NCBI GenBank assembly: GCA_965203995.1
Contig: OZ241962.1
Location: forward strand, 1,092,782 to 1,156,781
DNA from: Dehalococcoidia bacterium
GTDB lineage: Bacteria > Chloroflexota > Dehalococcoidia > Bin125
DNA length: 64,000 nt
Direction: 5' to 3'
Below, in pieces: positions 1-64,000 of this stretch (within the stretch, counting starts at the first letter, position 1; each line of letters opens with the position of its first letter). The translations under genes and the position numbers were made by a program. Below the pieces are notes generated by a model. It was not told where the DNA came from. It worked only from the letters and a program-made list of their open reading frames with translations, and ran no database searches.

Positions 1-135
1 ACAGAGCTGGACGAAACTGGACGACGTTGGACGACATCGGACCCAGCCGGTCTCACTCCGGACTCCCATACCGAACTCGCTTGCCGAAGTCCTATATTGA
101 TCACGCCCGCACTCCCGATCGGAAAAGGAACTCCC

Positions 136-1845
136 ATGCACGATCTCGTCATCCGCAACGGCCTCGTCGTCGACGGCACCGGCGCGCCCGCCCGACGCGC
201 CGATCTCGCCATTGACGACGGCGTCGTCGCCGCCGTCGGCGAAGTCAACGACCTCGGCCGCGAGGAAATCGACGCCCACGGCCTGCTCGTCACCCCAGGC
301 TTCGTCGACATCCACACCCACTTCGACGGTCAGATCACCTGGGACCCGCTGCTCACCCCCTCCTTCTGGCACGGCGTCACCACCGTCGTCTTCGGCAACT
401 GCGGCGTCGGCTTCGCCCCCGCCGCGCCCAACCGCCGCGACTGGCTGATCGGCCTCATGGAGGGCGTCGAGGACATCCCCGGCTCCGCCCTCGCCGAGGG
501 CATCCAGTGGAACTGGGAGTCCTTCCCCGAGTACCTCGACTTCCTCGACACGCTGCCCAAGGCAATCGACATCGGCACGCAGGTGCCCCACGGCGCCGTC
601 CGCGCCTACGTCATGGGCGACCGCGGCGCGCGCAACGAGGACGCCAACCCCGAGGACATCCAGGAGATGGCCGCCATCGTCAAGGAAGGCCTGCAGGCCG
701 GCGCGCTCGGCTTCACCACCTCGCGCACCCTCGCCCACCGCGCCATCGACGGCGAGCCCGTGCCCGGCACCTTCGCCGCCGAGGACGAGCTGTTCGGCAT
801 CGGCCAGGCGCTCAAGGAGCTCGGCACCGGCATCTACGAGGTCGCTCCGGCCGGCGTGACCGGCGACGACGCCAACGCGCCGGAGCTCGAGATTGCCTGG
901 ATGCGCAAGCTGTCGGCCGAGATCGAGCGCCCGGTCAGCTTCGCCATGGTCCAGTTCGACAACGAGCCCGAGGCCTGGCGCGACGCCCTGGACCGCTCGC
1001 TCGAAGCGCTCGAAGACGGCGCGGAACTCTACCCGCAGGTCGCCGCCCGCGGCATCTCGCTGCTCCTCACCCTGCGCGGACGCCACCCCTTCATCCACTC
1101 GCCCAGCTACCGCGAGCTGGACGAACTCGACTGGGCCGGGCGGGCCGAAGCCATGCGCGACCCGCAGCGCCGCGAGAAGATCCTGGCCGAGGTCGAAGCA
1201 CCCGACGCCGCCCTCGGCTTCATCATGTGGCACAAGCTCTACCCCATGACCGAACCGCCCAACTACGAGCCGACCGCCGACGATTCCGTCGCCGCTCGCG
1301 CCGAGGCCGCCGGTCAGACCCCGCTCGAGTTCGCCTACGACTTCCTCAGCCGGGACGACGGCCAGAATGTGCTCTTCGCGCCGCTCTTCAACTACGCCCA
1401 CAACAACCTCGACGCGACCCGCGAGATGATGATGCACCCCCGCGTCGCCATGGGCCTCTCCGACGGCGGCGCACACTGCGGCGTGATCTGCGACGCGTCA
1501 ATGCCCACCTTCATGCTCACCCACTGGTCGCGCGACCGCAGCCGCGGCGACAAGCTGCCGCTCGAATGGGTCGTCAAGCGCATGACCAACGACACGGCCG
1601 AGCTCTACGGTCTCGGCGACCGCGGCACGCTCGAAGTCGGCAAGAAGGGCGACGTCAACCTGATCGACTACGACGCCCTCCAGCTCGAGCCGCCGCAAGC
1701 CGTCCACGACCTCCCCACCGAGGCCATGCGCCTGATCCAGAAATCGCGCGGCTACGTCGCCACCATCGTCAGCGGCGAAGTCATCTCCCGCCACGGCGAA
1801 GAAACCGGAGCCCGCCCCGGCCAACTCATCCGCGGCGCCCGCTAA
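136..1845 (+). CDS. N-acyl-D-amino-acid deacylase (D-aminoacylase) family amidohydrolase
   Basis: ORF 97..1845 (582 aa). Amidohydrolase metal-binding signature DIHTHFDG near the N-terminus. Start is probably MHDLVIRNGLVVDGTG at 136. GC3-rich codon usage typical of this genome. Confidence 0.75.
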   Translation: MHDLVIRNGLVVDGTGAPARRADLAIDDGVVAAVGEVNDLGREEIDAHGLLVTPGFVDIHTHFDGQITWDPLLTPSFWHGVTTVVFGNCGVGFAPAAPNRRDWLIGLMEGVEDIPGSALAEGIQWNWESFPEYLDFLDTLPKAIDIGTQVPHGAVRAYVMGDRGARNEDANPEDIQEMAAIVKEGLQAGALGFTTSRTLAHRAIDGEPVPGTFAAEDELFGIGQALKELGTGIYEVAPAGVTGDDANAPELEIAWMRKLSAEIERPVSFAMVQFDNEPEAWRDALDRSLEALEDGAELYPQVAARGISLLLTLRGRHPFIHSPSYRELDELDWAGRAEAMRDPQRREKILAEVEAPDAALGFIMWHKLYPMTEPPNYEPTADDSVAARAEAAGQTPLEFAYDFLSRDDGQNVLFAPLFNYAHNNLDATREMMMHPRVAMGLSDGGAHCGVICDASMPTFMLTHWSRDRSRGDKLPLEWVVKRMTNDTAELYGLGDRGTLEVGKKGDVNLIDYDALQLEPPQAVHDLPTEAMRLIQKSRGYVATIVSGEVISRHGEETGARPGQLIRGAR

Positions 1846-1854
1846 CCCACGAGC

Positions 1855-2075
1855 CCGGGAAGGCGGGGGGTGAGGGCCCTCCGATCCCCTCTCCCCGAGG
1901 GAGAGGGTTAGGGTGAGGGCCACCGCGCAGGCGGAGGGTATGGGCCTTCCGGTTCCCTCTCCCCGAGGGAGAGGGTTAGGGTGAGGGCCCTCCGTGGGCA
2001 GCGCGGACCCTCACCGCCCCGGGACCTTCACCCCGTCCCTCTCCCAGAGGGAGAGGGAGAAGAGTTCCCGAGTCG
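1855..2075. repeat. Intergenic array of about 2.5 copies of a ~70-bp unit containing the palindrome CCCTCTCCCCGAGGGAGAGGG and GGGTGAGGGCCCTCC
   Basis: Directly visible: ctctccccgagggagagggttagggtgagggcc occurs at ~1890 and ~1958, with a variant ccctctcccagagggagaggg at ~2037. Each unit can fold into GC hairpins. Confidence 0.8.
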
Positions 2076-2096
2076 CTCTTGCCTCATTAGCAGAAC

Positions 2097-2954
2097 ATGT
2101 GTACCTTAGTACGCATGTTGCAACTCTCCCTCTTCGACCCCAACCCCACACCCACCCGGCCCGCAACCCAGGGCAGCGCCGACGTCATCTACGCCGACGC
2201 CTCCGCCATCCTCGCCCGGCCCACCGGCCGGCTCGCCGACCTCGACTTCGTCATCAACCCCTACCAGGGCTGCACCTTCGCCTGCACCTACTGCTACGCC
2301 GCCTTCTTCGTCGCCGAGGAAGAGCAGCGCGAACGCTGGGGACAGTGGGTCCGCGTCAAGACCAACGCAATCGCCAAGCTGCGCAACTCCCGACACGACC
2401 TGCGCGGCCGCACCGTGCTGATGAGCAGCGCCACCGATCCCTATCAGCCGATCGAATCGAAGCTGGAGCTGACCCGCTCGCTCTTGCCCATCCTCGCCGA
2501 GCGCGGCGCGCACCTGGCCGTGCTCTCGCGCAGCCCGCTCGTCACCCGCGACATCGACCTGTTCAAGTCGTTCGACCACATCAACATTACGATCAGCATC
2601 ACCACCGACGACGACGCGATTCGCCGCCGCTTCGAGCCTCAGTGCGCCAGCATCGACCGCCGCTTCGAAGCGCTGCAGGAACTCGCCGAGGCAGGCTTGC
2701 GCACTCGGATCAACGTCGCCCCCCTGCTGCCCCTGCGCGATGTCGCCGGCTTCGCCCAGCGCATCCTCGACAGCGGCGTCTCCCGCGTCCACATCAACAC
2801 CTTCCACGAGTCAAGCGGCCCCTTCGCCTCCGGCACGCGCCCGCCCGCGCTCAAGATCGCCCGCGAACTGGGCTGGACCGAGGCACGCCGCGAGCATGTG
2901 CAGGAGGAGTTGCGCAACTATCTCAACCGCGAAGGTCGGCGTCTTGCCGCGTGA
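2097..2954 (+). CDS. Radical SAM protein, SplB/COG1533-like (DNA repair photolyase family)
   Basis: NPYQGCTFACTYCYAAFF gives a CxxxCxxC 4Fe-4S/SAM cluster motif. 285 aa. Alternative start MLQLSLF at 2115. Confidence 0.75.
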   Translation: MCTLVRMLQLSLFDPNPTPTRPATQGSADVIYADASAILARPTGRLADLDFVINPYQGCTFACTYCYAAFFVAEEEQRERWGQWVRVKTNAIAKLRNSRHDLRGRTVLMSSATDPYQPIESKLELTRSLLPILAERGAHLAVLSRSPLVTRDIDLFKSFDHINITISITTDDDAIRRRFEPQCASIDRRFEALQELAEAGLRTRINVAPLLPLRDVAGFAQRILDSGVSRVHINTFHESSGPFASGTRPPALKIARELGWTEARREHVQEELRNYLNREGRRLAA

Positions 2955-2958
2955 CCAG

Positions 2959-3186
2959 CTACAGGCTCGCGTAGACGGCGTCGATCATCGGCTTCCAGCG
3001 CGGATCCGCCCCGAGCCCGGCCGACATCTGGTTCATCACGTAGCCAAGCCCGATCCCGGCGTCAGGATCAGCAAAGCCCAGCGATCCGCCCGCTGAAAGG
3101 GAGGCAAAATCAGCACCAAGCGCACCCGGATCGCCAGGCCCATAGCTGCCCATTTCACTGGCAACTCCGCCTTCGTCGAGCAGCAA
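2959..3186 (-). pseudogene. Orphan 3'-terminal fragment of a beta-lactamase-like serine hydrolase gene (paralogous copy of the end of the 3599..4735 gene)
   Basis: About 135 bp (2958-3092) are ~93% identical to 3598-3732. The 75-aa frame ends ...GGSLGFADPDAGIGLGYVMNQMSAGLGADPRWKPMIDAVYASL like the intact gene but has no N-terminal catalytic part. Confidence 0.7.
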
Positions 3187-3348
3187 TCAGCCTGCTTCCA
3201 ATGTGCCAAACGGCTTGGGTGAATGGCTAAAGCAATAGTCTGACTGCCAGGCCAAGTCTACGGAGCGGCGAATGGATGTGCCGCCGCTCACCACTCTCGA
3301 CTGGCATTTGGCCACCAACTAACTTGGCTGACAGCTACCAACGACTGA

Positions 3349-3546
3349 CTAAGTACGATTGCGGCGCCTGTACCACACTATTGCTAGCGCAAGCGCAGCA
3401 GGTATCACCGCTGTGGTCCACGTCACGCTGAACGGTTCATTCTGAATTCCTAGATCGATCACAGCCCTAGTTGCAAACGTGACGGCATACATCAGGACAA
3501 GCGCCCAAAAGACCTCACTCACGATTAAGCGACTGATGAATCGCAC
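3349..3546 (-). CDS. Hypothetical small two-TM membrane protein inside a low-GC insert (coding status doubtful)
   Basis: 65-aa ORF with GTG start and two hydrophobic segments (VFWALVLMYAVTF, TAVIPAALALAIVW). Codon usage is AT-rich (tta, agt, ttt, aat), unlike all neighbouring genes. No clear SD. Confidence 0.25.
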   Translation of the reverse strand: MRFISRLIVSEVFWALVLMYAVTFATRAVIDLGIQNEPFSVTWTTAVIPAALALAIVWYRRRNRT

Positions 3547-3598
3547 GATTACTATGTTCGACTTCCCGTTCTCAGTTTGTTTGACGATACAGAGCTTG

Positions 3599-4735
3599 CT
3601 ACAGGCTCGCGTAAACGGCGTCGATCATCGGCTTCCAGCGCGGATCCGCCCCGAGCCCGGCCGACATCTGGTTCATCACATAGCCGAATCCGATCCCGGC
3701 GTCGGGATCGGCAAAGCCCAGCGAGCCCCCAGCTCCCGAATGTCCAAACGTCCGCGGATTCGGACCCCACTCGTAGCGCCCCCCGGCGGTGCTCAGGATG
3801 AAGCCCAGCGATCGCCGCACGAGGAATCCCAGCACCATGTCCTCCCGAGCCGCGTGCTCGGTCGCCCCGCAAGCCTCGACGGCGTCGCGCGAGCACAGCT
3901 CGCCGCCGCCCTGCGCGAGCGCCGAGTAGATCGTCGCCAGCGAGCGTCCGTTGCCGTGGCCGTTGGCCGCCGGCAACTCCGCCGCCCGCCACTCGCGCGA
4001 GTTGACCGTCCCAGCCAGCCGTGGCGCAGCCAGCCCCAGCGCCCGCGCCGCCAGGTTGTCTTCGCTGCTGACGCCGATTGGACCCGCGCCCGGCGCGGCA
4101 ATCAGGTCGGCGGTTCGCGCGTCTTCCGACTCCGGCAAGCCGATGAAGAAGTCAATACCGAGCGGTTGGGCGATCTCGTTGCGCACGAATTCGCCGCAGC
4201 TACGCCCGTCGATCCGGCGAATCACTTCGCCCACCAGCCAACCGTAGGTGATCGCGTGATAGCCCATGCCCTCGCCCGGCGTCCACATCGGCGCCTGACG
4301 CTCGAGCGCGCCGATCATCCGCTCCCAGTCGAGTACCGCGCCGTCCGGCAGCTCCTCGTCGACGCCGGCCAGACCCGCCTCGTGCGTCAGCAGGTGACGC
4401 ACCGTGATCTCCGACTTGCCCGCCTGCCCGAACTCGGGCCAGTAATCGACCACCGGCCGCTCGACATCGAGCTGCCCCCGGTCGACCAGCATCGCCGCGG
4501 CGGCCGCCGCAATGCCCTTGGTCGACGAATACACGTTGGTGATCGTGTCCGGCTCCCAGGCGCGCGCACGCGCTTCGTCGGCGAACCCGCCCCACAGATC
4601 GACCACGACCTCACCGCCCACGATCACGCAGAGCGACGCGCCGACCTCGTCGTGCTCGGTCCAGTTGGCGGCAAACGCGTCGCGAACCGCGCCGAAGCGC
4701 GGCTCGCAGGCGCCGTGCAGCTCGACGGTGCTCAT
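3599..4735 (-). CDS. Beta-lactamase-family serine hydrolase / esterase (class C-like, SxxK)
   Basis: SSTKG (S-x-x-K) active-site motif. 378 aa. YxN-like downstream elements. Confidence 0.75.
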   Translation of the reverse strand: MSTVELHGACEPRFGAVRDAFAANWTEHDEVGASLCVIVGGEVVVDLWGGFADEARARAWEPDTITNVYSSTKGIAAAAAAMLVDRGQLDVERPVVDYWPEFGQAGKSEITVRHLLTHEAGLAGVDEELPDGAVLDWERMIGALERQAPMWTPGEGMGYHAITYGWLVGEVIRRIDGRSCGEFVRNEIAQPLGIDFFIGLPESEDARTADLIAAPGAGPIGVSSEDNLAARALGLAAPRLAGTVNSREWRAAELPAANGHGNGRSLATIYSALAQGGGELCSRDAVEACGATEHAAREDMVLGFLVRRSLGFILSTAGGRYEWGPNPRTFGHSGAGGSLGFADPDAGIGFGYVMNQMSAGLGADPRWKPMIDAVYASL

Positions 4736-4738
4736 CGG

Positions 4739-5911
4739 TTAGTCCGCGGAGACGGGCTCGGCGACCGCCCGGCCGGAGAGCTCCTCGGGCATCGAACCTT
4801 CCAGTTCGTGGATCGCCGGCAGCACCTCGGACGCGAACAGGCGCATGCTGCGCTCGGCGGTCTCCGCCGGCACGCCGCCCGAGATTCGGAAGTTCATGAT
4901 CATCTCTTCCGCCGCCGTCATCTGCTGGATGTGCTTGAGCTTCTCGATCACCTGGTCCGGCGTGCCCCAGGCCTGCGGCGTCGCCGCGTACTGCGCCCGC
5001 TGCTCCGGCGTCGTCCGCGCGTTGGTCTTGCCGAACTCGGCGTAGTACTTGTAGCCCTTGGTCTGCTCAAAGCGCGCCGACTCGCTGAACAGGTAGTGAC
5101 GCTCGACGCTCTCCTGGAACTCTCCCGTGCCCTGCAGCATCACGTCCCAGGCCTCTGCCTCCGTGTCGAAGCAGGCGACGTTGGCGACCACGGTTGGCTG
5201 CCGCGGCTCCCAGCCGTTGCCGACCCGAATCTCGTTGAATCGGCGCACATCGGCCTGGTACTCGTCCCACTTCTTCGAGTTGGTGAACAGCATCCCCAGC
5301 CCGGCGTTGGCCGCAATCTCCAGCGTCTCGGGAGAGATCCAGGCGACCCGCATCGAGTCGAGCAACTGCTGCGGATTGCGCGGCCGCGGCCGGATCGTCG
5401 TCTCCGGAATCGTGTAGAAGTCGCCCTCGTGCGAGAAGTACTCCTGCGTCAAACCCTTGCGCACCACCTCGAGCGACTCCATGAAGCGGTCGCGCGACTC
5501 GCCCATCGGCGAGCGGAACGCTTCGAACTCGCGCTTGGCCGCGCCCCGGCCGAGGCCGAGTGTCAGCTTGCGGCCCTGCAGCATGTTGTCCAGCACCGTG
5601 ATCTGCTCGGTGATCGCCACCGGGTCGTACCACGGCAGCACGATCACCATTGTGCCGAAGTCGATCCGCTCGGTCTTCCCGGCGAAGTAGGTCAGGTTCT
5701 GCAATGCGCCCGAAGTCATGATGTAGGGCGAGAAGTGGTGGTCGATGCACCAGTAGGAGTCGAAGCCCAGCGGCTCAACCAGGCCGCCCAGGTGCAGGTC
5801 TTCCTCGTAGACCTGCTGATCGCTGACCGGCATCTCTTCGGCGACCGCATGCGCCTCGAATCGATCCCAATCGGTGTAGTTCTGGAAGTTGAAGTGAACG
5901 CCGACCTTCAT
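4739..5911 (-). CDS. LLM-class (luciferase-like) flavin/F420-dependent oxidoreductase
   Basis: N-terminus MKVGVHFNF is typical of the LLM TIM-barrel family. 390 aa. 4-bp gap to the upstream-strand neighbour. Confidence 0.7.
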   Translation of the reverse strand: MKVGVHFNFQNYTDWDRFEAHAVAEEMPVSDQQVYEEDLHLGGLVEPLGFDSYWCIDHHFSPYIMTSGALQNLTYFAGKTERIDFGTMVIVLPWYDPVAITEQITVLDNMLQGRKLTLGLGRGAAKREFEAFRSPMGESRDRFMESLEVVRKGLTQEYFSHEGDFYTIPETTIRPRPRNPQQLLDSMRVAWISPETLEIAANAGLGMLFTNSKKWDEYQADVRRFNEIRVGNGWEPRQPTVVANVACFDTEAEAWDVMLQGTGEFQESVERHYLFSESARFEQTKGYKYYAEFGKTNARTTPEQRAQYAATPQAWGTPDQVIEKLKHIQQMTAAEEMIMNFRISGGVPAETAERSMRLFASEVLPAIHELEGSMPEELSGRAVAEPVSAD

Positions 5912-5973
5912 GCGAGTTGCCTCATCTCTGGATGGGGAGTTGACGGTCTAACCAGCGCAGGATACGGCAACTC

Positions 5974-5994
5974 CGCCCCCCCTTGCAGGGGGAG
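5974..5994 (-). terminator. GC hairpin (C7-TTGCA-G5) between trxA and the LLM gene; weak candidate terminator/attenuator
   Basis: ccccccc ttgca ggggg at 5976-5992. No U-tract follows on the transcribed strand. Confidence 0.2.
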
Positions 5995-6040
5995 CTGCCG
6001 CATGCTGAGGGGGTCCAGCCGGCGGAGAAAGCGGGTGACG

Positions 6041-6367
6041 TTAGGTCAGGACCTCGTCGAGGCGCTTGGCGAGGTCGCTCTTGGGACGGAAGCCGACGAT
6101 CTGGCCGGCCACTTCGCCGCCCTTGAACACCAGCAGCGTGGGGATGCTGCGAATCCCGTACTCGGTCGCAATGCCCGGGTTCTCGTCGGTGTTGAGCTTG
6201 TAGAAGGCGACCCGGCCGTCGTACTCGTCCGAGAGCTCGTCCACGATCGGGGCCACCATGCGGCAGGGACCGCACCAGGGCGCCCAGAAGTCGACCAGCA
6301 CCGGCAGGTCGTTGTCCTTCACGTCGGCCTGGAAGCTCGCGTCGGTCACTTCCTGGGGCTTTGCCAT
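6041..6367 (-). CDS. trxA: Thioredoxin
   Basis: WAPWCGPCR active site. 108 aa. Confidence 0.95.
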   Translation of the reverse strand: MAKPQEVTDASFQADVKDNDLPVLVDFWAPWCGPCRMVAPIVDELSDEYDGRVAFYKLNTDENPGIATEYGIRSIPTLLVFKGGEVAGQIVGFRPKSDLAKRLDEVLT

Positions 6368-6448
6368 CTGACTCCTCCAAGCGGTCTGTGTTCAATCAGT
6401 CTCTCACCCGTCAAATGTAACGCATCGGCGGGCGCTCCCGACCTGCGA

Positions 6449-7552
6449 TCAGCGCCGTTCGTAGCGCCAAGTGTCGCTCACCTCACCGTCCGAGCGCGCA
6501 GGCTCGGACCACTCCGACTCGTCCTCGACCGGAGCCGTCCCGGCCACCGCGTCGCGGATCGCCTGCACCACGCCCGATTGCACCACGCTGCGCGCCGATC
6601 GGATCCCGCTGGTCACGGCCTCGGCGTTGGCCCGCCCGTGTCCGACCAGCACCGCGCCGTCGATCCCGAACAGCGGGGCAGACCCGACCTTGGCGTAGTC
6701 CCAGTGCGAGCGCAGGCTGCGGAACGCGCCGCGCATCAGCCAGGCACCGGCCATGTGCAGCATGTTCGCCTGAATGCTGCGCCGCAGCTCGCCGAAGAGC
6801 TGCTCGGCCACGCCCTCGGTCAGCTTGACCGCCACGTTGCCCGTGAATCCGTCCGAGACGATCACGTCGGCCGCGCCGGCGACCATCCGGTTCGCCTCGA
6901 TGTTGCCCACGAAGTTCTGTTCCTGCCGCGCCAGGAGCTGGTACGCCTCCTGGTGCAGATTGGTGCCCTTGAGCTCTTCCTCGCCCACGTTGAGCAGGCC
7001 CACGCTGGGATTGCGGTGGCGCAGCACGCGCTCCACGTAGGCGCGGCCCATCGTCGCGAACTGGCAGAGATACTGCGGCCGCGCCTCGACATTGGCGCCC
7101 ACATCCAGCAAGAGCGAGGTCGTGCCGCGCCCGTTGCGGAAGAGCGCTCCCAGGGCGGGACGCGCGACCCCGGGAATCCGGCCCAGCGTGAACAGCGAGC
7201 TGGCCATCACCGCGCCGGTGTTGCCGAACGAGAGAAACGCGTCCGCGTCGCCGTCGGCGAGCAGGCCGAGCCCGACCATGATCGAGGAGTCCGGCATTCG
7301 CCGCACCGCCGTCGGCGGCGCGTCCATCGAGATCGCTTCCGAGGCCTCCTGGATCCGCAGGTTGCGCTGGGCGGCGGGCATCAGACTGCGAATCTCGCGG
7401 CCCCGCCCGACCAGGATGATGTCGACGTCGAGTTCGTGCGCCGCGCTGAGCGCGCCCTTGACGACCGCAGCCGGCGCCTGATCGCCGCCCATCGCATCAA
7501 GCGCAACGGTGATCGGCCGCTGCCCCTGCCCGCTCTCGATCCTCCGCTGCAT
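6449..7552 (-). CDS. plsX: Phosphate acyltransferase PlsX
   Basis: ITVALDAMGGDQAP... matches the PlsX N-terminus. ORF extends to 7609. Start chosen at MQRRIESG (7552). Confidence 0.85.
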   Translation of the reverse strand: MQRRIESGQGQRPITVALDAMGGDQAPAAVVKGALSAAHELDVDIILVGRGREIRSLMPAAQRNLRIQEASEAISMDAPPTAVRRMPDSSIMVGLGLLADGDADAFLSFGNTGAVMASSLFTLGRIPGVARPALGALFRNGRGTTSLLLDVGANVEARPQYLCQFATMGRAYVERVLRHRNPSVGLLNVGEEELKGTNLHQEAYQLLARQEQNFVGNIEANRMVAGAADVIVSDGFTGNVAVKLTEGVAEQLFGELRRSIQANMLHMAGAWLMRGAFRSLRSHWDYAKVGSAPLFGIDGAVLVGHGRANAEAVTSGIRSARSVVQSGVVQAIRDAVAGTAPVEDESEWSEPARSDGEVSDTWRYERR

Positions 7553-7592
7553 GTCACCCCCAGGCGTCCAATGGCCTTCTCGACTGGAGAGT

Positions 7593-8843
7593 CTATTCGT
7601 CCGCCGCATCGCCCGCAGCGCTGCAACGGAAACTTGAAATCAACGGTAGTGCAACCGACTCGGGGTCCTCCGGATCGAGCACGTGCAGGACGAACTCCCG
7701 CCCGCTGTCGTTGCAGTACCAGGCGTACGACTGGATCATCATCACGCCTTCGCCAAACGGCGTCTCGGTCTCGCCGGTCCGCGCCGCGCGCCCGTCGACC
7801 ACACCGGCGTCGCGGAACCCGCTCACGTTCTCGATACCGAGGGAGTCCCGCAGCGACTGGGTGATCGCGGTGTCGCCGTCATAGAACGCTTCGCCCAGGA
7901 TCTGCCAGGTCAGCACGGCCTTGAGCGCCGTCGTGGTCTGCAGGACCAGGATGCCGGCCTGTTCGTTCGGCGGATTGTCGGTTGGCTGACCGAACTCCTG
8001 CGCAAAGTCGGCCGTGTCGTAGTCGAGCACGAAATCGAAGCGCTCGTAGCGACCCGGACGGGCGGCAATCTCGCGGGGCAGGAAGAACGAGTCAATCGCC
8101 CGTTCCAGCGCATCCGCGACCGAGTCGTAGTCGTCGAGCACCGCCCCGGCGCGAAGCACGATCGCCAGATCGTTCGCCCGCACCAGCACCGCGTGCCAGC
8201 GCACCTGGAAGCCTCCCGTCGCGCGGCGATCCTCTTCCCAGTCGAATCGTTGCGCTTCGTCCCCGGTGACCGTCACCGTCTGTTCAATCGAGGCGAACTC
8301 GACGCTCTCGAGGTCGAGCCGCGACCTGACGAACCCTTCGGCGTCGGAATCGTCGTCAACGTAGACATCCACGCCAATCAACGCCCGACCCGTCTCGGAG
8401 CCGAAGCTGACGCGATCGATGCCGTTCGACGTCGGCGAGCAGAAGGGCGAACAGATCAACTCCAGCGAGTAGCCATAGGTCGGACTCGTGTAGCGGCGGA
8501 TAATGTCCTCCGCCGTCTGCAGGGTGCTGTCGTCTGCTTCGTCATCCTGCTGCGCATCTGCGGGCTGCTCCTCTTGCGACGGCGCCGTCTGCTGCTCCTG
8601 GCCCGCTGCCTGCTGCGGTTCATCCGCCGGCGCGGACTCGGCATCCTGCTCGGGTTGCGAGGACTGGGCGTCGCCGTCGTCGCCCTCGGTGTCTGCGGCG
8701 CTGGCTTGGTCCTCGGCCGACGGCGCCGACGGACGGAAGAATTCGTTCGATTGCACGTGCTCATTCGGGTTCTCGGCACAGGCCAGGACGCCGGCGGCGA
8801 GCAGCAGCAACAGCGCAGCCAGGAGCGTGGTCGGTCGGATCAT
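7593..8843 (-). CDS. Secreted lipoprotein with a long acidic/Q-rich disordered linker and a C-terminal globular domain (hypothetical)
   Basis: Signal peptide MIRPTTLLAALLLLLAAGVLAC (lipobox-like VLAC), then about 100 aa rich in E/Q/D/A. ORF extends to 8900. Confidence 0.55.
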   Translation of the reverse strand: MIRPTTLLAALLLLLAAGVLACAENPNEHVQSNEFFRPSAPSAEDQASAADTEGDDGDAQSSQPEQDAESAPADEPQQAAGQEQQTAPSQEEQPADAQQDDEADDSTLQTAEDIIRRYTSPTYGYSLELICSPFCSPTSNGIDRVSFGSETGRALIGVDVYVDDDSDAEGFVRSRLDLESVEFASIEQTVTVTGDEAQRFDWEEDRRATGGFQVRWHAVLVRANDLAIVLRAGAVLDDYDSVADALERAIDSFFLPREIAARPGRYERFDFVLDYDTADFAQEFGQPTDNPPNEQAGILVLQTTTALKAVLTWQILGEAFYDGDTAITQSLRDSLGIENVSGFRDAGVVDGRAARTGETETPFGEGVMMIQSYAWYCNDSGREFVLHVLDPEDPESVALPLISSFRCSAAGDAADE

Positions 8844-9651
8844 GCCGCCTCCGCCGACACGATCAGGCGGTCGCCCTCGCCGGGTTCGTCGAACTGCCAC
8901 GAGCCGAACCAGTCCACCGCCCGCAACCCCGCTTCGTGCAGCAGACCCGACATCTCGCCCGCCGACAGATTCACCCGCAAGGGGAAGCGCGCCAACGAGC
9001 GCTCGACCGAACCGGAGTCGTCGACCGCGTCGTACTGATACGTGATCCAGGCAATCGGCGAGGCGCGGTCGATCGCGCTGCCGCAGGATCGATCAAGCGC
9101 CAGCTCCTGCGCGGCGTGCTTGGTCACCCACTCTTCCGCGTCCGTGCGCCGCATCCACTCGAACTGCATCGGACCGGGAGCCGGATCCAGGTCGTCCGGG
9201 CGCGGCGCGGTCCAGTCAATCAGCAACCGGCCTCCGGCGGCGAGATGCGTCCTCGCGCCGCCCAGGACGGCGAGCTGATCCTCGCGCCGCAGCAGGTGCT
9301 GGAAGGTCGACAGACCGATCAGGACCAGGTCGTAGCGCGCCTCGAGGCTCAGGCAGCGCATGTCGCCGCGCCTGGGATCGACGCCGGCCTCGCGCATCCG
9401 CGGCTCGCCCAGCGCGAGCATCGCCGGCGATGAATCCACGGCCGTCACGCGGTGACCCGACGCGGCCAACGGCGACGCGATCCGGCCGCTCCCGGCGCCC
9501 AGTTCCAGCACTCGCTCGCGGCCGGAAGCCAACTCCAAGATCATCTCCAGATCGTCGGTCAGCGGGCCGAAATCAAGGTCGTACCAGCGGGAAATCGTGC
9601 GCAGCGCGCGCTCCTGGTCGGCTGACGACCAGCGCAGAGGATCGTCCAACG
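8840..9651 (-). CDS. Class I SAM-dependent methyltransferase
   Basis: Motif I VLELGAGSGRIA, and DSSPAMLAL post-I. The track ORF runs to 10315 but overlaps apt. TTG at 9651 preceded by GGAGG is the likely start. Its stop abuts the lipoprotein start. Confidence 0.65.
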
Positions 9652-9680
9652 TTGGCCTCCGCTCGCCCGCGACACCACTC

Positions 9681-9740
9681 CTGGTCAGCCTACCAGTGAT
9701 ACCCGGCCCCGCACGCGGGGCCCGTACCAGGTCAGTTGGT
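9681..9740. promoter_or_regulatory. Extended imperfect palindrome in the divergent MTase/apt intergenic region (candidate operator)
   Basis: Core perfect inverted repeat GGCCCCGC-AC-GCGGGGCC at 9705-9722, flanked by TACCAGTGATACC / GGTACCAGGTCAG arms. Confidence 0.35.
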
Positions 9741-9751
9741 ACGCTGACGAC

Positions 9752-10282
9752 ATGACCGATACGCCGACCCTCAGCGACCTCGTCGCGCAGTACATCCGCG
9801 CGATTCCCGACTTCCCCGAGCCGGGCATCCTCTTCCGCGACATCACCCCGTTGCTGGCCGAACCGACCGCATTCGCCCGCGCCCTGGACTGGCTGGCCGA
9901 GTCCTGCGAGGGCGCGGACGCCGTGGTCGGGATCGAGTCTCGAGGCTTCATCCTCGGCGCGCCGGTAGCCCAGCGGCTCAACCTGCCCTTCATCCCGATC
10001 CGCAAGGCGGGCAAGCTGCCTGCCGAGAAAATCGCCCGTTCCTACGATCTCGAGTACGGCTCGGCCACGATCGAGATGCACGCCGATGCGTTGTCGCTCG
10101 GTCACCGCGTCGCAGTGGTCGACGACTTGCTCGCCACCGGCGGGACCGCCGAGGCGGCCGTTCAGCTCATCCTCCAGTCCGGCGCCGCGGTCGAGCAGGT
10201 CGCCTTCCTGATCGAACTGGAGGCGCTCAACGGCCGCGACCGGCTGCGGCCACACACCGTCGATTCGATGCTGATCTACTAA
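9752..10282 (+). CDS. apt: Adenine phosphoribosyltransferase
   Basis: EPGILFRDITPLL and VVDDLLATGGTAEAA PRPP-binding motif. 176 aa. Confidence 0.95.
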   Translation: MTDTPTLSDLVAQYIRAIPDFPEPGILFRDITPLLAEPTAFARALDWLAESCEGADAVVGIESRGFILGAPVAQRLNLPFIPIRKAGKLPAEKIARSYDLEYGSATIEMHADALSLGHRVAVVDDLLATGGTAEAAVQLILQSGAAVEQVAFLIELEALNGRDRLRPHTVDSMLIY

Positions 10283-10304
10283 CCCGACCAGCGAAGCGTC
10301 AGAG

Positions 10305-11192
10305 GTGCCGCGCATGACCAGCGATCCACCGACCGTCCAGCTCGCCGTGATCGGCGGCTCCGGCTTCTACCAGATGCCGGGACTCAGCGATGTCCGCCGC
10401 TGGAGCACAGACACACCGTTCGGACCGCCCTCGGACGAGCTCGTGATCGGCGATCTGCACGGCAGGTCCGTCGCCTTTCTGCCTCGGCACGGCGTCGGAC
10501 ACCGGCTGATGCCGCACGAGATTCCCGTGCGAGCCAACATTTGGGCGCTCAAGTCGCTCGGCGTGCAGGGCATCCTGGCCGTCTCCGCCGTCGGCTCATT
10601 GAAGCAGGACATCGTCCCGGGACACATGGTCGTGCCCGATCAGATCATCGACCGTACCCGCGGCCTCCGGCCGACCACCTTCTTCGGCGACGGCCTCGTC
10701 GTCCATGTCGGGTTCGCCGATCCGTTCTGCGCCGACCTCAGCGCCCGGCTGATCGAGAGCGCCGGACGCGTCGGCCAGACGGTCCACTCCGGCGGCGCAT
10801 ACATCGCGATGGAGGGCCCGCTGTTCAGCACCCGCGCCGAGTCGCACCTCTATCGCTCCTGGGGCGCATCGATCATCGGCATGACCGCCGTGCCCGAAGC
10901 CAAGCTCGCCCGCGAGGCCGAGATCGCCTACGCAATGCTCGCCACAGCCACCGACTACGACGTCTGGCACGAGTCGGAAGCCGACGTCACCGCCGCCGCC
11001 GTCGCGCAGATCGTCGCCCAGAACGTGCAATCCGCGCAGCGCATCATCGCCGACCTCGCCCGGCATCTGCCTGAGGGCTGGACCTCGACGGCCGAGGGCG
11101 CGCTCGAGGGCGCGATCATGACCGACCCTCGACGCATTCCCGACGCCGCCCGAGCACGGTACGAGCTGCTGATCGCAGGCCGGCTGCCGTGA
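10305..11192 (+). CDS. mtnP: S-methyl-5'-thioadenosine phosphorylase (MTAP/PNP family)
   Basis: AVIGGSGFY ... GMTAVPEAKLAREAEIAYA is typical of MTAP. 295 aa. Confidence 0.85.
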   Translation: MPRMTSDPPTVQLAVIGGSGFYQMPGLSDVRRWSTDTPFGPPSDELVIGDLHGRSVAFLPRHGVGHRLMPHEIPVRANIWALKSLGVQGILAVSAVGSLKQDIVPGHMVVPDQIIDRTRGLRPTTFFGDGLVVHVGFADPFCADLSARLIESAGRVGQTVHSGGAYIAMEGPLFSTRAESHLYRSWGASIIGMTAVPEAKLAREAEIAYAMLATATDYDVWHESEADVTAAAVAQIVAQNVQSAQRIIADLARHLPEGWTSTAEGALEGAIMTDPRRIPDAARARYELLIAGRLP

Positions 11193-12136
11193 ACGCGGCC
11201 GAGATCGACCTGGCCGTCGTCGGCGCGATCGCCCTCGACGAAATCCACAGCCAGGCCGGCGACATCGACCAGATGCTCGGGGGCTCGGCGATCTACTCCT
11301 GCCTGGCCGCCTCGCTGCTGGCAACCAGCGCGCCCGTCTCGGTGATCGGCAGCGACCTCGACCGCGGACTGCTGCAGCCGCTGCACGACCGCGGCGTGCG
11401 CATGGACAGCGTGATCGAGGCCGACGGCCCCAACTTCCGCTGGGGCTGCCGCTATTCGTCCACGGGCGACGTCCGCGAGACGCTGTACACCCGCGCCGGC
11501 GTCTACGACACCGTGCCGGTCGTCGTCGCGCCGGCGCTGCAATGCGCTCGCCTGCTGCTGTTGACCGCCGGCAATCCCGACCAGAACCGCCGCGCGCTTG
11601 AGCAGATGAGCGAGCCCGACCTGGTCGCGATCGACACGATCGAGCGCGAAGTGGCCGAGCGCCGCGACGAGTTCCGCGATCAGTTGCGCCGCGCGGATCT
11701 GGTCTCGATCAACACCCTCGAAGCCGCCCACCTGATCCAGTGGCCCGGCAGCGACGACGATCCGGCGCTCCCCGAGGCCGCCTGGAACGAGATCCGCCGC
11801 ATGGGACCGCGCATCTTCGTGCTCAAGAAGGCTTCCCAGGGAGTCGAGGTGTTCCAGGATGACCGACGCACCCTCGTCGGAGCGGTACCCGATATCGACG
11901 CCGTCGACCCGACCGGTGCGGGCGATTCGTTCGCCGGCGCGCTGCTCAGTTGCCTGGCTCGCGGCCAGGACCTGATCGAAGCCACGGTCTGGGGCTGTGC
12001 GGTCGCCTCCTTCGCGATCGAGCGCTTCGGCACCGAAGGCTTGCTCCGGGCCGCGCCGGACGCGGTCCGCTCGCGCGCTGCGAGGATCACCGTCCAGGAG
12101 CAGGTCGAACACACGCCAAACAGAGGCAGCGGTTAA
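11189..12136 (+). CDS. PfkB-family carbohydrate/nucleoside kinase (possibly adenosine kinase)
   Basis: DPTGAGDSFAGALL ribokinase-family ATP motif. GTG start overlaps the mtnP stop (GTGA). Confidence 0.7.
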   Translation: MNAAEIDLAVVGAIALDEIHSQAGDIDQMLGGSAIYSCLAASLLATSAPVSVIGSDLDRGLLQPLHDRGVRMDSVIEADGPNFRWGCRYSSTGDVRETLYTRAGVYDTVPVVVAPALQCARLLLLTAGNPDQNRRALEQMSEPDLVAIDTIEREVAERRDEFRDQLRRADLVSINTLEAAHLIQWPGSDDDPALPEAAWNEIRRMGPRIFVLKKASQGVEVFQDDRRTLVGAVPDIDAVDPTGAGDSFAGALLSCLARGQDLIEATVWGCAVASFAIERFGTEGLLRAAPDAVRSRAARITVQEQVEHTPNRGSG

Positions 12137-12145
12137 CGTTCCCAC

Positions 12146-15515
<3,370 letters not shown>

Positions 15516-15562
15516 CCCGACCGCCGACGCCGTCGTATCTGAAGCAGCGCTCCGGCCGCCGC

Positions 15563-15964
15563 CTAGCGCTTTGTGTACTGCGGCGCCTTGCGAGCCCGCT
15601 TGAGACCGGGCTTCTTGCGCTCCTTGGCCCGCGGATCTCGGGTCAGCATGCCTGCCTGTCGCAGCGGCCGGCGCAGCGTCTCATCGCTGGCCAGCAGCGC
15701 CCGAGCGATGCCCAGTCGAATCGCGCCGGCCCAGCCGTTCATCCCGCCGCCGCTGCAACGCACCATGGCCGAGAAGCTGTTCTGCATGCCCGTATGGCGC
15801 AACGGCTCCTCAATCAAACGGCGCTGCTCCGGGCGGCGGAAGAGTTCATCGGCCGGCTTCCCGTTGACCGTGATCTGTCCGTTGCCCGGGTAGAGCCGGA
15901 CCCGTGCGATCGCCGTCTTGCGCCGTCCCAGTCCGTAGTAGTAGTTGCCCGCTGCGGTGGTCAT
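15563..15964 (-). CDS. rpsI: 30S ribosomal protein S9
   Basis: GRRKTAIARVRLYPGNG ... KAPQYTKR. Confidence 0.95.
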   Translation of the reverse strand: MTTAAGNYYYGLGRRKTAIARVRLYPGNGQITVNGKPADELFRRPEQRRLIEEPLRHTGMQNSFSAMVRCSGGGMNGWAGAIRLGIARALLASDETLRRPLRQAGMLTRDPRAKERKKPGLKRARKAPQYTKR

Positions 15965-15967
15965 CGG

Positions 15968-16396
15968 TTACTCCGCTCCCTGTTCGGCCATCTGGCCGGC
16001 GTGCGGGTGATCGGGGCCCGCGTAGACCCGCAGGTGCCGGTACTGCGTGCGGCCCAGCGAATTCTTGGGCAGCATGCCGCGCACGGCGTGCTCGATCACG
16101 CGCTCCGGACGCTTGGCCAGCATCTCCTTCAGCGAAGTCTCTTTCAAGCCGCCCAGGTAACCCGAGTGCCGGTAGTAGATCTTCTGCTCAAGCTTCTTGC
16201 CGGTTACCGCGACCTTGCCCGCGTTGACGACGACCACGTAGTCGCCGACATCCTGGGAAGGATGAAACACCGGCTTGTGTTTGCCGCGCAGTAGCGTGGC
16301 CACCTGCGTCGCGACGCGTCCCAGCGGCCGATCGGCCGCGTCGATCACGTGCCATTGCCGTGGGACCTGATGTCGTCCCAGTACGGTCGTCGTCAT
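15968..16396 (-). CDS. rplM: 50S ribosomal protein L13
   Basis: [28 protein letters not shown]. Confidence 0.95.
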
Positions 16397-16399
16397 CCG

Positions 16400-17224
16400 T
16401 CACGCTCCCTCACGTTGCCCTGCACAGGGTGATTCGTTGATGTCCGGATCGGCCGGCTCGTTTCGCCCGAACAGCGGCCGCTCGTACCTCACTTCTGACA
16501 GCACCAGACCGCAGGCGGGCGCCGTCGGTCCCATCGATCCGGGTTCTGCCCGAGCGAACTCGCGGCAAAACTGTTCGACCGATTCCCGACCGCGGGCCAC
16601 CTCGCTGATCGCTCCCGCCATGCGCCGCACCTGGTGTTGTAGAAACGAGTCCGCGCGAAAGCGTATCGCGACCGAATCGCCCTGCATGTCCAGCGACGCG
16701 TCGAGCATGTGCCGCAGCGTCGACTGCTCGGTTGTGGGCGGCGTGAACGCTGCGAAGTCGTGCTCGCCCTGCAGGGTTTGCAACGTCTCGCGTGCGGCCT
16801 CCCCGCTGAAGGGCGGCGGCAAGATCCAGGCGTGCCGCGTCCACAGCGGCTGGCGCTGCCGCGACAGCCGGATCCGATAGGTGTACGTGCGTGATGCGGC
16901 GTCGCGGCGAGGATCGAACCGGTCGTCGACCGGCGCCACCGCTTGCACGGCGATCGCCTGAGGCAGAAAGTGATTCAAGCCGCGAACCCAGCGCGGGCCC
17001 GGCATCGCCAACTCGTCCCATTCCGAGACCCACGAGCCAACCTGCCCGGTCGCGTGCACGCCGGCGTCCGTGCGACCGGCCAGCGACAGCGGCGTCTCGA
17101 CGCCGGTCAGCGATTGCAGCGCGTCTTGCAGCGCACCCTGCACGGTTGGACGATTCGGCTGCCATTGCGACCCTGCGAACTCCGTGCCCTCGTACTGCAG
17201 TAACAGCGCCCAACGCTGACTCAC
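16400..17224 (-). CDS. truA: tRNA pseudouridine(38-40) synthase TruA
   Basis: LLLQYEGTEFAGSQWQ ... RTDAGVHATGQV (catalytic Asp). Confidence 0.9.
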   Translation of the reverse strand: MSQRWALLLQYEGTEFAGSQWQPNRPTVQGALQDALQSLTGVETPLSLAGRTDAGVHATGQVGSWVSEWDELAMPGPRWVRGLNHFLPQAIAVQAVAPVDDRFDPRRDAASRTYTYRIRLSRQRQPLWTRHAWILPPPFSGEAARETLQTLQGEHDFAAFTPPTTEQSTLRHMLDASLDMQGDSVAIRFRADSFLQHQVRRMAGAISEVARGRESVEQFCREFARAEPGSMGPTAPACGLVLSEVRYERPLFGRNEPADPDINESPCAGQREGA

Positions 17225-17239
17225 TGGTCGGTTCCGCGA

Positions 17240-17641
17240 CTACTCTTCCGAGGTCTCCTCGTCGGTCTCGACCGGCTCCGGAGCCGCGCGCTCGACGAGT
17301 TCAATGTGCGCCATCTGCGCGCCGTCGCCGCGCCGAGGTCCCAGCTTGATGATTCTGGTGTAGCCGCCGTTGCGCTCCGCGAACCGGGGCGCAATCTCGT
17401 CGAACAGGGTGCGCAAGACCTTGCGATCGGTGAGCACCGCTCCGGCCTGACGGCGGGAATGCAGGTCGCCGCGCTTGCCCAGCGTGATCATCCGCTCGGC
17501 CACGGGCCGGATCGACTTGGCTTTCGCCTCGGTGGTCACAATCGCCTCGTGCCGCAACAGGTCGGTGACCTGGTTGCGCACCAGCGCGGTGCGATGCGAT
17601 CTGCTGCGACTCAGCGCGCGACCGCTCTTTCGATGCCGCAT
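17240..17641 (-). CDS. rplQ: 50S ribosomal protein L17
   Basis: [23 protein letters not shown]. Confidence 0.95.
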
Positions 17642-17722
17642 CCGTTCACCCCTTCAATCCCACCCGACCGCGTGCGGAATCAGCCGCGCTGCGTGTCGCT
17701 CGGGCGGACCCTGTCTGTTCAG

Positions 17723-18892
17723 CTACTCGTCGACTCCGCTGCCGGCCTCGCGCAACGCCTCCAGTAGCGCCGCGCCAAGCGAACCGGTGATCTCGGGATC
17801 CTCTTCGCTCTGGCCGACCTTCTCCGGTTCCTCTGTCTCGGCCTCGCTCAACGAGGGCGCCTCGGTGGTCTCCTCCTGCGGCGGAGGCAGCTTGGTCAGC
17901 ACTTCGTCGCTGCTCGGCGCAAAGACGCCGTCACGCGCTCGGCGCACGCGCGGATCGTCGTCCTCAATCAGACTCATCTCGAGCAGCTTGTCGATCAGCT
18001 CGATGTAGGACTTCTCTCCGAAGTTGCGCAACGTCAGCAACTCGTCGTCGCTCTTCTCGAGAATCTGACCGACCAGCATCAACCCGCTGCGCTTCAGGCA
18101 GTTGTGGGCCCGCACCGAGAGTTGCAGTTCCTCGATCGGCATGTCGTACTGTTCGGCAGTCAAACCAACCCGCGCGTGCGCAGGAAGTTGGCGCGTCGTG
18201 ATCGGCTGACCCATCGTCTCGAACAGTTCCAGCTCAGTACGCAGTGAGCGCGCCGCCGCCTGCACCGCATCGACGCCGGATATCGTGCCGTCCGTCCAGA
18301 CCTCAATCAGTAGCTGTTCGTACTCGCTGCCGCGTCCGCCCGAGGCGGGCAGCACCTCGTACGACACCTTGCGCACCGGCGTGAACACCGCGTCCAGCGG
18401 AATCAGGCCGAGCAGGTGCTCGCCGTTCTTGTTCTGTTCAGAGGGTCGGAAGCCGAAGCCGGTCTCAACGTCCATGACGACGTCGAGTCGGCCTTCTTCG
18501 CTGTCCAGCGTGGCCAGGTAGTGGTCGGGATTGACGATCTTGTAGTCGCCGGGCACTTCGATGTCGCCGGCGGTGATCTGGCCGGCGCCGGTCACATTGA
18601 GATGCATCTCGGCCGGGCGGTCGGCGATCGCGTGGATCCGGATCTCGCGCAGGTTGAGCAGGAACTCGGTCGTGTCTTCCTTCATCTGCGGGATCGTCGA
18701 GAACTCGTGCTGAACCTGATCGATCCGTACGGAAGTGATCGCCGCGCCGCGGATACCGCTGAGCAGCACCCGCCGTAGCGCGTTGCCCTCGGTGTGCGCG
18801 AACCCTCGCGTGAGCGGCTCGACTGCGATCCGGACGTAGTCGTCGCGTTCTTCCTCAATCGAGAGCTTGGGAGTTTCGGTAGCCAGGATCAC
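17723..18892 (-). CDS. rpoA: DNA-directed RNA polymerase alpha subunit (with ~60-aa acidic C-terminal extension)
   Basis: GNALRRVLLSGIRGAAITSVRIDQVQHEFSTIPQ (NTD); alpha-CTD HNCLKRSG...; 389 aa. Confidence 0.9.
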   Translation of the reverse strand: MILATETPKLSIEEERDDYVRIAVEPLTRGFAHTEGNALRRVLLSGIRGAAITSVRIDQVQHEFSTIPQMKEDTTEFLLNLREIRIHAIADRPAEMHLNVTGAGQITAGDIEVPGDYKIVNPDHYLATLDSEEGRLDVVMDVETGFGFRPSEQNKNGEHLLGLIPLDAVFTPVRKVSYEVLPASGGRGSEYEQLLIEVWTDGTISGVDAVQAAARSLRTELELFETMGQPITTRQLPAHARVGLTAEQYDMPIEELQLSVRAHNCLKRSGLMLVGQILEKSDDELLTLRNFGEKSYIELIDKLLEMSLIEDDDPRVRRARDGVFAPSSDEVLTKLPPPQEETTEAPSLSEAETEEPEKVGQSEEDPEITGSLGAALLEALREAGSGVDE

Positions 18893-18937
18893 GTTGGTGC
18901 GTCCCTCCCTGGGACTGGGTGGTGCTGCGCGCAGGGA

Positions 18938-19564
18938 TTAGCGCGAGTAGTACTCGACGATCGCGTTCTCGTCGACTCGCATGTCCAGGTCTTCTCGGGC
19001 AGGTACGGCCGTCAGCTCGCCTTCCAATTGGATCGGGTCGATGCGCAGCCAGCCGGGCACCTCGCGAGACCCCTGCCAGGTGCGCGCCATCTCGTAAAAC
19101 TTGCTCTTGCGGCCGCGATCGGTCCAGCCGATCTTGTCGCCGATGCGGGTTTCGATGGATGGAATGTCGGCCTTCTTGCCGTTGAGCGTGATGTGTCCGT
19201 GGCGCACGAGCTGACGCGCCTGCGCGCGCGACTCGGCAATGCCCAGGCGGTAGACCACGTTGTCGAAACGCAGCTCCAGCATCTGCAGCAGGTTCTCGCC
19301 CGTCGCGCCGGGCCGGCGGTTGGCCTCGCTGAACATTCGTCGGAACTGACGCTCCAGCACGCCATAGGTCTTGCGGACCTTCTGCTTCTCCTTGACCTGC
19401 TCGCCGTAGTCGGAAATCTTGCGCCGGCGCGGCGATCGCTGTCCGGGCGGTTGGTTGCGGCGCTCGATCGCGCACTTGGGGCCAACGCAGCGTTCGCCCT
19501 TCAACATCAGCTTTTCCCCCGCCCGACGACAGATGCGGCAGACGGGTCCGGTATATCGAGCCAT
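18938..19564 (-). CDS. rpsD: 30S ribosomal protein S4 (Cys4 zinc-type)
   Basis: MARYTGPVCRICRRAGEKLMLKGERCVGPKC. Confidence 0.95.
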   Translation of the reverse strand: MARYTGPVCRICRRAGEKLMLKGERCVGPKCAIERRNQPPGQRSPRRRKISDYGEQVKEKQKVRKTYGVLERQFRRMFSEANRRPGATGENLLQMLELRFDNVVYRLGIAESRAQARQLVRHGHITLNGKKADIPSIETRIGDKIGWTDRGRKSKFYEMARTWQGSREVPGWLRIDPIQLEGELTAVPAREDLDMRVDENAIVEYYSR

Positions 19565-19623
19565 GAGCGTGTCTCTCTCTGGTTCGGTTCGCGTAGAGCC
19601 TGCGGCCCTGTTCCTGATCGCTG

Positions 19624-20022
19624 CTAGACCCTGCGGCGCTTGCGCGGCCGGCAGCCGTTGTGGGGAATGGGCGTCACATCACGGATCGAGAGCAGCGTCA
19701 GACCCTGCGCCTGCAACGCCCGCACGGCCGACTCGCGACCCTGTCCCGGTCCCTTGACGTACACGTCGACCTGGCGCATGCCGTGGCTCATCGCCTTCTG
19801 CGCAGCGTCTTCGGCCGCGAGTTGCGCGGCAAACGGCGTGCCCTTGCGCGAACCGCGCGTCGCCGAGGTGCTCCCCGCCGACGCCCAGGCAACCGGGTTG
19901 CCTGCCAGATCGGTCATCGTGATGATCGTGTTGTTGTAGGTCGACTGGATGTACGCGCGGCCGTGGGGCACGTTCTTGCGTTCACGCCGCCGACGCGCCC
20001 GTTCTCGTCGTTGAGTGCTCAT
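19624..20022 (-). CDS. rpsK: 30S ribosomal protein S11
   Basis: [25 protein letters not shown] extends to 20049. Start at MSTQRRE is likely. Confidence 0.9.
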
Positions 20023-20079
20023 CCCGTTCCCTTCTCGTCGGCGCCGCACCGCGTTCGGCGGGCGCCGCAGCGTAGGTCG

Positions 20080-20460
20080 TTAGCGCTTGACCGCGCGGCG
20101 ACGGCCGGCGACCGTCTTCTTCGCGCCGCGGCGGGTCCGCGCGTTGGTTCGCGTTCGCTGCCCGTGCATGGGCAGGTTGCGCCGGTGGCGCTGGCCGCGA
20201 TAGCAGTTGATGTCGATCAGCCGCTGGACATTGCCGCGCACGACGCGCCGCAAATCGCCCTCGACCAGGTAGTCGCGATCGACCACTTCGCGGATCCGAG
20301 CGAGATCGGCGTCCGACAGTTCGCGGATTCGAGACTCGGGGTCAATGTTCGCCTTGTCGACGATCTCTTTCGCCCGGGTGGCACCGATGCCGTAGATGTA
20401 GCGCAGCGCGTAGGGCGCCTTCTTGTTGTCGGGGACGTCCACGCCCGAGATTCTCGCCAT
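20080..20460 (-). CDS. rpsM: 30S ribosomal protein S13
   Basis: MARISGVDVPDNKKAPYALRYIYGIG. Confidence 0.95.
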   Translation of the reverse strand: MARISGVDVPDNKKAPYALRYIYGIGATRAKEIVDKANIDPESRIRELSDADLARIREVVDRDYLVEGDLRRVVRGNVQRLIDINCYRGQRHRRNLPMHGQRTRTNARTRRGAKKTVAGRRRAVKR

Positions 20461-20530
20461 CCGACCTGTCCTCTCGCCTCAGATCCCGCCGTCCCGCTCT
20501 CACATCGCGCGGGGCGCGGTCCGTTATTCG

Positions 20531-20815
20531 TCAGCTCTTGAACCGATACACGACCCGGCCTCGGGTCAGGTCGTACTCCGACAACTCAACCAGCACGCGG
20601 TCACCGCGCAGGACGCGGATGTGGTGCTGTCTCATCTTGCCTGCCAGGTGCGCCAGCACTTCGTGACCATTGGGAAGCTCGACTCGGAATGTTGCGTTGG
20701 GCAACAGTTCCTTGACGACGCCTTCGACTTCGATCTTGTCCTGCTTGGGCGGAGGCGAAGGCGACGCCGCGCGCCGATCTCGCCGTCCCGACCTCGTGTT
20801 CCGATTTCTCGCCAC
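20531..20815 (-). CDS. infA: Translation initiation factor IF-1 (with ~22-aa basic N-terminal extension)
   Basis: [36 protein letters not shown]. No in-frame start codon lies between 20815 and the conserved core. Confidence 0.85.
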
Positions 20816-20884
20816 CGAACCCCCGTTGCTTGTTCGTGCTTTGCCAGTCCGTCGTCGTGCTGACCGGACTGCTGATCGTTCTGG

Positions 20885-21658
20885 TCAGGCCCGAGTCAAA
20901 ATCTCCGCCGGACCGTCTTCGCGCAGTGCGACCGTGTGCTCAAAGTGAGCTGACAGACTGCCGTCCGCGGTGACGACGGTCCAGCCGTCGTCCAGCACGG
21001 CGGTCGCCGGATCACCGACGGTCGCCATCGGCTCAAGGGCAACGACCATCCCACGGCGCATGGTCATTCCGGAGCCTTGCCGACCATAGTTGGGCATGCT
21101 CGGCGGCTCGTGCATGTCACGCCCGACGCCATGCCCTACATATCCTCGGACTACTCCGTAACCCGCTGATTCTATCACTTCCTGAATCGCTGCTCCGATA
21201 TCACCTTTACGTACACCGACACGAGCCGCGGATATGCCCGCCGCCAGGGATTCCGAGGTCACATCCAGCAACCGCCGCGCCTCGGCCGAGATCGTCCCCA
21301 CGCCCTCCGTCCGCGCCGAATCGCCGACCCAACCGTCGATCGTCGCGCCCAGGTCAATCGTGAGGATGTCTCCTTCCTCCAGCACCCGCTCTGTCGCGAA
21401 GCCGTGCACGATCTCATCGTTCACGGACGCGCAGATTGTGTGCGGGAATCCCTGGTAACCCAGGAATGTGGGAATCACGTCCAGCCGTCCGAACTTGTCC
21501 AGCACATACCGGTCCAGCTCCGACAGCTTGCGGCCCGGCTTGACCATCTCAAACAGCTCGTTCAGTGTCTCGCCGACCATCTGCCCGGCCGGACGCATTT
21601 GCGCGATCTCGTCCTCGGTCTTGAGGATCACTTGCCGTGGTCGCTGCCCGTTCGCCAT
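20885..21658 (-). CDS. map: Type I methionine aminopeptidase
   Basis: LKTEDEIAQMRPAG ... metal-ligand D/D/H/E/E pattern. 257 aa. Confidence 0.9.
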   Translation of the reverse strand: MANGQRPRQVILKTEDEIAQMRPAGQMVGETLNELFEMVKPGRKLSELDRYVLDKFGRLDVIPTFLGYQGFPHTICASVNDEIVHGFATERVLEEGDILTIDLGATIDGWVGDSARTEGVGTISAEARRLLDVTSESLAAGISAARVGVRKGDIGAAIQEVIESAGYGVVRGYVGHGVGRDMHEPPSMPNYGRQGSGMTMRRGMVVALEPMATVGDPATAVLDDGWTVVTADGSLSAHFEHTVALREDGPAEILTRA

Positions 21659-21697
21659 CTCAGTTTCTTCCGATTCCAGTGCTCGCGTGGCTGTTTG

Positions 21698-22348
21698 CTA
21701 GTTGCCAATCGCCTCCAGCGCCGAGAGCAGATCCTGACCTACGGCCTCAGGCGACTGCTCGCCGTTGACCGTTGAGAGCTTGCCCGCCGCCGTGTAGTAG
21801 GCCACCAGCGGCTCGGTCTGGTCCGTATAGACCTGGAGCCGATTCGCGATCGCCTCCGGTTTGTCGTCGTCTCGCTGAATCATCTTGATCACGCCACAGC
21901 AGGGCTCCGATGGATCGGGCGGATTGAAGACCTCGTGAAACACGCTGCCGCAGGTGGCGCAGCTCACTCGACCGCCGAGGCGCCGCGTGATCTCCTCGTT
22001 CGAGACATCGATCAGCACCGTGACCGCGATCTCCTGGCCCTGGGCGGTCAGGGCCTCGTCCAGCGCGCGGGCCTGCTCAACTGTGCGAGGGAAGCCGTCG
22101 AACAGGCATCCGGCCCGCGCGTCGTCGCGGCCGATCCGCTCCAACAGCATGCCGATCGTGACATCGTCCGGCACGAGTTCGCCGGCGTCCATGTAAGTTT
22201 TGGCCAGGTTGCCCAGTTCGGTGCCGTTGCGCAGGTTCTCGCGGAACATGTCGCCGGTCGAAAGGTGCAGCAGACCAGTCCGTTCGGCGATCTGCACCGC
22301 CTGAGTACCCTTGCCCGCGCCCGGGGGTCCCAGCAGGATGACGTACAT
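21698..22348 (-). CDS. adk: Adenylate kinase (zinc-lid type)
   Basis: ILLGPPGAGKGTQA. Lid CATCGSVFH...PCCG Cys4. ORF extends to 22372. Confidence 0.9.
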   Translation of the reverse strand: MYVILLGPPGAGKGTQAVQIAERTGLLHLSTGDMFRENLRNGTELGNLAKTYMDAGELVPDDVTIGMLLERIGRDDARAGCLFDGFPRTVEQARALDEALTAQGQEIAVTVLIDVSNEEITRRLGGRVSCATCGSVFHEVFNPPDPSEPCCGVIKMIQRDDDKPEAIANRLQVYTDQTEPLVAYYTAAGKLSTVNGEQSPEAVGQDLLSALEAIGN

Positions 22349-22374
22349 GGTCTGGCGCTCGGTGTCTGACATGG

Positions 22375-24123
22375 CTAGCGAATAAACCCTTCGTAATTGC
22401 GCATCAGCAGTTGCGCTTCAATCTGTCGCATCGTGTCCAGCGCGACCCCGACAACGATCAGCAGGCCGGTCGAAGAGATCGTCAAGGCCGTGGAGTCGGG
22501 AATGAACTCCGTCGCCAGGAACGGAACCACCGCGACAAAGCCCAGGAACAGCGCTCCCGCCCAGGTGATCCGAGCCAGCACGCGGTTGATGTAGTCCTGC
22601 GTGGGACGGCCCGGCCGGATGCCGGGAATGAACCCGCCCTGCTTCTGCAGATTCTCGGCCAGGTTCTGTTGCTGGAAGGTGACGAACGTGTAGAAGAACG
22701 TGAACCCGACGACCAGCACGAACGAGAGCGCCCAATACGCCGGTCGTCCCGGCGAGAGATTCAACTGGACCCAATCGGCCACCCGAATGATCCAGCCTGG
22801 ACGCTCGCCCAGCGTCTGACCCTCGGCGATGTCCGGCGTCAACGGATTGTCGGCCGGATCCTCATGCGTCTTGATCTCCGAGACCGCGATGAAGTTGCCC
22901 TCGCGATCGGAGAGCCGGATCGGATCCTCGGAGATCTCGTTGGCATCGATACGCCAGGCATAGAGCGTCTCCTGCGTGGCCTGGATCGTCGTCGTCTCGA
23001 CCTGGGTCAGGACGTTGGCGTCGGAGTTGGAGTTGATCCGATCCAGTACGTCCTGGAACGTGTCCTCTTCCTTGTCCCACTCGACGATGCCTTCATTGAC
23101 CGTGAACTCGCCGGAGTCGTCCAGCTCGGGCAGCAGCGTGGCCAGCGGCTGCTCCACGTCATCACGAGTGAACGGCAGCTCGACTGCGACCTGGGTCTGC
23201 GCTTCCTCGCCCGCCGCTCCGGTCACCCAGCCGGCCAGGACGGAAGGGAAAATGATGATCGAGAAAGCGAAGATCAACGGGATCATGCCGGCCGAGTTCA
23301 CCCGCAGCGGGATGTAGGATTGACCGCTCTGGCGGTACATCCTCCCTCCGCGGAACACCGATCGGGCGTATTGAACGGGAATCCTCCGCTGCGCCTCCTG
23401 GAAGAACACGATCAGGGCAACGAGGGCGATCGCAATCGCGATCACCACGGCGATGCCCGACCAACCAATGTCGGACAGCCGCACCGAGTTGAACAGCGTG
23501 GGGAAGCTGGCCACGATCCCGGCGAAGATGATCAGCGAGATGCCGTTGCCGACGCCTTTCTCCGTGATCAGTTCGCCCAGCCAGATCAGGAACATGGTGC
23601 CGGCTGTCATCGTCATCAGCGCCGACAGCGTGGGCAGCCACTCTTCGGCGCCGAAGCCAATCCCGGTGATCGCCCGGGCATTCTCGAGCAGCAGCAACTG
23701 ACCGTAACCCTGCACCACCGACATCGGCACTGCCAGCCAGTAGGTGTAGAGCTGAATCCGGTTACGGCCCGACTCGCCTTCCTGCGCCAGCGCTTGCAGG
23801 CGCGGCACGACCGGTTGCATCAGGTTCATCACGATCGACGCCGTGATGTAGGGATAGACGCCCAGGGCGACGATCGACAGGTTGTCCAACCCGCCGCCCG
23901 AGAACAGATTGAGGAACCCAAGCACCGGATTGTTGTCCAGCGCGTTCTCGAGCTGGGTCTTGTTGATGTCGGGAATCGGGACATGCGCGACCAGCCGGAA
24001 CACGACCAGCATGGCCAGGGTGAACGCGACTTTCTGGCGAACGTCCGGCTGACGCCAGGCGTCGACCAGGGCCTGCAGCAGCTTAGGCCTCGTCGGCCCC
24101 GCCGCTGTCTGGGCTCTCTGCAT
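22375..24123 (-). CDS. secY: Preprotein translocase SecY (582 aa, with ~140-aa insertion in an external loop)
   Basis: LSIVALGVYPYITASIVMNL, GNGISLIIFAGIV and GGFIPGIRPGRPT hallmark segments. Insert lies between ...FPSVLAGWVTG and RPAYWALSFVLVV. Confidence 0.9.
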   Translation of the reverse strand: MQRAQTAAGPTRPKLLQALVDAWRQPDVRQKVAFTLAMLVVFRLVAHVPIPDINKTQLENALDNNPVLGFLNLFSGGGLDNLSIVALGVYPYITASIVMNLMQPVVPRLQALAQEGESGRNRIQLYTYWLAVPMSVVQGYGQLLLLENARAITGIGFGAEEWLPTLSALMTMTAGTMFLIWLGELITEKGVGNGISLIIFAGIVASFPTLFNSVRLSDIGWSGIAVVIAIAIALVALIVFFQEAQRRIPVQYARSVFRGGRMYRQSGQSYIPLRVNSAGMIPLIFAFSIIIFPSVLAGWVTGAAGEEAQTQVAVELPFTRDDVEQPLATLLPELDDSGEFTVNEGIVEWDKEEDTFQDVLDRINSNSDANVLTQVETTTIQATQETLYAWRIDANEISEDPIRLSDREGNFIAVSEIKTHEDPADNPLTPDIAEGQTLGERPGWIIRVADWVQLNLSPGRPAYWALSFVLVVGFTFFYTFVTFQQQNLAENLQKQGGFIPGIRPGRPTQDYINRVLARITWAGALFLGFVAVVPFLATEFIPDSTALTISSTGLLIVVGVALDTMRQIEAQLLMRNYEGFIR

Positions 24124-24574
24124 TGATCACCTCGACGCTGCCGCCAGCGGCAACGATCTTTGCTTCGGCTGCCGACGAGATCCGTTCCACGCGCACCTGC
24201 AGGGCAGTGGAGATCTCACCGCCCGCGAGCACTTTGAATCGCTGCGACGCACGCCGCAGCAGTCCGGCTGCGACCAGCGCCTCGCTATCGACCGTATCAC
24301 CATCGGCGAAGCGTCGATCCAGATCGACGACGTTGATCGGTTGCGCTTCCACGCGGAAGGGGGCCTTGAAGCCCTTGCGCCGCGGCAGCGTGCGCATCAT
24401 CGACATCGCCCCGCCCTCGAACACCGAGTTGTAGTCGCGGCCCGCCCGTGATCGCTGTCCCTTGAGACCGCGACCCGAGTACGTGCCCTTGCCCGAGGCG
24501 TTGCCCCGGCCGACCCGCTTGCGCTTCTTCCGCGAACCGGGCGCCGGCCGCAGATCGTTGAGTCGCAGCACCAT
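24083..24574 (-). CDS. rplO: 50S ribosomal protein L15
   Basis: LNDLRPAPGSRKKRKRVGRGNASGKG. Confidence 0.95.
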   Translation of the reverse strand: MVLRLNDLRPAPGSRKKRKRVGRGNASGKGTYSGRGLKGQRSRAGRDYNSVFEGGAMSMMRTLPRRKGFKAPFRVEAQPINVVDLDRRFADGDTVDSEALVAAGLLRRASQRFKVLAGGEISTALQVRVERISSAAEAKIVAAGGSVEVINAESPDSGGADEA

Positions 24575-24762
24575 CAGGCGTCCTCGACTTCCGTCACCGT
24601 GACGAGATGGGAGACCTTCTGAATCATCCCGCGCACGTCCGGGGTGTCATCCTTGACCGTGCTCTGACCCAGCCGCCGCAGACCCAACGAGCGGATCGTG
24701 TGGCCCTGGTCGGACCGATAGCCGATCGCCGACTTCGTGTACGTGATCTTCAGTTGTGACAT
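24574..24762 (-). CDS. rpmD: 50S ribosomal protein L30
   Basis: [31 protein letters not shown]. Confidence 0.9.
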
Positions 24763-24768
24763 GACCTG

Positions 24769-25380
24769 CTACTCGCTCGTTCCGGCGGCAGCGAGTTCGG
24801 CCTCTGGCGCCTCGGATTGCTCAACAGGCTCGGCCGCCGGCTCGTCGGGCACGCGGCCGGCCAGCCGCAGACGCTCGCGCCTTACCTGGACCGGATCGCG
24901 CAGTTGCTCGAGGGCACGCAGCGTGGCCTGAACCACGTTGACCACGTTGTTCGAACCCAGCGACTTGGACAGCACGTTGCGCAGTCCCGCCGCCTCCAGG
25001 ACGGCACGTACACCGCCGCCGGCGATCACACCGGTCCCGGGCGCCGCCGGCTTGAGCAGCACCTGCGACGCGCAGAATCGCGCAGTGATCGGATGGGGAA
25101 TCGTGCCATTGCGAATCGGCACGCTGACCATCTCACGCCTGGCAATCGTCGAACCCTTGCGAATCGCGTCCGGGACCTCGTTCGCCCGGCCAATCCCGAT
25201 GCCCACGCGCCCGGCGCCGTCGCCGACCACGACGACCGAGGTGAATGAGAACCGTCGACCGCCCTTGACCACCTTGGCCACGCGCGAGACCGCGACGACC
25301 TTTTCGATAATGTCGTCCTGCGGCTCGTCGCGGTCACGGCGGCGGCCTCTGCCGCGTCCGCCGTCTCGCTGTTGCACCAT
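24769..25380 (-). CDS. rpsE: 30S ribosomal protein S5
   Basis: [29 protein letters not shown]. Confidence 0.95.
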
Positions 25381-25413
25381 GTCCTGCTCCTGTTTCTCGC
25401 CTTCGGTCGGCGG

Positions 25414-25797
25414 CTAGAAGACGAGTCCCGCCTCACGCGCGGCCTCGGCCAGCGCGCGGACGCGTCCGTGATACTGATACCCGGCGCGGTCGAAGACCAC
25501 GGTCGAAATGCCGGCATCCTGCGCCGTTTGAGCGAGTTGTCGGCCTACGGCGCGAGCGCTGGCCCGTTTGCCCGAACCGTCATCTTCGGTTGCTTGCGCC
25601 GCGCCGTCGCCCAGATCCGATGCGCTGACCAGGGTCACACCCAGATCGTCGTCGATGATCTGGCCATAAATGTGCCTGGCCGAGCGAAACACACAGAGCC
25701 GCGGACGCTGGGCCGTGCCGTGCACGCGCTTGCGCACCCGCAAGTGCCGACGCTTGCGCGCGGCATGGTTCGTCAGCCGCTTGCTGCGTACCGTCAT
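25414..25797 (-). CDS. rplR: 50S ribosomal protein L18
   Basis: [18 protein letters not shown] ... [14 protein letters not shown]. Confidence 0.95.
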
Positions 25798-25857
25798 CGT
25801 TTGTTCTCCAGATCAACGAGCTCCGGCCTGGGATTCCGGCGCCGATGCGCCGTGGCC

Positions 25858-26394
25858 CTAGCCGATTGCGCTCTTGCCCTGCTTGCGGCGAACCCATTCG
25901 CCCTGGTAGCGGATGCCTTTGCCCTTGTACGGCTCGGGCGGCCGCACCGCGCGAATCTCCGCCGCCTGCTGGCCAACGACTTGCTTGTTCGCTCCCCGCA
26001 CGTGGACCAACTGGCCCTCGACGGCAAACTCGATGCCGTCCGGCGGCTCTTTGCGCACCAGGTGCGAATAACCCACGCGCAGCACCAGCGTGCGGCCGTC
26101 CATTTCGGCCCGGTAACCCGTGCCCTGGATCTCCAGCGTCTTCGTCCAACCCTCGGACACGCCGGTCACCATGTTCTGGATCAAGGACCGCGCCAGACCG
26201 TGCTGGGCTCGATGCTCGCGCCGATCGCTGGGCCGTGTGACGACGATCTCGCCTTCATCCAGCGCCACGTGCAGATCTCGGTGCAGGTCCTGCGCCAGTT
26301 CGCCGCGCGGTCCCTTGACCGACACGTGGCCGGGCTCGATCTCCACGCTCACACCGGCCGGAACCGGCACGGGTAGACGACCCACTCGACTCAT
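25858..26394 (-). CDS. rplF: 50S ribosomal protein L6
   Basis: MSRVGRLPVPVPAGVSVE ... VSVKGPRGEL. Confidence 0.95.
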   Translation of the reverse strand: MSRVGRLPVPVPAGVSVEIEPGHVSVKGPRGELAQDLHRDLHVALDEGEIVVTRPSDRREHRAQHGLARSLIQNMVTGVSEGWTKTLEIQGTGYRAEMDGRTLVLRVGYSHLVRKEPPDGIEFAVEGQLVHVRGANKQVVGQQAAEIRAVRPPEPYKGKGIRYQGEWVRRKQGKSAIG

Positions 26395-26425
26395 CGTCCC
26401 ACTCCCGTCCTGAATGCTCGACTGC

Positions 26426-26830
26426 TCACCAGACGAAGCACAGCACTTCTCCGCCCACGTTTTCGCGACGCGCCTGCGCGCCGGTCATGACGCCTCGCGG
26501 CGTCGTCAGAATCGCCACGCCCAGACCGCCGTACGGCCGCGGAATCTCGCGCTTCTGCACGTAGACCCGCAGACCCGGGCGCGAGACGCGCTTGAGACCC
26601 GTCACCACCGAGGTTCCTTCTTCGTCGTACAACAACTCGACATCGAGATCGCGACCGGCACGGCCGGCGCGCTCGCGGACCTCGTACGAACGGATGAAGC
26701 CTTCCTCTTCGAGCACACTGGCAATCGAGATCTTCATCTTCGACGCCGGAATCTCCACGCGCGGATGTCCCGCGTGGATCGCATTGCGAATGCGCGTCAG
26801 CATGTCGGCGACGGGATCGGTCACTGGCAT
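26426..26830 (-). CDS. rpsH: 30S ribosomal protein S8
   Basis: MPVTDPVADMLTRIRNA. Confidence 0.95.
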   Translation of the reverse strand: MPVTDPVADMLTRIRNAIHAGHPRVEIPASKMKISIASVLEEEGFIRSYEVRERAGRAGRDLDVELLYDEEGTSVVTGLKRVSRPGLRVYVQKREIPRPYGGLGVAILTTPRGVMTGAQARRENVGGEVLCFVW

Positions 26831-26903
26831 TACGAATCCTGCCTGCTAGCACAGTTCCTGGATGCTCTGACTGTGCTGGACGTTCGGTCTCTCATGTCGG
26901 CTC

Positions 26904-27488
26904 TCACTGCGTCCGCTCGAAGGGAAAGCCGAGCAGCTCCAGCAGCCGTCGGCCCTCCGCGTCGGTCCGCGCCGTGGTAATGATGTTCACCTGCAGCGAG
27001 CGCACCTTGTCGACGTTGCCGTAATCAATCTCGGGAAACACGATCTGCTCGCGAATCCCCAGCGAGTAGTTGCCGCGCCCGTCGAACGCCGTCCGCGAGA
27101 CGCCCTGGAAGTCGCGAATACGCGGCAGCGCCGCGTTAATCGTTCGGTCCAGGAACTCCCACATCCGTGCGCCGCGCAGAGTGCACGAGACGCCGACGTT
27201 GTTGCCTTCCCGCAGCTTGAAGTTCGCGATCGACTTCTTCGCCTTGTTGATCACCGGCTTTTGACCGGTGATCGCAGTGATGTCGGCCACACAGTTCTCG
27301 AGGATTGCCGCGCCACCCTGGCCCAGCGCCTCGCCGACGCCCGAGTTGACCACCACCTTCACCACCCGTGGCACCTGCATCACGTTCTCAAAGCGGAACT
27401 CCTCGAACAGCCGCGGCGCGATCTCATCGTCGAAGCGCTGCTTCAGACGTGGGGCCTCGACGCTGTGCTCGGTTGCCTGTGTCGTCAT
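26904..27488 (-). CDS. rplE: 50S ribosomal protein L5
   Basis: RLKQRFDDEIAPRLFEEF ... VPRVVKVVVN. Confidence 0.95.
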   Translation of the reverse strand: MTTQATEHSVEAPRLKQRFDDEIAPRLFEEFRFENVMQVPRVVKVVVNSGVGEALGQGGAAILENCVADITAITGQKPVINKAKKSIANFKLREGNNVGVSCTLRGARMWEFLDRTINAALPRIRDFQGVSRTAFDGRGNYSLGIREQIVFPEIDYGNVDKVRSLQVNIITTARTDAEGRRLLELLGFPFERTQ

Positions 27489-27802
27489 CAGTCAATATCC
27501 CCATCGCACTTGCGGCAGACCCGCGTCTTCACGCCATCGGCCCGTTCGCGGAAACCGACCCGGCTCGGCAGATCGCAGATCGGACAGACTACGGCCACCT
27601 TCGACTCGTGCAGCGGCGCCTCACGCTCGATGATTCCGGCGGGTGCGCCGAGCTGCGTCGCCTGCATGTGCCGCTTGACCATGTTGAGACCGGTGACAAT
27701 CACGCGCTGCTCTCTCGGCAGCACTTGCCGCACCTGACCGCGGCGGCCTCGATCTTTACCGCTCCGCACTTCGACCAGGTCGTCACGCTGTATTCGACGC
27801 AT
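27488..27802 (-). CDS. rplX: 50S ribosomal protein L24 (C-terminal CxxC...CxxC)
   Basis: RDDLVEVRSGKDRGRRGQV KOW motif. C-terminus VVCPICDL...RVCRKCDGDID. Confidence 0.9.
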   Translation of the reverse strand: MRRIQRDDLVEVRSGKDRGRRGQVRQVLPREQRVIVTGLNMVKRHMQATQLGAPAGIIEREAPLHESKVAVVCPICDLPSRVGFRERADGVKTRVCRKCDGDID

Positions 27803-28174
27803 CTAGACCACCTCCGGCGCCAGCGAGACGATGCGCATGAAGTCTCGCTCCCTCAACTCCCGCGCGACGGGTCCGAGGATCCGGGTTCCGGTCGGGTTCT
27901 GACCGTCGGCGCCCAGAATGACGGCCGCGTTGTCGTCGAATCGAATATAGGAACCGTCCACGCGCCGATACTGCTTGGCCACCCGCACGATCACCGCGCG
28001 AACGACCTGGCCGGCGCGAACCTCGCGGTTGGGATCGGCTTGCTTGACCGTCGCCACAATCGTGTCGCCGACCGAGGCGTAGCGCCGCTTGGTCCCGCCC
28101 AGCACGCGGATGCACTTGATCACCCGGGCGCCCGAGTTGTCCGCGACACGCAGGGATGATTCCTGCTGGATCAC
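27803..28174 (-). CDS. rplN: 50S ribosomal protein L14
   Basis: [27 protein letters not shown]. Confidence 0.95.
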
Positions 28175-28515
28175 TCCGAATCCTCACTCCCCGTGGCCGC
28201 TTCCGCCGCAGCGGCCGAGGTTGCTTCGTCCAGCGACGGCGCCCCGATCTCCTGCGGCTGAATCTCGGCCACCTCGCGGCGCTCGAGGATTTCAACCACT
28301 CGCCACGACTTGCGCTTCGATAGCGGACGGCATTCCTCGATCACCACACGGTCGCCAATCTTGCAGTCGTTCAGCTCGTCGTGCGCCAGGTAGCGCTTGC
28401 GACGGCGCATCACTTTCTTGTACAGCGGGTGACGCACAGTGCGCTCCACGTGAACCGATACGGTCTTGTGCTGTGCATCGGCGACAGCAAATCCGACACG
28501 TCGTTTGCGAGCCAT
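28171..28515 (-). CDS. rpsQ: 30S ribosomal protein S17 (with ~30-aa acidic tail)
   Basis: [29 protein letters not shown]. Confidence 0.9.
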
Positions 28516-28518
28516 CGG

Positions 28519-28845
28519 TTACGCTTCCTCGCTCGGCGAACCGGACTCCGGCTCTGCCTGGTTCTCAGGTTCGTCTTCGGTCTCCGGTTCGTCCGCGACG
28601 GATTCGGCGACCCGGGCGAGTGGCTCGATCGGCTCGCCGCGCGCCTCGGCCAGTTGGCGCTCACGCAGAATCGTACGCAGCCGCGCGACCTGCCGTTTCG
28701 CCTGTCGCATCGCCATCGGATTCTGCAGTTGCCGCGTGCCGCGCTGGAACTGCAGATTGAACACCTCGCGATAGGCCTCGTTGATCGCCTCGCCCAACTC
28801 GCCATCGGTCATCGAGCGGGCCTCGTCGGCCAGTGGATTCGGCAT
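28519..28845 (-). CDS. rpmC: 50S ribosomal protein L29 (with ~40-aa acidic tail)
   Basis: MTDGELGEAINEAYREVFNLQFQRGTRQLQN. Confidence 0.9.
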   Translation of the reverse strand: MPNPLADEARSMTDGELGEAINEAYREVFNLQFQRGTRQLQNPMAMRQAKRQVARLRTILRERQLAEARGEPIEPLARVAESVADEPETEDEPENQAEPESGSPSEEA

Positions 28846-28847
28846 CG

Positions 28848-29267
28848 CTAGACCACCTCCGCCTCTCGCACCACCACACGCGTGCGCACCGGCAGCTTGT
28901 GGCTCGCGCGGCGCAGCGCCTCACGGGCATCCTCCTCTGGCACGCCGGCCAGCTCGAACAAGACCCGTCCCGGCTTGACCACCGCAACCCACTTCTCGGG
29001 CGCGCCCTTGCCTTTGCCCATCCGCGTCTCGGCCGGCTTCTGCGTCACCGACTTGTCCGGGAACACGCGAATCCAGACCTTGCCGCCACGGCGGACATAG
29101 TGGGTGATCGCACGCCGCGCCGCCTCGATCTGGCGCCCGTCGATCCAGGCTGCCTCCAATGACTGCAAGCCGATCTCGCCGAACGCGACCGAGTTGCCCG
29201 TCTGGGCCATGCCGCGGCGTCGACCGCGGTGATGCTTGCGCCACTTGACTCGTCTCGGCTGAAGCAT
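28848..29267 (-). CDS. rplP: 50S ribosomal protein L16
   Basis: [21 protein letters not shown]. Confidence 0.95.
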
Positions 29268-29977
29268 CAGCGGCCTCCCCGTCCACCGGCGACCGGCGGC
29301 TCAATCGCCTGGGCCGGTCCGCCCGTGCCGTCCGGTTCCGCGCCGAAGGGCAGAATCTCGCCCTTGTAGATCCACACCTTCACGCCAATCTTGCCAAACA
29401 CGGTGTTGGCCTCGGCGAAGCCGTAGTCGATGTCGGCCCGTAGCGTGTGCAAGGGCACCCGGCCCGACATCTCTTGCGCCTTGCGCGACATCTCGGCCCC
29501 GCCCAGGCGGCCCGAAATGATGATCTTCGCTCCCTGCGCGCCCCGCTGCATCGTCCGCTGCACTGCTTGCTTGATCGCCCGACGGAACGCGATCCGGCGC
29601 TCCATCTGCTCGGCCACGTTGCGCGCCACGAGCTGCGCATCCAGCTCCGGCACGCGAATCTCGGAGACGTCTACGCGCAGCCGAATCGGACGCGCGATCA
29701 ACCGCTCCAGGTCCTTGCGCAGCTCCTCGACGTTTTGTCCGCCCCGGCCAATCACGATGCCTGGCTTCGCCGTATGCAGCTTGACCCCGAGCTGATTCGC
29801 GTTTCGCTCGATGTCGACCCGCGAGATCATCGCCTCGTTCAGTCGCTCGTTGATGAAGTCGCGGATCTTGCGATCCTCGGCCAGCAACTCCGCATACTGC
29901 TTGTCCGAGTACCACTGCGAGCGCCACTCGTAGATCGTGCCGATGCGAAAACTGGTGGGATGTACTTTCTGTCCCAT
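29267..29977 (-). CDS. rpsC: 30S ribosomal protein S3
   Basis: [25 protein letters not shown]. Confidence 0.95.
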
Positions 29978-30000
29978 GGCGAGTTCCGTCCCCTGCGTCC

Positions 30001-30342
30001 CTATTGGTCGTTGCCGTCGGACACGACGACGGTGATGTGCGCGGTGCGCTTCAGAATCCGGCCAACCCGCCCACGCGCCTTCGCCTTGAACCGGCGCAGC
30101 GTGCGGCCGTCGCCGGCCTCGATCGAGTGAATGTGCAGGTCGCGGGCGTCGAGCCCGTAGTTGTTCTCCGCATTCGCCACCGCCGAGTCCAGCACCTTCG
30201 CCACGTCACGGGCGATTGGCTTGGGTGTGAAGCGAAGCTGCAACCGCGCGTCCTCAACCGGCATCCCACGCAGTCCCTGCATGACAAGTCGGACCTTGCG
30301 CGGCGAGGTGCGCACGAACTTGGCGCTGGCCTGTACCTGCAT
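30001..30342 (-). CDS. rplV: 50S ribosomal protein L22
   Basis: [26 protein letters not shown]. Confidence 0.95.
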
Positions 30343-30626
30343 CAGCGCACCCGCGTCCCACGGTCGGAACGACCGATGTGCCCGCGGAAGGTCCGCGTGG
30401 GCGCAAACTCGCCCAGCTTGTGACCAACCATGTTCTCGGTCACGAAGACCGGCACATGACGCCGCCCGTCGTGCACTGCGATCGTCAGGCCGACCATCTC
30501 GGGCACGATTGTTGAGGCGCGCGCCCAGGTCTGGATCACCGTTCGCGCGCCCGCCGCGCGGACCCGCTGCACCTTCTGCATCAGCTTGTGGTCCACGTAG
30601 GGACCCTTCTTCGTCGATCGGGACAT
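30342..30626 (-). CDS. rpsS: 30S ribosomal protein S19
   Basis: [19 protein letters not shown]. Confidence 0.95.
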
Positions 30627-30647
30627 CGCGATAGACCTCTGTCTTCC

Positions 30648-31484
30648 TTAGCGCCGTCGGCCGCGGCGGCGAACGATGTACTTGTCGGACTGCTTCTTGC
30701 CGCGCGTGCGGCGGCCCAGCGTGTACCAGCCCCAGGGCGATTTGGGCCCGGGCAGGCCAATCGGCGCCTTGCCCTCGCCGCCGCCGTGCGGGTGATCGAC
30801 CGGGTTCATCACCGATCCGCGAACCTGCGGCCGCCGGCCGCGGTGTCGGTTGCGCCCGGCCTTGCCAAGCTTGATGTTGGAGTGCTCGACGTTGCCCACC
30901 TGGCCAATCGTCGCGTAACAGGCTGAGCGCACTCGCCGCATCTCGCCCGACGGCAGACGCAGCAGCGCGTAATCGCCTTCCTTCGCCATGATCTGCGCCG
31001 ACGCCCCGGCGGAACGCACCATCTGCGCACCACGGCCTTCGGTCAGCTCCACGTTGTGCACCTGCGTGCCGTTGGGAATCGCCGCCATCGGCAGCGCGTT
31101 ACCCACTCGGATCGGCGCTTCCGGACCAGACATCACCCGGTCGTCCACCTTGAGACCGTTCGGCGCCACGATGTATCGCTTCTCGCCGTCGGTGTAGAAG
31201 ATCAGCGCGATCCGCGCTGTGCGGTTCGGGTCGTACTCAATCGCCGCCACCCGGCCTTCGATTCCCGCTCGGTCGCGCCGCTTCCAGTCGATGATCCGGT
31301 AACGCCGCTTGTGTCCGCCACCGCGATGACGGACGGTCACCCGACCCTTGTTGTTGCGTCCCGACTTCTTCTTGAGCGGAGCCAGGAGGCTCTTCTCCGG
31401 CTTCTTCTTGGTGATCTCCTCAAACGTGTGGCCCGAGGAGTTGCGTCGACCGGGAGATGTCGGTTTGAAGTTCTTGATTGGCAC
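30648..31484 (-). CDS. rplB: 50S ribosomal protein L2
   Basis: [19 protein letters not shown] ... [15 protein letters not shown]. Confidence 0.95.
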
Positions 31485-31485
31485 G

Positions 31486-31785
31486 TCAGACCCCCTCGAA
31501 CAGGCGGATCTCGTAGCCGTCTGCTAACGTCACGATCGCCTTTTTCCAGTCGCGCTCCCGACCCGGACGGCCGCGACCGATCCGCTTCGTATCGCCGCGC
31601 ACGTTGATCACATTCACCTTGGTCACCTGCACCGAGAACGCAATCTCGATGGCCTCGCGAATCTGTAGCTTGTTCGCCCGAGGATCGACCTCGAACACGT
31701 ACTTGCCATGCTCCGCCAACTCGGTCGATTTCTCAGTGATGATCGGTTCGCGCAGCACCGCGTAGGGATGAATGTCCTTAGGCAT
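31486..31785 (-). CDS. rplW: 50S ribosomal protein L23
   Basis: [17 protein letters not shown]. Confidence 0.9.
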
Positions 31786-32434
31786 CGCCAGCCTCCTCCG
31801 CCCCGTCCGATTCGACTGCCCACATTGCCTCGCAGCGGCGCACCGCAGCCTCGGTCATGACCAACTGGTCGTGCGTGAGGATCAGATAACTGCTCAACGT
31901 CTGCGCCGGCATCGCCTGAATGTTGGGCAGATTCTTCGTACCCCGCAGCAACGCCTCGTCTACACCGTCCGACACAACCAGCGCCGTGCGCTCGATGCCC
32001 AGTGTTCGGCAGAGGCTCGCCATCGCCGACGTCTTCGCCTCGAACTCGACGTCCGGAGCGGCCACGATCACGCCGCCCTCGGCCGCCCGTTGCGAGAGCA
32101 AGGAGCGAATCGCCAGCCGTCTCATGCGCTTGGGCAGGCGCTGCCGGTACGAGCGCGGATGCGGCCCGTGCGCCACGGCTCCACCGATCCGGGTCGGCGA
32201 CGATGGCGTGCCCATCCGAGCCCGACCGCCGCCCTTCTGACGCCCGGTCTTCTTCGACGCCTGGCGAATGTCTGACCGATTCATCGTCGAACTGGTGCCC
32301 TGGCGCTCGTTCGCGCGTTGCGCGGTCACCGCCTGATGCACCACCGCGAGGTTTGGCTCGATGCCAAAGACCGAATCGTCCGCGTCGATCTCGCCGGCGG
32401 CCTGACCCTGCGCGTCAATCAGCGGGAGTTTCAT
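31778..32434 (-). CDS. rplD: 50S ribosomal protein L4
   Basis: VHQAVTAQRANERQGTSSTMNRSDIRQASKKTGRQKGGGRAR. Confidence 0.95.
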   Translation of the reverse strand: MKLPLIDAQGQAAGEIDADDSVFGIEPNLAVVHQAVTAQRANERQGTSSTMNRSDIRQASKKTGRQKGGGRARMGTPSSPTRIGGAVAHGPHPRSYRQRLPKRMRRLAIRSLLSQRAAEGGVIVAAPDVEFEAKTSAMASLCRTLGIERTALVVSDGVDEALLRGTKNLPNIQAMPAQTLSSYLILTHDQLVMTEAAVRRCEAMWAVESDGAEEAGDA

Positions 32435-33081
32435 CGCTTGCCGCCTCGCCGCTTGGTCTGCCGAATGCGGACCAGACCGTTCGTCGCGCCCGGCACCGAT
32501 CCCTTGACGAAGACCAAGTGCCGATCCGCGTTGATGTTTACCACTTCCAGGTTCATCGACGTCGTCGTCTTGCCGCCCATCCGACCGGCCATTCTTGTGC
32601 CCTTGAGCACGCGGCCTGGGGTCGTTCCCGCGCCCACCGAGCCCGGAGCACGATGCCGATCGCTCTGGCCGTGCGTCCGCGGACCGCCGCGGAAGCCGTG
32701 CCGCTTGACCACACCGGCAAAGCCCTTGCCCTTCGACACGCCCTGGATGTCCACCCGGTCACCGACCGAGAACACTTCGCTCGCGTTGACGACCGTGCCG
32801 ACTTCCACCTCCGACAGCTCGTCGCTGCCGGCCTTGAACACTGTCAGGTGCTTCAGCGGGCCGTTGGCCTTGGTGTGGCCGAGCTCGGCGCCGTTGATCC
32901 TCCAGGGCGGCGCCTCACCGAAGCCGATCTGCACGCCGGAGAACCCGTCGCGCGAATCCGTCATGATCTGCGTGACTGGACAGGGCCCAACCTCGAGCAC
33001 CGTGCAGCCTACGACCGCACCGTCCTCGCCGATGACCTGGACCATGCCCAACTTCTTACCGAGGAGTCCGGGTATCGCCAT
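32431..33081 (-). CDS. rplC: 50S ribosomal protein L3
   Basis: GLLGKKLGMVQVIGEDG ... FKAGS. Confidence 0.95.
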   Translation of the reverse strand: MAIPGLLGKKLGMVQVIGEDGAVVGCTVLEVGPCPVTQIMTDSRDGFSGVQIGFGEAPPWRINGAELGHTKANGPLKHLTVFKAGSDELSEVEVGTVVNASEVFSVGDRVDIQGVSKGKGFAGVVKRHGFRGGPRTHGQSDRHRAPGSVGAGTTPGRVLKGTRMAGRMGGKTTTSMNLEVVNINADRHLVFVKGSVPGATNGLVRIRQTKRRGGKR

Positions 33082-33083
33082 GG

Positions 33084-33392
33084 TTAGAGCTTGATCTCAA
33101 CGTCGACGCCCGATGACAGCTGCAGCCGCATCAGGGAATCGACGGTTCGGCCGGTGGGTTCAATGATGTCGATCAATCGCTTGTGCGTGCGAATCTCGAA
33201 CTGCTCGCGCCCGTCTTTGTGGACGAACGGTGATCGAATCACCGTGTACTTGCGAATCTCGGTCGGCAGCGGAATCGGTCCGGCCACGCCAGCGCCCGTC
33301 TTCTCGGCCGTGTCCAGAATGTGGGCCGCCGACTCATCCAGCACACGATGATCGTATGCCTTGAGCCGGATGCGAATCCTCTGCCGAGCCAT
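33084..33392 (-). CDS. rpsJ: 30S ribosomal protein S10
   Basis: [40 protein letters not shown]. Confidence 0.95.
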
Positions 33393-33431
33393 AATGTCGT
33401 CTCTCTGCCCTGGGCCTCTGGCGGTTTGCCG

Positions 33432-34634
<1,203 letters not shown>

Positions 34635-34698
34635 CTTGCTGTCTCCTACCTGTCGTCTTGCTGGTTGACGGTCGTGGTTTCGCGCACCGGCAGGCGCC

Positions 34699-36753
34699 TC
34701 AGCGGGCCTCCGCCAGGACGCTCTGCGGCACTTCCTCGTAATGGTCGAACTCGATGCTCGCTGTAGCGCGGCCCTGCGTCATCGAACGCAGCGCCGTCGT
34801 GTATCCGAACAGGTTGGCGAGCGGCATCTGCGCCTGGATAATCTGCACCGTGCCGCGTTCCTCGGTGCCGTGTACCGAGCCCCGACGGCTGGACAGGTCG
34901 CCCGCCACCTCGCCGAAATACTCGCGCGGCGTTGAGATTTCCACGCGCATCATCGGCTCGAGCTGCACCGGCGCCGCCTTGCGCAGCGCCTCGCGGAACC
35001 CGATCGACGCGGCCGTTGCAAACGCCATCTCACTCGAATCGACTTGGTGATACGAACCGTCCGTCAGCGCCACCTTGACATCCACCACAGGGAAGCCGCC
35101 GACCACGCCCGAACGCATAGCGTCCTCGACCCCTTTGCGTACCGAGCTGATGTACTGATGAGGCACAGCGCCCCCCACGGTCTCGTCCTCGAACTCGAAG
35201 CCCTTGCCCGGTTCGTTCGGCTCCACCCGCAGCACGACGTGTCCGAACTGTCCGCGACCGCCGGTCTGTCGCACGAAGCGGCCTTCCGACTCCGACGTGC
35301 GTCGGATCGTTTCGCGGTACGACACCTGCGGGCGGCCGACGTTGCACATCACCTTGAACTCGCGCCGCAACCGGTCCGCGATCACTTCAAGGTGCAACTC
35401 GCCCATTCCCGAAATTACGGTCTGAGCGGTCTCGTCGTTGTACTCCACCCGGAAGGTCGGGTCCTCTTCGGCGAGCTTGCGCAAGGACGCACCCAGCCGG
35501 TCCTGATCATCGGCGCTCTTGGCTTCGATCGCAATCGAGACGACCGGCTCCGGGAACGAGATCTGGTCCAGCAGGATCGGCGCCTTGCGGTCGCACAGCG
35601 TGTCCCCGGTAAAGGTTTCCTTGGGTCCCACGAACGCCGCGATGTCGCCAGCCGAGACGTGGTCAATGTCCTCGCGTGAATCCGCATGCACGCGCAACAA
35701 GCGGCCCACGCGCTCATTCTCGTCGCGCGAGGAATTGTAGATCGCCTCGCCGGCCTTGAGTGTGCCTGAGTAGATCCGCACATAGGCGATGCGGCCTACA
35801 TATGGATCGGTGACGATCTTGAACGCCAGCGCTGCCAGCGGCTCCGACAGGTCGGCCAACCGCGACTCCGCCCCGTTCCGTCCCACGCCCTCCACCGGCG
35901 GCACCTCGTCGGGCGCCGGCAGATAGTCCACAATCGCGTCCAGCAACCGCTGCACGCCCACGTTCTTCAGCGCCGAGCCGCACAGGACTGGCGTAAAGGC
36001 GTTTGTGATCGTGCCCCGCCGCACCGCCTTGACAATCTCGTCCACCGACAATTCGTGACCCTCGATGTACGAGATCATCACCTGCTCGTCGAAATCGGCA
36101 ATCCGCTCGATCATCGTCTCCCGCCAACGCCCGGCGTCGGCGACGTAGTCCTCGGGAATATCGCCCTCGGTCGGCGGTGCGTCGCGGTCTGGACTGAAGA
36201 ACCAGGCCCGTTGTCGAATCAAATCGATCACGCCCTGGAAATTGTCCTCGGAACCGATCGGAATCTGCACCGGTACCGGGGTCATGCCCAGTCGTTCACG
36301 GATCATCTCCATCGTCCGCCAGTAGTCGGCTCCGATTCGGTCCATCTTGTTGACAAAGCAAATGCGCGGCACCTCGTACTTGTCCGCTTGCCGCCAAACC
36401 GTCTCCGACTGGGGTTCGACGCCGGCTACAGCGTCGAACACGACCACGCCGCCGTCCAACACCCGCAACGAGCGCTCGACTTCGACCGTGAAGTCGACAT
36501 GTCCCGGCGTGTCGATGATGTTGATTGTGTGGTCAGCCCACTCGCAGGTCGTCGCGGCAGCCATAATCGTGATGCCGCGCTCCCGCTCCTGGTCCATAAA
36601 GTCCATCACAGCGGTGCCTTCGTGCACCTCACCGATCTTGTACGTGATCCCCGTGTAGTAGAGGATCCGCTCGGTCACGGTGGTCTTACCCGCGTCGATA
36701 TGGGCAATCACGCCGATGTTGCGCAATGAAGAGATTGGCAGGTCAGCAGGCAT
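34699..36753 (-). CDS. fusA: Elongation factor G
   Basis: [25 protein letters not shown]. 684 aa. Confidence 0.97.
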
Positions 36754-36887
36754 GTCCGTAGCTTCCTCTGCTCAGCTCTCTGATCGATCTTCAACTGGCG
36801 CCGTTTCGCAGGCTGCAACCTGTCGCGGAATCGTCGTGACCTGATTCTCGCCGGCGTGTCTCTGTTTCGCTCCCGCAGCGCCGCGCC

Positions 36888-37358
36888 TTACCAGCGGTAG
36901 TGCGCGAATGCGCGGTTGGCTTCCGCCATACGGTGCGTTTCCTCCCGCCGCCGCACGGCGGCGCCGGTGTTGCTGTATGCGTCGAGCAGCTCATCCGCCA
37001 GCGATAGGTGCGCCGGTCGGCCCTTGCGCGACTGCGCCGAGGTCACCAACCAACGGATCCCCAGCGAGGTCCGGCGGTCGTGCCGAATCTCCACCGGGAC
37101 CTGGTAAGTCGCCCCGCCCACGCGCCGGGGACGCACTTCCATCTCCGGCGTGATATTGTTCAGCGCCTGGTCGAACACCTCCAGCGGATCCTGCCGTACA
37201 CGCTCTTCGAGGATGTCGAGCGCCTTGTACACGATTCGTTCCGCGGTGCCCTTCTTGCCGTTGCGCATCAGCCGATTGATCACCATCTGCACCCGCTGCG
37301 ATCCATAGACCGCATCCGGGCGAATCTCGTGTCGGTCGGGCCGTCGTCGTCGCGGCAC
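36888..37358 (-). CDS. rpsG: 30S ribosomal protein S7
   Basis: MPRRRRPDRHEIRPDAVYGSQRVQMVINRLMRNGKKGTAERIVY. Confidence 0.95.
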   Translation of the reverse strand: MPRRRRPDRHEIRPDAVYGSQRVQMVINRLMRNGKKGTAERIVYKALDILEERVRQDPLEVFDQALNNITPEMEVRPRRVGGATYQVPVEIRHDRRTSLGIRWLVTSAQSRKGRPAHLSLADELLDAYSNTGAAVRRREETHRMAEANRAFAHYRW

Positions 37359-37433
37359 GCTGCGTCATCCATCTCTAACGCGAGTCGGTCGGACCCATGC
37401 CCGAACCGCCCGCAACACTAAAGCGACCACCCG

Positions 37434-37871
37434 TCAGTGGGTGGCCGCGGTCGTCAATCCTGCCGTCTTGCGAGTTCCGTACTTGGAACGCCCTCGCTTC
37501 CGCTCGGCGACGCCAAGCGCATCGAGCGCTCCGCGTACCACCTGATAGCGAACGCCGGGCAAGTCACGAACGCGACCGCCGCGCACCAGCACGATTGAGT
37601 GCTCCTGCAAGGTGTGACCCTCGCCGGGGATGTAAGCCGTGACTTCGATCCCATTGGTCAGCCGCACACGGCAGACCTTGCGCAAGGCGGAGTTCGGCTT
37701 CTTGGGCGTCACCGTGCGCACGGCCGTGCAGACTCCGCGCTTCTGCGGCGAACCTGAGTCCTGCGACGTCCGGCTGGTCAACGCGTTGTAGCGGAACCGC
37801 AAGGCCGGCGCCTTCGCCTTCTTGCGGGTCTTCTTGCGTCCCTTGCGGGCCAACTGATTGATGGTCGGCAC
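37434..37871 (-). CDS. rpsL: 30S ribosomal protein S12 (with ~13-aa insertion and C-terminal extension)
   Basis: [18 protein letters not shown] ... [19 protein letters not shown]. Insertion [15 protein letters not shown] precedes GSPQKRGVC. Confidence 0.93.
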
Positions 37872-38053
37872 GGTCGCTGCTCGATTTCCGCCTCGTAGTC
37901 CTCCAGGCCGGCGCGCTCACGCGGGCTCTGGCACGAATACAGGGTCAAAGCCGCTGGTTGATCGAACCGGCGCTGGCCGGTGGTCATCAACCGCTGGTCG
38001 GCCTCGACCCTTCCCCGCGCCCGACCGCCTCTGCGACAGGCGCGTGAAACGCC

Positions 38054-38082
38054 ACGATAACCCATTCCTGACCCGACCTGCA
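38054..38082 (-). promoter_or_regulatory. Candidate sigma70-type promoter of the str operon (TTGCAG-17-TTATCGTG)
   Basis: AT-richer hexamers in the 273-bp ccsA/rpsL intergenic region. Same motif architecture as the candidate rplI promoter. Confidence 0.3.
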
Positions 38083-38144
38083 AGATGCCTGACCGAGCCC
38101 CCCCGACACTTCCGCTGCTGTGTGTTGCCAAGCTTTCAGACCAC

Positions 38145-39065
38145 TCAGACGCCTGCATACGAGTGCAACCCCGTGATCCACAGATTCACGCCCAAATAGG
38201 TGAACATCACAGCGAAGAAGCCCAGTACCACGATCCATGCCTTGCGCGACCCGCGAAACAGCCGCAGCCAGCGACCATGGATGTAGACCGCAAAGATCAA
38301 CCAGGTCACCAGCGCCGCCGTCTCCTTCGGATCCCAGCCCCAGTAGCGACCCCAAGCGTCGTTCGCCCAGAACGCTCCCAGGGCAATCCCCGCCCCGAGC
38401 AAGGGAAATCCCACCAGCACGGCGCGATAGGTCAGCTCGTCGCATCGTTCCTCGGATGGCAACCAGGCATAGCGTCCGCCACGTTCCGCCCCCGCGTCCG
38501 GAAACCCTTGCAGCAGATGCATGGCCGCCCCGCCGAATGCCACTGCCAGCACCGCGTACGAGAGGATCATCAACGCCACGTGAATCGTCAGCAGAGTCGG
38601 ACTTTGCAGGGCCGGCACCAGGATCTCCTGCCCCTCGCTGGGAAACGCCAGCGCCGACCCGTACAGCCCGCAGGCGACCGGCAACACGAACGCCCCCGGC
38701 AACCTCGTCCCCGACCTCAGCTCGAAGATGCCGTAGAGCAGTACGATCGCAATGCCGAACGCCATGGAGAACTCAAACAGGTTGCTGTACGGCGCGTGAT
38801 TCAGCGCCACCGTGCGCATCACCAGACCGACAATCCCCAGTACCGCCGCCGTCCACACGCTCAGCGTCGCTACTCCGCCCAGTGTCGGCGAACGCAGCGG
38901 CGCCGGTTCCGCAGTGCCGAACGAGGATGGTTCCGTGGCAAGCACCCGCCGCGGCGCCCAGCCCAGCCGCAGCTTCGGTTGCACGGCGTACACCACGTAG
39001 GTCAGCGCCGCGCAGCCGGCCGCGACGAAACTCGCCCAGAGCATGAACAGGGCGCCGTCAGCCAT
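38145..39065 (-). CDS. ccsA: Cytochrome c-type biogenesis protein CcsA/ResC (system II heme handling)
   Basis: WWD-domain signature WGRYWGWDPKETAALVTWLIFAVYIHGR. Multi-TM. 306 aa. Confidence 0.85.
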   Translation of the reverse strand: MADGALFMLWASFVAAGCAALTYVVYAVQPKLRLGWAPRRVLATEPSSFGTAEPAPLRSPTLGGVATLSVWTAAVLGIVGLVMRTVALNHAPYSNLFEFSMAFGIAIVLLYGIFELRSGTRLPGAFVLPVACGLYGSALAFPSEGQEILVPALQSPTLLTIHVALMILSYAVLAVAFGGAAMHLLQGFPDAGAERGGRYAWLPSEERCDELTYRAVLVGFPLLGAGIALGAFWANDAWGRYWGWDPKETAALVTWLIFAVYIHGRWLRLFRGSRKAWIVVLGFFAVMFTYLGVNLWITGLHSYAGV

Positions 39066-39861
39066 CGCGATCCCGCTCCGATTCCTCGGCCTTCGCCTCA
39101 GCGCGCAGCGCGTCTGCTCGGCGTGGCGGCTGCGACCCGCCGAAGGTCAGACGGCGGAACCCCTCGGCCCAAGGCACCCGCCCTGCCCGTGCCGCCTGCT
39201 CCGATCGACGCTGCATCCGCTTCGCCATCTCGTCGCGATTTGCCGCCTGCACCTGAGAGGCATGGCGCAGCAGCGCGTCGATCCTGCGGTCCTGCTGGTC
39301 CGAGACATCGACAAAGAAGTTCGCTTCATTGCTGCCTGCGAGCAGCACCGTGTTCACCCGTACGGGTTCAACGCCGCTCGCCACCTGCTCCGCATACGAG
39401 TTCGCGTTGCGCGACAGCGGGAACACCGCATCCAGCGCCGCAATCCCTACCGTTCGGTGATCGCGATGGTTGAACCCTCGATACCCGTCCCACGTGATCA
39501 TGAGCTCGGGCCGTACTTCACGCAGCACACGGACCATTTGTCCACGAAACTCCGAGCCGTCCTCAACGTGTCCGTCCGGTACGCGCAGAAAGATGCAGCG
39601 CTTGATCCCCAGCTCCCTCGCCGCCGCCTCCTGCTCGGCCTCGCGCAGCGCCCCCAAGTCGGCCGGACCGAGCTTGGGATCCTTCGTCCCCTTGTCACCA
39701 CTCGTGACCAGGCAGAAGGTCACATCCCAACCCTCGTCCGAGAGCTGCGCAACCGTGCCGCCGCAGGTGAACTCGATATCGTCCGGGTGCGCCATCACGA
39801 CCAGCGCCCGCCGTGTTTCCGCAGCCGTCTCGGCGTCTGGCATCTCGACTCCTCGACCCAA
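39058..39861 (-). CDS. PIG-L/LmbE-family N-acetylglucosaminyl deacetylase (MshB/BshB-like)
   Basis: AHPDDIEFTCGG (HPDDE-type) and downstream H-x-D-H (FNHRDHRTVG) zinc-ligand motifs. 267 aa. 8-nt overlap with ccsA. Confidence 0.75.
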   Translation of the reverse strand: MGRGVEMPDAETAAETRRALVVMAHPDDIEFTCGGTVAQLSDEGWDVTFCLVTSGDKGTKDPKLGPADLGALREAEQEAAARELGIKRCIFLRVPDGHVEDGSEFRGQMVRVLREVRPELMITWDGYRGFNHRDHRTVGIAALDAVFPLSRNANSYAEQVASGVEPVRVNTVLLAGSNEANFFVDVSDQQDRRIDALLRHASQVQAANRDEMAKRMQRRSEQAARAGRVPWAEGFRRLTFGGSQPPRRADALRAEAKAEESERDRDG

Positions 39862-39873
39862 ACTGCAGCGAAA

Positions 39874-41175
39874 TCAGCTCGCCGCCACCAGCAGCGATTC
39901 TGCCGGATCCGGACAGCACGACTCCCGCTGCCAATCCGACATCGCCCGTTCGCGCAGCAGAGCCTCGTAAACATCCAGAATACTGGCGGCCACGCATTGC
40001 CAGGAGTACACGGACATCGCGTTTGCTGCAGCCCCGCCCATCCGGACTCTCAACGGCTCATCCGAGAGCAATCGCCCGATGGCCGAAGCAAACTGCTCGG
40101 GCCTTCGCTGCGACACCAGCATCCCCGTCCTCCCATGCGCGATCGTGCTCGCCAGGCCGCCTACACGGGTCGCCACCGCCGGCGTTCCCGAAGCCATCGC
40201 TTCGACCGCGACCAATCCAAACGACTCATATGCGGACGGCACCGCACAGACGCTTGCCGCCCGGTACAGGTCCGGCAACTGCTCACGTCCGACCGCATTG
40301 ACGAAGCGCACTCGGCCGCCGACGCCGCCGTCCTCGGCGAGCTGTCGCAAGCGCGATCGCTCCGCTTCGTCCCGTTCGTCACCGCCCACGATCCACAGCG
40401 TGGCGTCGGGCCGCGCCTCAATCATCGGCAGCGCCTGGACCAGCAGGTCGACTCCCTTGGCCGGCTCCAACCGTCCCACGAACAGGATTCCGGGACCATC
40501 GAAAACACCCAGCTCCGGCAACGCCTCGGCCACGCGTCGCCGCGCCGCCTTCAGCCCGTTCGGGTGGAACTTCTCCAGGTCCAAACCGCAAGGGACGACC
40601 TGTACTCGCGACGCTTCCGCGCCATACTGGCCGATCAGGAATGCTCGTTCATGCGAAGTCGCGCCAATCACCACGTCGGCACAGTTCACCACACGGCGTT
40701 CGCCCGCGATCCGATACTGCGGCTCCGGTTGCTGGAACATCTGCTTAACCGCGCCCAGCGTGTGGAACATCGCGGCGTGCGGAATCTGCCATCGCCGGGC
40801 CAACTCAATGCCGCTCAGGCCGGATACCCAATAGTGAGAATGCACCAAGTCGTAACCGCCGCCGCGTTGCGTGACTTCGGCAACGCCGTCGGTGAACTCC
40901 GAGACATGCCCGGCTACCTCCATCGGCGTCAACGGCGCCGTCGGTCCCGCCGCGACGTGGAACAGGCGCACGCCCGGCGCGAGCTCCTCAACGAGCGGCG
41001 CGTCCACCCGATCGCGCCGGGTGAACACATCAACCTCCCAGCCAAGCCGTCCCAACTGGCGGGACAGCTCAGCGACATACACGTTCATTCCGCCGGCCTT
41101 GGTTGTACCCGCCCGGGCCAACGGAGATGTATGCGTCGAAATCACGGCCAGACGCCGCTGCGGCCGCAACATCAC
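39874..41175 (-). CDS. GT4-family retaining glycosyltransferase, MshA/BshA-like
   Basis: N-terminus ISTHTSPLARAGTTKAGGMNVYVAELSRQLG resembles MshA-type N-domains. C-terminal GT4 E-x7-E region (ESFGLVAVEAMASGTPAV). 433 aa. Confidence 0.8.
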   Translation of the reverse strand: MMLRPQRRLAVISTHTSPLARAGTTKAGGMNVYVAELSRQLGRLGWEVDVFTRRDRVDAPLVEELAPGVRLFHVAAGPTAPLTPMEVAGHVSEFTDGVAEVTQRGGGYDLVHSHYWVSGLSGIELARRWQIPHAAMFHTLGAVKQMFQQPEPQYRIAGERRVVNCADVVIGATSHERAFLIGQYGAEASRVQVVPCGLDLEKFHPNGLKAARRRVAEALPELGVFDGPGILFVGRLEPAKGVDLLVQALPMIEARPDATLWIVGGDERDEAERSRLRQLAEDGGVGGRVRFVNAVGREQLPDLYRAASVCAVPSAYESFGLVAVEAMASGTPAVATRVGGLASTIAHGRTGMLVSQRRPEQFASAIGRLLSDEPLRVRMGGAAANAMSVYSWQCVAASILDVYEALLRERAMSDWQRESCCPDPAESLLVAAS

Positions 41176-42162
41176 TCGCCCTCCCGAGTGAGTCGCATCC
41201 GGCGCACCACAGCGTCGCGGCCGCCCAGTTCATACTTGTATGGCTCGTCACCGCGCAGGAAGTTCACGCTCGACATCCCCCGCTCAACCGCATCTCGAAT
41301 GCACAGCACTTTCGATCCCAGCCCGGCCGACAGCTCCCGGAACTTAGGATCGTAGCCACTGTTGTACAGCAGCAGCTGATTTCGAGCCACGAAGCACAAC
41401 ACCATCGCCGCCGCCTCGCCCGAAATCGACATCACATATAGCCGCAGCAAACCGGCCTCGGACAGCGATCCTGTCAGGCGCTTGAAAAATGCGCGCATCT
41501 CGTCGGTCAGGAAGACCGCCTTGTCGCCTCGCGAGTCGGCCATCATCGCTATGAACTCCGGCATCCGCCCGGCGACCTCGTCGGGCGTCTCCGCCGCTTC
41601 GAACGCGACAGCGCCGCGCAACTGCCGCAACGGTCGCAGCTTGCGCCGCACCTCACGACGATCACGCGATCGCAGATTCGCCACGTAATCGTCCCATCCG
41701 TGCCCGATCTCGACGGTGGGACAGACCGCCTCGTCCGAGACATCCAGCCGCCAGCCACGTCCGATCGCGACCGCAAAGGCGTCCACCCAGGCCGATCCGG
41801 GCTCGAGACCTCGGAACTCCGCTGTCAGCGCGCCCGCATCCTCCAGACGATCCAAGACCGCCTCCGCCAGCGCGGGTTCTTGTCCCCGCATCGCCGTCGG
41901 ACCCAGGTAATCTGAGACTTCATGATCGCCGGCAAATGACCAGTGCGTACCGCAGCGCTTGAGCGGCGCCAGTCCGACCAGTTCTCCGGAACCGTTCTCG
42001 AGGCCCAGCAACTCGACCTCGGCCGTGCTCGACTCACCAAACACCGACCACCAGGCTTGTCCAAACTCCGGCGTCGAGAACGGCATCGCCTCGGCCGAGC
42101 GGCTCAATGCGCTCCAGCGCTCGCTCAGTTCGGCGAACCCCCCGCGTACGACCGTCAGACTC
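41172..42162 (-). CDS. CelD/BioF2-like GNAT-fold acyltransferase (Acetyltransf_6/FemAB-like superfamily)
   Basis: FSTPEFGQAWWSVFG...LYNSGYDPKFRELSAGLGSKVLCIRDAVERGMSSVNFLRGDEPYKYELGG matches the CelD-like GNAT architecture. The track ORF (to 42503) overlaps folE. GTG at 42160-42162 overlaps the folE stop (GTGA). Confidence 0.65.
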
Positions 42163-42736
42163 ACAGCCGCTGCGTCCCAACCAGCGAGAGGAACTCCGCC
42201 CGCGTCTCCTGCTGCTCTCGGAAACTGCCCCGCATGGCCGATGTCAGCATGCGCGAGCCCGGTTTCTTGATCCCGCGCATTTGCATGCACAGATGCTCTG
42301 CTTCGACAGCCACGCCGGCACCCTGCGGTTGCAGCGTCTCCATCAGCATGTCCGCAACCTGGGCCGTCAATCGCTCCTGCAACTGCGGCCGCCGCGCGAT
42401 CGCGTCGACGAGTCGGGCCAGCTTCGACAGGCCGACCACCCGGCCGTTCGGCACGTAACCCACGTGCGCCACTCCGTGAAACGGCATCAAGTGATGCTCG
42501 CACATTGAGAAAAACGGCACATCTCTGAGGATCACCATCTCGTCGTGACCTTCTTCGAACCCCACCGACAGCAACCTGGGAATGTCCACGTCGCGGCCGC
42601 CCAGCGTCTCCTCAAAGGCCGCCACCACCCGCCGCGGCGTTTCCAGCAAACCCTCGCGCGCCGGATCCTCGCCGAGCGCCAGCAACAACTCGCGCACCGC
42701 CGCCTCGGCCCGCTCCCGATCCACCAGGCTGCTCAT
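42161..42736 (-). CDS. folE: GTP cyclohydrolase I
   Basis: [12 protein letters not shown]...[34 protein letters not shown]. 191 aa. Confidence 0.93.
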
Positions 42737-43824
42737 GCGAGCCCCTCCCTGATCACCGCCTCCGCCTCTTCGTACTCGGGTCCGATCTCCACCACATCGG
42801 CCTGAATCGACTCAATTGCTCGTTCCGGATCCTTCAAGCCGTGCCCGGTGATGGTGCAGACCACGCGCCAGCCGGCCAACGACCCGTCGCCGTGCCGCGA
42901 GAGCAGTCCGGCTACCGAGGCCGCCGAGGCCGGCTCACAGAACACGCCTTCCTCGCCGGCCAACGTGCGATAGGCATGCAGAATCTCGTCATCGCCGACG
43001 GCGATGATTGCTCCCCGCGACTCATCGCGCGCCGCCACGGCGCCATCCCATGACGCCGGCGATCCAATCCGGATCGCGGTCGCAATCGTCTCCGGCTGTT
43101 CGACCGGCCGGCCCAGCACCAGTGGTGCTGCGCCCGCTGCTTGCACGCCCAGCATCCGCGGATGCCTCGACGATCGTTCGGCCTGGAAGTACTCCCGATA
43201 TCCACGCCAGTACGCCGTGATGTTGCCCGCGTTGCCCACCGGGATGCAGTGCAGATCCGGTGCGTCGCCGAGTTCATCGACGATCTCCATCGCGGCCGTC
43301 TTCTGACCGTCGATCCGGTACGGATTCACCGAATTGACCAACGCCACCGGCAGGTGTTCGGTCAGTCTCTGGGCCGAACGCAGCGCATCGTCGAAGTTGC
43401 CGTCGACAGCCAGGATCTTCGCCCCGTGTGCTGCCGCTTGGGCCAGCTTGCCCTTGGCGATCCGCCCTTCCGGAACCAGCACGAACGCTCGTAATCCGCA
43501 GCGGGCCGCGTACGCCGCCGCCGACGCGCTCGTGTTTCCCGTTGACGCACAGAGCACCGCCGTCGCCCCCTGTTCGATCGCCTTCGCCACCGCCACCGCC
43601 ATGCCTCGATCCTTGAACGACCCGGTCGGGTTGCACATTTCCAGTTTCAGCCAGACCTCGTCCGCTCCGGTCGCCCGTTCCAGGCTCCTCGCTCGCACCA
43701 GGGGCGTGCTGCCTTCGCCCAGCGACACGCGGGGCGTCGATGCATCGATCGGCAGCCAATCGGCGTAGCGCTCCAGCACGCCGCCGCTGGCCCACGGCTC
43801 CGACCTGACCGCGCTGCTAGTCAT
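42733..43824 (-). CDS. thrC: Threonine synthase
   Basis: PLP-binding [21 protein letters not shown]. 363 aa. Confidence 0.9.
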
Positions 43825-44863
43825 CGCCGCGCACCCGCAGGTAGGACTTCAACTCTCGGATCTCCTGCTCCAGCTCTTCGATCTGCCGCCGCCGGATCTG
43901 CTCCTGCAACGACACGAATCGTTCCTGCTCCTGGGCTGTCAGACTCGACACGCCGTCGATCCGATCGCCCAGCGACGCCACGGCGCGCTCGCGCCGCGCA
44001 TCGCGCGCGCGAAGCTGCTCCCCCATTCGTTCGATGTTGCCAATTCGCTCCTCGATCGCCTCAAAACCACGCTGAACCGACGAGACAACTGCTTTGGACG
44101 CGTCCAGAGCCTGCAGCGATTCCTCCACACGGCCGCGCAGCGCCTCCACGTTCGTGCTCAGATCCTCCCACTGCTCGGCCGTCTCCTGCACGCGCCGCAA
44201 GCTCTGATACGACAGCTCCAGCCGCTCGGTCAGACTGCCCACCTGACGCTCAAGCGAATCTACTCGCGTCTCCAGCGCGCTGCCGTCGCTCGCCGACCGC
44301 CGGATCCCGTCCGCGTTCGCCGAGATCCGCGCGCCCAGCGCTACCTGGCTATTCTCGATCTGCGACATACGGTGCGCGGTCTCGCCGCTCTCCGCGTTGA
44401 CTCGGCGGATCGACTCGTCGAACACTTCCAGCCGCTCGCGCAAATCGTTCAGCGCCTTTTCGCTCGCCTGCAGCCGCCGCAGCGAATCATTACCCGACTC
44501 ACGCACCCCATCGAGTTCCTGCCGCGCCTGGCGGACCGACGCGTCCACCAGCTCCCGATGCTCGGCCAGATCGGCGTTGAACCGGTTCATCCGCTCGCGC
44601 AGGTTTTGTAGCTCGTCGAGCTGGCGCGCGGCCGCGCCGATCTCAGCGGACAGCGACAGCGCCTTCCCCTCCAGCTCGCGCATGCGCTGATCCAGCGCGT
44701 CAATCTCCCGCTCCTCGCGCACCCGCGACTGCGCCAACTCGGCCGTTCTGCTCTGCAGGCCGGTCAGCGACTCCTCGAAGCGCAGCCAGCGCCCTTCACT
44801 ACCCTCGCCCGGGTTACTGGTCGTCACGGCCGTCCTCGATCCGCAGCCGCACGCCCAATTCAA
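43817..44863 (-). CDS. Coiled-coil protein of unknown function (inserted between hom and thrC)
   Basis: 348 aa, almost entirely heptad-like E/R/L/Q-rich sequence (e.g. [26 protein letters not shown]). Overlaps thrC start by 8 nt and hom end by up to 50 nt. Confidence 0.6.
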
Positions 44864-46121
44864 TCAGGCTGCTCGAGTGGGCCAGCTTGTCGAGCACCCG
44901 GTCGATCGCCCCATCGGTACAGGCATGAGTCGTCACGATCAGATCCGCCGACCGGCTGCGCTCGGGGTGCGGAGTCTGCAACACCGAAGCGATGCTCACG
45001 CTCTCGGCGGCGAACACCGCTCCCAGCTCCGCCAGCACCCCGGCCCGGTCGGGAACCTCCAGCCGCAGATATGCGGGTACGCAGATGTCTTCGAGCGAAG
45101 CCAGCAGCGGCGACGACTCCAGTCGTCGCTGTTGGCGCGGCTGCTGGCTTGACGCCATGCGGCCGGCGACGTCCAGGATGTCCGCCACCACCGCGCTCGA
45201 TGTCGCGCCCGACCCCGCGCCCGCTCCTTCCAGCATCACCGAACCAATCAGATCGCCCGACACCGACACCGCGTTCAGTACGCCCTCCACGCCGGCCATC
45301 GGATCCTCGAGCGGCACCAGCGTCGGATGCACGCGTAGGTCAAGCCCGGTCGGCGTACGCCGAGCTGTCGCCAGCATTCGGATCGCATAGCCCAGATCGC
45401 GCGCGTGGACGAAGTCCCGCGCCGCCAGCGAACGAATACCCTCGCGGTACACGTCGTCCGGCGCGACCTCCGCGTGAAACGCCAACGATGCCAGGATCGC
45501 CAGCTTGTACGCCGCATCGATCCCGTCCACGTCGTTGGTCGGATCGGCCTCGGCGTAGCCGAGTCGCTGGGCATCACCCAGGGCGTCGGCATAACTCAGC
45601 CCGTCGCGAGACATCGCCGTGATCATGTAGTTCGTGGTGCCGTTGATGATCGCCCGAACTGACGACACCTCATTCGCCTGCAGTTCCCGCTGCAACACTC
45701 CGATGATCGGGATCCCGCCGCCCACACTCGCCTCGTAGCGCAGTTCCACCCCCCGCGACTCGGCCAGCGACAACAGCGCCGACCCTCGCTTGGCCATCAC
45801 TTCCTTGTTGGCGGTCACTACCGACTTGCCAGCCGACAGCGCCGCCTCGATACACTCTGAGGCTGGCGTCTCCCCGCCCATGAGTTCCACGATGATGTCG
45901 AGATCGTCGCGCGTCGCCACCTCCGCAGGGTCGGTAGACAGCGACAGCCCATTCGCCGCTAACGCCGACCGCGACGACACGTCTCGCACCGCCGCCGCGC
46001 GGACTTCCAACCCGCGGCCGCAGCGTTGTTCGTAAGCCTGCGCATTCGCTTGCAACGCCTCTAGGACGCCGCCTCCGACGACCCCCAGTCCCAGCAAGCC
46101 AATGCCCAGCGACTCACCCAT
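44814..46121 (-). CDS. hom: Homoserine dehydrogenase
   Basis: [23 protein letters not shown]-binding region. C-terminal ACT domain. 435 aa. Confidence 0.9.
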   Translation of the reverse strand: MGESLGIGLLGLGVVGGGVLEALQANAQAYEQRCGRGLEVRAAAVRDVSSRSALAANGLSLSTDPAEVATRDDLDIIVELMGGETPASECIEAALSAGKSVVTANKEVMAKRGSALLSLAESRGVELRYEASVGGGIPIIGVLQRELQANEVSSVRAIINGTTNYMITAMSRDGLSYADALGDAQRLGYAEADPTNDVDGIDAAYKLAILASLAFHAEVAPDDVYREGIRSLAARDFVHARDLGYAIRMLATARRTPTGLDLRVHPTLVPLEDPMAGVEGVLNAVSVSGDLIGSVMLEGAGAGSGATSSAVVADILDVAGRMASSQQPRQQRRLESSPLLASLEDICVPAYLRLEVPDRAGVLAELGAVFAAESVSIASVLQTPHPERSRSADLIVTTHACTDGAIDRVLDKLAHSSSLIELGVRLRIEDGRDDQ

Positions 46122-46897
46122 CAGGCGCCGGATTCCTCGTCCGCCGGCGGGTCCGCCGTTTCCTGCGGCGCGTCCATCGCTTCAGCAGCTTCCGTTGTTT
46201 CGGTTGGCTCCTCGGTCGAAGCCACGCTGGGCGCCGGCTCCGCCGCTTCCTGCGGTGCGTCCGTCGCTTCAGCAGCTTCCGTTGTTTCGGTTGGCTCCTC
46301 GGTCGAAGCCACGCTGGGCGCCGGTTCCGCCGCTTCCTGCGGCGCGTCCGTCGTTTCAGCGGCTTGCGTTGTTTCGGTTGGCTCTGCAGCTGGGACGACC
46401 GTGGCCGACTCCAATATCTCCGCCACCGCAGCCGCAGGCGCCTCGGACGCGGCAGACTCAGCCTCGGCGCCGTCAGGCGCCGCCTCGGACGGCGGCGCGT
46501 CGTCCAACTCCGCTCGCATCGCTCGCTGCGCCATCCGCGTCACCATCCGGAACCGCGAGGTTTGGCGCATGTGCTCGGCCGTGTAGGGCAACAGCGCCAC
46601 TTGCCGGGCCCGCTTGATCTCGCGCGCAATCTTGCGCTGATCCTTGGCCGTCAATCCCGTCTTGCGTCGCGGCTCGATCCGGCCCCGATCTGAGATCAAC
46701 TTGCGCAGCCTGTCCACGTCCTTGTAGTCGATGGTCGCCACCTCTTGCGGGGTGAACACCGGCGCACGCCGCCGCCGACCACGACGCCGCGTACGCTCGA
46801 TCATCTGCGGCAGCCGCTCGCCCGCTTCGGGCGCAGGCCGGATCACCGGCGCCGGGGACGGCGCCGCCTCAATGTTCGGTTCCGGTTCAGTCGTCAT
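46121..46897 (-). CDS. rpsR: 30S ribosomal protein S18 with long tandem-repeat C-terminal tail
   Basis: Core [59 protein letters not shown]. Followed by 3x [29 protein letters not shown]. An alternative start at MIERTRRRG (46804) is possible. Confidence 0.9.
46150..46395. repeat. 3x 87-bp near-perfect tandem repeat inside rpsR coding sequence
   Basis: Unit ccgccgcttcctgcggtgcgtccgtcgcttcagcagcttccgttgtttcggttggctcctcggtcgaagccacgctgggcgccgg[c/t]tc, repeated from ~46152. Confidence 0.9.
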
Positions 46898-46950
46898 TCG
46901 TACATCTCCTGAGAACAGTCTCCAGCGCTCATCTCAGAGCGCAGCATCGC

Positions 46951-47388
46951 CTACTCAAACGGCAAATCCCCGGCATCGGGTCCGCCGCCAGGGTCTCCAG
47001 GTCCTTCATCCCAGTTACCGCCGCCACTGTCGCCGAAATCTCCGCCCCCACCACCTCGGCCGCCCAAGAATTGAATGTCGTTGGCGACGACCTCGGTGGT
47101 GTAGCGATTGTTTCCTTCGCGGTCCTGCCACTGCCTCGTCTGCAGGCGACCTTCCACGAACACGGGGCGGCCCTTGCTCAGGTACTGTCCACAGAGCTCA
47201 GCAAGTCGCTGCCAAGCGACAATCGTGACCCACTCGGTTACCTCCTGGCGCTGCCCCTCCCGATCGGTGTAGGAGCGACTGCACGCGATCCGGAAGTTGG
47301 CGACCGCCGCTCCGTTGGCGGTAAAGCGCAACTCCGGGTCGGCGCCCAGGTTGCCGATCAACATCACCTTGTTCAGTCCAGCCATCAA
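46951..47388 (-). CDS. ssb: Single-stranded DNA-binding protein
   Basis: [22 protein letters not shown]. Gly-rich linker. Acidic tip ...DLPFE. Confidence 0.95.
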
Positions 47389-47416
47389 TGCACCCCCGCG
47401 CTCATGCGTCCGCAGG

Positions 47417-47719
47417 CTAACGGTCGCGACGGACGATCAGGTGACGCAGCACCTGCTCGTCGATCAACAGCGACTGTTCCAGCTCATCACGGCGCGAATC
47501 CGGCCCGCCGTCGTAATGCGCCAGCAGGTAATGACCCTCGTACGACTGCTTGATCGGATACGCCAGCCGGCGCCGGCCCCAATCGATCACCTCAGTCACG
47601 TCGTTGCCGTACTCGGTCAGCGTGCCGCGCAGATGCGCCATCCGCTCTTCCACCTGCTCACCCGCGACATCGGGGTGCAGCACCACCATGATCTCATACT
47701 CAGTGTCGCCCTGCGCCAT
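47417..47719 (-). CDS. rpsF: 30S ribosomal protein S6
   Basis: [18 protein letters not shown] ... [14 protein letters not shown] extends to 47767. Confidence 0.9.
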
Positions 47720-47763
47720 GTCTCGCTCCTCCGGTTGCGTTCGGTTGTCTGGTTCGTCTCGGC

Positions 47764-49026
47764 TCAACTGCCAATCCCGGGAATCGGGAAGCCCGACGCC
47801 AGTTCGCGCACCTCTGCGCCCACGCGCCGGTGCTCGTCCGCGTCGTCAATGTGATCCAGCACGCGGCCAATCAGTCCTGCCACCTGCGACATCTCGTCCT
47901 CGCCCATCCCCCGAGTCGTCAGCGCCGGCGTGCCGATCCTGATGCCCGACGTCACCGTGGGACGCCGCGTGTCGTAGGGAATCGTGTTCTTGTTCACCGT
48001 GATCCCCGACGCGTCCAGCGCCGCCTCCGCCGCCTTGCCGGTCAGCCCCTTGACGCCCACGTCCAGCAACAGCAGGTGATTGTCGGTCCCGCCCGAGACC
48101 ACCCGCCAGCCCTCTGATTGCAACCCAGCCGCGAGCGCGCGAGCGTTCGCCACGATCTGCGCGGCATAAGTCGCGAACTCCGGTGTCGACGCCTCCTTCA
48201 GCGCGACCGCCTTCGCCGCAATCGTGTGCATGTGCGGACCGCCCGAGGTGCCCGGGAAGATCGCGCGATCGATCGGCCGCGCCATCTCGTCGTTGGTCAG
48301 GATCAACGCCGAGCGGGGCCCGCGCAGGGTCTTGTGCGTCGTCGTCGTCACCACCGGCGCATACGGCACTGGCGACGGATGCACGCCGCCCGCGACCAGG
48401 CCCGCAATATGCGCCATGTCGACCATCAGCACCGATTCCACTGACACTGCAATCTCGGCCGCGAGAGCGAAATCGAAGATCCGCGGATAGGCCGTCGCGC
48501 CGACCACGATCACTTTGGGTCGGTGCTCGCGGGCCAACTCGGCCATGGCGTCGTAATCGATCTGTTCCGTCTCCGGATCCACCCCGTAGGACACGAACTC
48601 GAACCAGCGGCCGGAAATGTTGACCGGCAGCCCGTGCGTCAAGTGGCCGCCGTGATTCAGCTCCAGACCCATCGCGGTGTCGCCAGGCGAGAGCAGCGCA
48701 AAGTAGGCCGCAATGTTCGCCTGCGTGCCCGAATGCGCCTGCACATTCGCGTGGTCTGCGTCGAACAGCGCCTTGGCCCGTTCGATCGCCAACTCCTCCA
48801 CCACGTCCACGAACTCACAGCCGCCGTAGTAACGCTTGCCCGGATAGCCCTCGGCGTACTTGTTGGTCAGCACAGACCCCATCGCCGCCAGGACCGGCTC
48901 GGATGGATAATTCTCCGACGCGATTAGCTCCAGGCCGTCCCGCTGCCGCCCGGCCTCCCGCTCGATTGCCGAGGCGATCTCCGCATCGGCCGCATCCAGA
49001 GCAGCCCCTGCCAACGTCAGCGCCAT
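47764..49026 (-). CDS. glyA: Serine hydroxymethyltransferase
   Basis: [40 protein letters not shown] ... [12 protein letters not shown] (PLP Lys). Confidence 0.95.
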
Positions 49027-49141
49027 CTCTCACCTATTCGCGTTCCGGAGACCCGCTCGACGCGGGCCGCCGCCGAGTCACACGCCCGACAGCACACGAA
49101 CCACGGTCGATCTCAGCTTACACGCGCTCAAGACGCCTCAG

Positions 49142-50248
49142 TCAACCAGGCAACCCCCGCCCGGCTTCCCGCCGCGTCCAGGCCGCATCGATCCCCGCCA
49201 GCATGCCACCGCTAACCAACGAGTGCCCACCCATCATCACCGTCGAATCCTCCAACATCGACACCAGTCCCCGCATCCGCTGATCTGTGATTTGCTCCGA
49301 GCAGCCGAGATCGGCCCAGAACCGGTCGCAGCGCGAGATGTCCCAGCCGAGGTGAGACTGGAACGGCCGCGTGTCCCAGATCATTGCGTCGCCCATCCCC
49401 TCCAGCGCCAGAAGAAATCCGTCCCGACCACCCCACTCGAACAGCTCGCCCAAAAGGGACCGCGCCCGGCGCCGACGGGTTCGCATGCCCCGTTCCTCCG
49501 ACAGCACCCTCACGCGACAAGAGGTGTCGCGATCCACGACCGCCCAGTCGGATCCGCTGACCCGGCCCGCAATCATCAATTCTCCGTCACGGCGGGTCAT
49601 CACGTCGAAGACCTTCAACGCTTGCTGTACCGACTCATCTAGCTCTGGCCAGTTGGATAGCGCAGCGGCGGTGGCAGCGCCAAGCTCCATCGATGCGACG
49701 CTCAATGCAGCCTTCAGCACCGTCAGGTCTGCCGGCGTATCCACGTCCAGCAGTGACCGCGCCGATCGGGCGAACGACTGAACCCTCACCTCCGTACGGT
49801 CCCGGACGAGTAAGGCAAAGCGGTTGTCGACCGGCTCACCGGCCAGGCTCTTCAAAAGCCCCCCATCCGGTACACCAATCCAGTCACATGAAAACATGCG
49901 ATTCGCCGTCGCATGTCCCGATTCGATCGTCCCGCGAACCGCCGACCAGTCTTCGGCGGTCATCGCTGGCATCCCCGAACCTGCGTAACAGACTGGTCCG
50001 GCCGTATCACCCGACGCCGTCGCCACGATGTCCCCGATCGACTGGTCCGCACGCGTCGCTTCGACCGCTAGGTCGGCAATCGATTCGCTGGCAAACACCC
50101 GCACGCGGTCGAACCCGGCTTCACGCGCGCGCGCCGCCGTATCTTGCAACACCGCACTCCGCACCTCATTGACCATCCGCACCGGAACACAGTCTTCCGC
50201 AAGTGGGCGATGGCACAGCCAGAACTCCGAGGGTCGCGTCCCCGACAT
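49142..50248 (-). CDS. Hypothetical protein with possible MobA/CofC-like nucleotidyltransferase N-domain plus uncharacterised C-domain
   Basis: DVDTPADLTVLKAAL resembles the [DN]V[DN]TPxxL motif of MobA-like NTP transferases. The ~150-aa C-terminal part has no recognisable motif. Start placed at MSGTRPSEF just after the comF stop. Confidence 0.4.
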   Translation of the reverse strand: MSGTRPSEFWLCHRPLAEDCVPVRMVNEVRSAVLQDTAARAREAGFDRVRVFASESIADLAVEATRADQSIGDIVATASGDTAGPVCYAGSGMPAMTAEDWSAVRGTIESGHATANRMFSCDWIGVPDGGLLKSLAGEPVDNRFALLVRDRTEVRVQSFARSARSLLDVDTPADLTVLKAALSVASMELGAATAAALSNWPELDESVQQALKVFDVMTRRDGELMIAGRVSGSDWAVVDRDTSCRVRVLSEERGMRTRRRRARSLLGELFEWGGRDGFLLALEGMGDAMIWDTRPFQSHLGWDISRCDRFWADLGCSEQITDQRMRGLVSMLEDSTVMMGGHSLVSGGMLAGIDAAWTRREAGRGLPG

Positions 50249-50249
50249 G

Positions 50250-50990
50250 TCAGTGCGCCCGCGCCGCTGTCCAGGCATCAACCACTCGCGCTCCGGCCGC
50301 CAGCAGCGTGCGCGCCGCCTCCGACAGAGTCGACATCGTCGTCGCCACGTCATCCACCAGCAGCACGCCGCGCCCGGCGACGCGGTCTTCCCTGGCCGCG
50401 AACGCGCCCCGTACGATCCGTGACCGATCCGCCCGTGACGCCGCCTGCGCTTGCCGCGGACCCCACCAACCCCTCCGCCTCAGGGCGGCAGCGTCCAGGT
50501 CCAGGCCCGTCCGAGATGCGACGGCCCGAGCCAGGTACTCCGCCTGGTTCCCGCCGCGCCGCCGCCGGCGCAGCAGCGGGATCGGAATCGGCACGACCAT
50601 GTCGATGTCGTCGGCGGCCCGAATCTCCCCCGACAGTTCCACCAGCTCTTCCGCCAGTCCCACGACGCCGCGATGCTTCAACGCCAGCACCGCCGCCCGC
50701 GCCGGACCGTCGTAGACAATCCCGGAGCGCAGCTCACGCACGGCCAGCGCCTTCGAATGGCACTCGCGGCAGACCGGCGAGTCCGACGCCAGCCAGCAGT
50801 GACGGCAGCGCCGACCATCTGCTTGCCGCATCAATATCCGACAAGCCAGGCAGATCAGCGAGCCCGGCGCCCCGCAGGAGACACAGTGAGACGGCAACGC
50901 AAGGTCAATCAACGCCCCTGCAGCGGCCTTGGCCAACTCGCTCGACCGATACACTGCCTTCATGAGCCTCACCGTACAACTCTTCGCCAA
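50250..50990 (-). CDS. ComF-family protein (ComFC-like phosphoribosyltransferase domain protein)
   Basis: N-terminal Cys4 (CVSCGAPG...CRHCW...CREC) and PRTase motif VLLVDDVATTMSTL. 246 aa. Confidence 0.8.
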   Translation of the reverse strand: MAKSCTVRLMKAVYRSSELAKAAAGALIDLALPSHCVSCGAPGSLICLACRILMRQADGRRCRHCWLASDSPVCRECHSKALAVRELRSGIVYDGPARAAVLALKHRGVVGLAEELVELSGEIRAADDIDMVVPIPIPLLRRRRRGGNQAEYLARAVASRTGLDLDAAALRRRGWWGPRQAQAASRADRSRIVRGAFAAREDRVAGRGVLLVDDVATTMSTLSEAARTLLAAGARVVDAWTAARAH

Positions 50991-51666
50991 CCTCGCCGAG
51001 TCCTGCGGGACGCGACAGGTCGAACTCAGCGACCTGCCTCAGCCGCTCACCGCACGGCAGGTCATGGACGCCTTCATCGGTCGCTTTCCGCATGTCGGTC
51101 CGATGCGAGACTCGATCATGTTCGCCGTCAATGCCGAGTACGTCTCGCCTGACCATCCTGTCTGCCTGGCCGACGAAGTCGCCCTGATCCCGCCGGTCAG
51201 TGGCGGGGCAACAGACGACCCATTCTTCAAAATCACTCGAGCCGAGCTCGATCCCAGCGAGTTACACGGCCTCGTGCTCTCCAATCAGGCCGGAGCGGTC
51301 TCACTCTTCCTCGGCGTCGTGCGTAACAACAACCTGGGCCGTGAGGTCGATTACCTCGAGTACGACGCTTACCCGGCTATGGCCACGAAGGTCATGCGCC
51401 AGATTGCCGGTGAGATTCGCCAGCGTTGGGACGTGCTCGAGATAGCCATGCACCACCGCATTGGACGCCTCGAGATCGGCGAAGCCTCCGTCGCTGTAGC
51501 CGTCGCCTCGGCCCACCGCTCCGAGGGCATCGAGGCCTGCCATTACGGGATCGACCGGCTCAAGGCCATCGTCCCGATCTGGAAGAAAGAAGTCTGGGCG
51601 GACGGCGAAGAGTGGATCGAAGGCTCGCTCACCCCCGCCGCGGAGATCGACGCCGCTTCTGATTGA
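50962..51666 (+). CDS. Molybdopterin synthase MoaD-MoaE fusion protein
   Basis: ThiS/MoaD-like N-domain ending ...EVALIPPVSGG. MoaE-like C-domain HRIGRLEIGEASVAVAVASAHRSEGIEACHYGIDRLKAIVPIWKKE. Confidence 0.8.
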   Translation: MSLTVQLFANLAESCGTRQVELSDLPQPLTARQVMDAFIGRFPHVGPMRDSIMFAVNAEYVSPDHPVCLADEVALIPPVSGGATDDPFFKITRAELDPSELHGLVLSNQAGAVSLFLGVVRNNNLGREVDYLEYDAYPAMATKVMRQIAGEIRQRWDVLEIAMHHRIGRLEIGEASVAVAVASAHRSEGIEACHYGIDRLKAIVPIWKKEVWADGEEWIEGSLTPAAEIDAASD

Positions 51667-53026
51667 TCACCATCGCCGGCTGATCGGTCCGATAGTCCTT
51701 CGCCTTGACGTACTGCACAGTGCCCCGCTGACTATCCAGCAAGCGCGACGCCAGCCTTGGGTCCAAACTCTCAGGCGCCACGTTTGTCGTGATCAACGTT
51801 GGCGCTCGACGCAGGTATCGCGAAGCGCAGAGCTGGTACAGCTTCTCGCTCGCCCACTCCGTTGACTGGTGAGCCCCCAAGTCGTCCAGCACGAGCAGAT
51901 CGACATCCTTGAGCCAGGCGAAGATCGCCTCGAACGACGCCTCCCCTTCGTCGCGATACGAAGCGCGCAGCGCATCCAGCAGCTCCGGTACCACGGCGAA
52001 GCAGACGCGGTCGCCGGCGGCAAGCCGGTCGTTCGCCGCAGCCGCCGCCAGGTGCGTTTTACCCACGCCGGTGCCGCCGATCAAGGTCATCCAGCCCGCC
52101 GGCTGCTCTGCCCAGGCCACCACTAGCGACTTCGCACCAGGCAGATTCTCCGCGTCGCCACGGCCGCCTAGCCCCTGCTCGCGGAAGTTGTCGAACGTGT
52201 ACTGGGCAAGCACCAACTCCGACATCCCGCCGTACTCCCGATAACGCGCTCCCGGCGACGACTCAGCCAGCTCCAGTCGCGCGACGTCGAGCGTCAGGAA
52301 TGATTGCAAGCCGATCGCCGACAGGTCGGCCGTCTCCGCCACCAACACTGTCCGGCGACCGGTGTTGCGCCGGTGGTTGAGCAACTGGAACAGCTTCTCG
52401 CGAGCCCAGTCGGTGGGCGAGATGCAATCCAGGTCGTCCAGGATCAGGAACGGCGCGTCGCGCACGTGCTCGAACAGCAAAGCGAACGAGAAGTCGCCCC
52501 CGCTTGATGCGTTCATCGCCGCACGCAGCCGATCCAGCAGATCGGCGGTGACGAAGTACAGCGCCGCCCGTCCTTCCGCGATCCGTCGATTCGCCATCTC
52601 CGCCGACAACCGCGTTCGTCCCGATCCCGCGGCCCCAGTCAACACCAGCCAGCCCGGTTCCTCGTCGGGCGCGTCGGCGAAGGCGCAGGCCGCCGCCGCA
52701 GACTCGCTTGACGTATCTGCAGCGTCCAAGCGCGCGTCCGAAAGCGGACCGAGATTGCTCAGACGCTGCAGGCGTGCCGCCTCCCTCGCTTCCTGTTCCA
52801 GACGCCGGCACTCGCAGGGCTGCACGCGACCGAACTCTGGATCGCCGACCGGCCGTGATACGCGCACATAGCCCGCTCCGCCACAGATGTCGCAGTCAGC
52901 AGAGCCGTCACGCGTCCAGAGGGAGTCGTCGCGCTCCAGCTCCTCTTCAGTCTCGGAAGAGGTGCCGGTAGCGCGACGACTCCAGTCCGCCAGCAGCGGT
53001 CCCAGCCGTTGCATCTCCGCCATCGC
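51629..53026 (-). CDS. Tandem AAA+ DnaC/DnaI(IstB)-like helicase loader with N-terminal Cys-rich module
   Basis: N-terminus CDICGGAGYV...QPCEC. Domain 1: LVLTGAAGSGRTRL (Walker A K->R) and FLILDDLD. Domain 2: YTFDNF...LIGGTGVGKTHLAAAAA and LLVLDDLG. Track ORF to 53239. Start chosen at 53026 (M72) or 53014 (M75), overlapping the dnaD-like gene by ~70-80 nt. Confidence 0.7.
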   Translation of the reverse strand, partial: AMAEMQRLGPLLADWSRRATGTSSETEEELERDDSLWTRDGSADCDICGGAGYVRVSRPVGDPEFGRVQPCECRRLEQEAREAARLQRLSNLGPLSDARLDAADTSSESAAAACAFADAPDEEPGWLVLTGAAGSGRTRLSAEMANRRIAEGRAALYFVTADLLDRLRAAMNASSGGDFSFALLFEHVRDAPFLILDDLDCISPTDWAREKLFQLLNHRRNTGRRTVLVAETADLSAIGLQSFLTLDVARLELAESSPGARYREYGGMSELVLAQYTFDNFREQGLGGRGDAENLPGAKSLVVAWAEQPAGWMTLIGGTGVGKTHLAAAAANDRLAAGDRVCFAVVPELLDALRASYRDEGEASFEAIFAWLKDVDLLVLDDLGAHQSTEWASEKLYQLCASRYLRRAPTLITTNVAPESLDPRLASRLLDSQRGTVQYVKAKDYRTDQPAMVINQKRRRSPRRG

Positions 53027-53636
53027 GTCCCTCCGTCTCCCAGCGCTCGAGGATGGCCCGCGCATAACGCCAGCTGTGCGCATTGTTGGCCGCGGCTTCG
53101 ACGAAGGCGTCATGCAGCCAATCGGTGCCGTAACGCGCCTCTGCCGCCTTGAGCTCCTCCGCCAGAATCGGCGGCATTGGTGTCCCAAACGCACTCTGCC
53201 AGATCTCGGGCGCCGTGCCGTAAACCGCCTCCCGCCCATGTACCCGAGCAGAGTCGGGAGGCATTGGAGCCGACGCCATCGCCCTGCGGCCGTCCGCGTC
53301 GTTCAACGCCAGCCACTCAACCCATCGGCCTGCCGACTGCGCTCGACCAATCAACAACGACCCACGCCGGATCGCGGCTGATAGTCCCTGCTCGAACGCC
53401 TCGTTGACCTCCCGATCCACGCACATGCCGGCAAGCGCCTCAATCAGCGGCCGCTCTTCTCGCAAACCGGCCGTCGACACCCGCCTCGGAAACCGGCGTT
53501 GTCGACCAATCGCCTCAACAGCGAACAGCGTCACAATCAGCTCCGCAGGGTCACTCATCGCAGGCGCCAGGTCCCGTAACAGCGCCTGCGGCAGCGGCGT
53601 CACCGGAGCGCCCGAGGGAAATCCGTCGAAATCCAT
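52947..53636 (-). CDS. DnaD-domain replication initiation/helicase-loading accessory protein (DnaD/DnaB2-like)
   Basis: C-terminal DnaD-type motif LAEELKAAEARYGTDWLHDAFVEAAANNAHSWRYARAILERW. ATG overlaps the dnaB stop (ATGA). Confidence 0.6.
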   Translation of the reverse strand: MDFDGFPSGAPVTPLPQALLRDLAPAMSDPAELIVTLFAVEAIGRQRRFPRRVSTAGLREERPLIEALAGMCVDREVNEAFEQGLSAAIRRGSLLIGRAQSAGRWVEWLALNDADGRRAMASAPMPPDSARVHGREAVYGTAPEIWQSAFGTPMPPILAEELKAAEARYGTDWLHDAFVEAAANNAHSWRYARAILERWETEGRDGGDATAGTAAGGLESSRYRHLFRD

Positions 53637-55123
53637 CAGAACTCGCCCACTCCCGGTTCAGGCTGCGCATAGAAGTCCTCAAACTTGGCGATCGTCGAGA
53701 CGAAACGCACATCCACACGACCCACTGCGCCATGCCGATGCTTGGCCACGAGCAACTGCGCGACTTCATGGTCGCCCATTCGCGAGGCGTCGCTGACCAG
53801 GTCGTCCTGGTAATCGTCGCGGTCGTACATGTCCTCTCGGTAGATGAAAATCACTACGTCGGCGTCCTGCTCAATCGAGCCGCTTTCACGCAGGTCCGAC
53901 AGTTGCGGCACCGGCGGATGCCGACGCTCCACCGCCCTCGACAGCTGCGAGAGGGCCAGGATCGGCACCTGTAGCTCGCGGGCAATCTCTTTCAACGTGC
54001 GGGAGATCAGAGAGATCTCGCTGACCCGGTTCGTGTCCGACTGCGCTCGTGCCCAACCGTGTACGAGCTGAATGTGATCAACGATGATCAGCCCCAGACC
54101 TGCCCGCTCGTCGCCCTGTCTGTGCGCCCGCTCCTGGAGACGCGTGTGCAGATTCCGCGACTTCGCCCGGATCTCCGCCAGCGACTGACCCGCCGTGTCG
54201 TCGATGTAGATCTCCGCCCGGCTCAGCAGCCCGATCGCCTGCGAAATCCTGGCGCCCTGGTCTTCCGTATGCCGACCCAACCGAAGCCGCGAGTGCTCGA
54301 CGCCCGATTCCGCCGAGACCAGACGCGCCGCCACCTGCTCGGCCGACATCTCCAGGGAGAAAATCGCCACCGGCAGCGTCTGACCGATCGCCGCGTTGCG
54401 CGCCACCGTGAGCGCCAGCGCCGACTTGCCGACCGAGGGTCGCGCCGCCAGCACGACCAGGTCCGAGGCGTGCATCCCTTCGTTGAGCAGCGTGTCCAGA
54501 TCGGTGAAGCCCGTCCGCGTCGGTCCGTCGACGCCGAGTCCCGACTCGCCCTCTTCGCCCAACACGTCGCTGAGCAGATCCTCCAGGACACGGAAGTCCT
54601 GCCGCCGATCCGCGCCGCGAATGCCGTACAGAATCTCGACTGCCCGAGTCAGCGATTCACCCACATTCGGGTCCGCCTGGTAGGCCAGTTCGCCAATCTC
54701 GCCCGCCGCGCGGATCATGTCCCGATACGTCGCCGACCGCTGCACCAGCCGCGCGTAGTGTTCGGCACCGACCGTGGCCGGCAGTTCATAGACAAGCTGG
54801 TTCAGATACGCCTGGCCGCCCGCCTCCTGCAGGCGGCCCTGGTTCGATAGATCGGCCGCCACCGTGATCTGGTCGATCGCCTCATAACGCTCAAACACCG
54901 CCACGACCGCCGCGAAGATCGCTCGGTGACGCGGATCCATGAAGTCGTTCGGTTCCAGCATCCCCGCCAGGCGCTCGTACACGCCCGGTTCGGCCAGGAT
55001 CGCGCCCAACACCGACTCCTCCGCCGCCTGGTCGTGCGGCACTCCACGAGGCGCCGACCGCCCCCGCCCATTCGGCCCACCCGCTTGCGCCTGCTCGTCA
55101 TATGTCGGATCAGAGGAGACCAT
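53636..55123 (-). CDS. dnaB: Replicative DNA helicase DnaB
   Basis: ESVLGAILAEP N-domain. Walker A ARPSVGKSALALTVA. RecA-like H2-H4 motifs. ORF extends to 55168. Confidence 0.93.
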   Translation of the reverse strand: MVSSDPTYDEQAQAGGPNGRGRSAPRGVPHDQAAEESVLGAILAEPGVYERLAGMLEPNDFMDPRHRAIFAAVVAVFERYEAIDQITVAADLSNQGRLQEAGGQAYLNQLVYELPATVGAEHYARLVQRSATYRDMIRAAGEIGELAYQADPNVGESLTRAVEILYGIRGADRRQDFRVLEDLLSDVLGEEGESGLGVDGPTRTGFTDLDTLLNEGMHASDLVVLAARPSVGKSALALTVARNAAIGQTLPVAIFSLEMSAEQVAARLVSAESGVEHSRLRLGRHTEDQGARISQAIGLLSRAEIYIDDTAGQSLAEIRAKSRNLHTRLQERAHRQGDERAGLGLIIVDHIQLVHGWARAQSDTNRVSEISLISRTLKEIARELQVPILALSQLSRAVERRHPPVPQLSDLRESGSIEQDADVVIFIYREDMYDRDDYQDDLVSDASRMGDHEVAQLLVAKHRHGAVGRVDVRFVSTIAKFEDFYAQPEPGVGEF

Positions 55124-55228
55124 CAACGGCCTCCCCACGATCAACATCCCGTGAGAACCCGGACACACAACTGGCGGACGGCCAGCGAATCGGAATCTGT
55201 CTCAGGACTGCAGGACAGAAACGCGCGC

Positions 55229-55819
55229 CTACTCTTCGGCGTCCTCGACGTCCACTGCTGCTTCGCCAGCATCCTCCTCCTCGGCAGCCTCTAACTCCGC
55301 CGCCTCGGCTTCCTCCACCTCCGCCACCACTTCGTCGAAGCTCAGCTCCGCGCTTTCTGCGTCCGGCTCGACGATCACTCGTACCTCGGCAGACACATTG
55401 CGAGTCAACCGGACTCGCACATCCTCGGCGCCCAGCGATCGCAGCGATTGCGCCAGCAACACCTGACGGTGTTCGATCACCGCCTCCGGCACGCTCGACG
55501 CTGCGATCTCCGTCAGGCGTTCGGCGATGTCGCGGGCCGTGATCGAGCCGAACAACCGGCCCTGCTCCCCGACTCGCGCCTGGAAGGTCAACTCCTGCCC
55601 CGCAATCGCCAGCGCGACCGGACTCGCGTCGCCGTCCAGCTTCTCCTGTCGGATCGCGTCGGCCTTCGCCAGCCGCTCCGCCCGGGACAGGTTGTTCTTC
55701 GTTGTGGGACCAGCCAGGCCCCGCGGCAGTAGGTAGTTGCGCGCGAACCCGTTCTTGACTTCCTTGACCTCGCCCACCAACGCAGTCCCTTCGACCTCTT
55801 CGAAAAACACGACCTTCAT
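55229..55819 (-). CDS. rplI: 50S ribosomal protein L9 (with ~40-aa acidic tail)
   Basis: MKVVFFEEVEGTALVGEVKEVKNGFARNYLLPRGLA. Confidence 0.93.
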   Translation of the reverse strand: MKVVFFEEVEGTALVGEVKEVKNGFARNYLLPRGLAGPTTKNNLSRAERLAKADAIRQEKLDGDASPVALAIAGQELTFQARVGEQGRLFGSITARDIAERLTEIAASSVPEAVIEHRQVLLAQSLRSLGAEDVRVRLTRNVSAEVRVIVEPDAESAELSFDEVVAEVEEAEAAELEAAEEEDAGEAAVDVEDAEE

Positions 55820-55914
55820 CTGTTTGCTCCGCTCGATCCGTCAGCGATTCCAGACAACCATACCGATCCATGCGATACCGCCAAACACATGCCGACACAA
55901 ACGAACGCACGTTC

Positions 55915-55943
55915 ACGATAGAACCTCTGTACATCCCTTACAA
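55915..55943 (-). promoter_or_regulatory. Candidate sigma70-type promoter for rplI-dnaB operon (TTGTAA-17-TATCGTG), -35 overlapping the dnaE stop codon
   Basis: Lower-GC 118-bp intergenic region. Hexamers spaced 17 bp. GGAG RBS 7 nt before the rplI ATG. Confidence 0.3.
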
Positions 55944-58900
55944 CCCTGCCGCCGAGTCGCCTGCCGGCACGGTCGCTGCCGGCGACGCGGAAATCGTCGC
56001 GCTGCCGCGTTCGCCCAGCGTGCGGCTGACCATCTGCACAACCTGCTCGTTTGCATCCAACCGCCACTCGTCCGAGCAAACCATGACGTCCACTCGATCA
56101 CCCTGTCGAATCCGCAGAAACACCGGATCCGACCCGGCGTGCATCAACTTCATCGACGTCAACCCTCCCTCGAGCTGCTCCATCAGTTCGAAGTCCGCCG
56201 CTTCGTTGCCTGATGCATCGATCGTGATCCATAGCGCCGGTGCGGGCTCCGCGGCCGCCGGACCCGCGACCGGAATCGGCGCCGGCTCGGTCGCCGATGC
56301 CTTCGGCGCAGATATCTCTGCGACCGTCGACTCTGCCACTGCCGTCTCCGGCAAGGAACGCCTGGGCTTCAACATCCACGGCGGCGGTGGCGCGTTCCGG
56401 ATCGGCGGAACGACGATCGGTGCACGCCCACCCAGTGGATCGGGCGTTTCCGAGGCGGCCGCCGGGACTGACGCCACCTGCTCGTTCCAGGCCTCAACCG
56501 ACTCCACAGCCAGGGTCAGGCGATCCATCCGTACCCGGATGTTCACGCGCGTGACCACGATCTGGTTGGGCTGCCACAACTCCCGCGTTAACGCCCATTG
56601 GTCCGGCCAGACCGTCACTTCGGCCGTGCCCGAGAGGTCCTCCAGTATCACCGCGGCAAACGGATCGCCCTTGCGCGTGGTCAACTGACGAACGCTGTTG
56701 ACCAGCCCTGCCACGGTCTGTGTGCGTCCCGCCATCTCCTCGGTCAACTCCGACAACTGCGCATCGACCCGTCCCTGCAGCGCTCGGGTGGCCGCCTGCA
56801 GCGGATGCTCCGACACGTACGCGCCTAACAGCTCCCGCTCCCAGTTGAGCTGCTCGTGCGGCGTCGCGTCCATGCCCTCCTCGAGTTCCACTGCCGGCGT
56901 CGGCGTCGCCACCTCGGCCCCGAACAGATCGAACATCGAGGTCTGACCGCTGTCCCGCAACTCCTGCGCCCGCCGCGCCCGCTTGATGATGTCCTCTGCC
57001 GCCGCGACCATTGCGCCGCGAGGCTCGATCGCATCAAACGCCCCGGTCTTGGCCATCGCCTCAAGCGCGCGCCGGTTCATCGATTTCGTATCCAGACGTT
57101 CAGCCAGGTCGGTCGCGCTCTGGATCGGACCGTGCTCTTTGCGTTCCGCAATCAGCGGCTCGACCGCGGCCCGCCCCACGCCCTTGATCGTGCCCAACCC
57201 GAAACGGATCGCGCTGCGGCCGTCAGCCATCTGCTCGAGCGTGAACGTCGCCTCCGACCGGTTCACGTCCGGCAACAACAGCGGAATTCCCATCCGCCCG
57301 CACTCGGCCGCCGCCTCCCGCACCCGATCGCCGTTACCCGATGCCGCGCGCATCACTGCCGCCATGTAGGGTGCCGGATAGTTCGCCTTGAACCAGGCCG
57401 TCTGATACGCAATCGCCGCATACGACACCGCGTGCGCCTTGTTGAATGCGTAGCCGGCGAACGGCTCGATCAACTCGAAGATCGTCGCCGCGTCCCGCTC
57501 CGTGTATCCCTGCTCTACCGCGCCGCTCAGGAAGTTGCCCCGCTCGGCCTGCATGACCGCGGCAATCTTCTTGCCCATCGCCTTGCGCATGATGTCCGCC
57601 TGCCCCAGCGTGTAGCCGGCAAACTTCCTGGCAATGTGCAGCACCTGGTCCTGGTAGACGATGACCCCGTAGGTGTCGTCCAGAATCTCGCCCAGGTCGT
57701 CATGCGGATAGGTCACGTCCACACGACCGTGCTTGCTCTGGATGAAGCGGGGTATGTGCTCCATCGGCCCAGGTCGGTAGAGCGCCAGCAGTGCCGCCAG
57801 GTCGGGGATCGATGTCGGCTTCAGGTCCTCCACCACGCGCCGCATCCCGCCCGACTCGAGCTGGAACACCCCAAACGTGTCGCCCGTCGCGAGTCGCTCG
57901 TACGTCTTGTGGTCGCCGTCCGGCAGATTCAGATAGTCGATCTCGACGCCTTCGTGTTGCTGTACCAGCGCCACCGCTTCTTCAAGGATCGTGAGGTTGG
58001 TCAGGCCGAGGAAATCCATCTTCAGCAGCCCTACCGCTGCCACCTCGTCCATGCCCCACTGCGTCATCGGAATCCAATCACCGTCCGCCGACTCGTTCAC
58101 CGGCCGCCGCAACGGCACGTTCTCCGCCAGCGGCTCCTGCGAGATCACCACTCCCGCCGCGTGCGTCGACGTGTTCCGCACCACTCCGAATAGACGCTGC
58201 GCGTAGGACAGCAGCTCCGCCACGTTCGGATCGTCGCGCTGCGCCTGCTGAAGGTCCTGCGACTGCGAGATCGCATCGGACACCGAGATGTTGAGCTGGT
58301 TGGGCACCATCCGTGCCACGCGGTCGGTATCGCCCAGTGGAACCCCCAGCGCTCGGCCCGAGTCGCGGATCGCCGCCTTGGCCCCCAGCGTGCCGAACGT
58401 GATGATCTGCGCCACGCGGTCTCGCCCGTACTTCTCCGCCACGTAACGGATCACCTCGTCGCGGCGATTGTCGGCGAAGTCCATGTCGATATCGGGCATC
58501 TCCCGGCGTTCGAGATTGAGAAACCGCTCGAAGACCAGTTTGAACGCCATGGGATCGATGTCGGTGATGTCCAGGCAATACAACACCAGACTCGCCGCCG
58601 CCGAGCCACGCACCGCCCGGGCGATGCCGCGCCGCTTGGCGAACAGCGCGAAGTCCATCACGATCAGGAAGTACTCGGCAAACCCGGTCTCCTGGATCAC
58701 GTGCAGCTCATACGCCAGCCGATCCCGATGGCTGTCCGGTGGATGTCCGTAGCGCTGCTCGAGTCCGCGATAGGCGATATCGGTCAAATGCTCGAGCGCC
58801 GTCTTGCCCTCAGGAATGTCGGGCTGCGGCAGCATCATCCGGTCGAAGTCCAGCTTCACGCTGCAGCGCTCCGCCACCATCTGCGTATTCGTCACCGCCT

Positions 58901-59678
58901 CCGGCAAGTCCCGAAACGTTCTCAGCATTTCCTCTTCCGAGGTGAGATAGAAGTCCTCGCCGTCGAAGCGGAACCGCTTCTCATCGGTGCGCACCGCGTT
59001 GGTGCCGATGCAAAGCAGCAGATCGTGCGCGTCGTGATCGCCCGGCTCGCAATAGTGCGCGTCCTGGGTCGCCACGATCGGCACGCGCAGTTCGTTCGCC
59101 ATCGCCACGGTGCGCTCCAGGAGCGGCTCGAACTGCGGTAGTCCCTGGTGCCGCTGAATCTCGAAGTAGTAGCGGTCTTCAAACACGTTCCGGTACCAGT
59201 CGACCACCCGTTGCGCTTCGGCGAAGTCCTCCTGCCTCAACGCTCTCTGCAGCTCGGACGACGGGCACCCGGACAGCACGATCAGGCCTTCCGAGTACTC
59301 GGCAAGCAGTTCTCGATCCAGGCGCGGCCGGTAGTAGAAGCCTTCCAGATGCCCGCGCGTCGAAAGCTGGACCAAGTTGCGCCAGCCGCGTTCGTTTTCC
59401 GCCAGCAACACCAGGTGGTACGAGTTCGATGCCGCCTCGCGGCCGTCCGACCGGTCGTACCGGCTGCCCGGAGCGACGTACGCCTCCATCCCCAACACCG
59501 GCCTGATCCCCTCCGACTCACAGGCTTTGTAGAACTCGACCGCCCCGTACAGATTGCCGTGGTCGGTGATTGCCAGCGACTCCTGCCCCAGCGAATGCGC
59601 CCGCGCCGCCAGCGCCGAGATCTTCGACAACCCATCCAACTCCGAGTACTCGGTGTGCGTATGCAGATGAGCGAACAT
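55938..59678 (-). CDS. dnaE: DNA polymerase III alpha subunit (DnaE1) with ~150-aa C-terminal extension
   Basis: PHP domain MFAHLHTHTEYSELDG...AITDHGNLYGAVEF. 1246 aa. AAGGA SD before the ATG. Confidence 0.95.
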   Translation of the reverse strand: MFAHLHTHTEYSELDGLSKISALAARAHSLGQESLAITDHGNLYGAVEFYKACESEGIRPVLGMEAYVAPGSRYDRSDGREAASNSYHLVLLAENERGWRNLVQLSTRGHLEGFYYRPRLDRELLAEYSEGLIVLSGCPSSELQRALRQEDFAEAQRVVDWYRNVFEDRYYFEIQRHQGLPQFEPLLERTVAMANELRVPIVATQDAHYCEPGDHDAHDLLLCIGTNAVRTDEKRFRFDGEDFYLTSEEEMLRTFRDLPEAVTNTQMVAERCSVKLDFDRMMLPQPDIPEGKTALEHLTDIAYRGLEQRYGHPPDSHRDRLAYELHVIQETGFAEYFLIVMDFALFAKRRGIARAVRGSAAASLVLYCLDITDIDPMAFKLVFERFLNLERREMPDIDMDFADNRRDEVIRYVAEKYGRDRVAQIITFGTLGAKAAIRDSGRALGVPLGDTDRVARMVPNQLNISVSDAISQSQDLQQAQRDDPNVAELLSYAQRLFGVVRNTSTHAAGVVISQEPLAENVPLRRPVNESADGDWIPMTQWGMDEVAAVGLLKMDFLGLTNLTILEEAVALVQQHEGVEIDYLNLPDGDHKTYERLATGDTFGVFQLESGGMRRVVEDLKPTSIPDLAALLALYRPGPMEHIPRFIQSKHGRVDVTYPHDDLGEILDDTYGVIVYQDQVLHIARKFAGYTLGQADIMRKAMGKKIAAVMQAERGNFLSGAVEQGYTERDAATIFELIEPFAGYAFNKAHAVSYAAIAYQTAWFKANYPAPYMAAVMRAASGNGDRVREAAAECGRMGIPLLLPDVNRSEATFTLEQMADGRSAIRFGLGTIKGVGRAAVEPLIAERKEHGPIQSATDLAERLDTKSMNRRALEAMAKTGAFDAIEPRGAMVAAAEDIIKRARRAQELRDSGQTSMFDLFGAEVATPTPAVELEEGMDATPHEQLNWERELLGAYVSEHPLQAATRALQGRVDAQLSELTEEMAGRTQTVAGLVNSVRQLTTRKGDPFAAVILEDLSGTAEVTVWPDQWALTRELWQPNQIVVTRVNIRVRMDRLTLAVESVEAWNEQVASVPAAASETPDPLGGRAPIVVPPIRNAPPPPWMLKPRRSLPETAVAESTVAEISAPKASATEPAPIPVAGPAAAEPAPALWITIDASGNEAADFELMEQLEGGLTSMKLMHAGSDPVFLRIRQGDRVDVMVCSDEWRLDANEQVVQMVSRTLGERGSATISASPAATVPAGDSAAGL

Positions 59679-59700
59679 CGGGATCAGCCGTCCTTAACAG

Positions 59701-59832
59701 ATCATTGCACGTTGGACCCGTGAATGATCCGCCACTCCAACGATCTGGCGAAACGGCGGAGACGTGGGTTCGTGGGCAGCTAGTGGGACGGTCGTGGACG
59801 ATTCGTGGGCAACCGCCGCGAGATGTGGACGT
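59701..59832. promoter_or_regulatory. dnaE upstream region: imperfect inverted repeat ATCATTGCACG/CGTGAATGAT plus six CGTGG(G/A)-type direct repeats
   Basis: gacgtgggttcgtgggcagctagtgggacggtcgtggacgattcgtgggcaacc... at 59763-59832. IR at 59701-59729. Confidence 0.3.
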
Positions 59833-59834
59833 CC

Positions 59835-61061
59835 CTAGACCGCTTCGTCCAACCGAAACGCCGCGTGCAACACGCGCACCGCTTCTTCGCCGTGCGCTGC
59901 ATTGACCAGGCAGGTGATCCGAATCTCCGAGGTCGTGATTAACTCGATGTTGATCCCCGCCTCCGAGAGCGAACGGAACATCGTCGCTGCGTAGCCCGGA
60001 CCCGACTGCATCCCCGTGCCGATCAGCGACACCTTCACCAGGTCGTGCTTGAACAGCACATCGGCGGCGCCCAACTCCTCGGCCAGCGGCCTGCTGATCT
60101 CGCGCGTCTCTTCCCAGTCGGACTGCGAGACCGTGAAGGTCAGGTCCGTAAGCTGCAACTCCGAGGCGTTCTGCACGATCGTGTCCACCGAGATGCCCGC
60201 ATCAGCCAGGGGACCGAACAACTGAGACGCAATCCCAGGCCGGTCGGGCACGTGCCGCAGGGTGACCGACGCCACGTCGCGGTCCAGGGCAATGGTTCGT
60301 ACTCGGTTCTCGGGTTCCATCTGAACCTCCCTGCGAATCAAGGTGCCGCCGCCGGAGCCAAACTCCGCCTGCGACGACGCCACCAGGATCGGTATGTCAT
60401 ACAGCAGCCCCAGCTCGACCGCCCGTGGATGCATCACGCCGGCGCCCTGCGCCGCCGCCTCAAGCATCTCCTCCGAGGCAATGTCCTGTAAACACCGCGC
60501 CTGCGGCTCGATGCGCGGATCAGTCGTGTAGATCCCTGGCACATCGGTGTAAATCTCGACCTGAGAGGCGCGCAACGCAGCGCCCAGGGCTACCGCCGAA
60601 GTGTCCGAGCCGCCGCGCCCCAGCGTCGCGTAGTCGCCTTGCGGGCTCTGACCCTGGAATCCGGCCACGACCACCACGTGACCTTCGGCAAACTCCTCCT
60701 CAACCCGCCAGGTATCGATGCCGCGAATGCGCGCACGGCCGAACGTCGCGTCGGTGAACACGCCGGCCTGCGCGCCGGTCAGCGCCACCGCCGGGCAGCC
60801 CAGCTCGACCAGCGCCATGGTCAACAGGGCACTGGAGACCATCTCGCCGGTTGCCATCAGCAGGTCGGTCTCGCGCCGCGGCGGTCGCGGATTGATCTCC
60901 CTCGCCAGGTTGAGCAGATCGTCCGTCGTCTTGCCCATCGCCGAGACCACCACCGCGACCTGTTCCCCGTCCGCCGCCCGCGATGCCACGCGGCGCGCGA
61001 CGTTCCGCAGCCGCTCGACGGAACCGACCGACGTCCCACCAAACTTCTGAACAACGGTCAC
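59835..61061 (-). CDS. lysC: Aspartate kinase
   Basis: MTVVQKFGGTSVGSVERL...VVVSAMGKTTDDL. C-terminal ACT domains. Confidence 0.93.
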   Translation of the reverse strand: MTVVQKFGGTSVGSVERLRNVARRVASRAADGEQVAVVVSAMGKTTDDLLNLAREINPRPPRRETDLLMATGEMVSSALLTMALVELGCPAVALTGAQAGVFTDATFGRARIRGIDTWRVEEEFAEGHVVVVAGFQGQSPQGDYATLGRGGSDTSAVALGAALRASQVEIYTDVPGIYTTDPRIEPQARCLQDIASEEMLEAAAQGAGVMHPRAVELGLLYDIPILVASSQAEFGSGGGTLIRREVQMEPENRVRTIALDRDVASVTLRHVPDRPGIASQLFGPLADAGISVDTIVQNASELQLTDLTFTVSQSDWEETREISRPLAEELGAADVLFKHDLVKVSLIGTGMQSGPGYAATMFRSLSEAGINIELITTSEIRITCLVNAAHGEEAVRVLHAAFRLDEAV

Positions 61062-61984
61062 AGAATCTGCGCCCCGCCCGTATCGATCCCCGTCACAAAA
61101 CCGCGACCCATAATCCCTCGCGCCGCCCCCGCCGACTCGAACGCCGCCTGCACCTGCGGCGCCCGATCCTCGCTCGTCAGCGCCATCAGTGTCGAACCGC
61201 CGCCGGACAGGTAGGCCGCATATGCGCCCGCCGCGACGACCGCTTCGAACAACTCAAACATCTCCGGAAACAGCTTCGAGCGGGGAATCTGGTGCAGGCG
61301 ATCATCGACCGCGGTCGGCAGCGTGTCCCACGAGCCCGTAGTCAGCGCCGCCACCAGCAGCGCCGACCGGCACGAGTTATGTACCGCGTCCTTGCGGCTC
61401 AGCTTGTTCGGCAACAGCGCTCGGCCCTTCTTGGTCGACATGTTGAAGTTGGGCGTAAAGCCAACGAATCGCAGCCCGTCCGCCACCGGCAGCGCCACGC
61501 GGGACACCTCGGCGCCGGACATCGCAACCACCTGGCAGCCGCCGAACAGCGCCGGCGCCATGTTGTCCGCGTGACCCTCGAGGTCCGAACCGAGCTCCAA
61601 CACCCGATGCGCCGACAACTGACCGCCCAGCAGCGCGTTTGCCGCGACCAGTCCCGCCCCGCGGCAGGCTGCGCTCGCCCCGAGCCCGCGACCCAGTGGA
61701 ATGTCGGCCTCGACCGACACCTGGATCTCTTCCGCCTCGGGTCGTTCCAGATCCAGTTCTCGATACACCTCGCGCACAGCCTTGCGCACATGACGAGACA
61801 TCGGCGAGCGCTCGCCCTCGTCGCCGGCGGCCACTGCCACGGTAACCGTCGCATAGCGCTGCAGGGCCACGCCCAACGCATCAAACCCGGTGCCCAGGTT
61901 CGCCGTCGACGCGGGTACGCGAACCGTGATCGGCCCCAACGGCTCGATCGCTTCCGCACGTTCCGGCCAAGTCTCAACTGTCAT
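61058..61984 (-). CDS. thrB: Homoserine kinase (GHMP family)
   Basis: VRVPASTANLGTGFDALG GHMP motif. ORF extends to 62026. 61984 start avoids overlap with tmk. Stop overlaps the lysC start (ATGA). Confidence 0.85.
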   Translation of the reverse strand: MTVETWPERAEAIEPLGPITVRVPASTANLGTGFDALGVALQRYATVTVAVAAGDEGERSPMSRHVRKAVREVYRELDLERPEAEEIQVSVEADIPLGRGLGASAACRGAGLVAANALLGGQLSAHRVLELGSDLEGHADNMAPALFGGCQVVAMSGAEVSRVALPVADGLRFVGFTPNFNMSTKKGRALLPNKLSRKDAVHNSCRSALLVAALTTGSWDTLPTAVDDRLHQIPRSKLFPEMFELFEAVVAAGAYAAYLSGGGSTLMALTSEDRAPQVQAAFESAGAARGIMGRGFVTGIDTGGAQIL

Positions 61985-61995
61985 CGCGCCACATT

Positions 61996-62649
61996 CTATG
62001 ACCGAGATCCCCGTGCATCCAACCACTTGTTCACAACCTGCAGAGCCTCCGTCAACACCGCCGCCGCCGCTTGGCGAGCGTCAATCACTCGGACCCGCCC
62101 CGGTTGCTCTGCTGCCAGCCGGCGGAAGCCGGCATTGACCCGCTCATGGAACGCCAGGTCCGCATCGCCGATTCGGTCGCCCTGCGAGGATCGGGCCCGT
62201 GTGCGGGCCAGGCCCTCCTCCGCCGAAATGTCCAGCATCAGCGTCAGATCCGGCGACAGCCCCTGTGTCGCCTCACGGTTCAGAGAAGACAACCGCTCCA
62301 GATCCAGGCCGCGTCCGTAGCCCTGATAGGCCAGTGTCGAGTCCGAATAGCGGTCGCTCAACACAATCTCGCCCGCCTCCAGCGCGGGAATCAACACCTC
62401 ATGCACGTGCGACGCCCTCGCCGCCAGGAATAGCCAGGTCTCGTCCCAGTCGCTCATCGTCAACTCGGGATCCAGCACCAGACTCCGCAACCGGGTCCCC
62501 AGGGCGGTGCCGCCTGGTTCGAACGTCAGCCGCGCCGTATGGCCGGACTGCCCCAGACACTCCGCCAGCGACCGGGCCAGCGTGGTCTTCCCCGCGCCGT
62601 CTCCACCTTCGACGGTGATGAACACGCCCGACCGAGCGTCAGCCGGCAT
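61996..62649 (-). CDS. tmk: Thymidylate kinase
   Basis: [15 protein letters not shown]-loop and [12 protein letters not shown]. 217 aa. Confidence 0.9.
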
Positions 62650-63979
62650 GGATCCGCACCCGACGGTTCGGCTCGCGGCCCCGGCTGACCGACTCCAGCG
62701 CCTGATCGCTCGCCAACTGGTGTTGCAGTTTGCGAATGTACGGATTCTGAGGCGCCAGGTCGATCGATGACTGACGCCCGGCGTGAATCTGCGAAATCGC
62801 GTCCTCGGCCTCCGACAGCGCGGCCGTCACCGTATCGCTGGGAGCGTCGCCCTTCGACAGCGCGCGCAAGCTCTTCTCCATCTGCAGCACTGTGTTGTGC
62901 TTCAGCACGACCACCGGCAGCCGGCGCGACTCGGCCAGCCGCAGTTCCGGCGGACGCCGACGGAATCCCGCGCGCAGCGTCATCACCACATCCGCTTCCT
63001 CGACCCGCTCCGCGATCGACACATTCGCCCCCGTCTCGCGAATCGCCTCCCGCAGCCGCGACAGCGAAACCCCCAACGGATACACCTTGCGATGCGGTCC
63101 TGACGACATCGATGTCGAACGCCCACCTCGTCGCCGCCGCAGCGGCGCCTCATGCTCCGATCCGTTACCGAACGACGCACCGTTGCCCCGGCCGTGACCG
63201 TTGCCGAACTCGCGGTTGAAGATGTCGTTGGTGGAGGGCTCCAGCCCCGACCAGACGCCGTCCGCCACGCTCGATTCCACCGCATCGGAGGACGTATGCA
63301 CCGCCCCGTCGTCGTCGACCTCGCGAATCTCGGCCGCCACCGACTCGCCCCGCAGAAGTGCATCCACCGTGTGGCCAATCTCGGAATGCACGGCCACCCG
63401 CGTGAACGATTGAATCTCGACCAGCGCCTCGAAGGTCGGCGGCGCCTTGCGCTCGAGCACCGACTTGCGCGTTCCCCGCCGCCGCGCCTCCTCGTCCGAA
63501 AGCGTCACCGTTTGAATCCCGCCGATCAGGTCGACGAGTGTTGGATTCAGCATCAGGTTGGCCAGCGTGTTGCCGTGCGCCGTGGCGACCAGTTGGACCC
63601 CGCGCTCGGCGATCGTGCGCGCCGCCTGTGCCTCAAGCTCCGTGCCGATCTCGTCGATCACGATCACTTCCGGCATATGATTCTCGACCGCTTCGACCAT
63701 CACCGAGTGCTGCAACTCCGGGCGTTCGACCTGCATTCGCCGCGCCCGCCCGATGCCGGCGTGAGGGATGTCGCCGTCGCCGCCGATCTCGTTTGAGGTA
63801 TCGACGATCACCACCCGCTTGCCCTCGTCCGCCAGCACTCGCGCCGCTTCGCGCAGGATCGTCGTCTTGCCCACGCCCGGCCGCCCGAGCAGCAGAATCG
63901 AACTGCCCGCCTTGACGAAGTCCTCAATCACCGCCACCGACCCCGAGACCGCCCGACCCACCCGCATCGTTAACCCCAC
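62639..63979 (-). CDS. P-loop ATPase with C-terminal R3H-like nucleic-acid-binding region (SpoIIIAA/Ycf45-like family)
   Basis: [32 protein letters not shown] and VIVIDEIG. 446 aa, close to the window end. Confidence 0.6.
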
Positions 63980-64000
63980 GACCTCGCGCTGCCGGTTGCG

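Follow-up and report, generated by a model that had tools for sequence, protein, structure and literature searches.

The Chloroflexi have been reported to carry domesticated phage dnaC/dnaI genes together with companion genes, and to lack DciA (Brezellec 2016, PMC5109545, main text and legend of Supplementary Fig. 1). Supplementary Fig. 1 of that paper covers the genomic context and the companion genes, including a DnaB_2 motif, and its Supplementary Data 1 lists no DciA in the Chloroflexi sampled and a single PF01695 protein in most of them, with three in Herpetosiphon. Neither two AAA+ modules nor a degenerate first module is mentioned in its main text or figure legends. DciA homologues in some Chloroflexi have been described in a preprint (10.1101/2022.01.24.477630). 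Since a Firmicute-style system has thus already been reported for this phylum, its occurrence outside the Firmicutes is not the novelty that the original prediction, made from the sequence alone, took it to be.

In the window (the whole stretch of DNA that was analysed, 64 kb), the minus strand carries dnaE (55938-59678), rplI (55229-55819), dnaB (53636-55168), a DnaD-like gene (52947-53636), and a helicase loader gene (51629-53023), in this order. The rplI gene, which encodes ribosomal protein L9, is the first of a conserved string of rplI, dnaB, the DnaD-like gene and the loader gene, and it lies upstream of dnaB in most of 80 related loci (tblastn). The longest ORF of dnaB matched the replicative helicase model TIGR00665 with 431.5 bits (cutoff 385), and its product contains the DnaB_C domain (288 bits) and the DnaB N-domain (95 bits). 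The true start of dnaB is probably a few codons 3' of the longest-ORF start. The neighbours of the loader module are dnaB, the DnaD-like gene, and a MoaD-MoaE fusion. The observation of an unusual helicase-loading module beside dnaB was confirmed. Some details differed from the original prediction. Between dnaB and the DnaD-like gene there is no 4-nt ATGA overlap; the stop of the one and the start of the other have a single base in common (TGATG). The GC content is not 68%; it ranges from 0.63 to 0.69 across the window and is uniform over the region, with about 0.66 around the dnaB, DnaD-like and loader genes. The predicted overlap of 70-80 nt between the DnaD-like and loader genes is 77 nt long (52947-53023), and both of its reading frames are conserved at the protein level.

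The DnaD-like protein is 229 aa long and matched TIGR01446 (DnaD_dom, NCBIfam) with 27.9 bits, above the cutoff of 24.95. Its score with Pfam DnaB_2 (PF07261) was 19.6 bits, just under the cutoff of 22, and precomputed PF07261 matches are listed for many of its homologues. It also matched phrog_186, 'DnaD-like helicase loader' (E 7e-7), and gave a fold match to a phage 'replisome organizer' across 252 columns (E 5.5e-6). The N-terminal domain (residues 1-122, 53271-53636) consists of helices and a beta-hairpin in a winged-helix-like (DDBH1-like) arrangement, with pLDDT above 90 over most of the domain in the AlphaFold model. Foldseek aligned this domain to the N-domain of B. subtilis DnaD, 2v79, with a probability of 0.99, a TM score of 0.48 on the target and an E value of 0.03, and aligned the DnaD-like model to the full-length DnaD model 9a5c_B (E 3.4e-5). 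The modelled winged-helix resemblance to DnaD-Nd is moderate. The DDBH2 (DnaD C-terminal) domain (53028-53213) contains WRYxxxILxRW (W189-R-Y191-xxx-I195-L-x-R-W199), which fits the YxxxIxxxW motif (defined in PMC2978336), and Y191, I195, and W199 are invariant among 22 homologues. The same domain aligned to gp37 of Bacillus phage PfEFR-4 with a probability of 94% (hhalign, E 1.3e-7). The region matched DnaD families only and no unrelated family, and the C-terminus has the predicted motif.

The loader is a tandem-AAA+ protein of the DnaC/DnaI type with 464 aa, close to the predicted ~465 aa. It starts with the ATG at 53023, which has GGAGG upstream with a 6-nt spacer. The longest ORF starts at 53239 and would add 72 Arg-rich unconserved residues that are absent from homologues. 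The whole protein belongs to the PF01695 IstB_IS21 family (89.6 bits in two stretches, gathering threshold 24.1). Its best-scoring NCBIfam and PHROG families are of the PRK08116 type and phrog_50: the subfamily model PRK08116 (NF005992) gave 166.3 bits in two stretches, under the cutoff of 189, and phrog_50, 'DnaC-like helicase loader', gave 231 bits in two stretches. Scores were far under the cutoffs for the E. coli-type DnaC equivalog NF005931 (79.4 bits, cutoff 357) and DnaI NF006505 (74.6 bits, cutoff 228), and the IS21 IstB helper NF038214 also scored under its cutoff (109 bits, cutoff 200). An IS21 IstB transposition helper was rejected on the last of these scores and because no transposase was found among the ORFs and annotations around the module. 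More broadly, the module could be a leftover of a mobile element without host function, either as an IstB helper of the IS21 type or as the decaying replication cassette of a prophage. IstB_IS21 is indeed the best Pfam family of the loader, and phage DnaC-like loaders are its closest single-module relatives. However, there is no IstA transposase or integrase among the ORFs and annotations around the module, both genes show strong purifying conservation in DNA of uniform GC, and the position beside rplI-dnaB is kept in 80 species from several classes. The synteny effectively refutes this explanation, and we give it next to no credence.

As predicted, the loader has an N-terminal cysteine cluster, CDIC...CEC (52808-52894), with the pattern CxxC-(22)-CxC (C44, C47, C70, and C72) and a helix after it. 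All four cysteines are kept in 81 of 81 proteins, and the cluster is a probable zinc ribbon. Residues 1-99 had no match to Pfam DnaI_N, even at E up to 1. At the other end, the basic tail QKRRRSPRRG (51632-51661) is predicted to be disordered (pLDDT below 50 for residues 454-463), and an Arg-rich C-terminal tail recurs in most homologues.

Two IstB/DnaC-like ATPase cores lie in tandem in this one chain. Each half alone passed Pfam IstB_IS21 (cutoff 24.1), with 33.5 bits for module 1 (residues 98-258, 52250-52732) and 60.8 bits for module 2 (residues 267-447, 51683-52225), and the halves align to each other with 39% identity over 114 aa (E 4e-12). The original prediction had asked whether the first domain folds as AAA+. 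In the predicted structure, module 1 has the order b1-a1-b2-(two helices)-b3-a-b4-a-b5, which is the same as that of module 2. The two-helix insertion before Walker B, an initiator-specific motif, was found in both modules of the predicted structure, as helices 159-171 and 180-189 before strand 192-196 in module 1 and as helices 345-357 and 361-373 before strand 376-380 in module 2. In phmmer searches module 2 matched E. coli DnaC (6qel, E 5e-13) and DnaI (2w58, E 7e-11). Foldseek matched single domains of DnaC (3ecc, TM 0.79 on target), DnaI (2w58), IstB (5bq5), and DnaA domain III (1l8q) to the loader, the module aligned not being stated. The connection between the modules is short in the model (about 10-12 residues, 263-273), and with a pTM of 0.51 the inter-module geometry is uncertain. 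YTFDNF (52184-52201), which had been taken for a DnaA-like box, is an N-terminal strand common to the DnaA/DnaC clade and not specific to DnaA; its counterparts are SFENY in E. coli DnaC and TFESF in phage gp38.

These architectures were compared in the best 80 of at least 572 species-representative genomes with a loader relative and, together with the window protein, make a set of 81 cellular proteins. Almost all of the 80 relatives are labelled Chloroflexota (Dehalococcoidia, Anaerolineae, Chloroflexia, and Ardenticatenales). All 81 proteins are single ORFs with two AAA+ domains. An assembly or annotation artefact, in which a frameshift fused two adjacent single-module genes, would have the unusual length of the protein in its favour and nothing more. 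It is contradicted by this conserved single ORF in the 80 other species, by an identical 464-aa protein in public data (P0001, on a 3.1-Mb contig), and by more than 100 full-length homologues listed with 45-85% identity; the artefact is refuted and has practically no probability left. The DnaD-like gene lies directly upstream of the loader gene in 79 of the 80 loci, and dnaB precedes the DnaD-like gene in all loci with enough flank, usually with rplI further upstream. Thus the duplication that the original prediction found notable for this genome is real, but it is not peculiar to it, being the rule in every sampled class of the phylum. The tandem AAA+ architecture was found without a description in the literature searched.

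The gene pair might instead serve replication restart (a PriA-type primosome) or regulation, with the true origin loader, DciA or another, encoded elsewhere. DnaD and DnaI of B. subtilis have a part in restart as well (PMC6393240), some Chloroflexi reportedly have DciA homologues according to the preprint, and the genome was inspected over 64 kb, so that a second loader (dciA or another dnaC) could lie beyond the window; among the ORFs scanned within the window none matched DUF721 (dciA). Against this, the genes form one string with dnaB wherever the flank is long enough, and most Chloroflexi sampled by Brezellec (Herpetosiphon apart) have no DciA and a single PF01695 protein. Moreover, a role in restart would not preclude one at the origin. 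We therefore consider a restart or regulatory module improbable. The putative function of a replicative helicase loader is supported by the conserved adjacency to dnaB in the related loci and by homology.

For the viral side, the best 80 IMG/VR relatives of the loader were collected. The HMM that found two AAA+ modules in 81 of 81 cellular proteins found one in 80 of 80 viral relatives. In 40 of these 80 IMG/VR loci, a DnaD-like ORF lies upstream and overlaps the loader ORF. No match in INPHARED covers more than 38% of the loader query. In Bacillus phage PfEFR-4, gp37 (DnaD-like) overlaps gp38 (DnaC-like) by 32 nt, and the single-module gp38 has the same N-terminus as the loader, with CxxC...CxC, SNLG, and TFxxF. 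The mean identity is 44.5% between modules 1 and 2, 32-34% between the modules and phage gp38, and 25-26% between the modules and E. coli DnaC, and modules 1 and 2 group together against the gp38 and E. coli DnaC outgroups in 90 of 100 bootstraps. The single viral module and the overlapping DnaD-like gene fit the domestication of phage dnaC/dnaI in Chloroflexi (Brezellec 2016). The ancestor would have been a phage replication cassette in which a DnaD-like replisome organiser preceded a DnaC-like loader, and an internal duplication would have produced the extra AAA+ module, which occurs here in cellular Chloroflexota and, in the data set examined, not in phages.

The two modules differ in their motifs. 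Module 2 was predicted to be canonical, and it is intact throughout the 81 proteins: Walker A GGTGVGKT (52055-52078; K322 in 81/81), Walker B LLVLDDLG (51875-51898; D380 in 81/81 and D381 in 80/81), and box VII RLASR (51743-51757; R427 in 81/81 and R423 in 67/81). Together with the sensor II residue R445, its catalytic set is complete. R423 and R427 are both on predicted helix 422-428, and R427 may be the arginine finger, as the RxxxR pattern and the position of both arginines on this one helix suggest; automated alignments place R427 opposite R216 of E. coli DnaC (the arginine coupler) and not opposite R220 (the arginine finger). In module 1, Walker A is GAAGSGRT (52613-52636), with Lys replaced by Arg (R136). 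Walker B, FLILDDLD (52427-52450), is intact as predicted (D196 in 81/81 and D197 in 80/81). The box VII position reads GLQSF instead of RLxSR (52298-52312), and both arginines are gone (G238 and F242), as is the sensor II arginine. In the alignment of 81 proteins, the Walker A lysine of module 1 is kept in 77; the four exceptions, with Arg or another degenerate state, are the window protein, L001, L002, and L003. The box VII columns have Arg in 71 and 67 of the 81 proteins, and both are lost in the window protein and L001-L006; L004-L006 have lost box VII and kept the GKT motif. What is specific to the lineage is the degenerate Walker A; only four of the 81 proteins are without the lysine. Most family members have the catalytic set in module 1, and across most of the phylum both modules look capable of catalysis. 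In the window's lineage, module 1 is a probable pseudo-ATPase, in agreement with the original prediction: the Lys-to-Arg change corresponds to K112R of E. coli DnaC, a substitution that abolishes ATPase activity (PMC8213410), and box VII has lost its two arginines as well. Equivalents of the ssDNA-binding tetrad of DnaC are conserved in both modules, with three of the four in module 1 (R167/T204/W206) and R353/Y356/T388/W390 in module 2. Identity among the three closest genomes is 73% for module 1 versus 78% for module 2, and thus module 1 is still constrained.

What the analysis shows is the make-up of the two genes, their conservation and gene order, the state of their motifs and their affinities to phages. 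From these sequences we infer that the loader family may bind helicase, zinc, and DNA and use ATP, and what its two modules may do. We think it likely that the DnaD-like gene, the loader gene, and dnaB form a resident chromosomal helicase-loading module of Chloroflexota (Dehalococcoidia-type) that descends from a phage cassette. If B. subtilis DnaD is a guide, the DnaD-like protein, with a winged-helix N-domain and a putatively DNA-binding DDBH2 domain, would most likely connect the complex of helicase and loader to DNA and to proteins bound at the origin or the fork. The loader would probably dock on DnaB with its N-terminal zinc ribbon and the following helix, and module 2 may be the ATP- and ssDNA-responsive switch, as in E. 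coli DnaC. Because the Walker A lysine and the box VII arginines are lost while the fold, Walker B, and three of the four tetrad equivalents are kept, module 1 in the window's lineage most likely persists as a non-hydrolysing structural or DNA-contacting module.

A more tentative proposal is that the Chloroflexota helicase loader is a two-tier, type-II-like AAA+ assembly, in which six chains might form two stacked DnaC-like spirals (12 modules) on ssDNA, or three chains a single spiral of six modules. On this view, the Dehalococcoidia lineage of the window would represent a natural separation-of-function mutant. If true, one tier would be an ATPase-dead scaffold that may still touch DNA, and the other would keep the ATP switch. 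No helicase loader of this kind was found in the literature searched. The loader could also be single-tiered, with three chains placing modules 1-2-1-2-1-2 in one DnaC-like spiral on the DnaB hexamer, so that each ATP site pairs the P-loop of one module type with arginines contributed by the other type. In favour of this, a count of six modules to a DnaB hexamer would agree with the 6:6 geometry of DnaB-DnaC, the linker between the modules is short, and both modules have tetrad equivalents and, in most of the phylum, full motif sets. However, module 1 of the window's clade has neither the P-loop lysine nor the box VII arginines while the module 2 motifs are still invariant. In an alternating spiral the module 2 site would then have no trans-arginine and the conserved module 2 arginine would face a dead site, leaving no complete ATPase site. 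In addition, L004-L006 seem to have lost box VII first, which is easier to read as decay of sites between like module 1 neighbours. Judged from these motif patterns, the alternating spiral is rather unlikely.

Two modules in one chain, of which one may be catalytically silent, are also found in type II double-ring AAA+ proteins (p97/Cdc48, NSF, and Pex1/Pex6). These belong to the classic clade with lid domains, and the loader belongs to a different AAA+ clade. Full-length Foldseek alignments of the loader to p97/VCP and Cdc48 spanned 410-535 columns at an rmsd of 16-24 A, and therefore the loader has only the tandem topology in common with p97/Cdc48. Nothing in the analysis points to closed double rings for the loader.

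The loader belongs to the DnaC-DnaI-IstB branch of the AAA+ initiator clade (PF01695), which includes E. coli DnaC and with which it has in common the PF01695 core and two predicted helices before Walker B; as in this branch, its gene adjoins the replicative helicase gene. Module 2 resembles E. coli DnaC in GxxGxGKT, Walker B, the RxxxR box VII, the C-terminal YR, and the tetrad equivalents. The loader has two AAA+ modules per chain, whereas each of the solved relatives matched by sequence (DnaC, DnaI, IstB, and DnaA) aligned over a single stretch. It also differs from E. coli DnaC in its four-cysteine cluster in place of a helical N-domain and in a Walker B with DD instead of DE. From B. subtilis, the DnaD-like protein recalls DnaD in its DDBH1-like winged helix and its DDBH2 with YxxxIxxxW, and the loader recalls DnaI in having a Cys-rich N-terminus where DnaI has a zinc-dependent helicase-binding domain (PMC2673437). 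Unlike DnaI, whose ligands are C67, C70, H84, and C101 (PMC2673437), the loader has the CxxC-(22)-CxC pattern and no DnaI_N match. The B. subtilis system further differs in that here the loader is tandem, its gene and the DnaD-like gene form a string with the helicase gene, and only a single gene for a DDBH-type protein lies next to those of helicase and loader, where a DnaB(Bs)-like co-loader was not found. The loader resembles in layout the PRK08116-type phage and Firmicute loaders (PfEFR-4 gp38, phrog_50), which have CxxC...CxC, a helix, SNLG, and TFxxF before the AAA+ core, and, as in phages with a DnaD-like 'replisome organiser', the DnaD-like gene overlaps the loader start. The phage loaders have one AAA+ module instead of two, identity to them is only ~35%, and the Chloroflexota genes are fixed beside chromosomal dnaB. 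Finally, the loader agrees with the 'domesticated dna[CI]' of Chloroflexi (PMC5109545) in phylum, Pfam domain, and proposed phage origin, and it is very probably a member of that gene family. Beyond this known domestication go the tandem AAA+ architecture, of which no description was found in the literature searched, and the probably dead first module confined to the window's lineage.

The loader gene and its neighbors lie on the reverse strand. Upstream are dnaE (55938-59678), rplI (55229-55819), dnaB (53636-55168), and a gene for a DnaD-like protein of 229 aa (52947-53636), all called as ORFs. The identity of dnaB is unambiguous (TIGR00665, 431 bits; DnaB_C, 288 bits). Its stop codon and the ATG of the DnaD-like gene have one base in common (TGATG), and not the four-base ATGA coupling that the original prediction had proposed. 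The loader is a long ORF ending at 51629, and its longest form starts at 53239. Since the homologues, including an identical public protein (P0001), start at MAEMQRLG, which corresponds to the ATG at 53023, and GGAGG lies 6 nt ahead of this ATG, the product was taken to be 464 aa. The gene therefore overlaps the DnaD-like gene by 77 nt, within the 70-80 nt initially estimated. GC content is even over the region (about 0.66). A scan of 50.8-56.2 kb found no promoter-like sites, and terminator-like sites were not clearly above chance. A MoaD(ThiS)-MoaE fusion gene (50929-51666, forward strand) runs toward the loader gene, and the 3' ends of the two overlap by 38 nt; the same fusion is the downstream neighbor in the two closest relatives (L001 and L002).

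Several other genes in the window were recorded. The rpsF-ssb-rpsR (46121-47767) and rplI-dnaB strings resemble those of Firmicutes. The gene for ribosomal protein S18 (46121-46897, reverse strand) encodes 258 aa, of which only residues 54-103 form the S18 domain (Pfam, 78 bits); C-terminal to it, some 150 aa with a high content of Ala, Glu, Pro, and Thr form a tail that carries a tandem repeat at 46148-46384 (87 nt or 29 aa, 2.7 copies, 94% match). ORF translations indicate a whole S10-spc-alpha ribosomal protein cluster with tuf and fusA at 15500-37900. A 403-aa ORF (49142-50353, reverse strand) between glyA and a ComF-like phosphoribosyltransferase gene matched no Pfam family at E values up to 0.001. 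A 770-aa ORF (39043-41355, forward strand) adjoining a cytochrome c assembly gene has borderline codon statistics and no Pfam match, and it may either be spurious, with the real gene on the opposite strand, or encode a divergent membrane protein. The protein at 62639-63979 (reverse strand) appears to combine a P-loop/SpoIIIAA-like ATPase, a phosphotyrosine-phosphatase-like domain, and an R3H domain, and its gene adjoins a probable thymidylate kinase gene; both were called from sequence.

The loader matched Pfam IstB_IS21 in two stretches. When the halves were scanned separately, residues 86-258 scored 33.5 bits and residues 259-464 scored 60.8 bits (cutoff 24.1), and the halves are 39% identical to each other over 114 residues (E 4e-12). 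An AlphaFold model was built with 30 homologues as input (mean pLDDT 78; pTM 0.51, so that the inter-domain geometry is unreliable). In this model, both halves have the same order of elements: strand, P-loop helix, strand, two helices, Walker B strand, helix, strand, helix, strand. Thus, the two IstB/DnaC-like cores in tandem that had been claimed are borne out, and we refer to them as module 1 (residues 98-258) and module 2 (residues 267-447). Foldseek matched a single domain of the model, with the matching module not stated, to Aquifex aeolicus DnaC (TM 0.79 on the target), DnaI, IstB, and DnaA domain III, while tandem ATPases such as p97 were matched loosely over the full length (rmsd 16-24 A). 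In a sequence search against solved structures, the loader matched E. coli DnaC (E 5e-13) and DnaI (E 7e-11), both via module 2. N-terminal of the modules, four cysteines (C44, C47, C70, and C72) lie on predicted short strands that are followed by a helix. A Pfam profile search of this cysteine cluster gave no match to DnaI_N, and homology to that domain was not supported.

The DnaD-like protein passed the NCBIfam DnaD_dom cutoff (27.9 bits; cutoff 24.95) and fell narrowly below that of Pfam DnaB_2 (19.6 bits; cutoff 22). Y191, I195, and W199 of its C-terminal domain are invariant in 22 homologues and correspond to YxxxIxxxW, the DNA-binding motif of DDBH2 domains (PMC2978336). In its AlphaFold model (pLDDT 80), the N-terminal part is predicted with confidence as a helical domain that includes a beta-hairpin. 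Foldseek matched this domain to the Bacillus subtilis DnaD N-domain (2v79; probability 0.99, TM 0.48) and the model to a full-length DnaD model (E 3.4e-5). A DnaD-like protein next to dnaB, as originally described, is thus supported by profile, motif, and fold. Among viral structures the best match was a phage "replisome organizer" (252 columns, E 5.5e-6). A tblastn search of phage genomes at E 1e-3 gave no match; the relationship to phage proteins is visible at the profile and fold level only.

In a scan with one genome for each species, at least 572 genomes encode a relative, and the best 80 of these were taken for locus comparison. Their labels are almost all Chloroflexota (Dehalococcoidia, Anaerolineae, Chloroflexia, Ardenticatenales, and Tepidiformaceae), with a few MAGs labelled otherwise. 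In these best 80, the DnaD-like gene is directly upstream of the loader gene in 79 loci, dnaB is upstream in all loci with enough flank, and rplI is upstream in most. The sole locus without the DnaD-like gene is L036 (JAJPGT010000047.1), where about 170 nt separate the end of dnaB from the tandem loader gene; its MAG carries a Proteobacteria label, perhaps through an error in binning or labelling. An HMM of the module found two domains in all 81 cellular proteins (the 80 and the window protein). The best 120 matches of two protein searches were all tandem-length proteins, annotated as "ATP-binding protein" or "DNA replication protein DnaC". With a Chloroflexia-type query, the matches listed were all tandem-length (380-498 aa), carried the names DnaC or ATP-binding protein, and came from MAGs and Aggregatilinea, with no cultured Chloroflexus or Dehalococcoides names among them. 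A gene split by a frameshift, a concern raised at the outset, or a fusion artefact can be ruled out, because an identical protein (P0001) is public and two domains are found throughout this conserved family. An IS21 element or a prophage remnant is likewise excluded by the fixed position of the gene in 80 species, and no transposase or integrase was found near the locus. No DUF721 (dciA) was found among the 20 non-ribosomal ORFs of the window scanned against Pfam.

A tblastn search of the loader against INPHARED (50,697 phage genomes) gave 23 matches, none covering more than 38% of the query. They are single-module "DnaC-like helicase loaders" of Bacillus phages with about 35% identity. In Bacillus phage PfEFR-4, the loader gene of gp38 is preceded by that of gp37, a "DnaD-like helicase loader", with a 32-nt overlap. 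The N-terminus of gp38 is like that of the Chloroflexota loader (CxxC...CxC, helix, SNLG, and TFxxF), and gp37 matched a profile of the Chloroflexota DnaD-like family with 94% probability. Among 2.9 million viral contigs of IMG/VR, all of the best 80 relatives have one module, and in 40 of them a DnaD-like ORF lies upstream of the loader ORF and overlaps it. Since gene order, overlap, and N-terminus are all found in phages, the Chloroflexota pair looks like a captured phage cassette of a DnaD-like protein and a loader, complete with the gene overlap. This reading is in line with Brezellec et al. 2016 (PMC5109545), whose text counts one domestication of dnaC/dnaI in Chloroflexi and gives one PF01695 protein and zero DciA for most Chloroflexi genomes sampled (three PF01695 proteins for Herpetosiphon), and whose Supplementary Fig. 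1 legend names companion genes with a DnaB_2 motif. The tandem form was absent from the 23 INPHARED matches and the best 80 IMG/VR relatives; within this data set it is found in cells and not in phages.

Modules 1 and 2 of the same protein are on average 44.5% identical, while their identity is 32-34% to phage gp38 and 25-26% to E. coli DnaC. With gp38 and E. coli DnaC as outgroups, the two modules grouped together in 90 of 100 bootstraps. A neighbor-joining tree did not separate module 1 and module 2 into clades of their own (13 and 0 of 100 bootstraps). The two halves of Anaerolineae-type proteins share 54% identity, more than the 47-48% seen between corresponding halves of different classes. 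Four Anaerolineae/Chloroflexia-type proteins keep after module 1 the APD(Y/F)R ending of module 2; their halves are 54-62% identical in three (L037, L046, and L071) and 44% in the fourth (L062). This resemblance, greater than that of each half to the corresponding half from other classes, suggests that the state is near-ancestral or that gene conversion took place between the two. The tree and the identities are compatible with one early duplication followed by slow divergence, with gene conversion, and with repeated duplication.

The motifs of module 2 are kept in the 81 proteins as follows: the Walker A lysine (K322) in 81, the Walker B aspartates D380 in 81 and D381 in 80, the box VII arginines R427 in 81 and R423 in 67, and the C-terminal arginine R445 in 70. 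The RLxSRF pattern of box VII is also found in DnaA. Automated alignments placed R427 opposite R216 of E. coli DnaC, the arginine coupler, and not opposite the finger R220; R427 is named the arginine finger here only because R423/R427 are spaced like R216/R220 and both lie on one predicted helix. In module 1, the Walker A lysine is kept in 77 of the 81 proteins and the box VII arginines in 71 and 67. The degenerate first Walker A noticed originally is real: the window protein, L001, and L002 have GxxGxGRT, L003 has no recognizable P-loop, and box VII of the window protein is also lost (GLQSF at the RLxSR position of the others). The same Lys to Arg change in E. coli DnaC (K112R) abolished ATPase activity (PMC8213410). 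Judged by its motifs, module 1 of the window lineage is a predicted pseudo-ATPase, a feature of this lineage and not of the phylum. In L004-L006, GKT is kept and box VII lost, indicating that box VII decayed first and the Walker A lysine then (L003, L001, L002, and the window protein). Two proteins differ: L062 has DQ at the Walker B of module 2 with an intact module 1, and L052 has DG at the Walker B of module 1. Decay may thus not always strike module 1.

Module 1 is apparently not in free decay, because its Walker B aspartates are kept, its identity among the three closest genomes is 73% (78% for module 2), and the equivalents of the DnaC ssDNA-binding tetrad (K143, F146, S177, and Y179) are conserved. 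These equivalents are R167/M170/T204/W206 in module 1 and R353/Y356/T388/W390 in module 2; the arginine is found in 81 and 79 of the 81 proteins, respectively, and the tryptophan in all 81 in both modules. They are conserved even in the predicted ATPase-dead module 1 of the window protein, which hints that both modules line a DNA path.

Together, these data suggest a division of roles. The DnaD-like protein could be an organizer or adaptor on DNA. The putative zinc ribbon and the helix after it might dock the loader on DnaB, as the zinc module of DnaI is needed for helicase binding (PMC2673437). Module 2 would be an ATP- and ssDNA-dependent switch, as in DnaC, and module 1 of the window lineage would be non-hydrolysing but may still contact DNA or neighboring modules. 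If modules 1 and 2 alternated in a single spiral, the motif patterns imply that no complete ATP site would be left in the window lineage. Because module 1 has lost the P-loop lysine and arginines while module 2 has kept all of them, interfaces between like modules, either as two tiers or as a spiral of module 2 to which module 1 is appended, seem to fit better than the alternating spiral. The lineage in which module 1 decayed step by step offers natural variants for testing the division of labor between the modules.

The original prediction described the locus largely correctly, but what it singled out as notable, a Firmicute-style loading system outside Firmicutes, had already been described for Chloroflexi (PMC5109545). 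The text of that paper does not mention two AAA+ modules, and the tandem architecture may be drawn in its Supplementary Fig. 1. Literature searches on DnaC/DnaI loaders of tandem or double AAA+ type, and on Chloroflexota helicase loaders, returned nothing relevant. What is noteworthy is a probable helicase loader with tandem AAA+ modules across the phylum, together with a lineage in which the first module is a likely pseudo-ATPase. The locus would document the capture of a complete phage cassette, with its overlap preserved, and its fixation beside dnaB, extending the published picture of phage loaders replacing DciA.

Models of ring opening rest on a 6:6 DnaB-DnaC spiral. A two-module loader throughout a phylum prompts the questions of what the stoichiometry is, which interfaces make up the ATP sites, and how much ssDNA is gripped. 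The solved bacterial relatives (DnaC, DnaI, IstB, and DnaA) gave matches over one AAA+ stretch each, whereas the Chloroflexota loader has two covalently linked modules.
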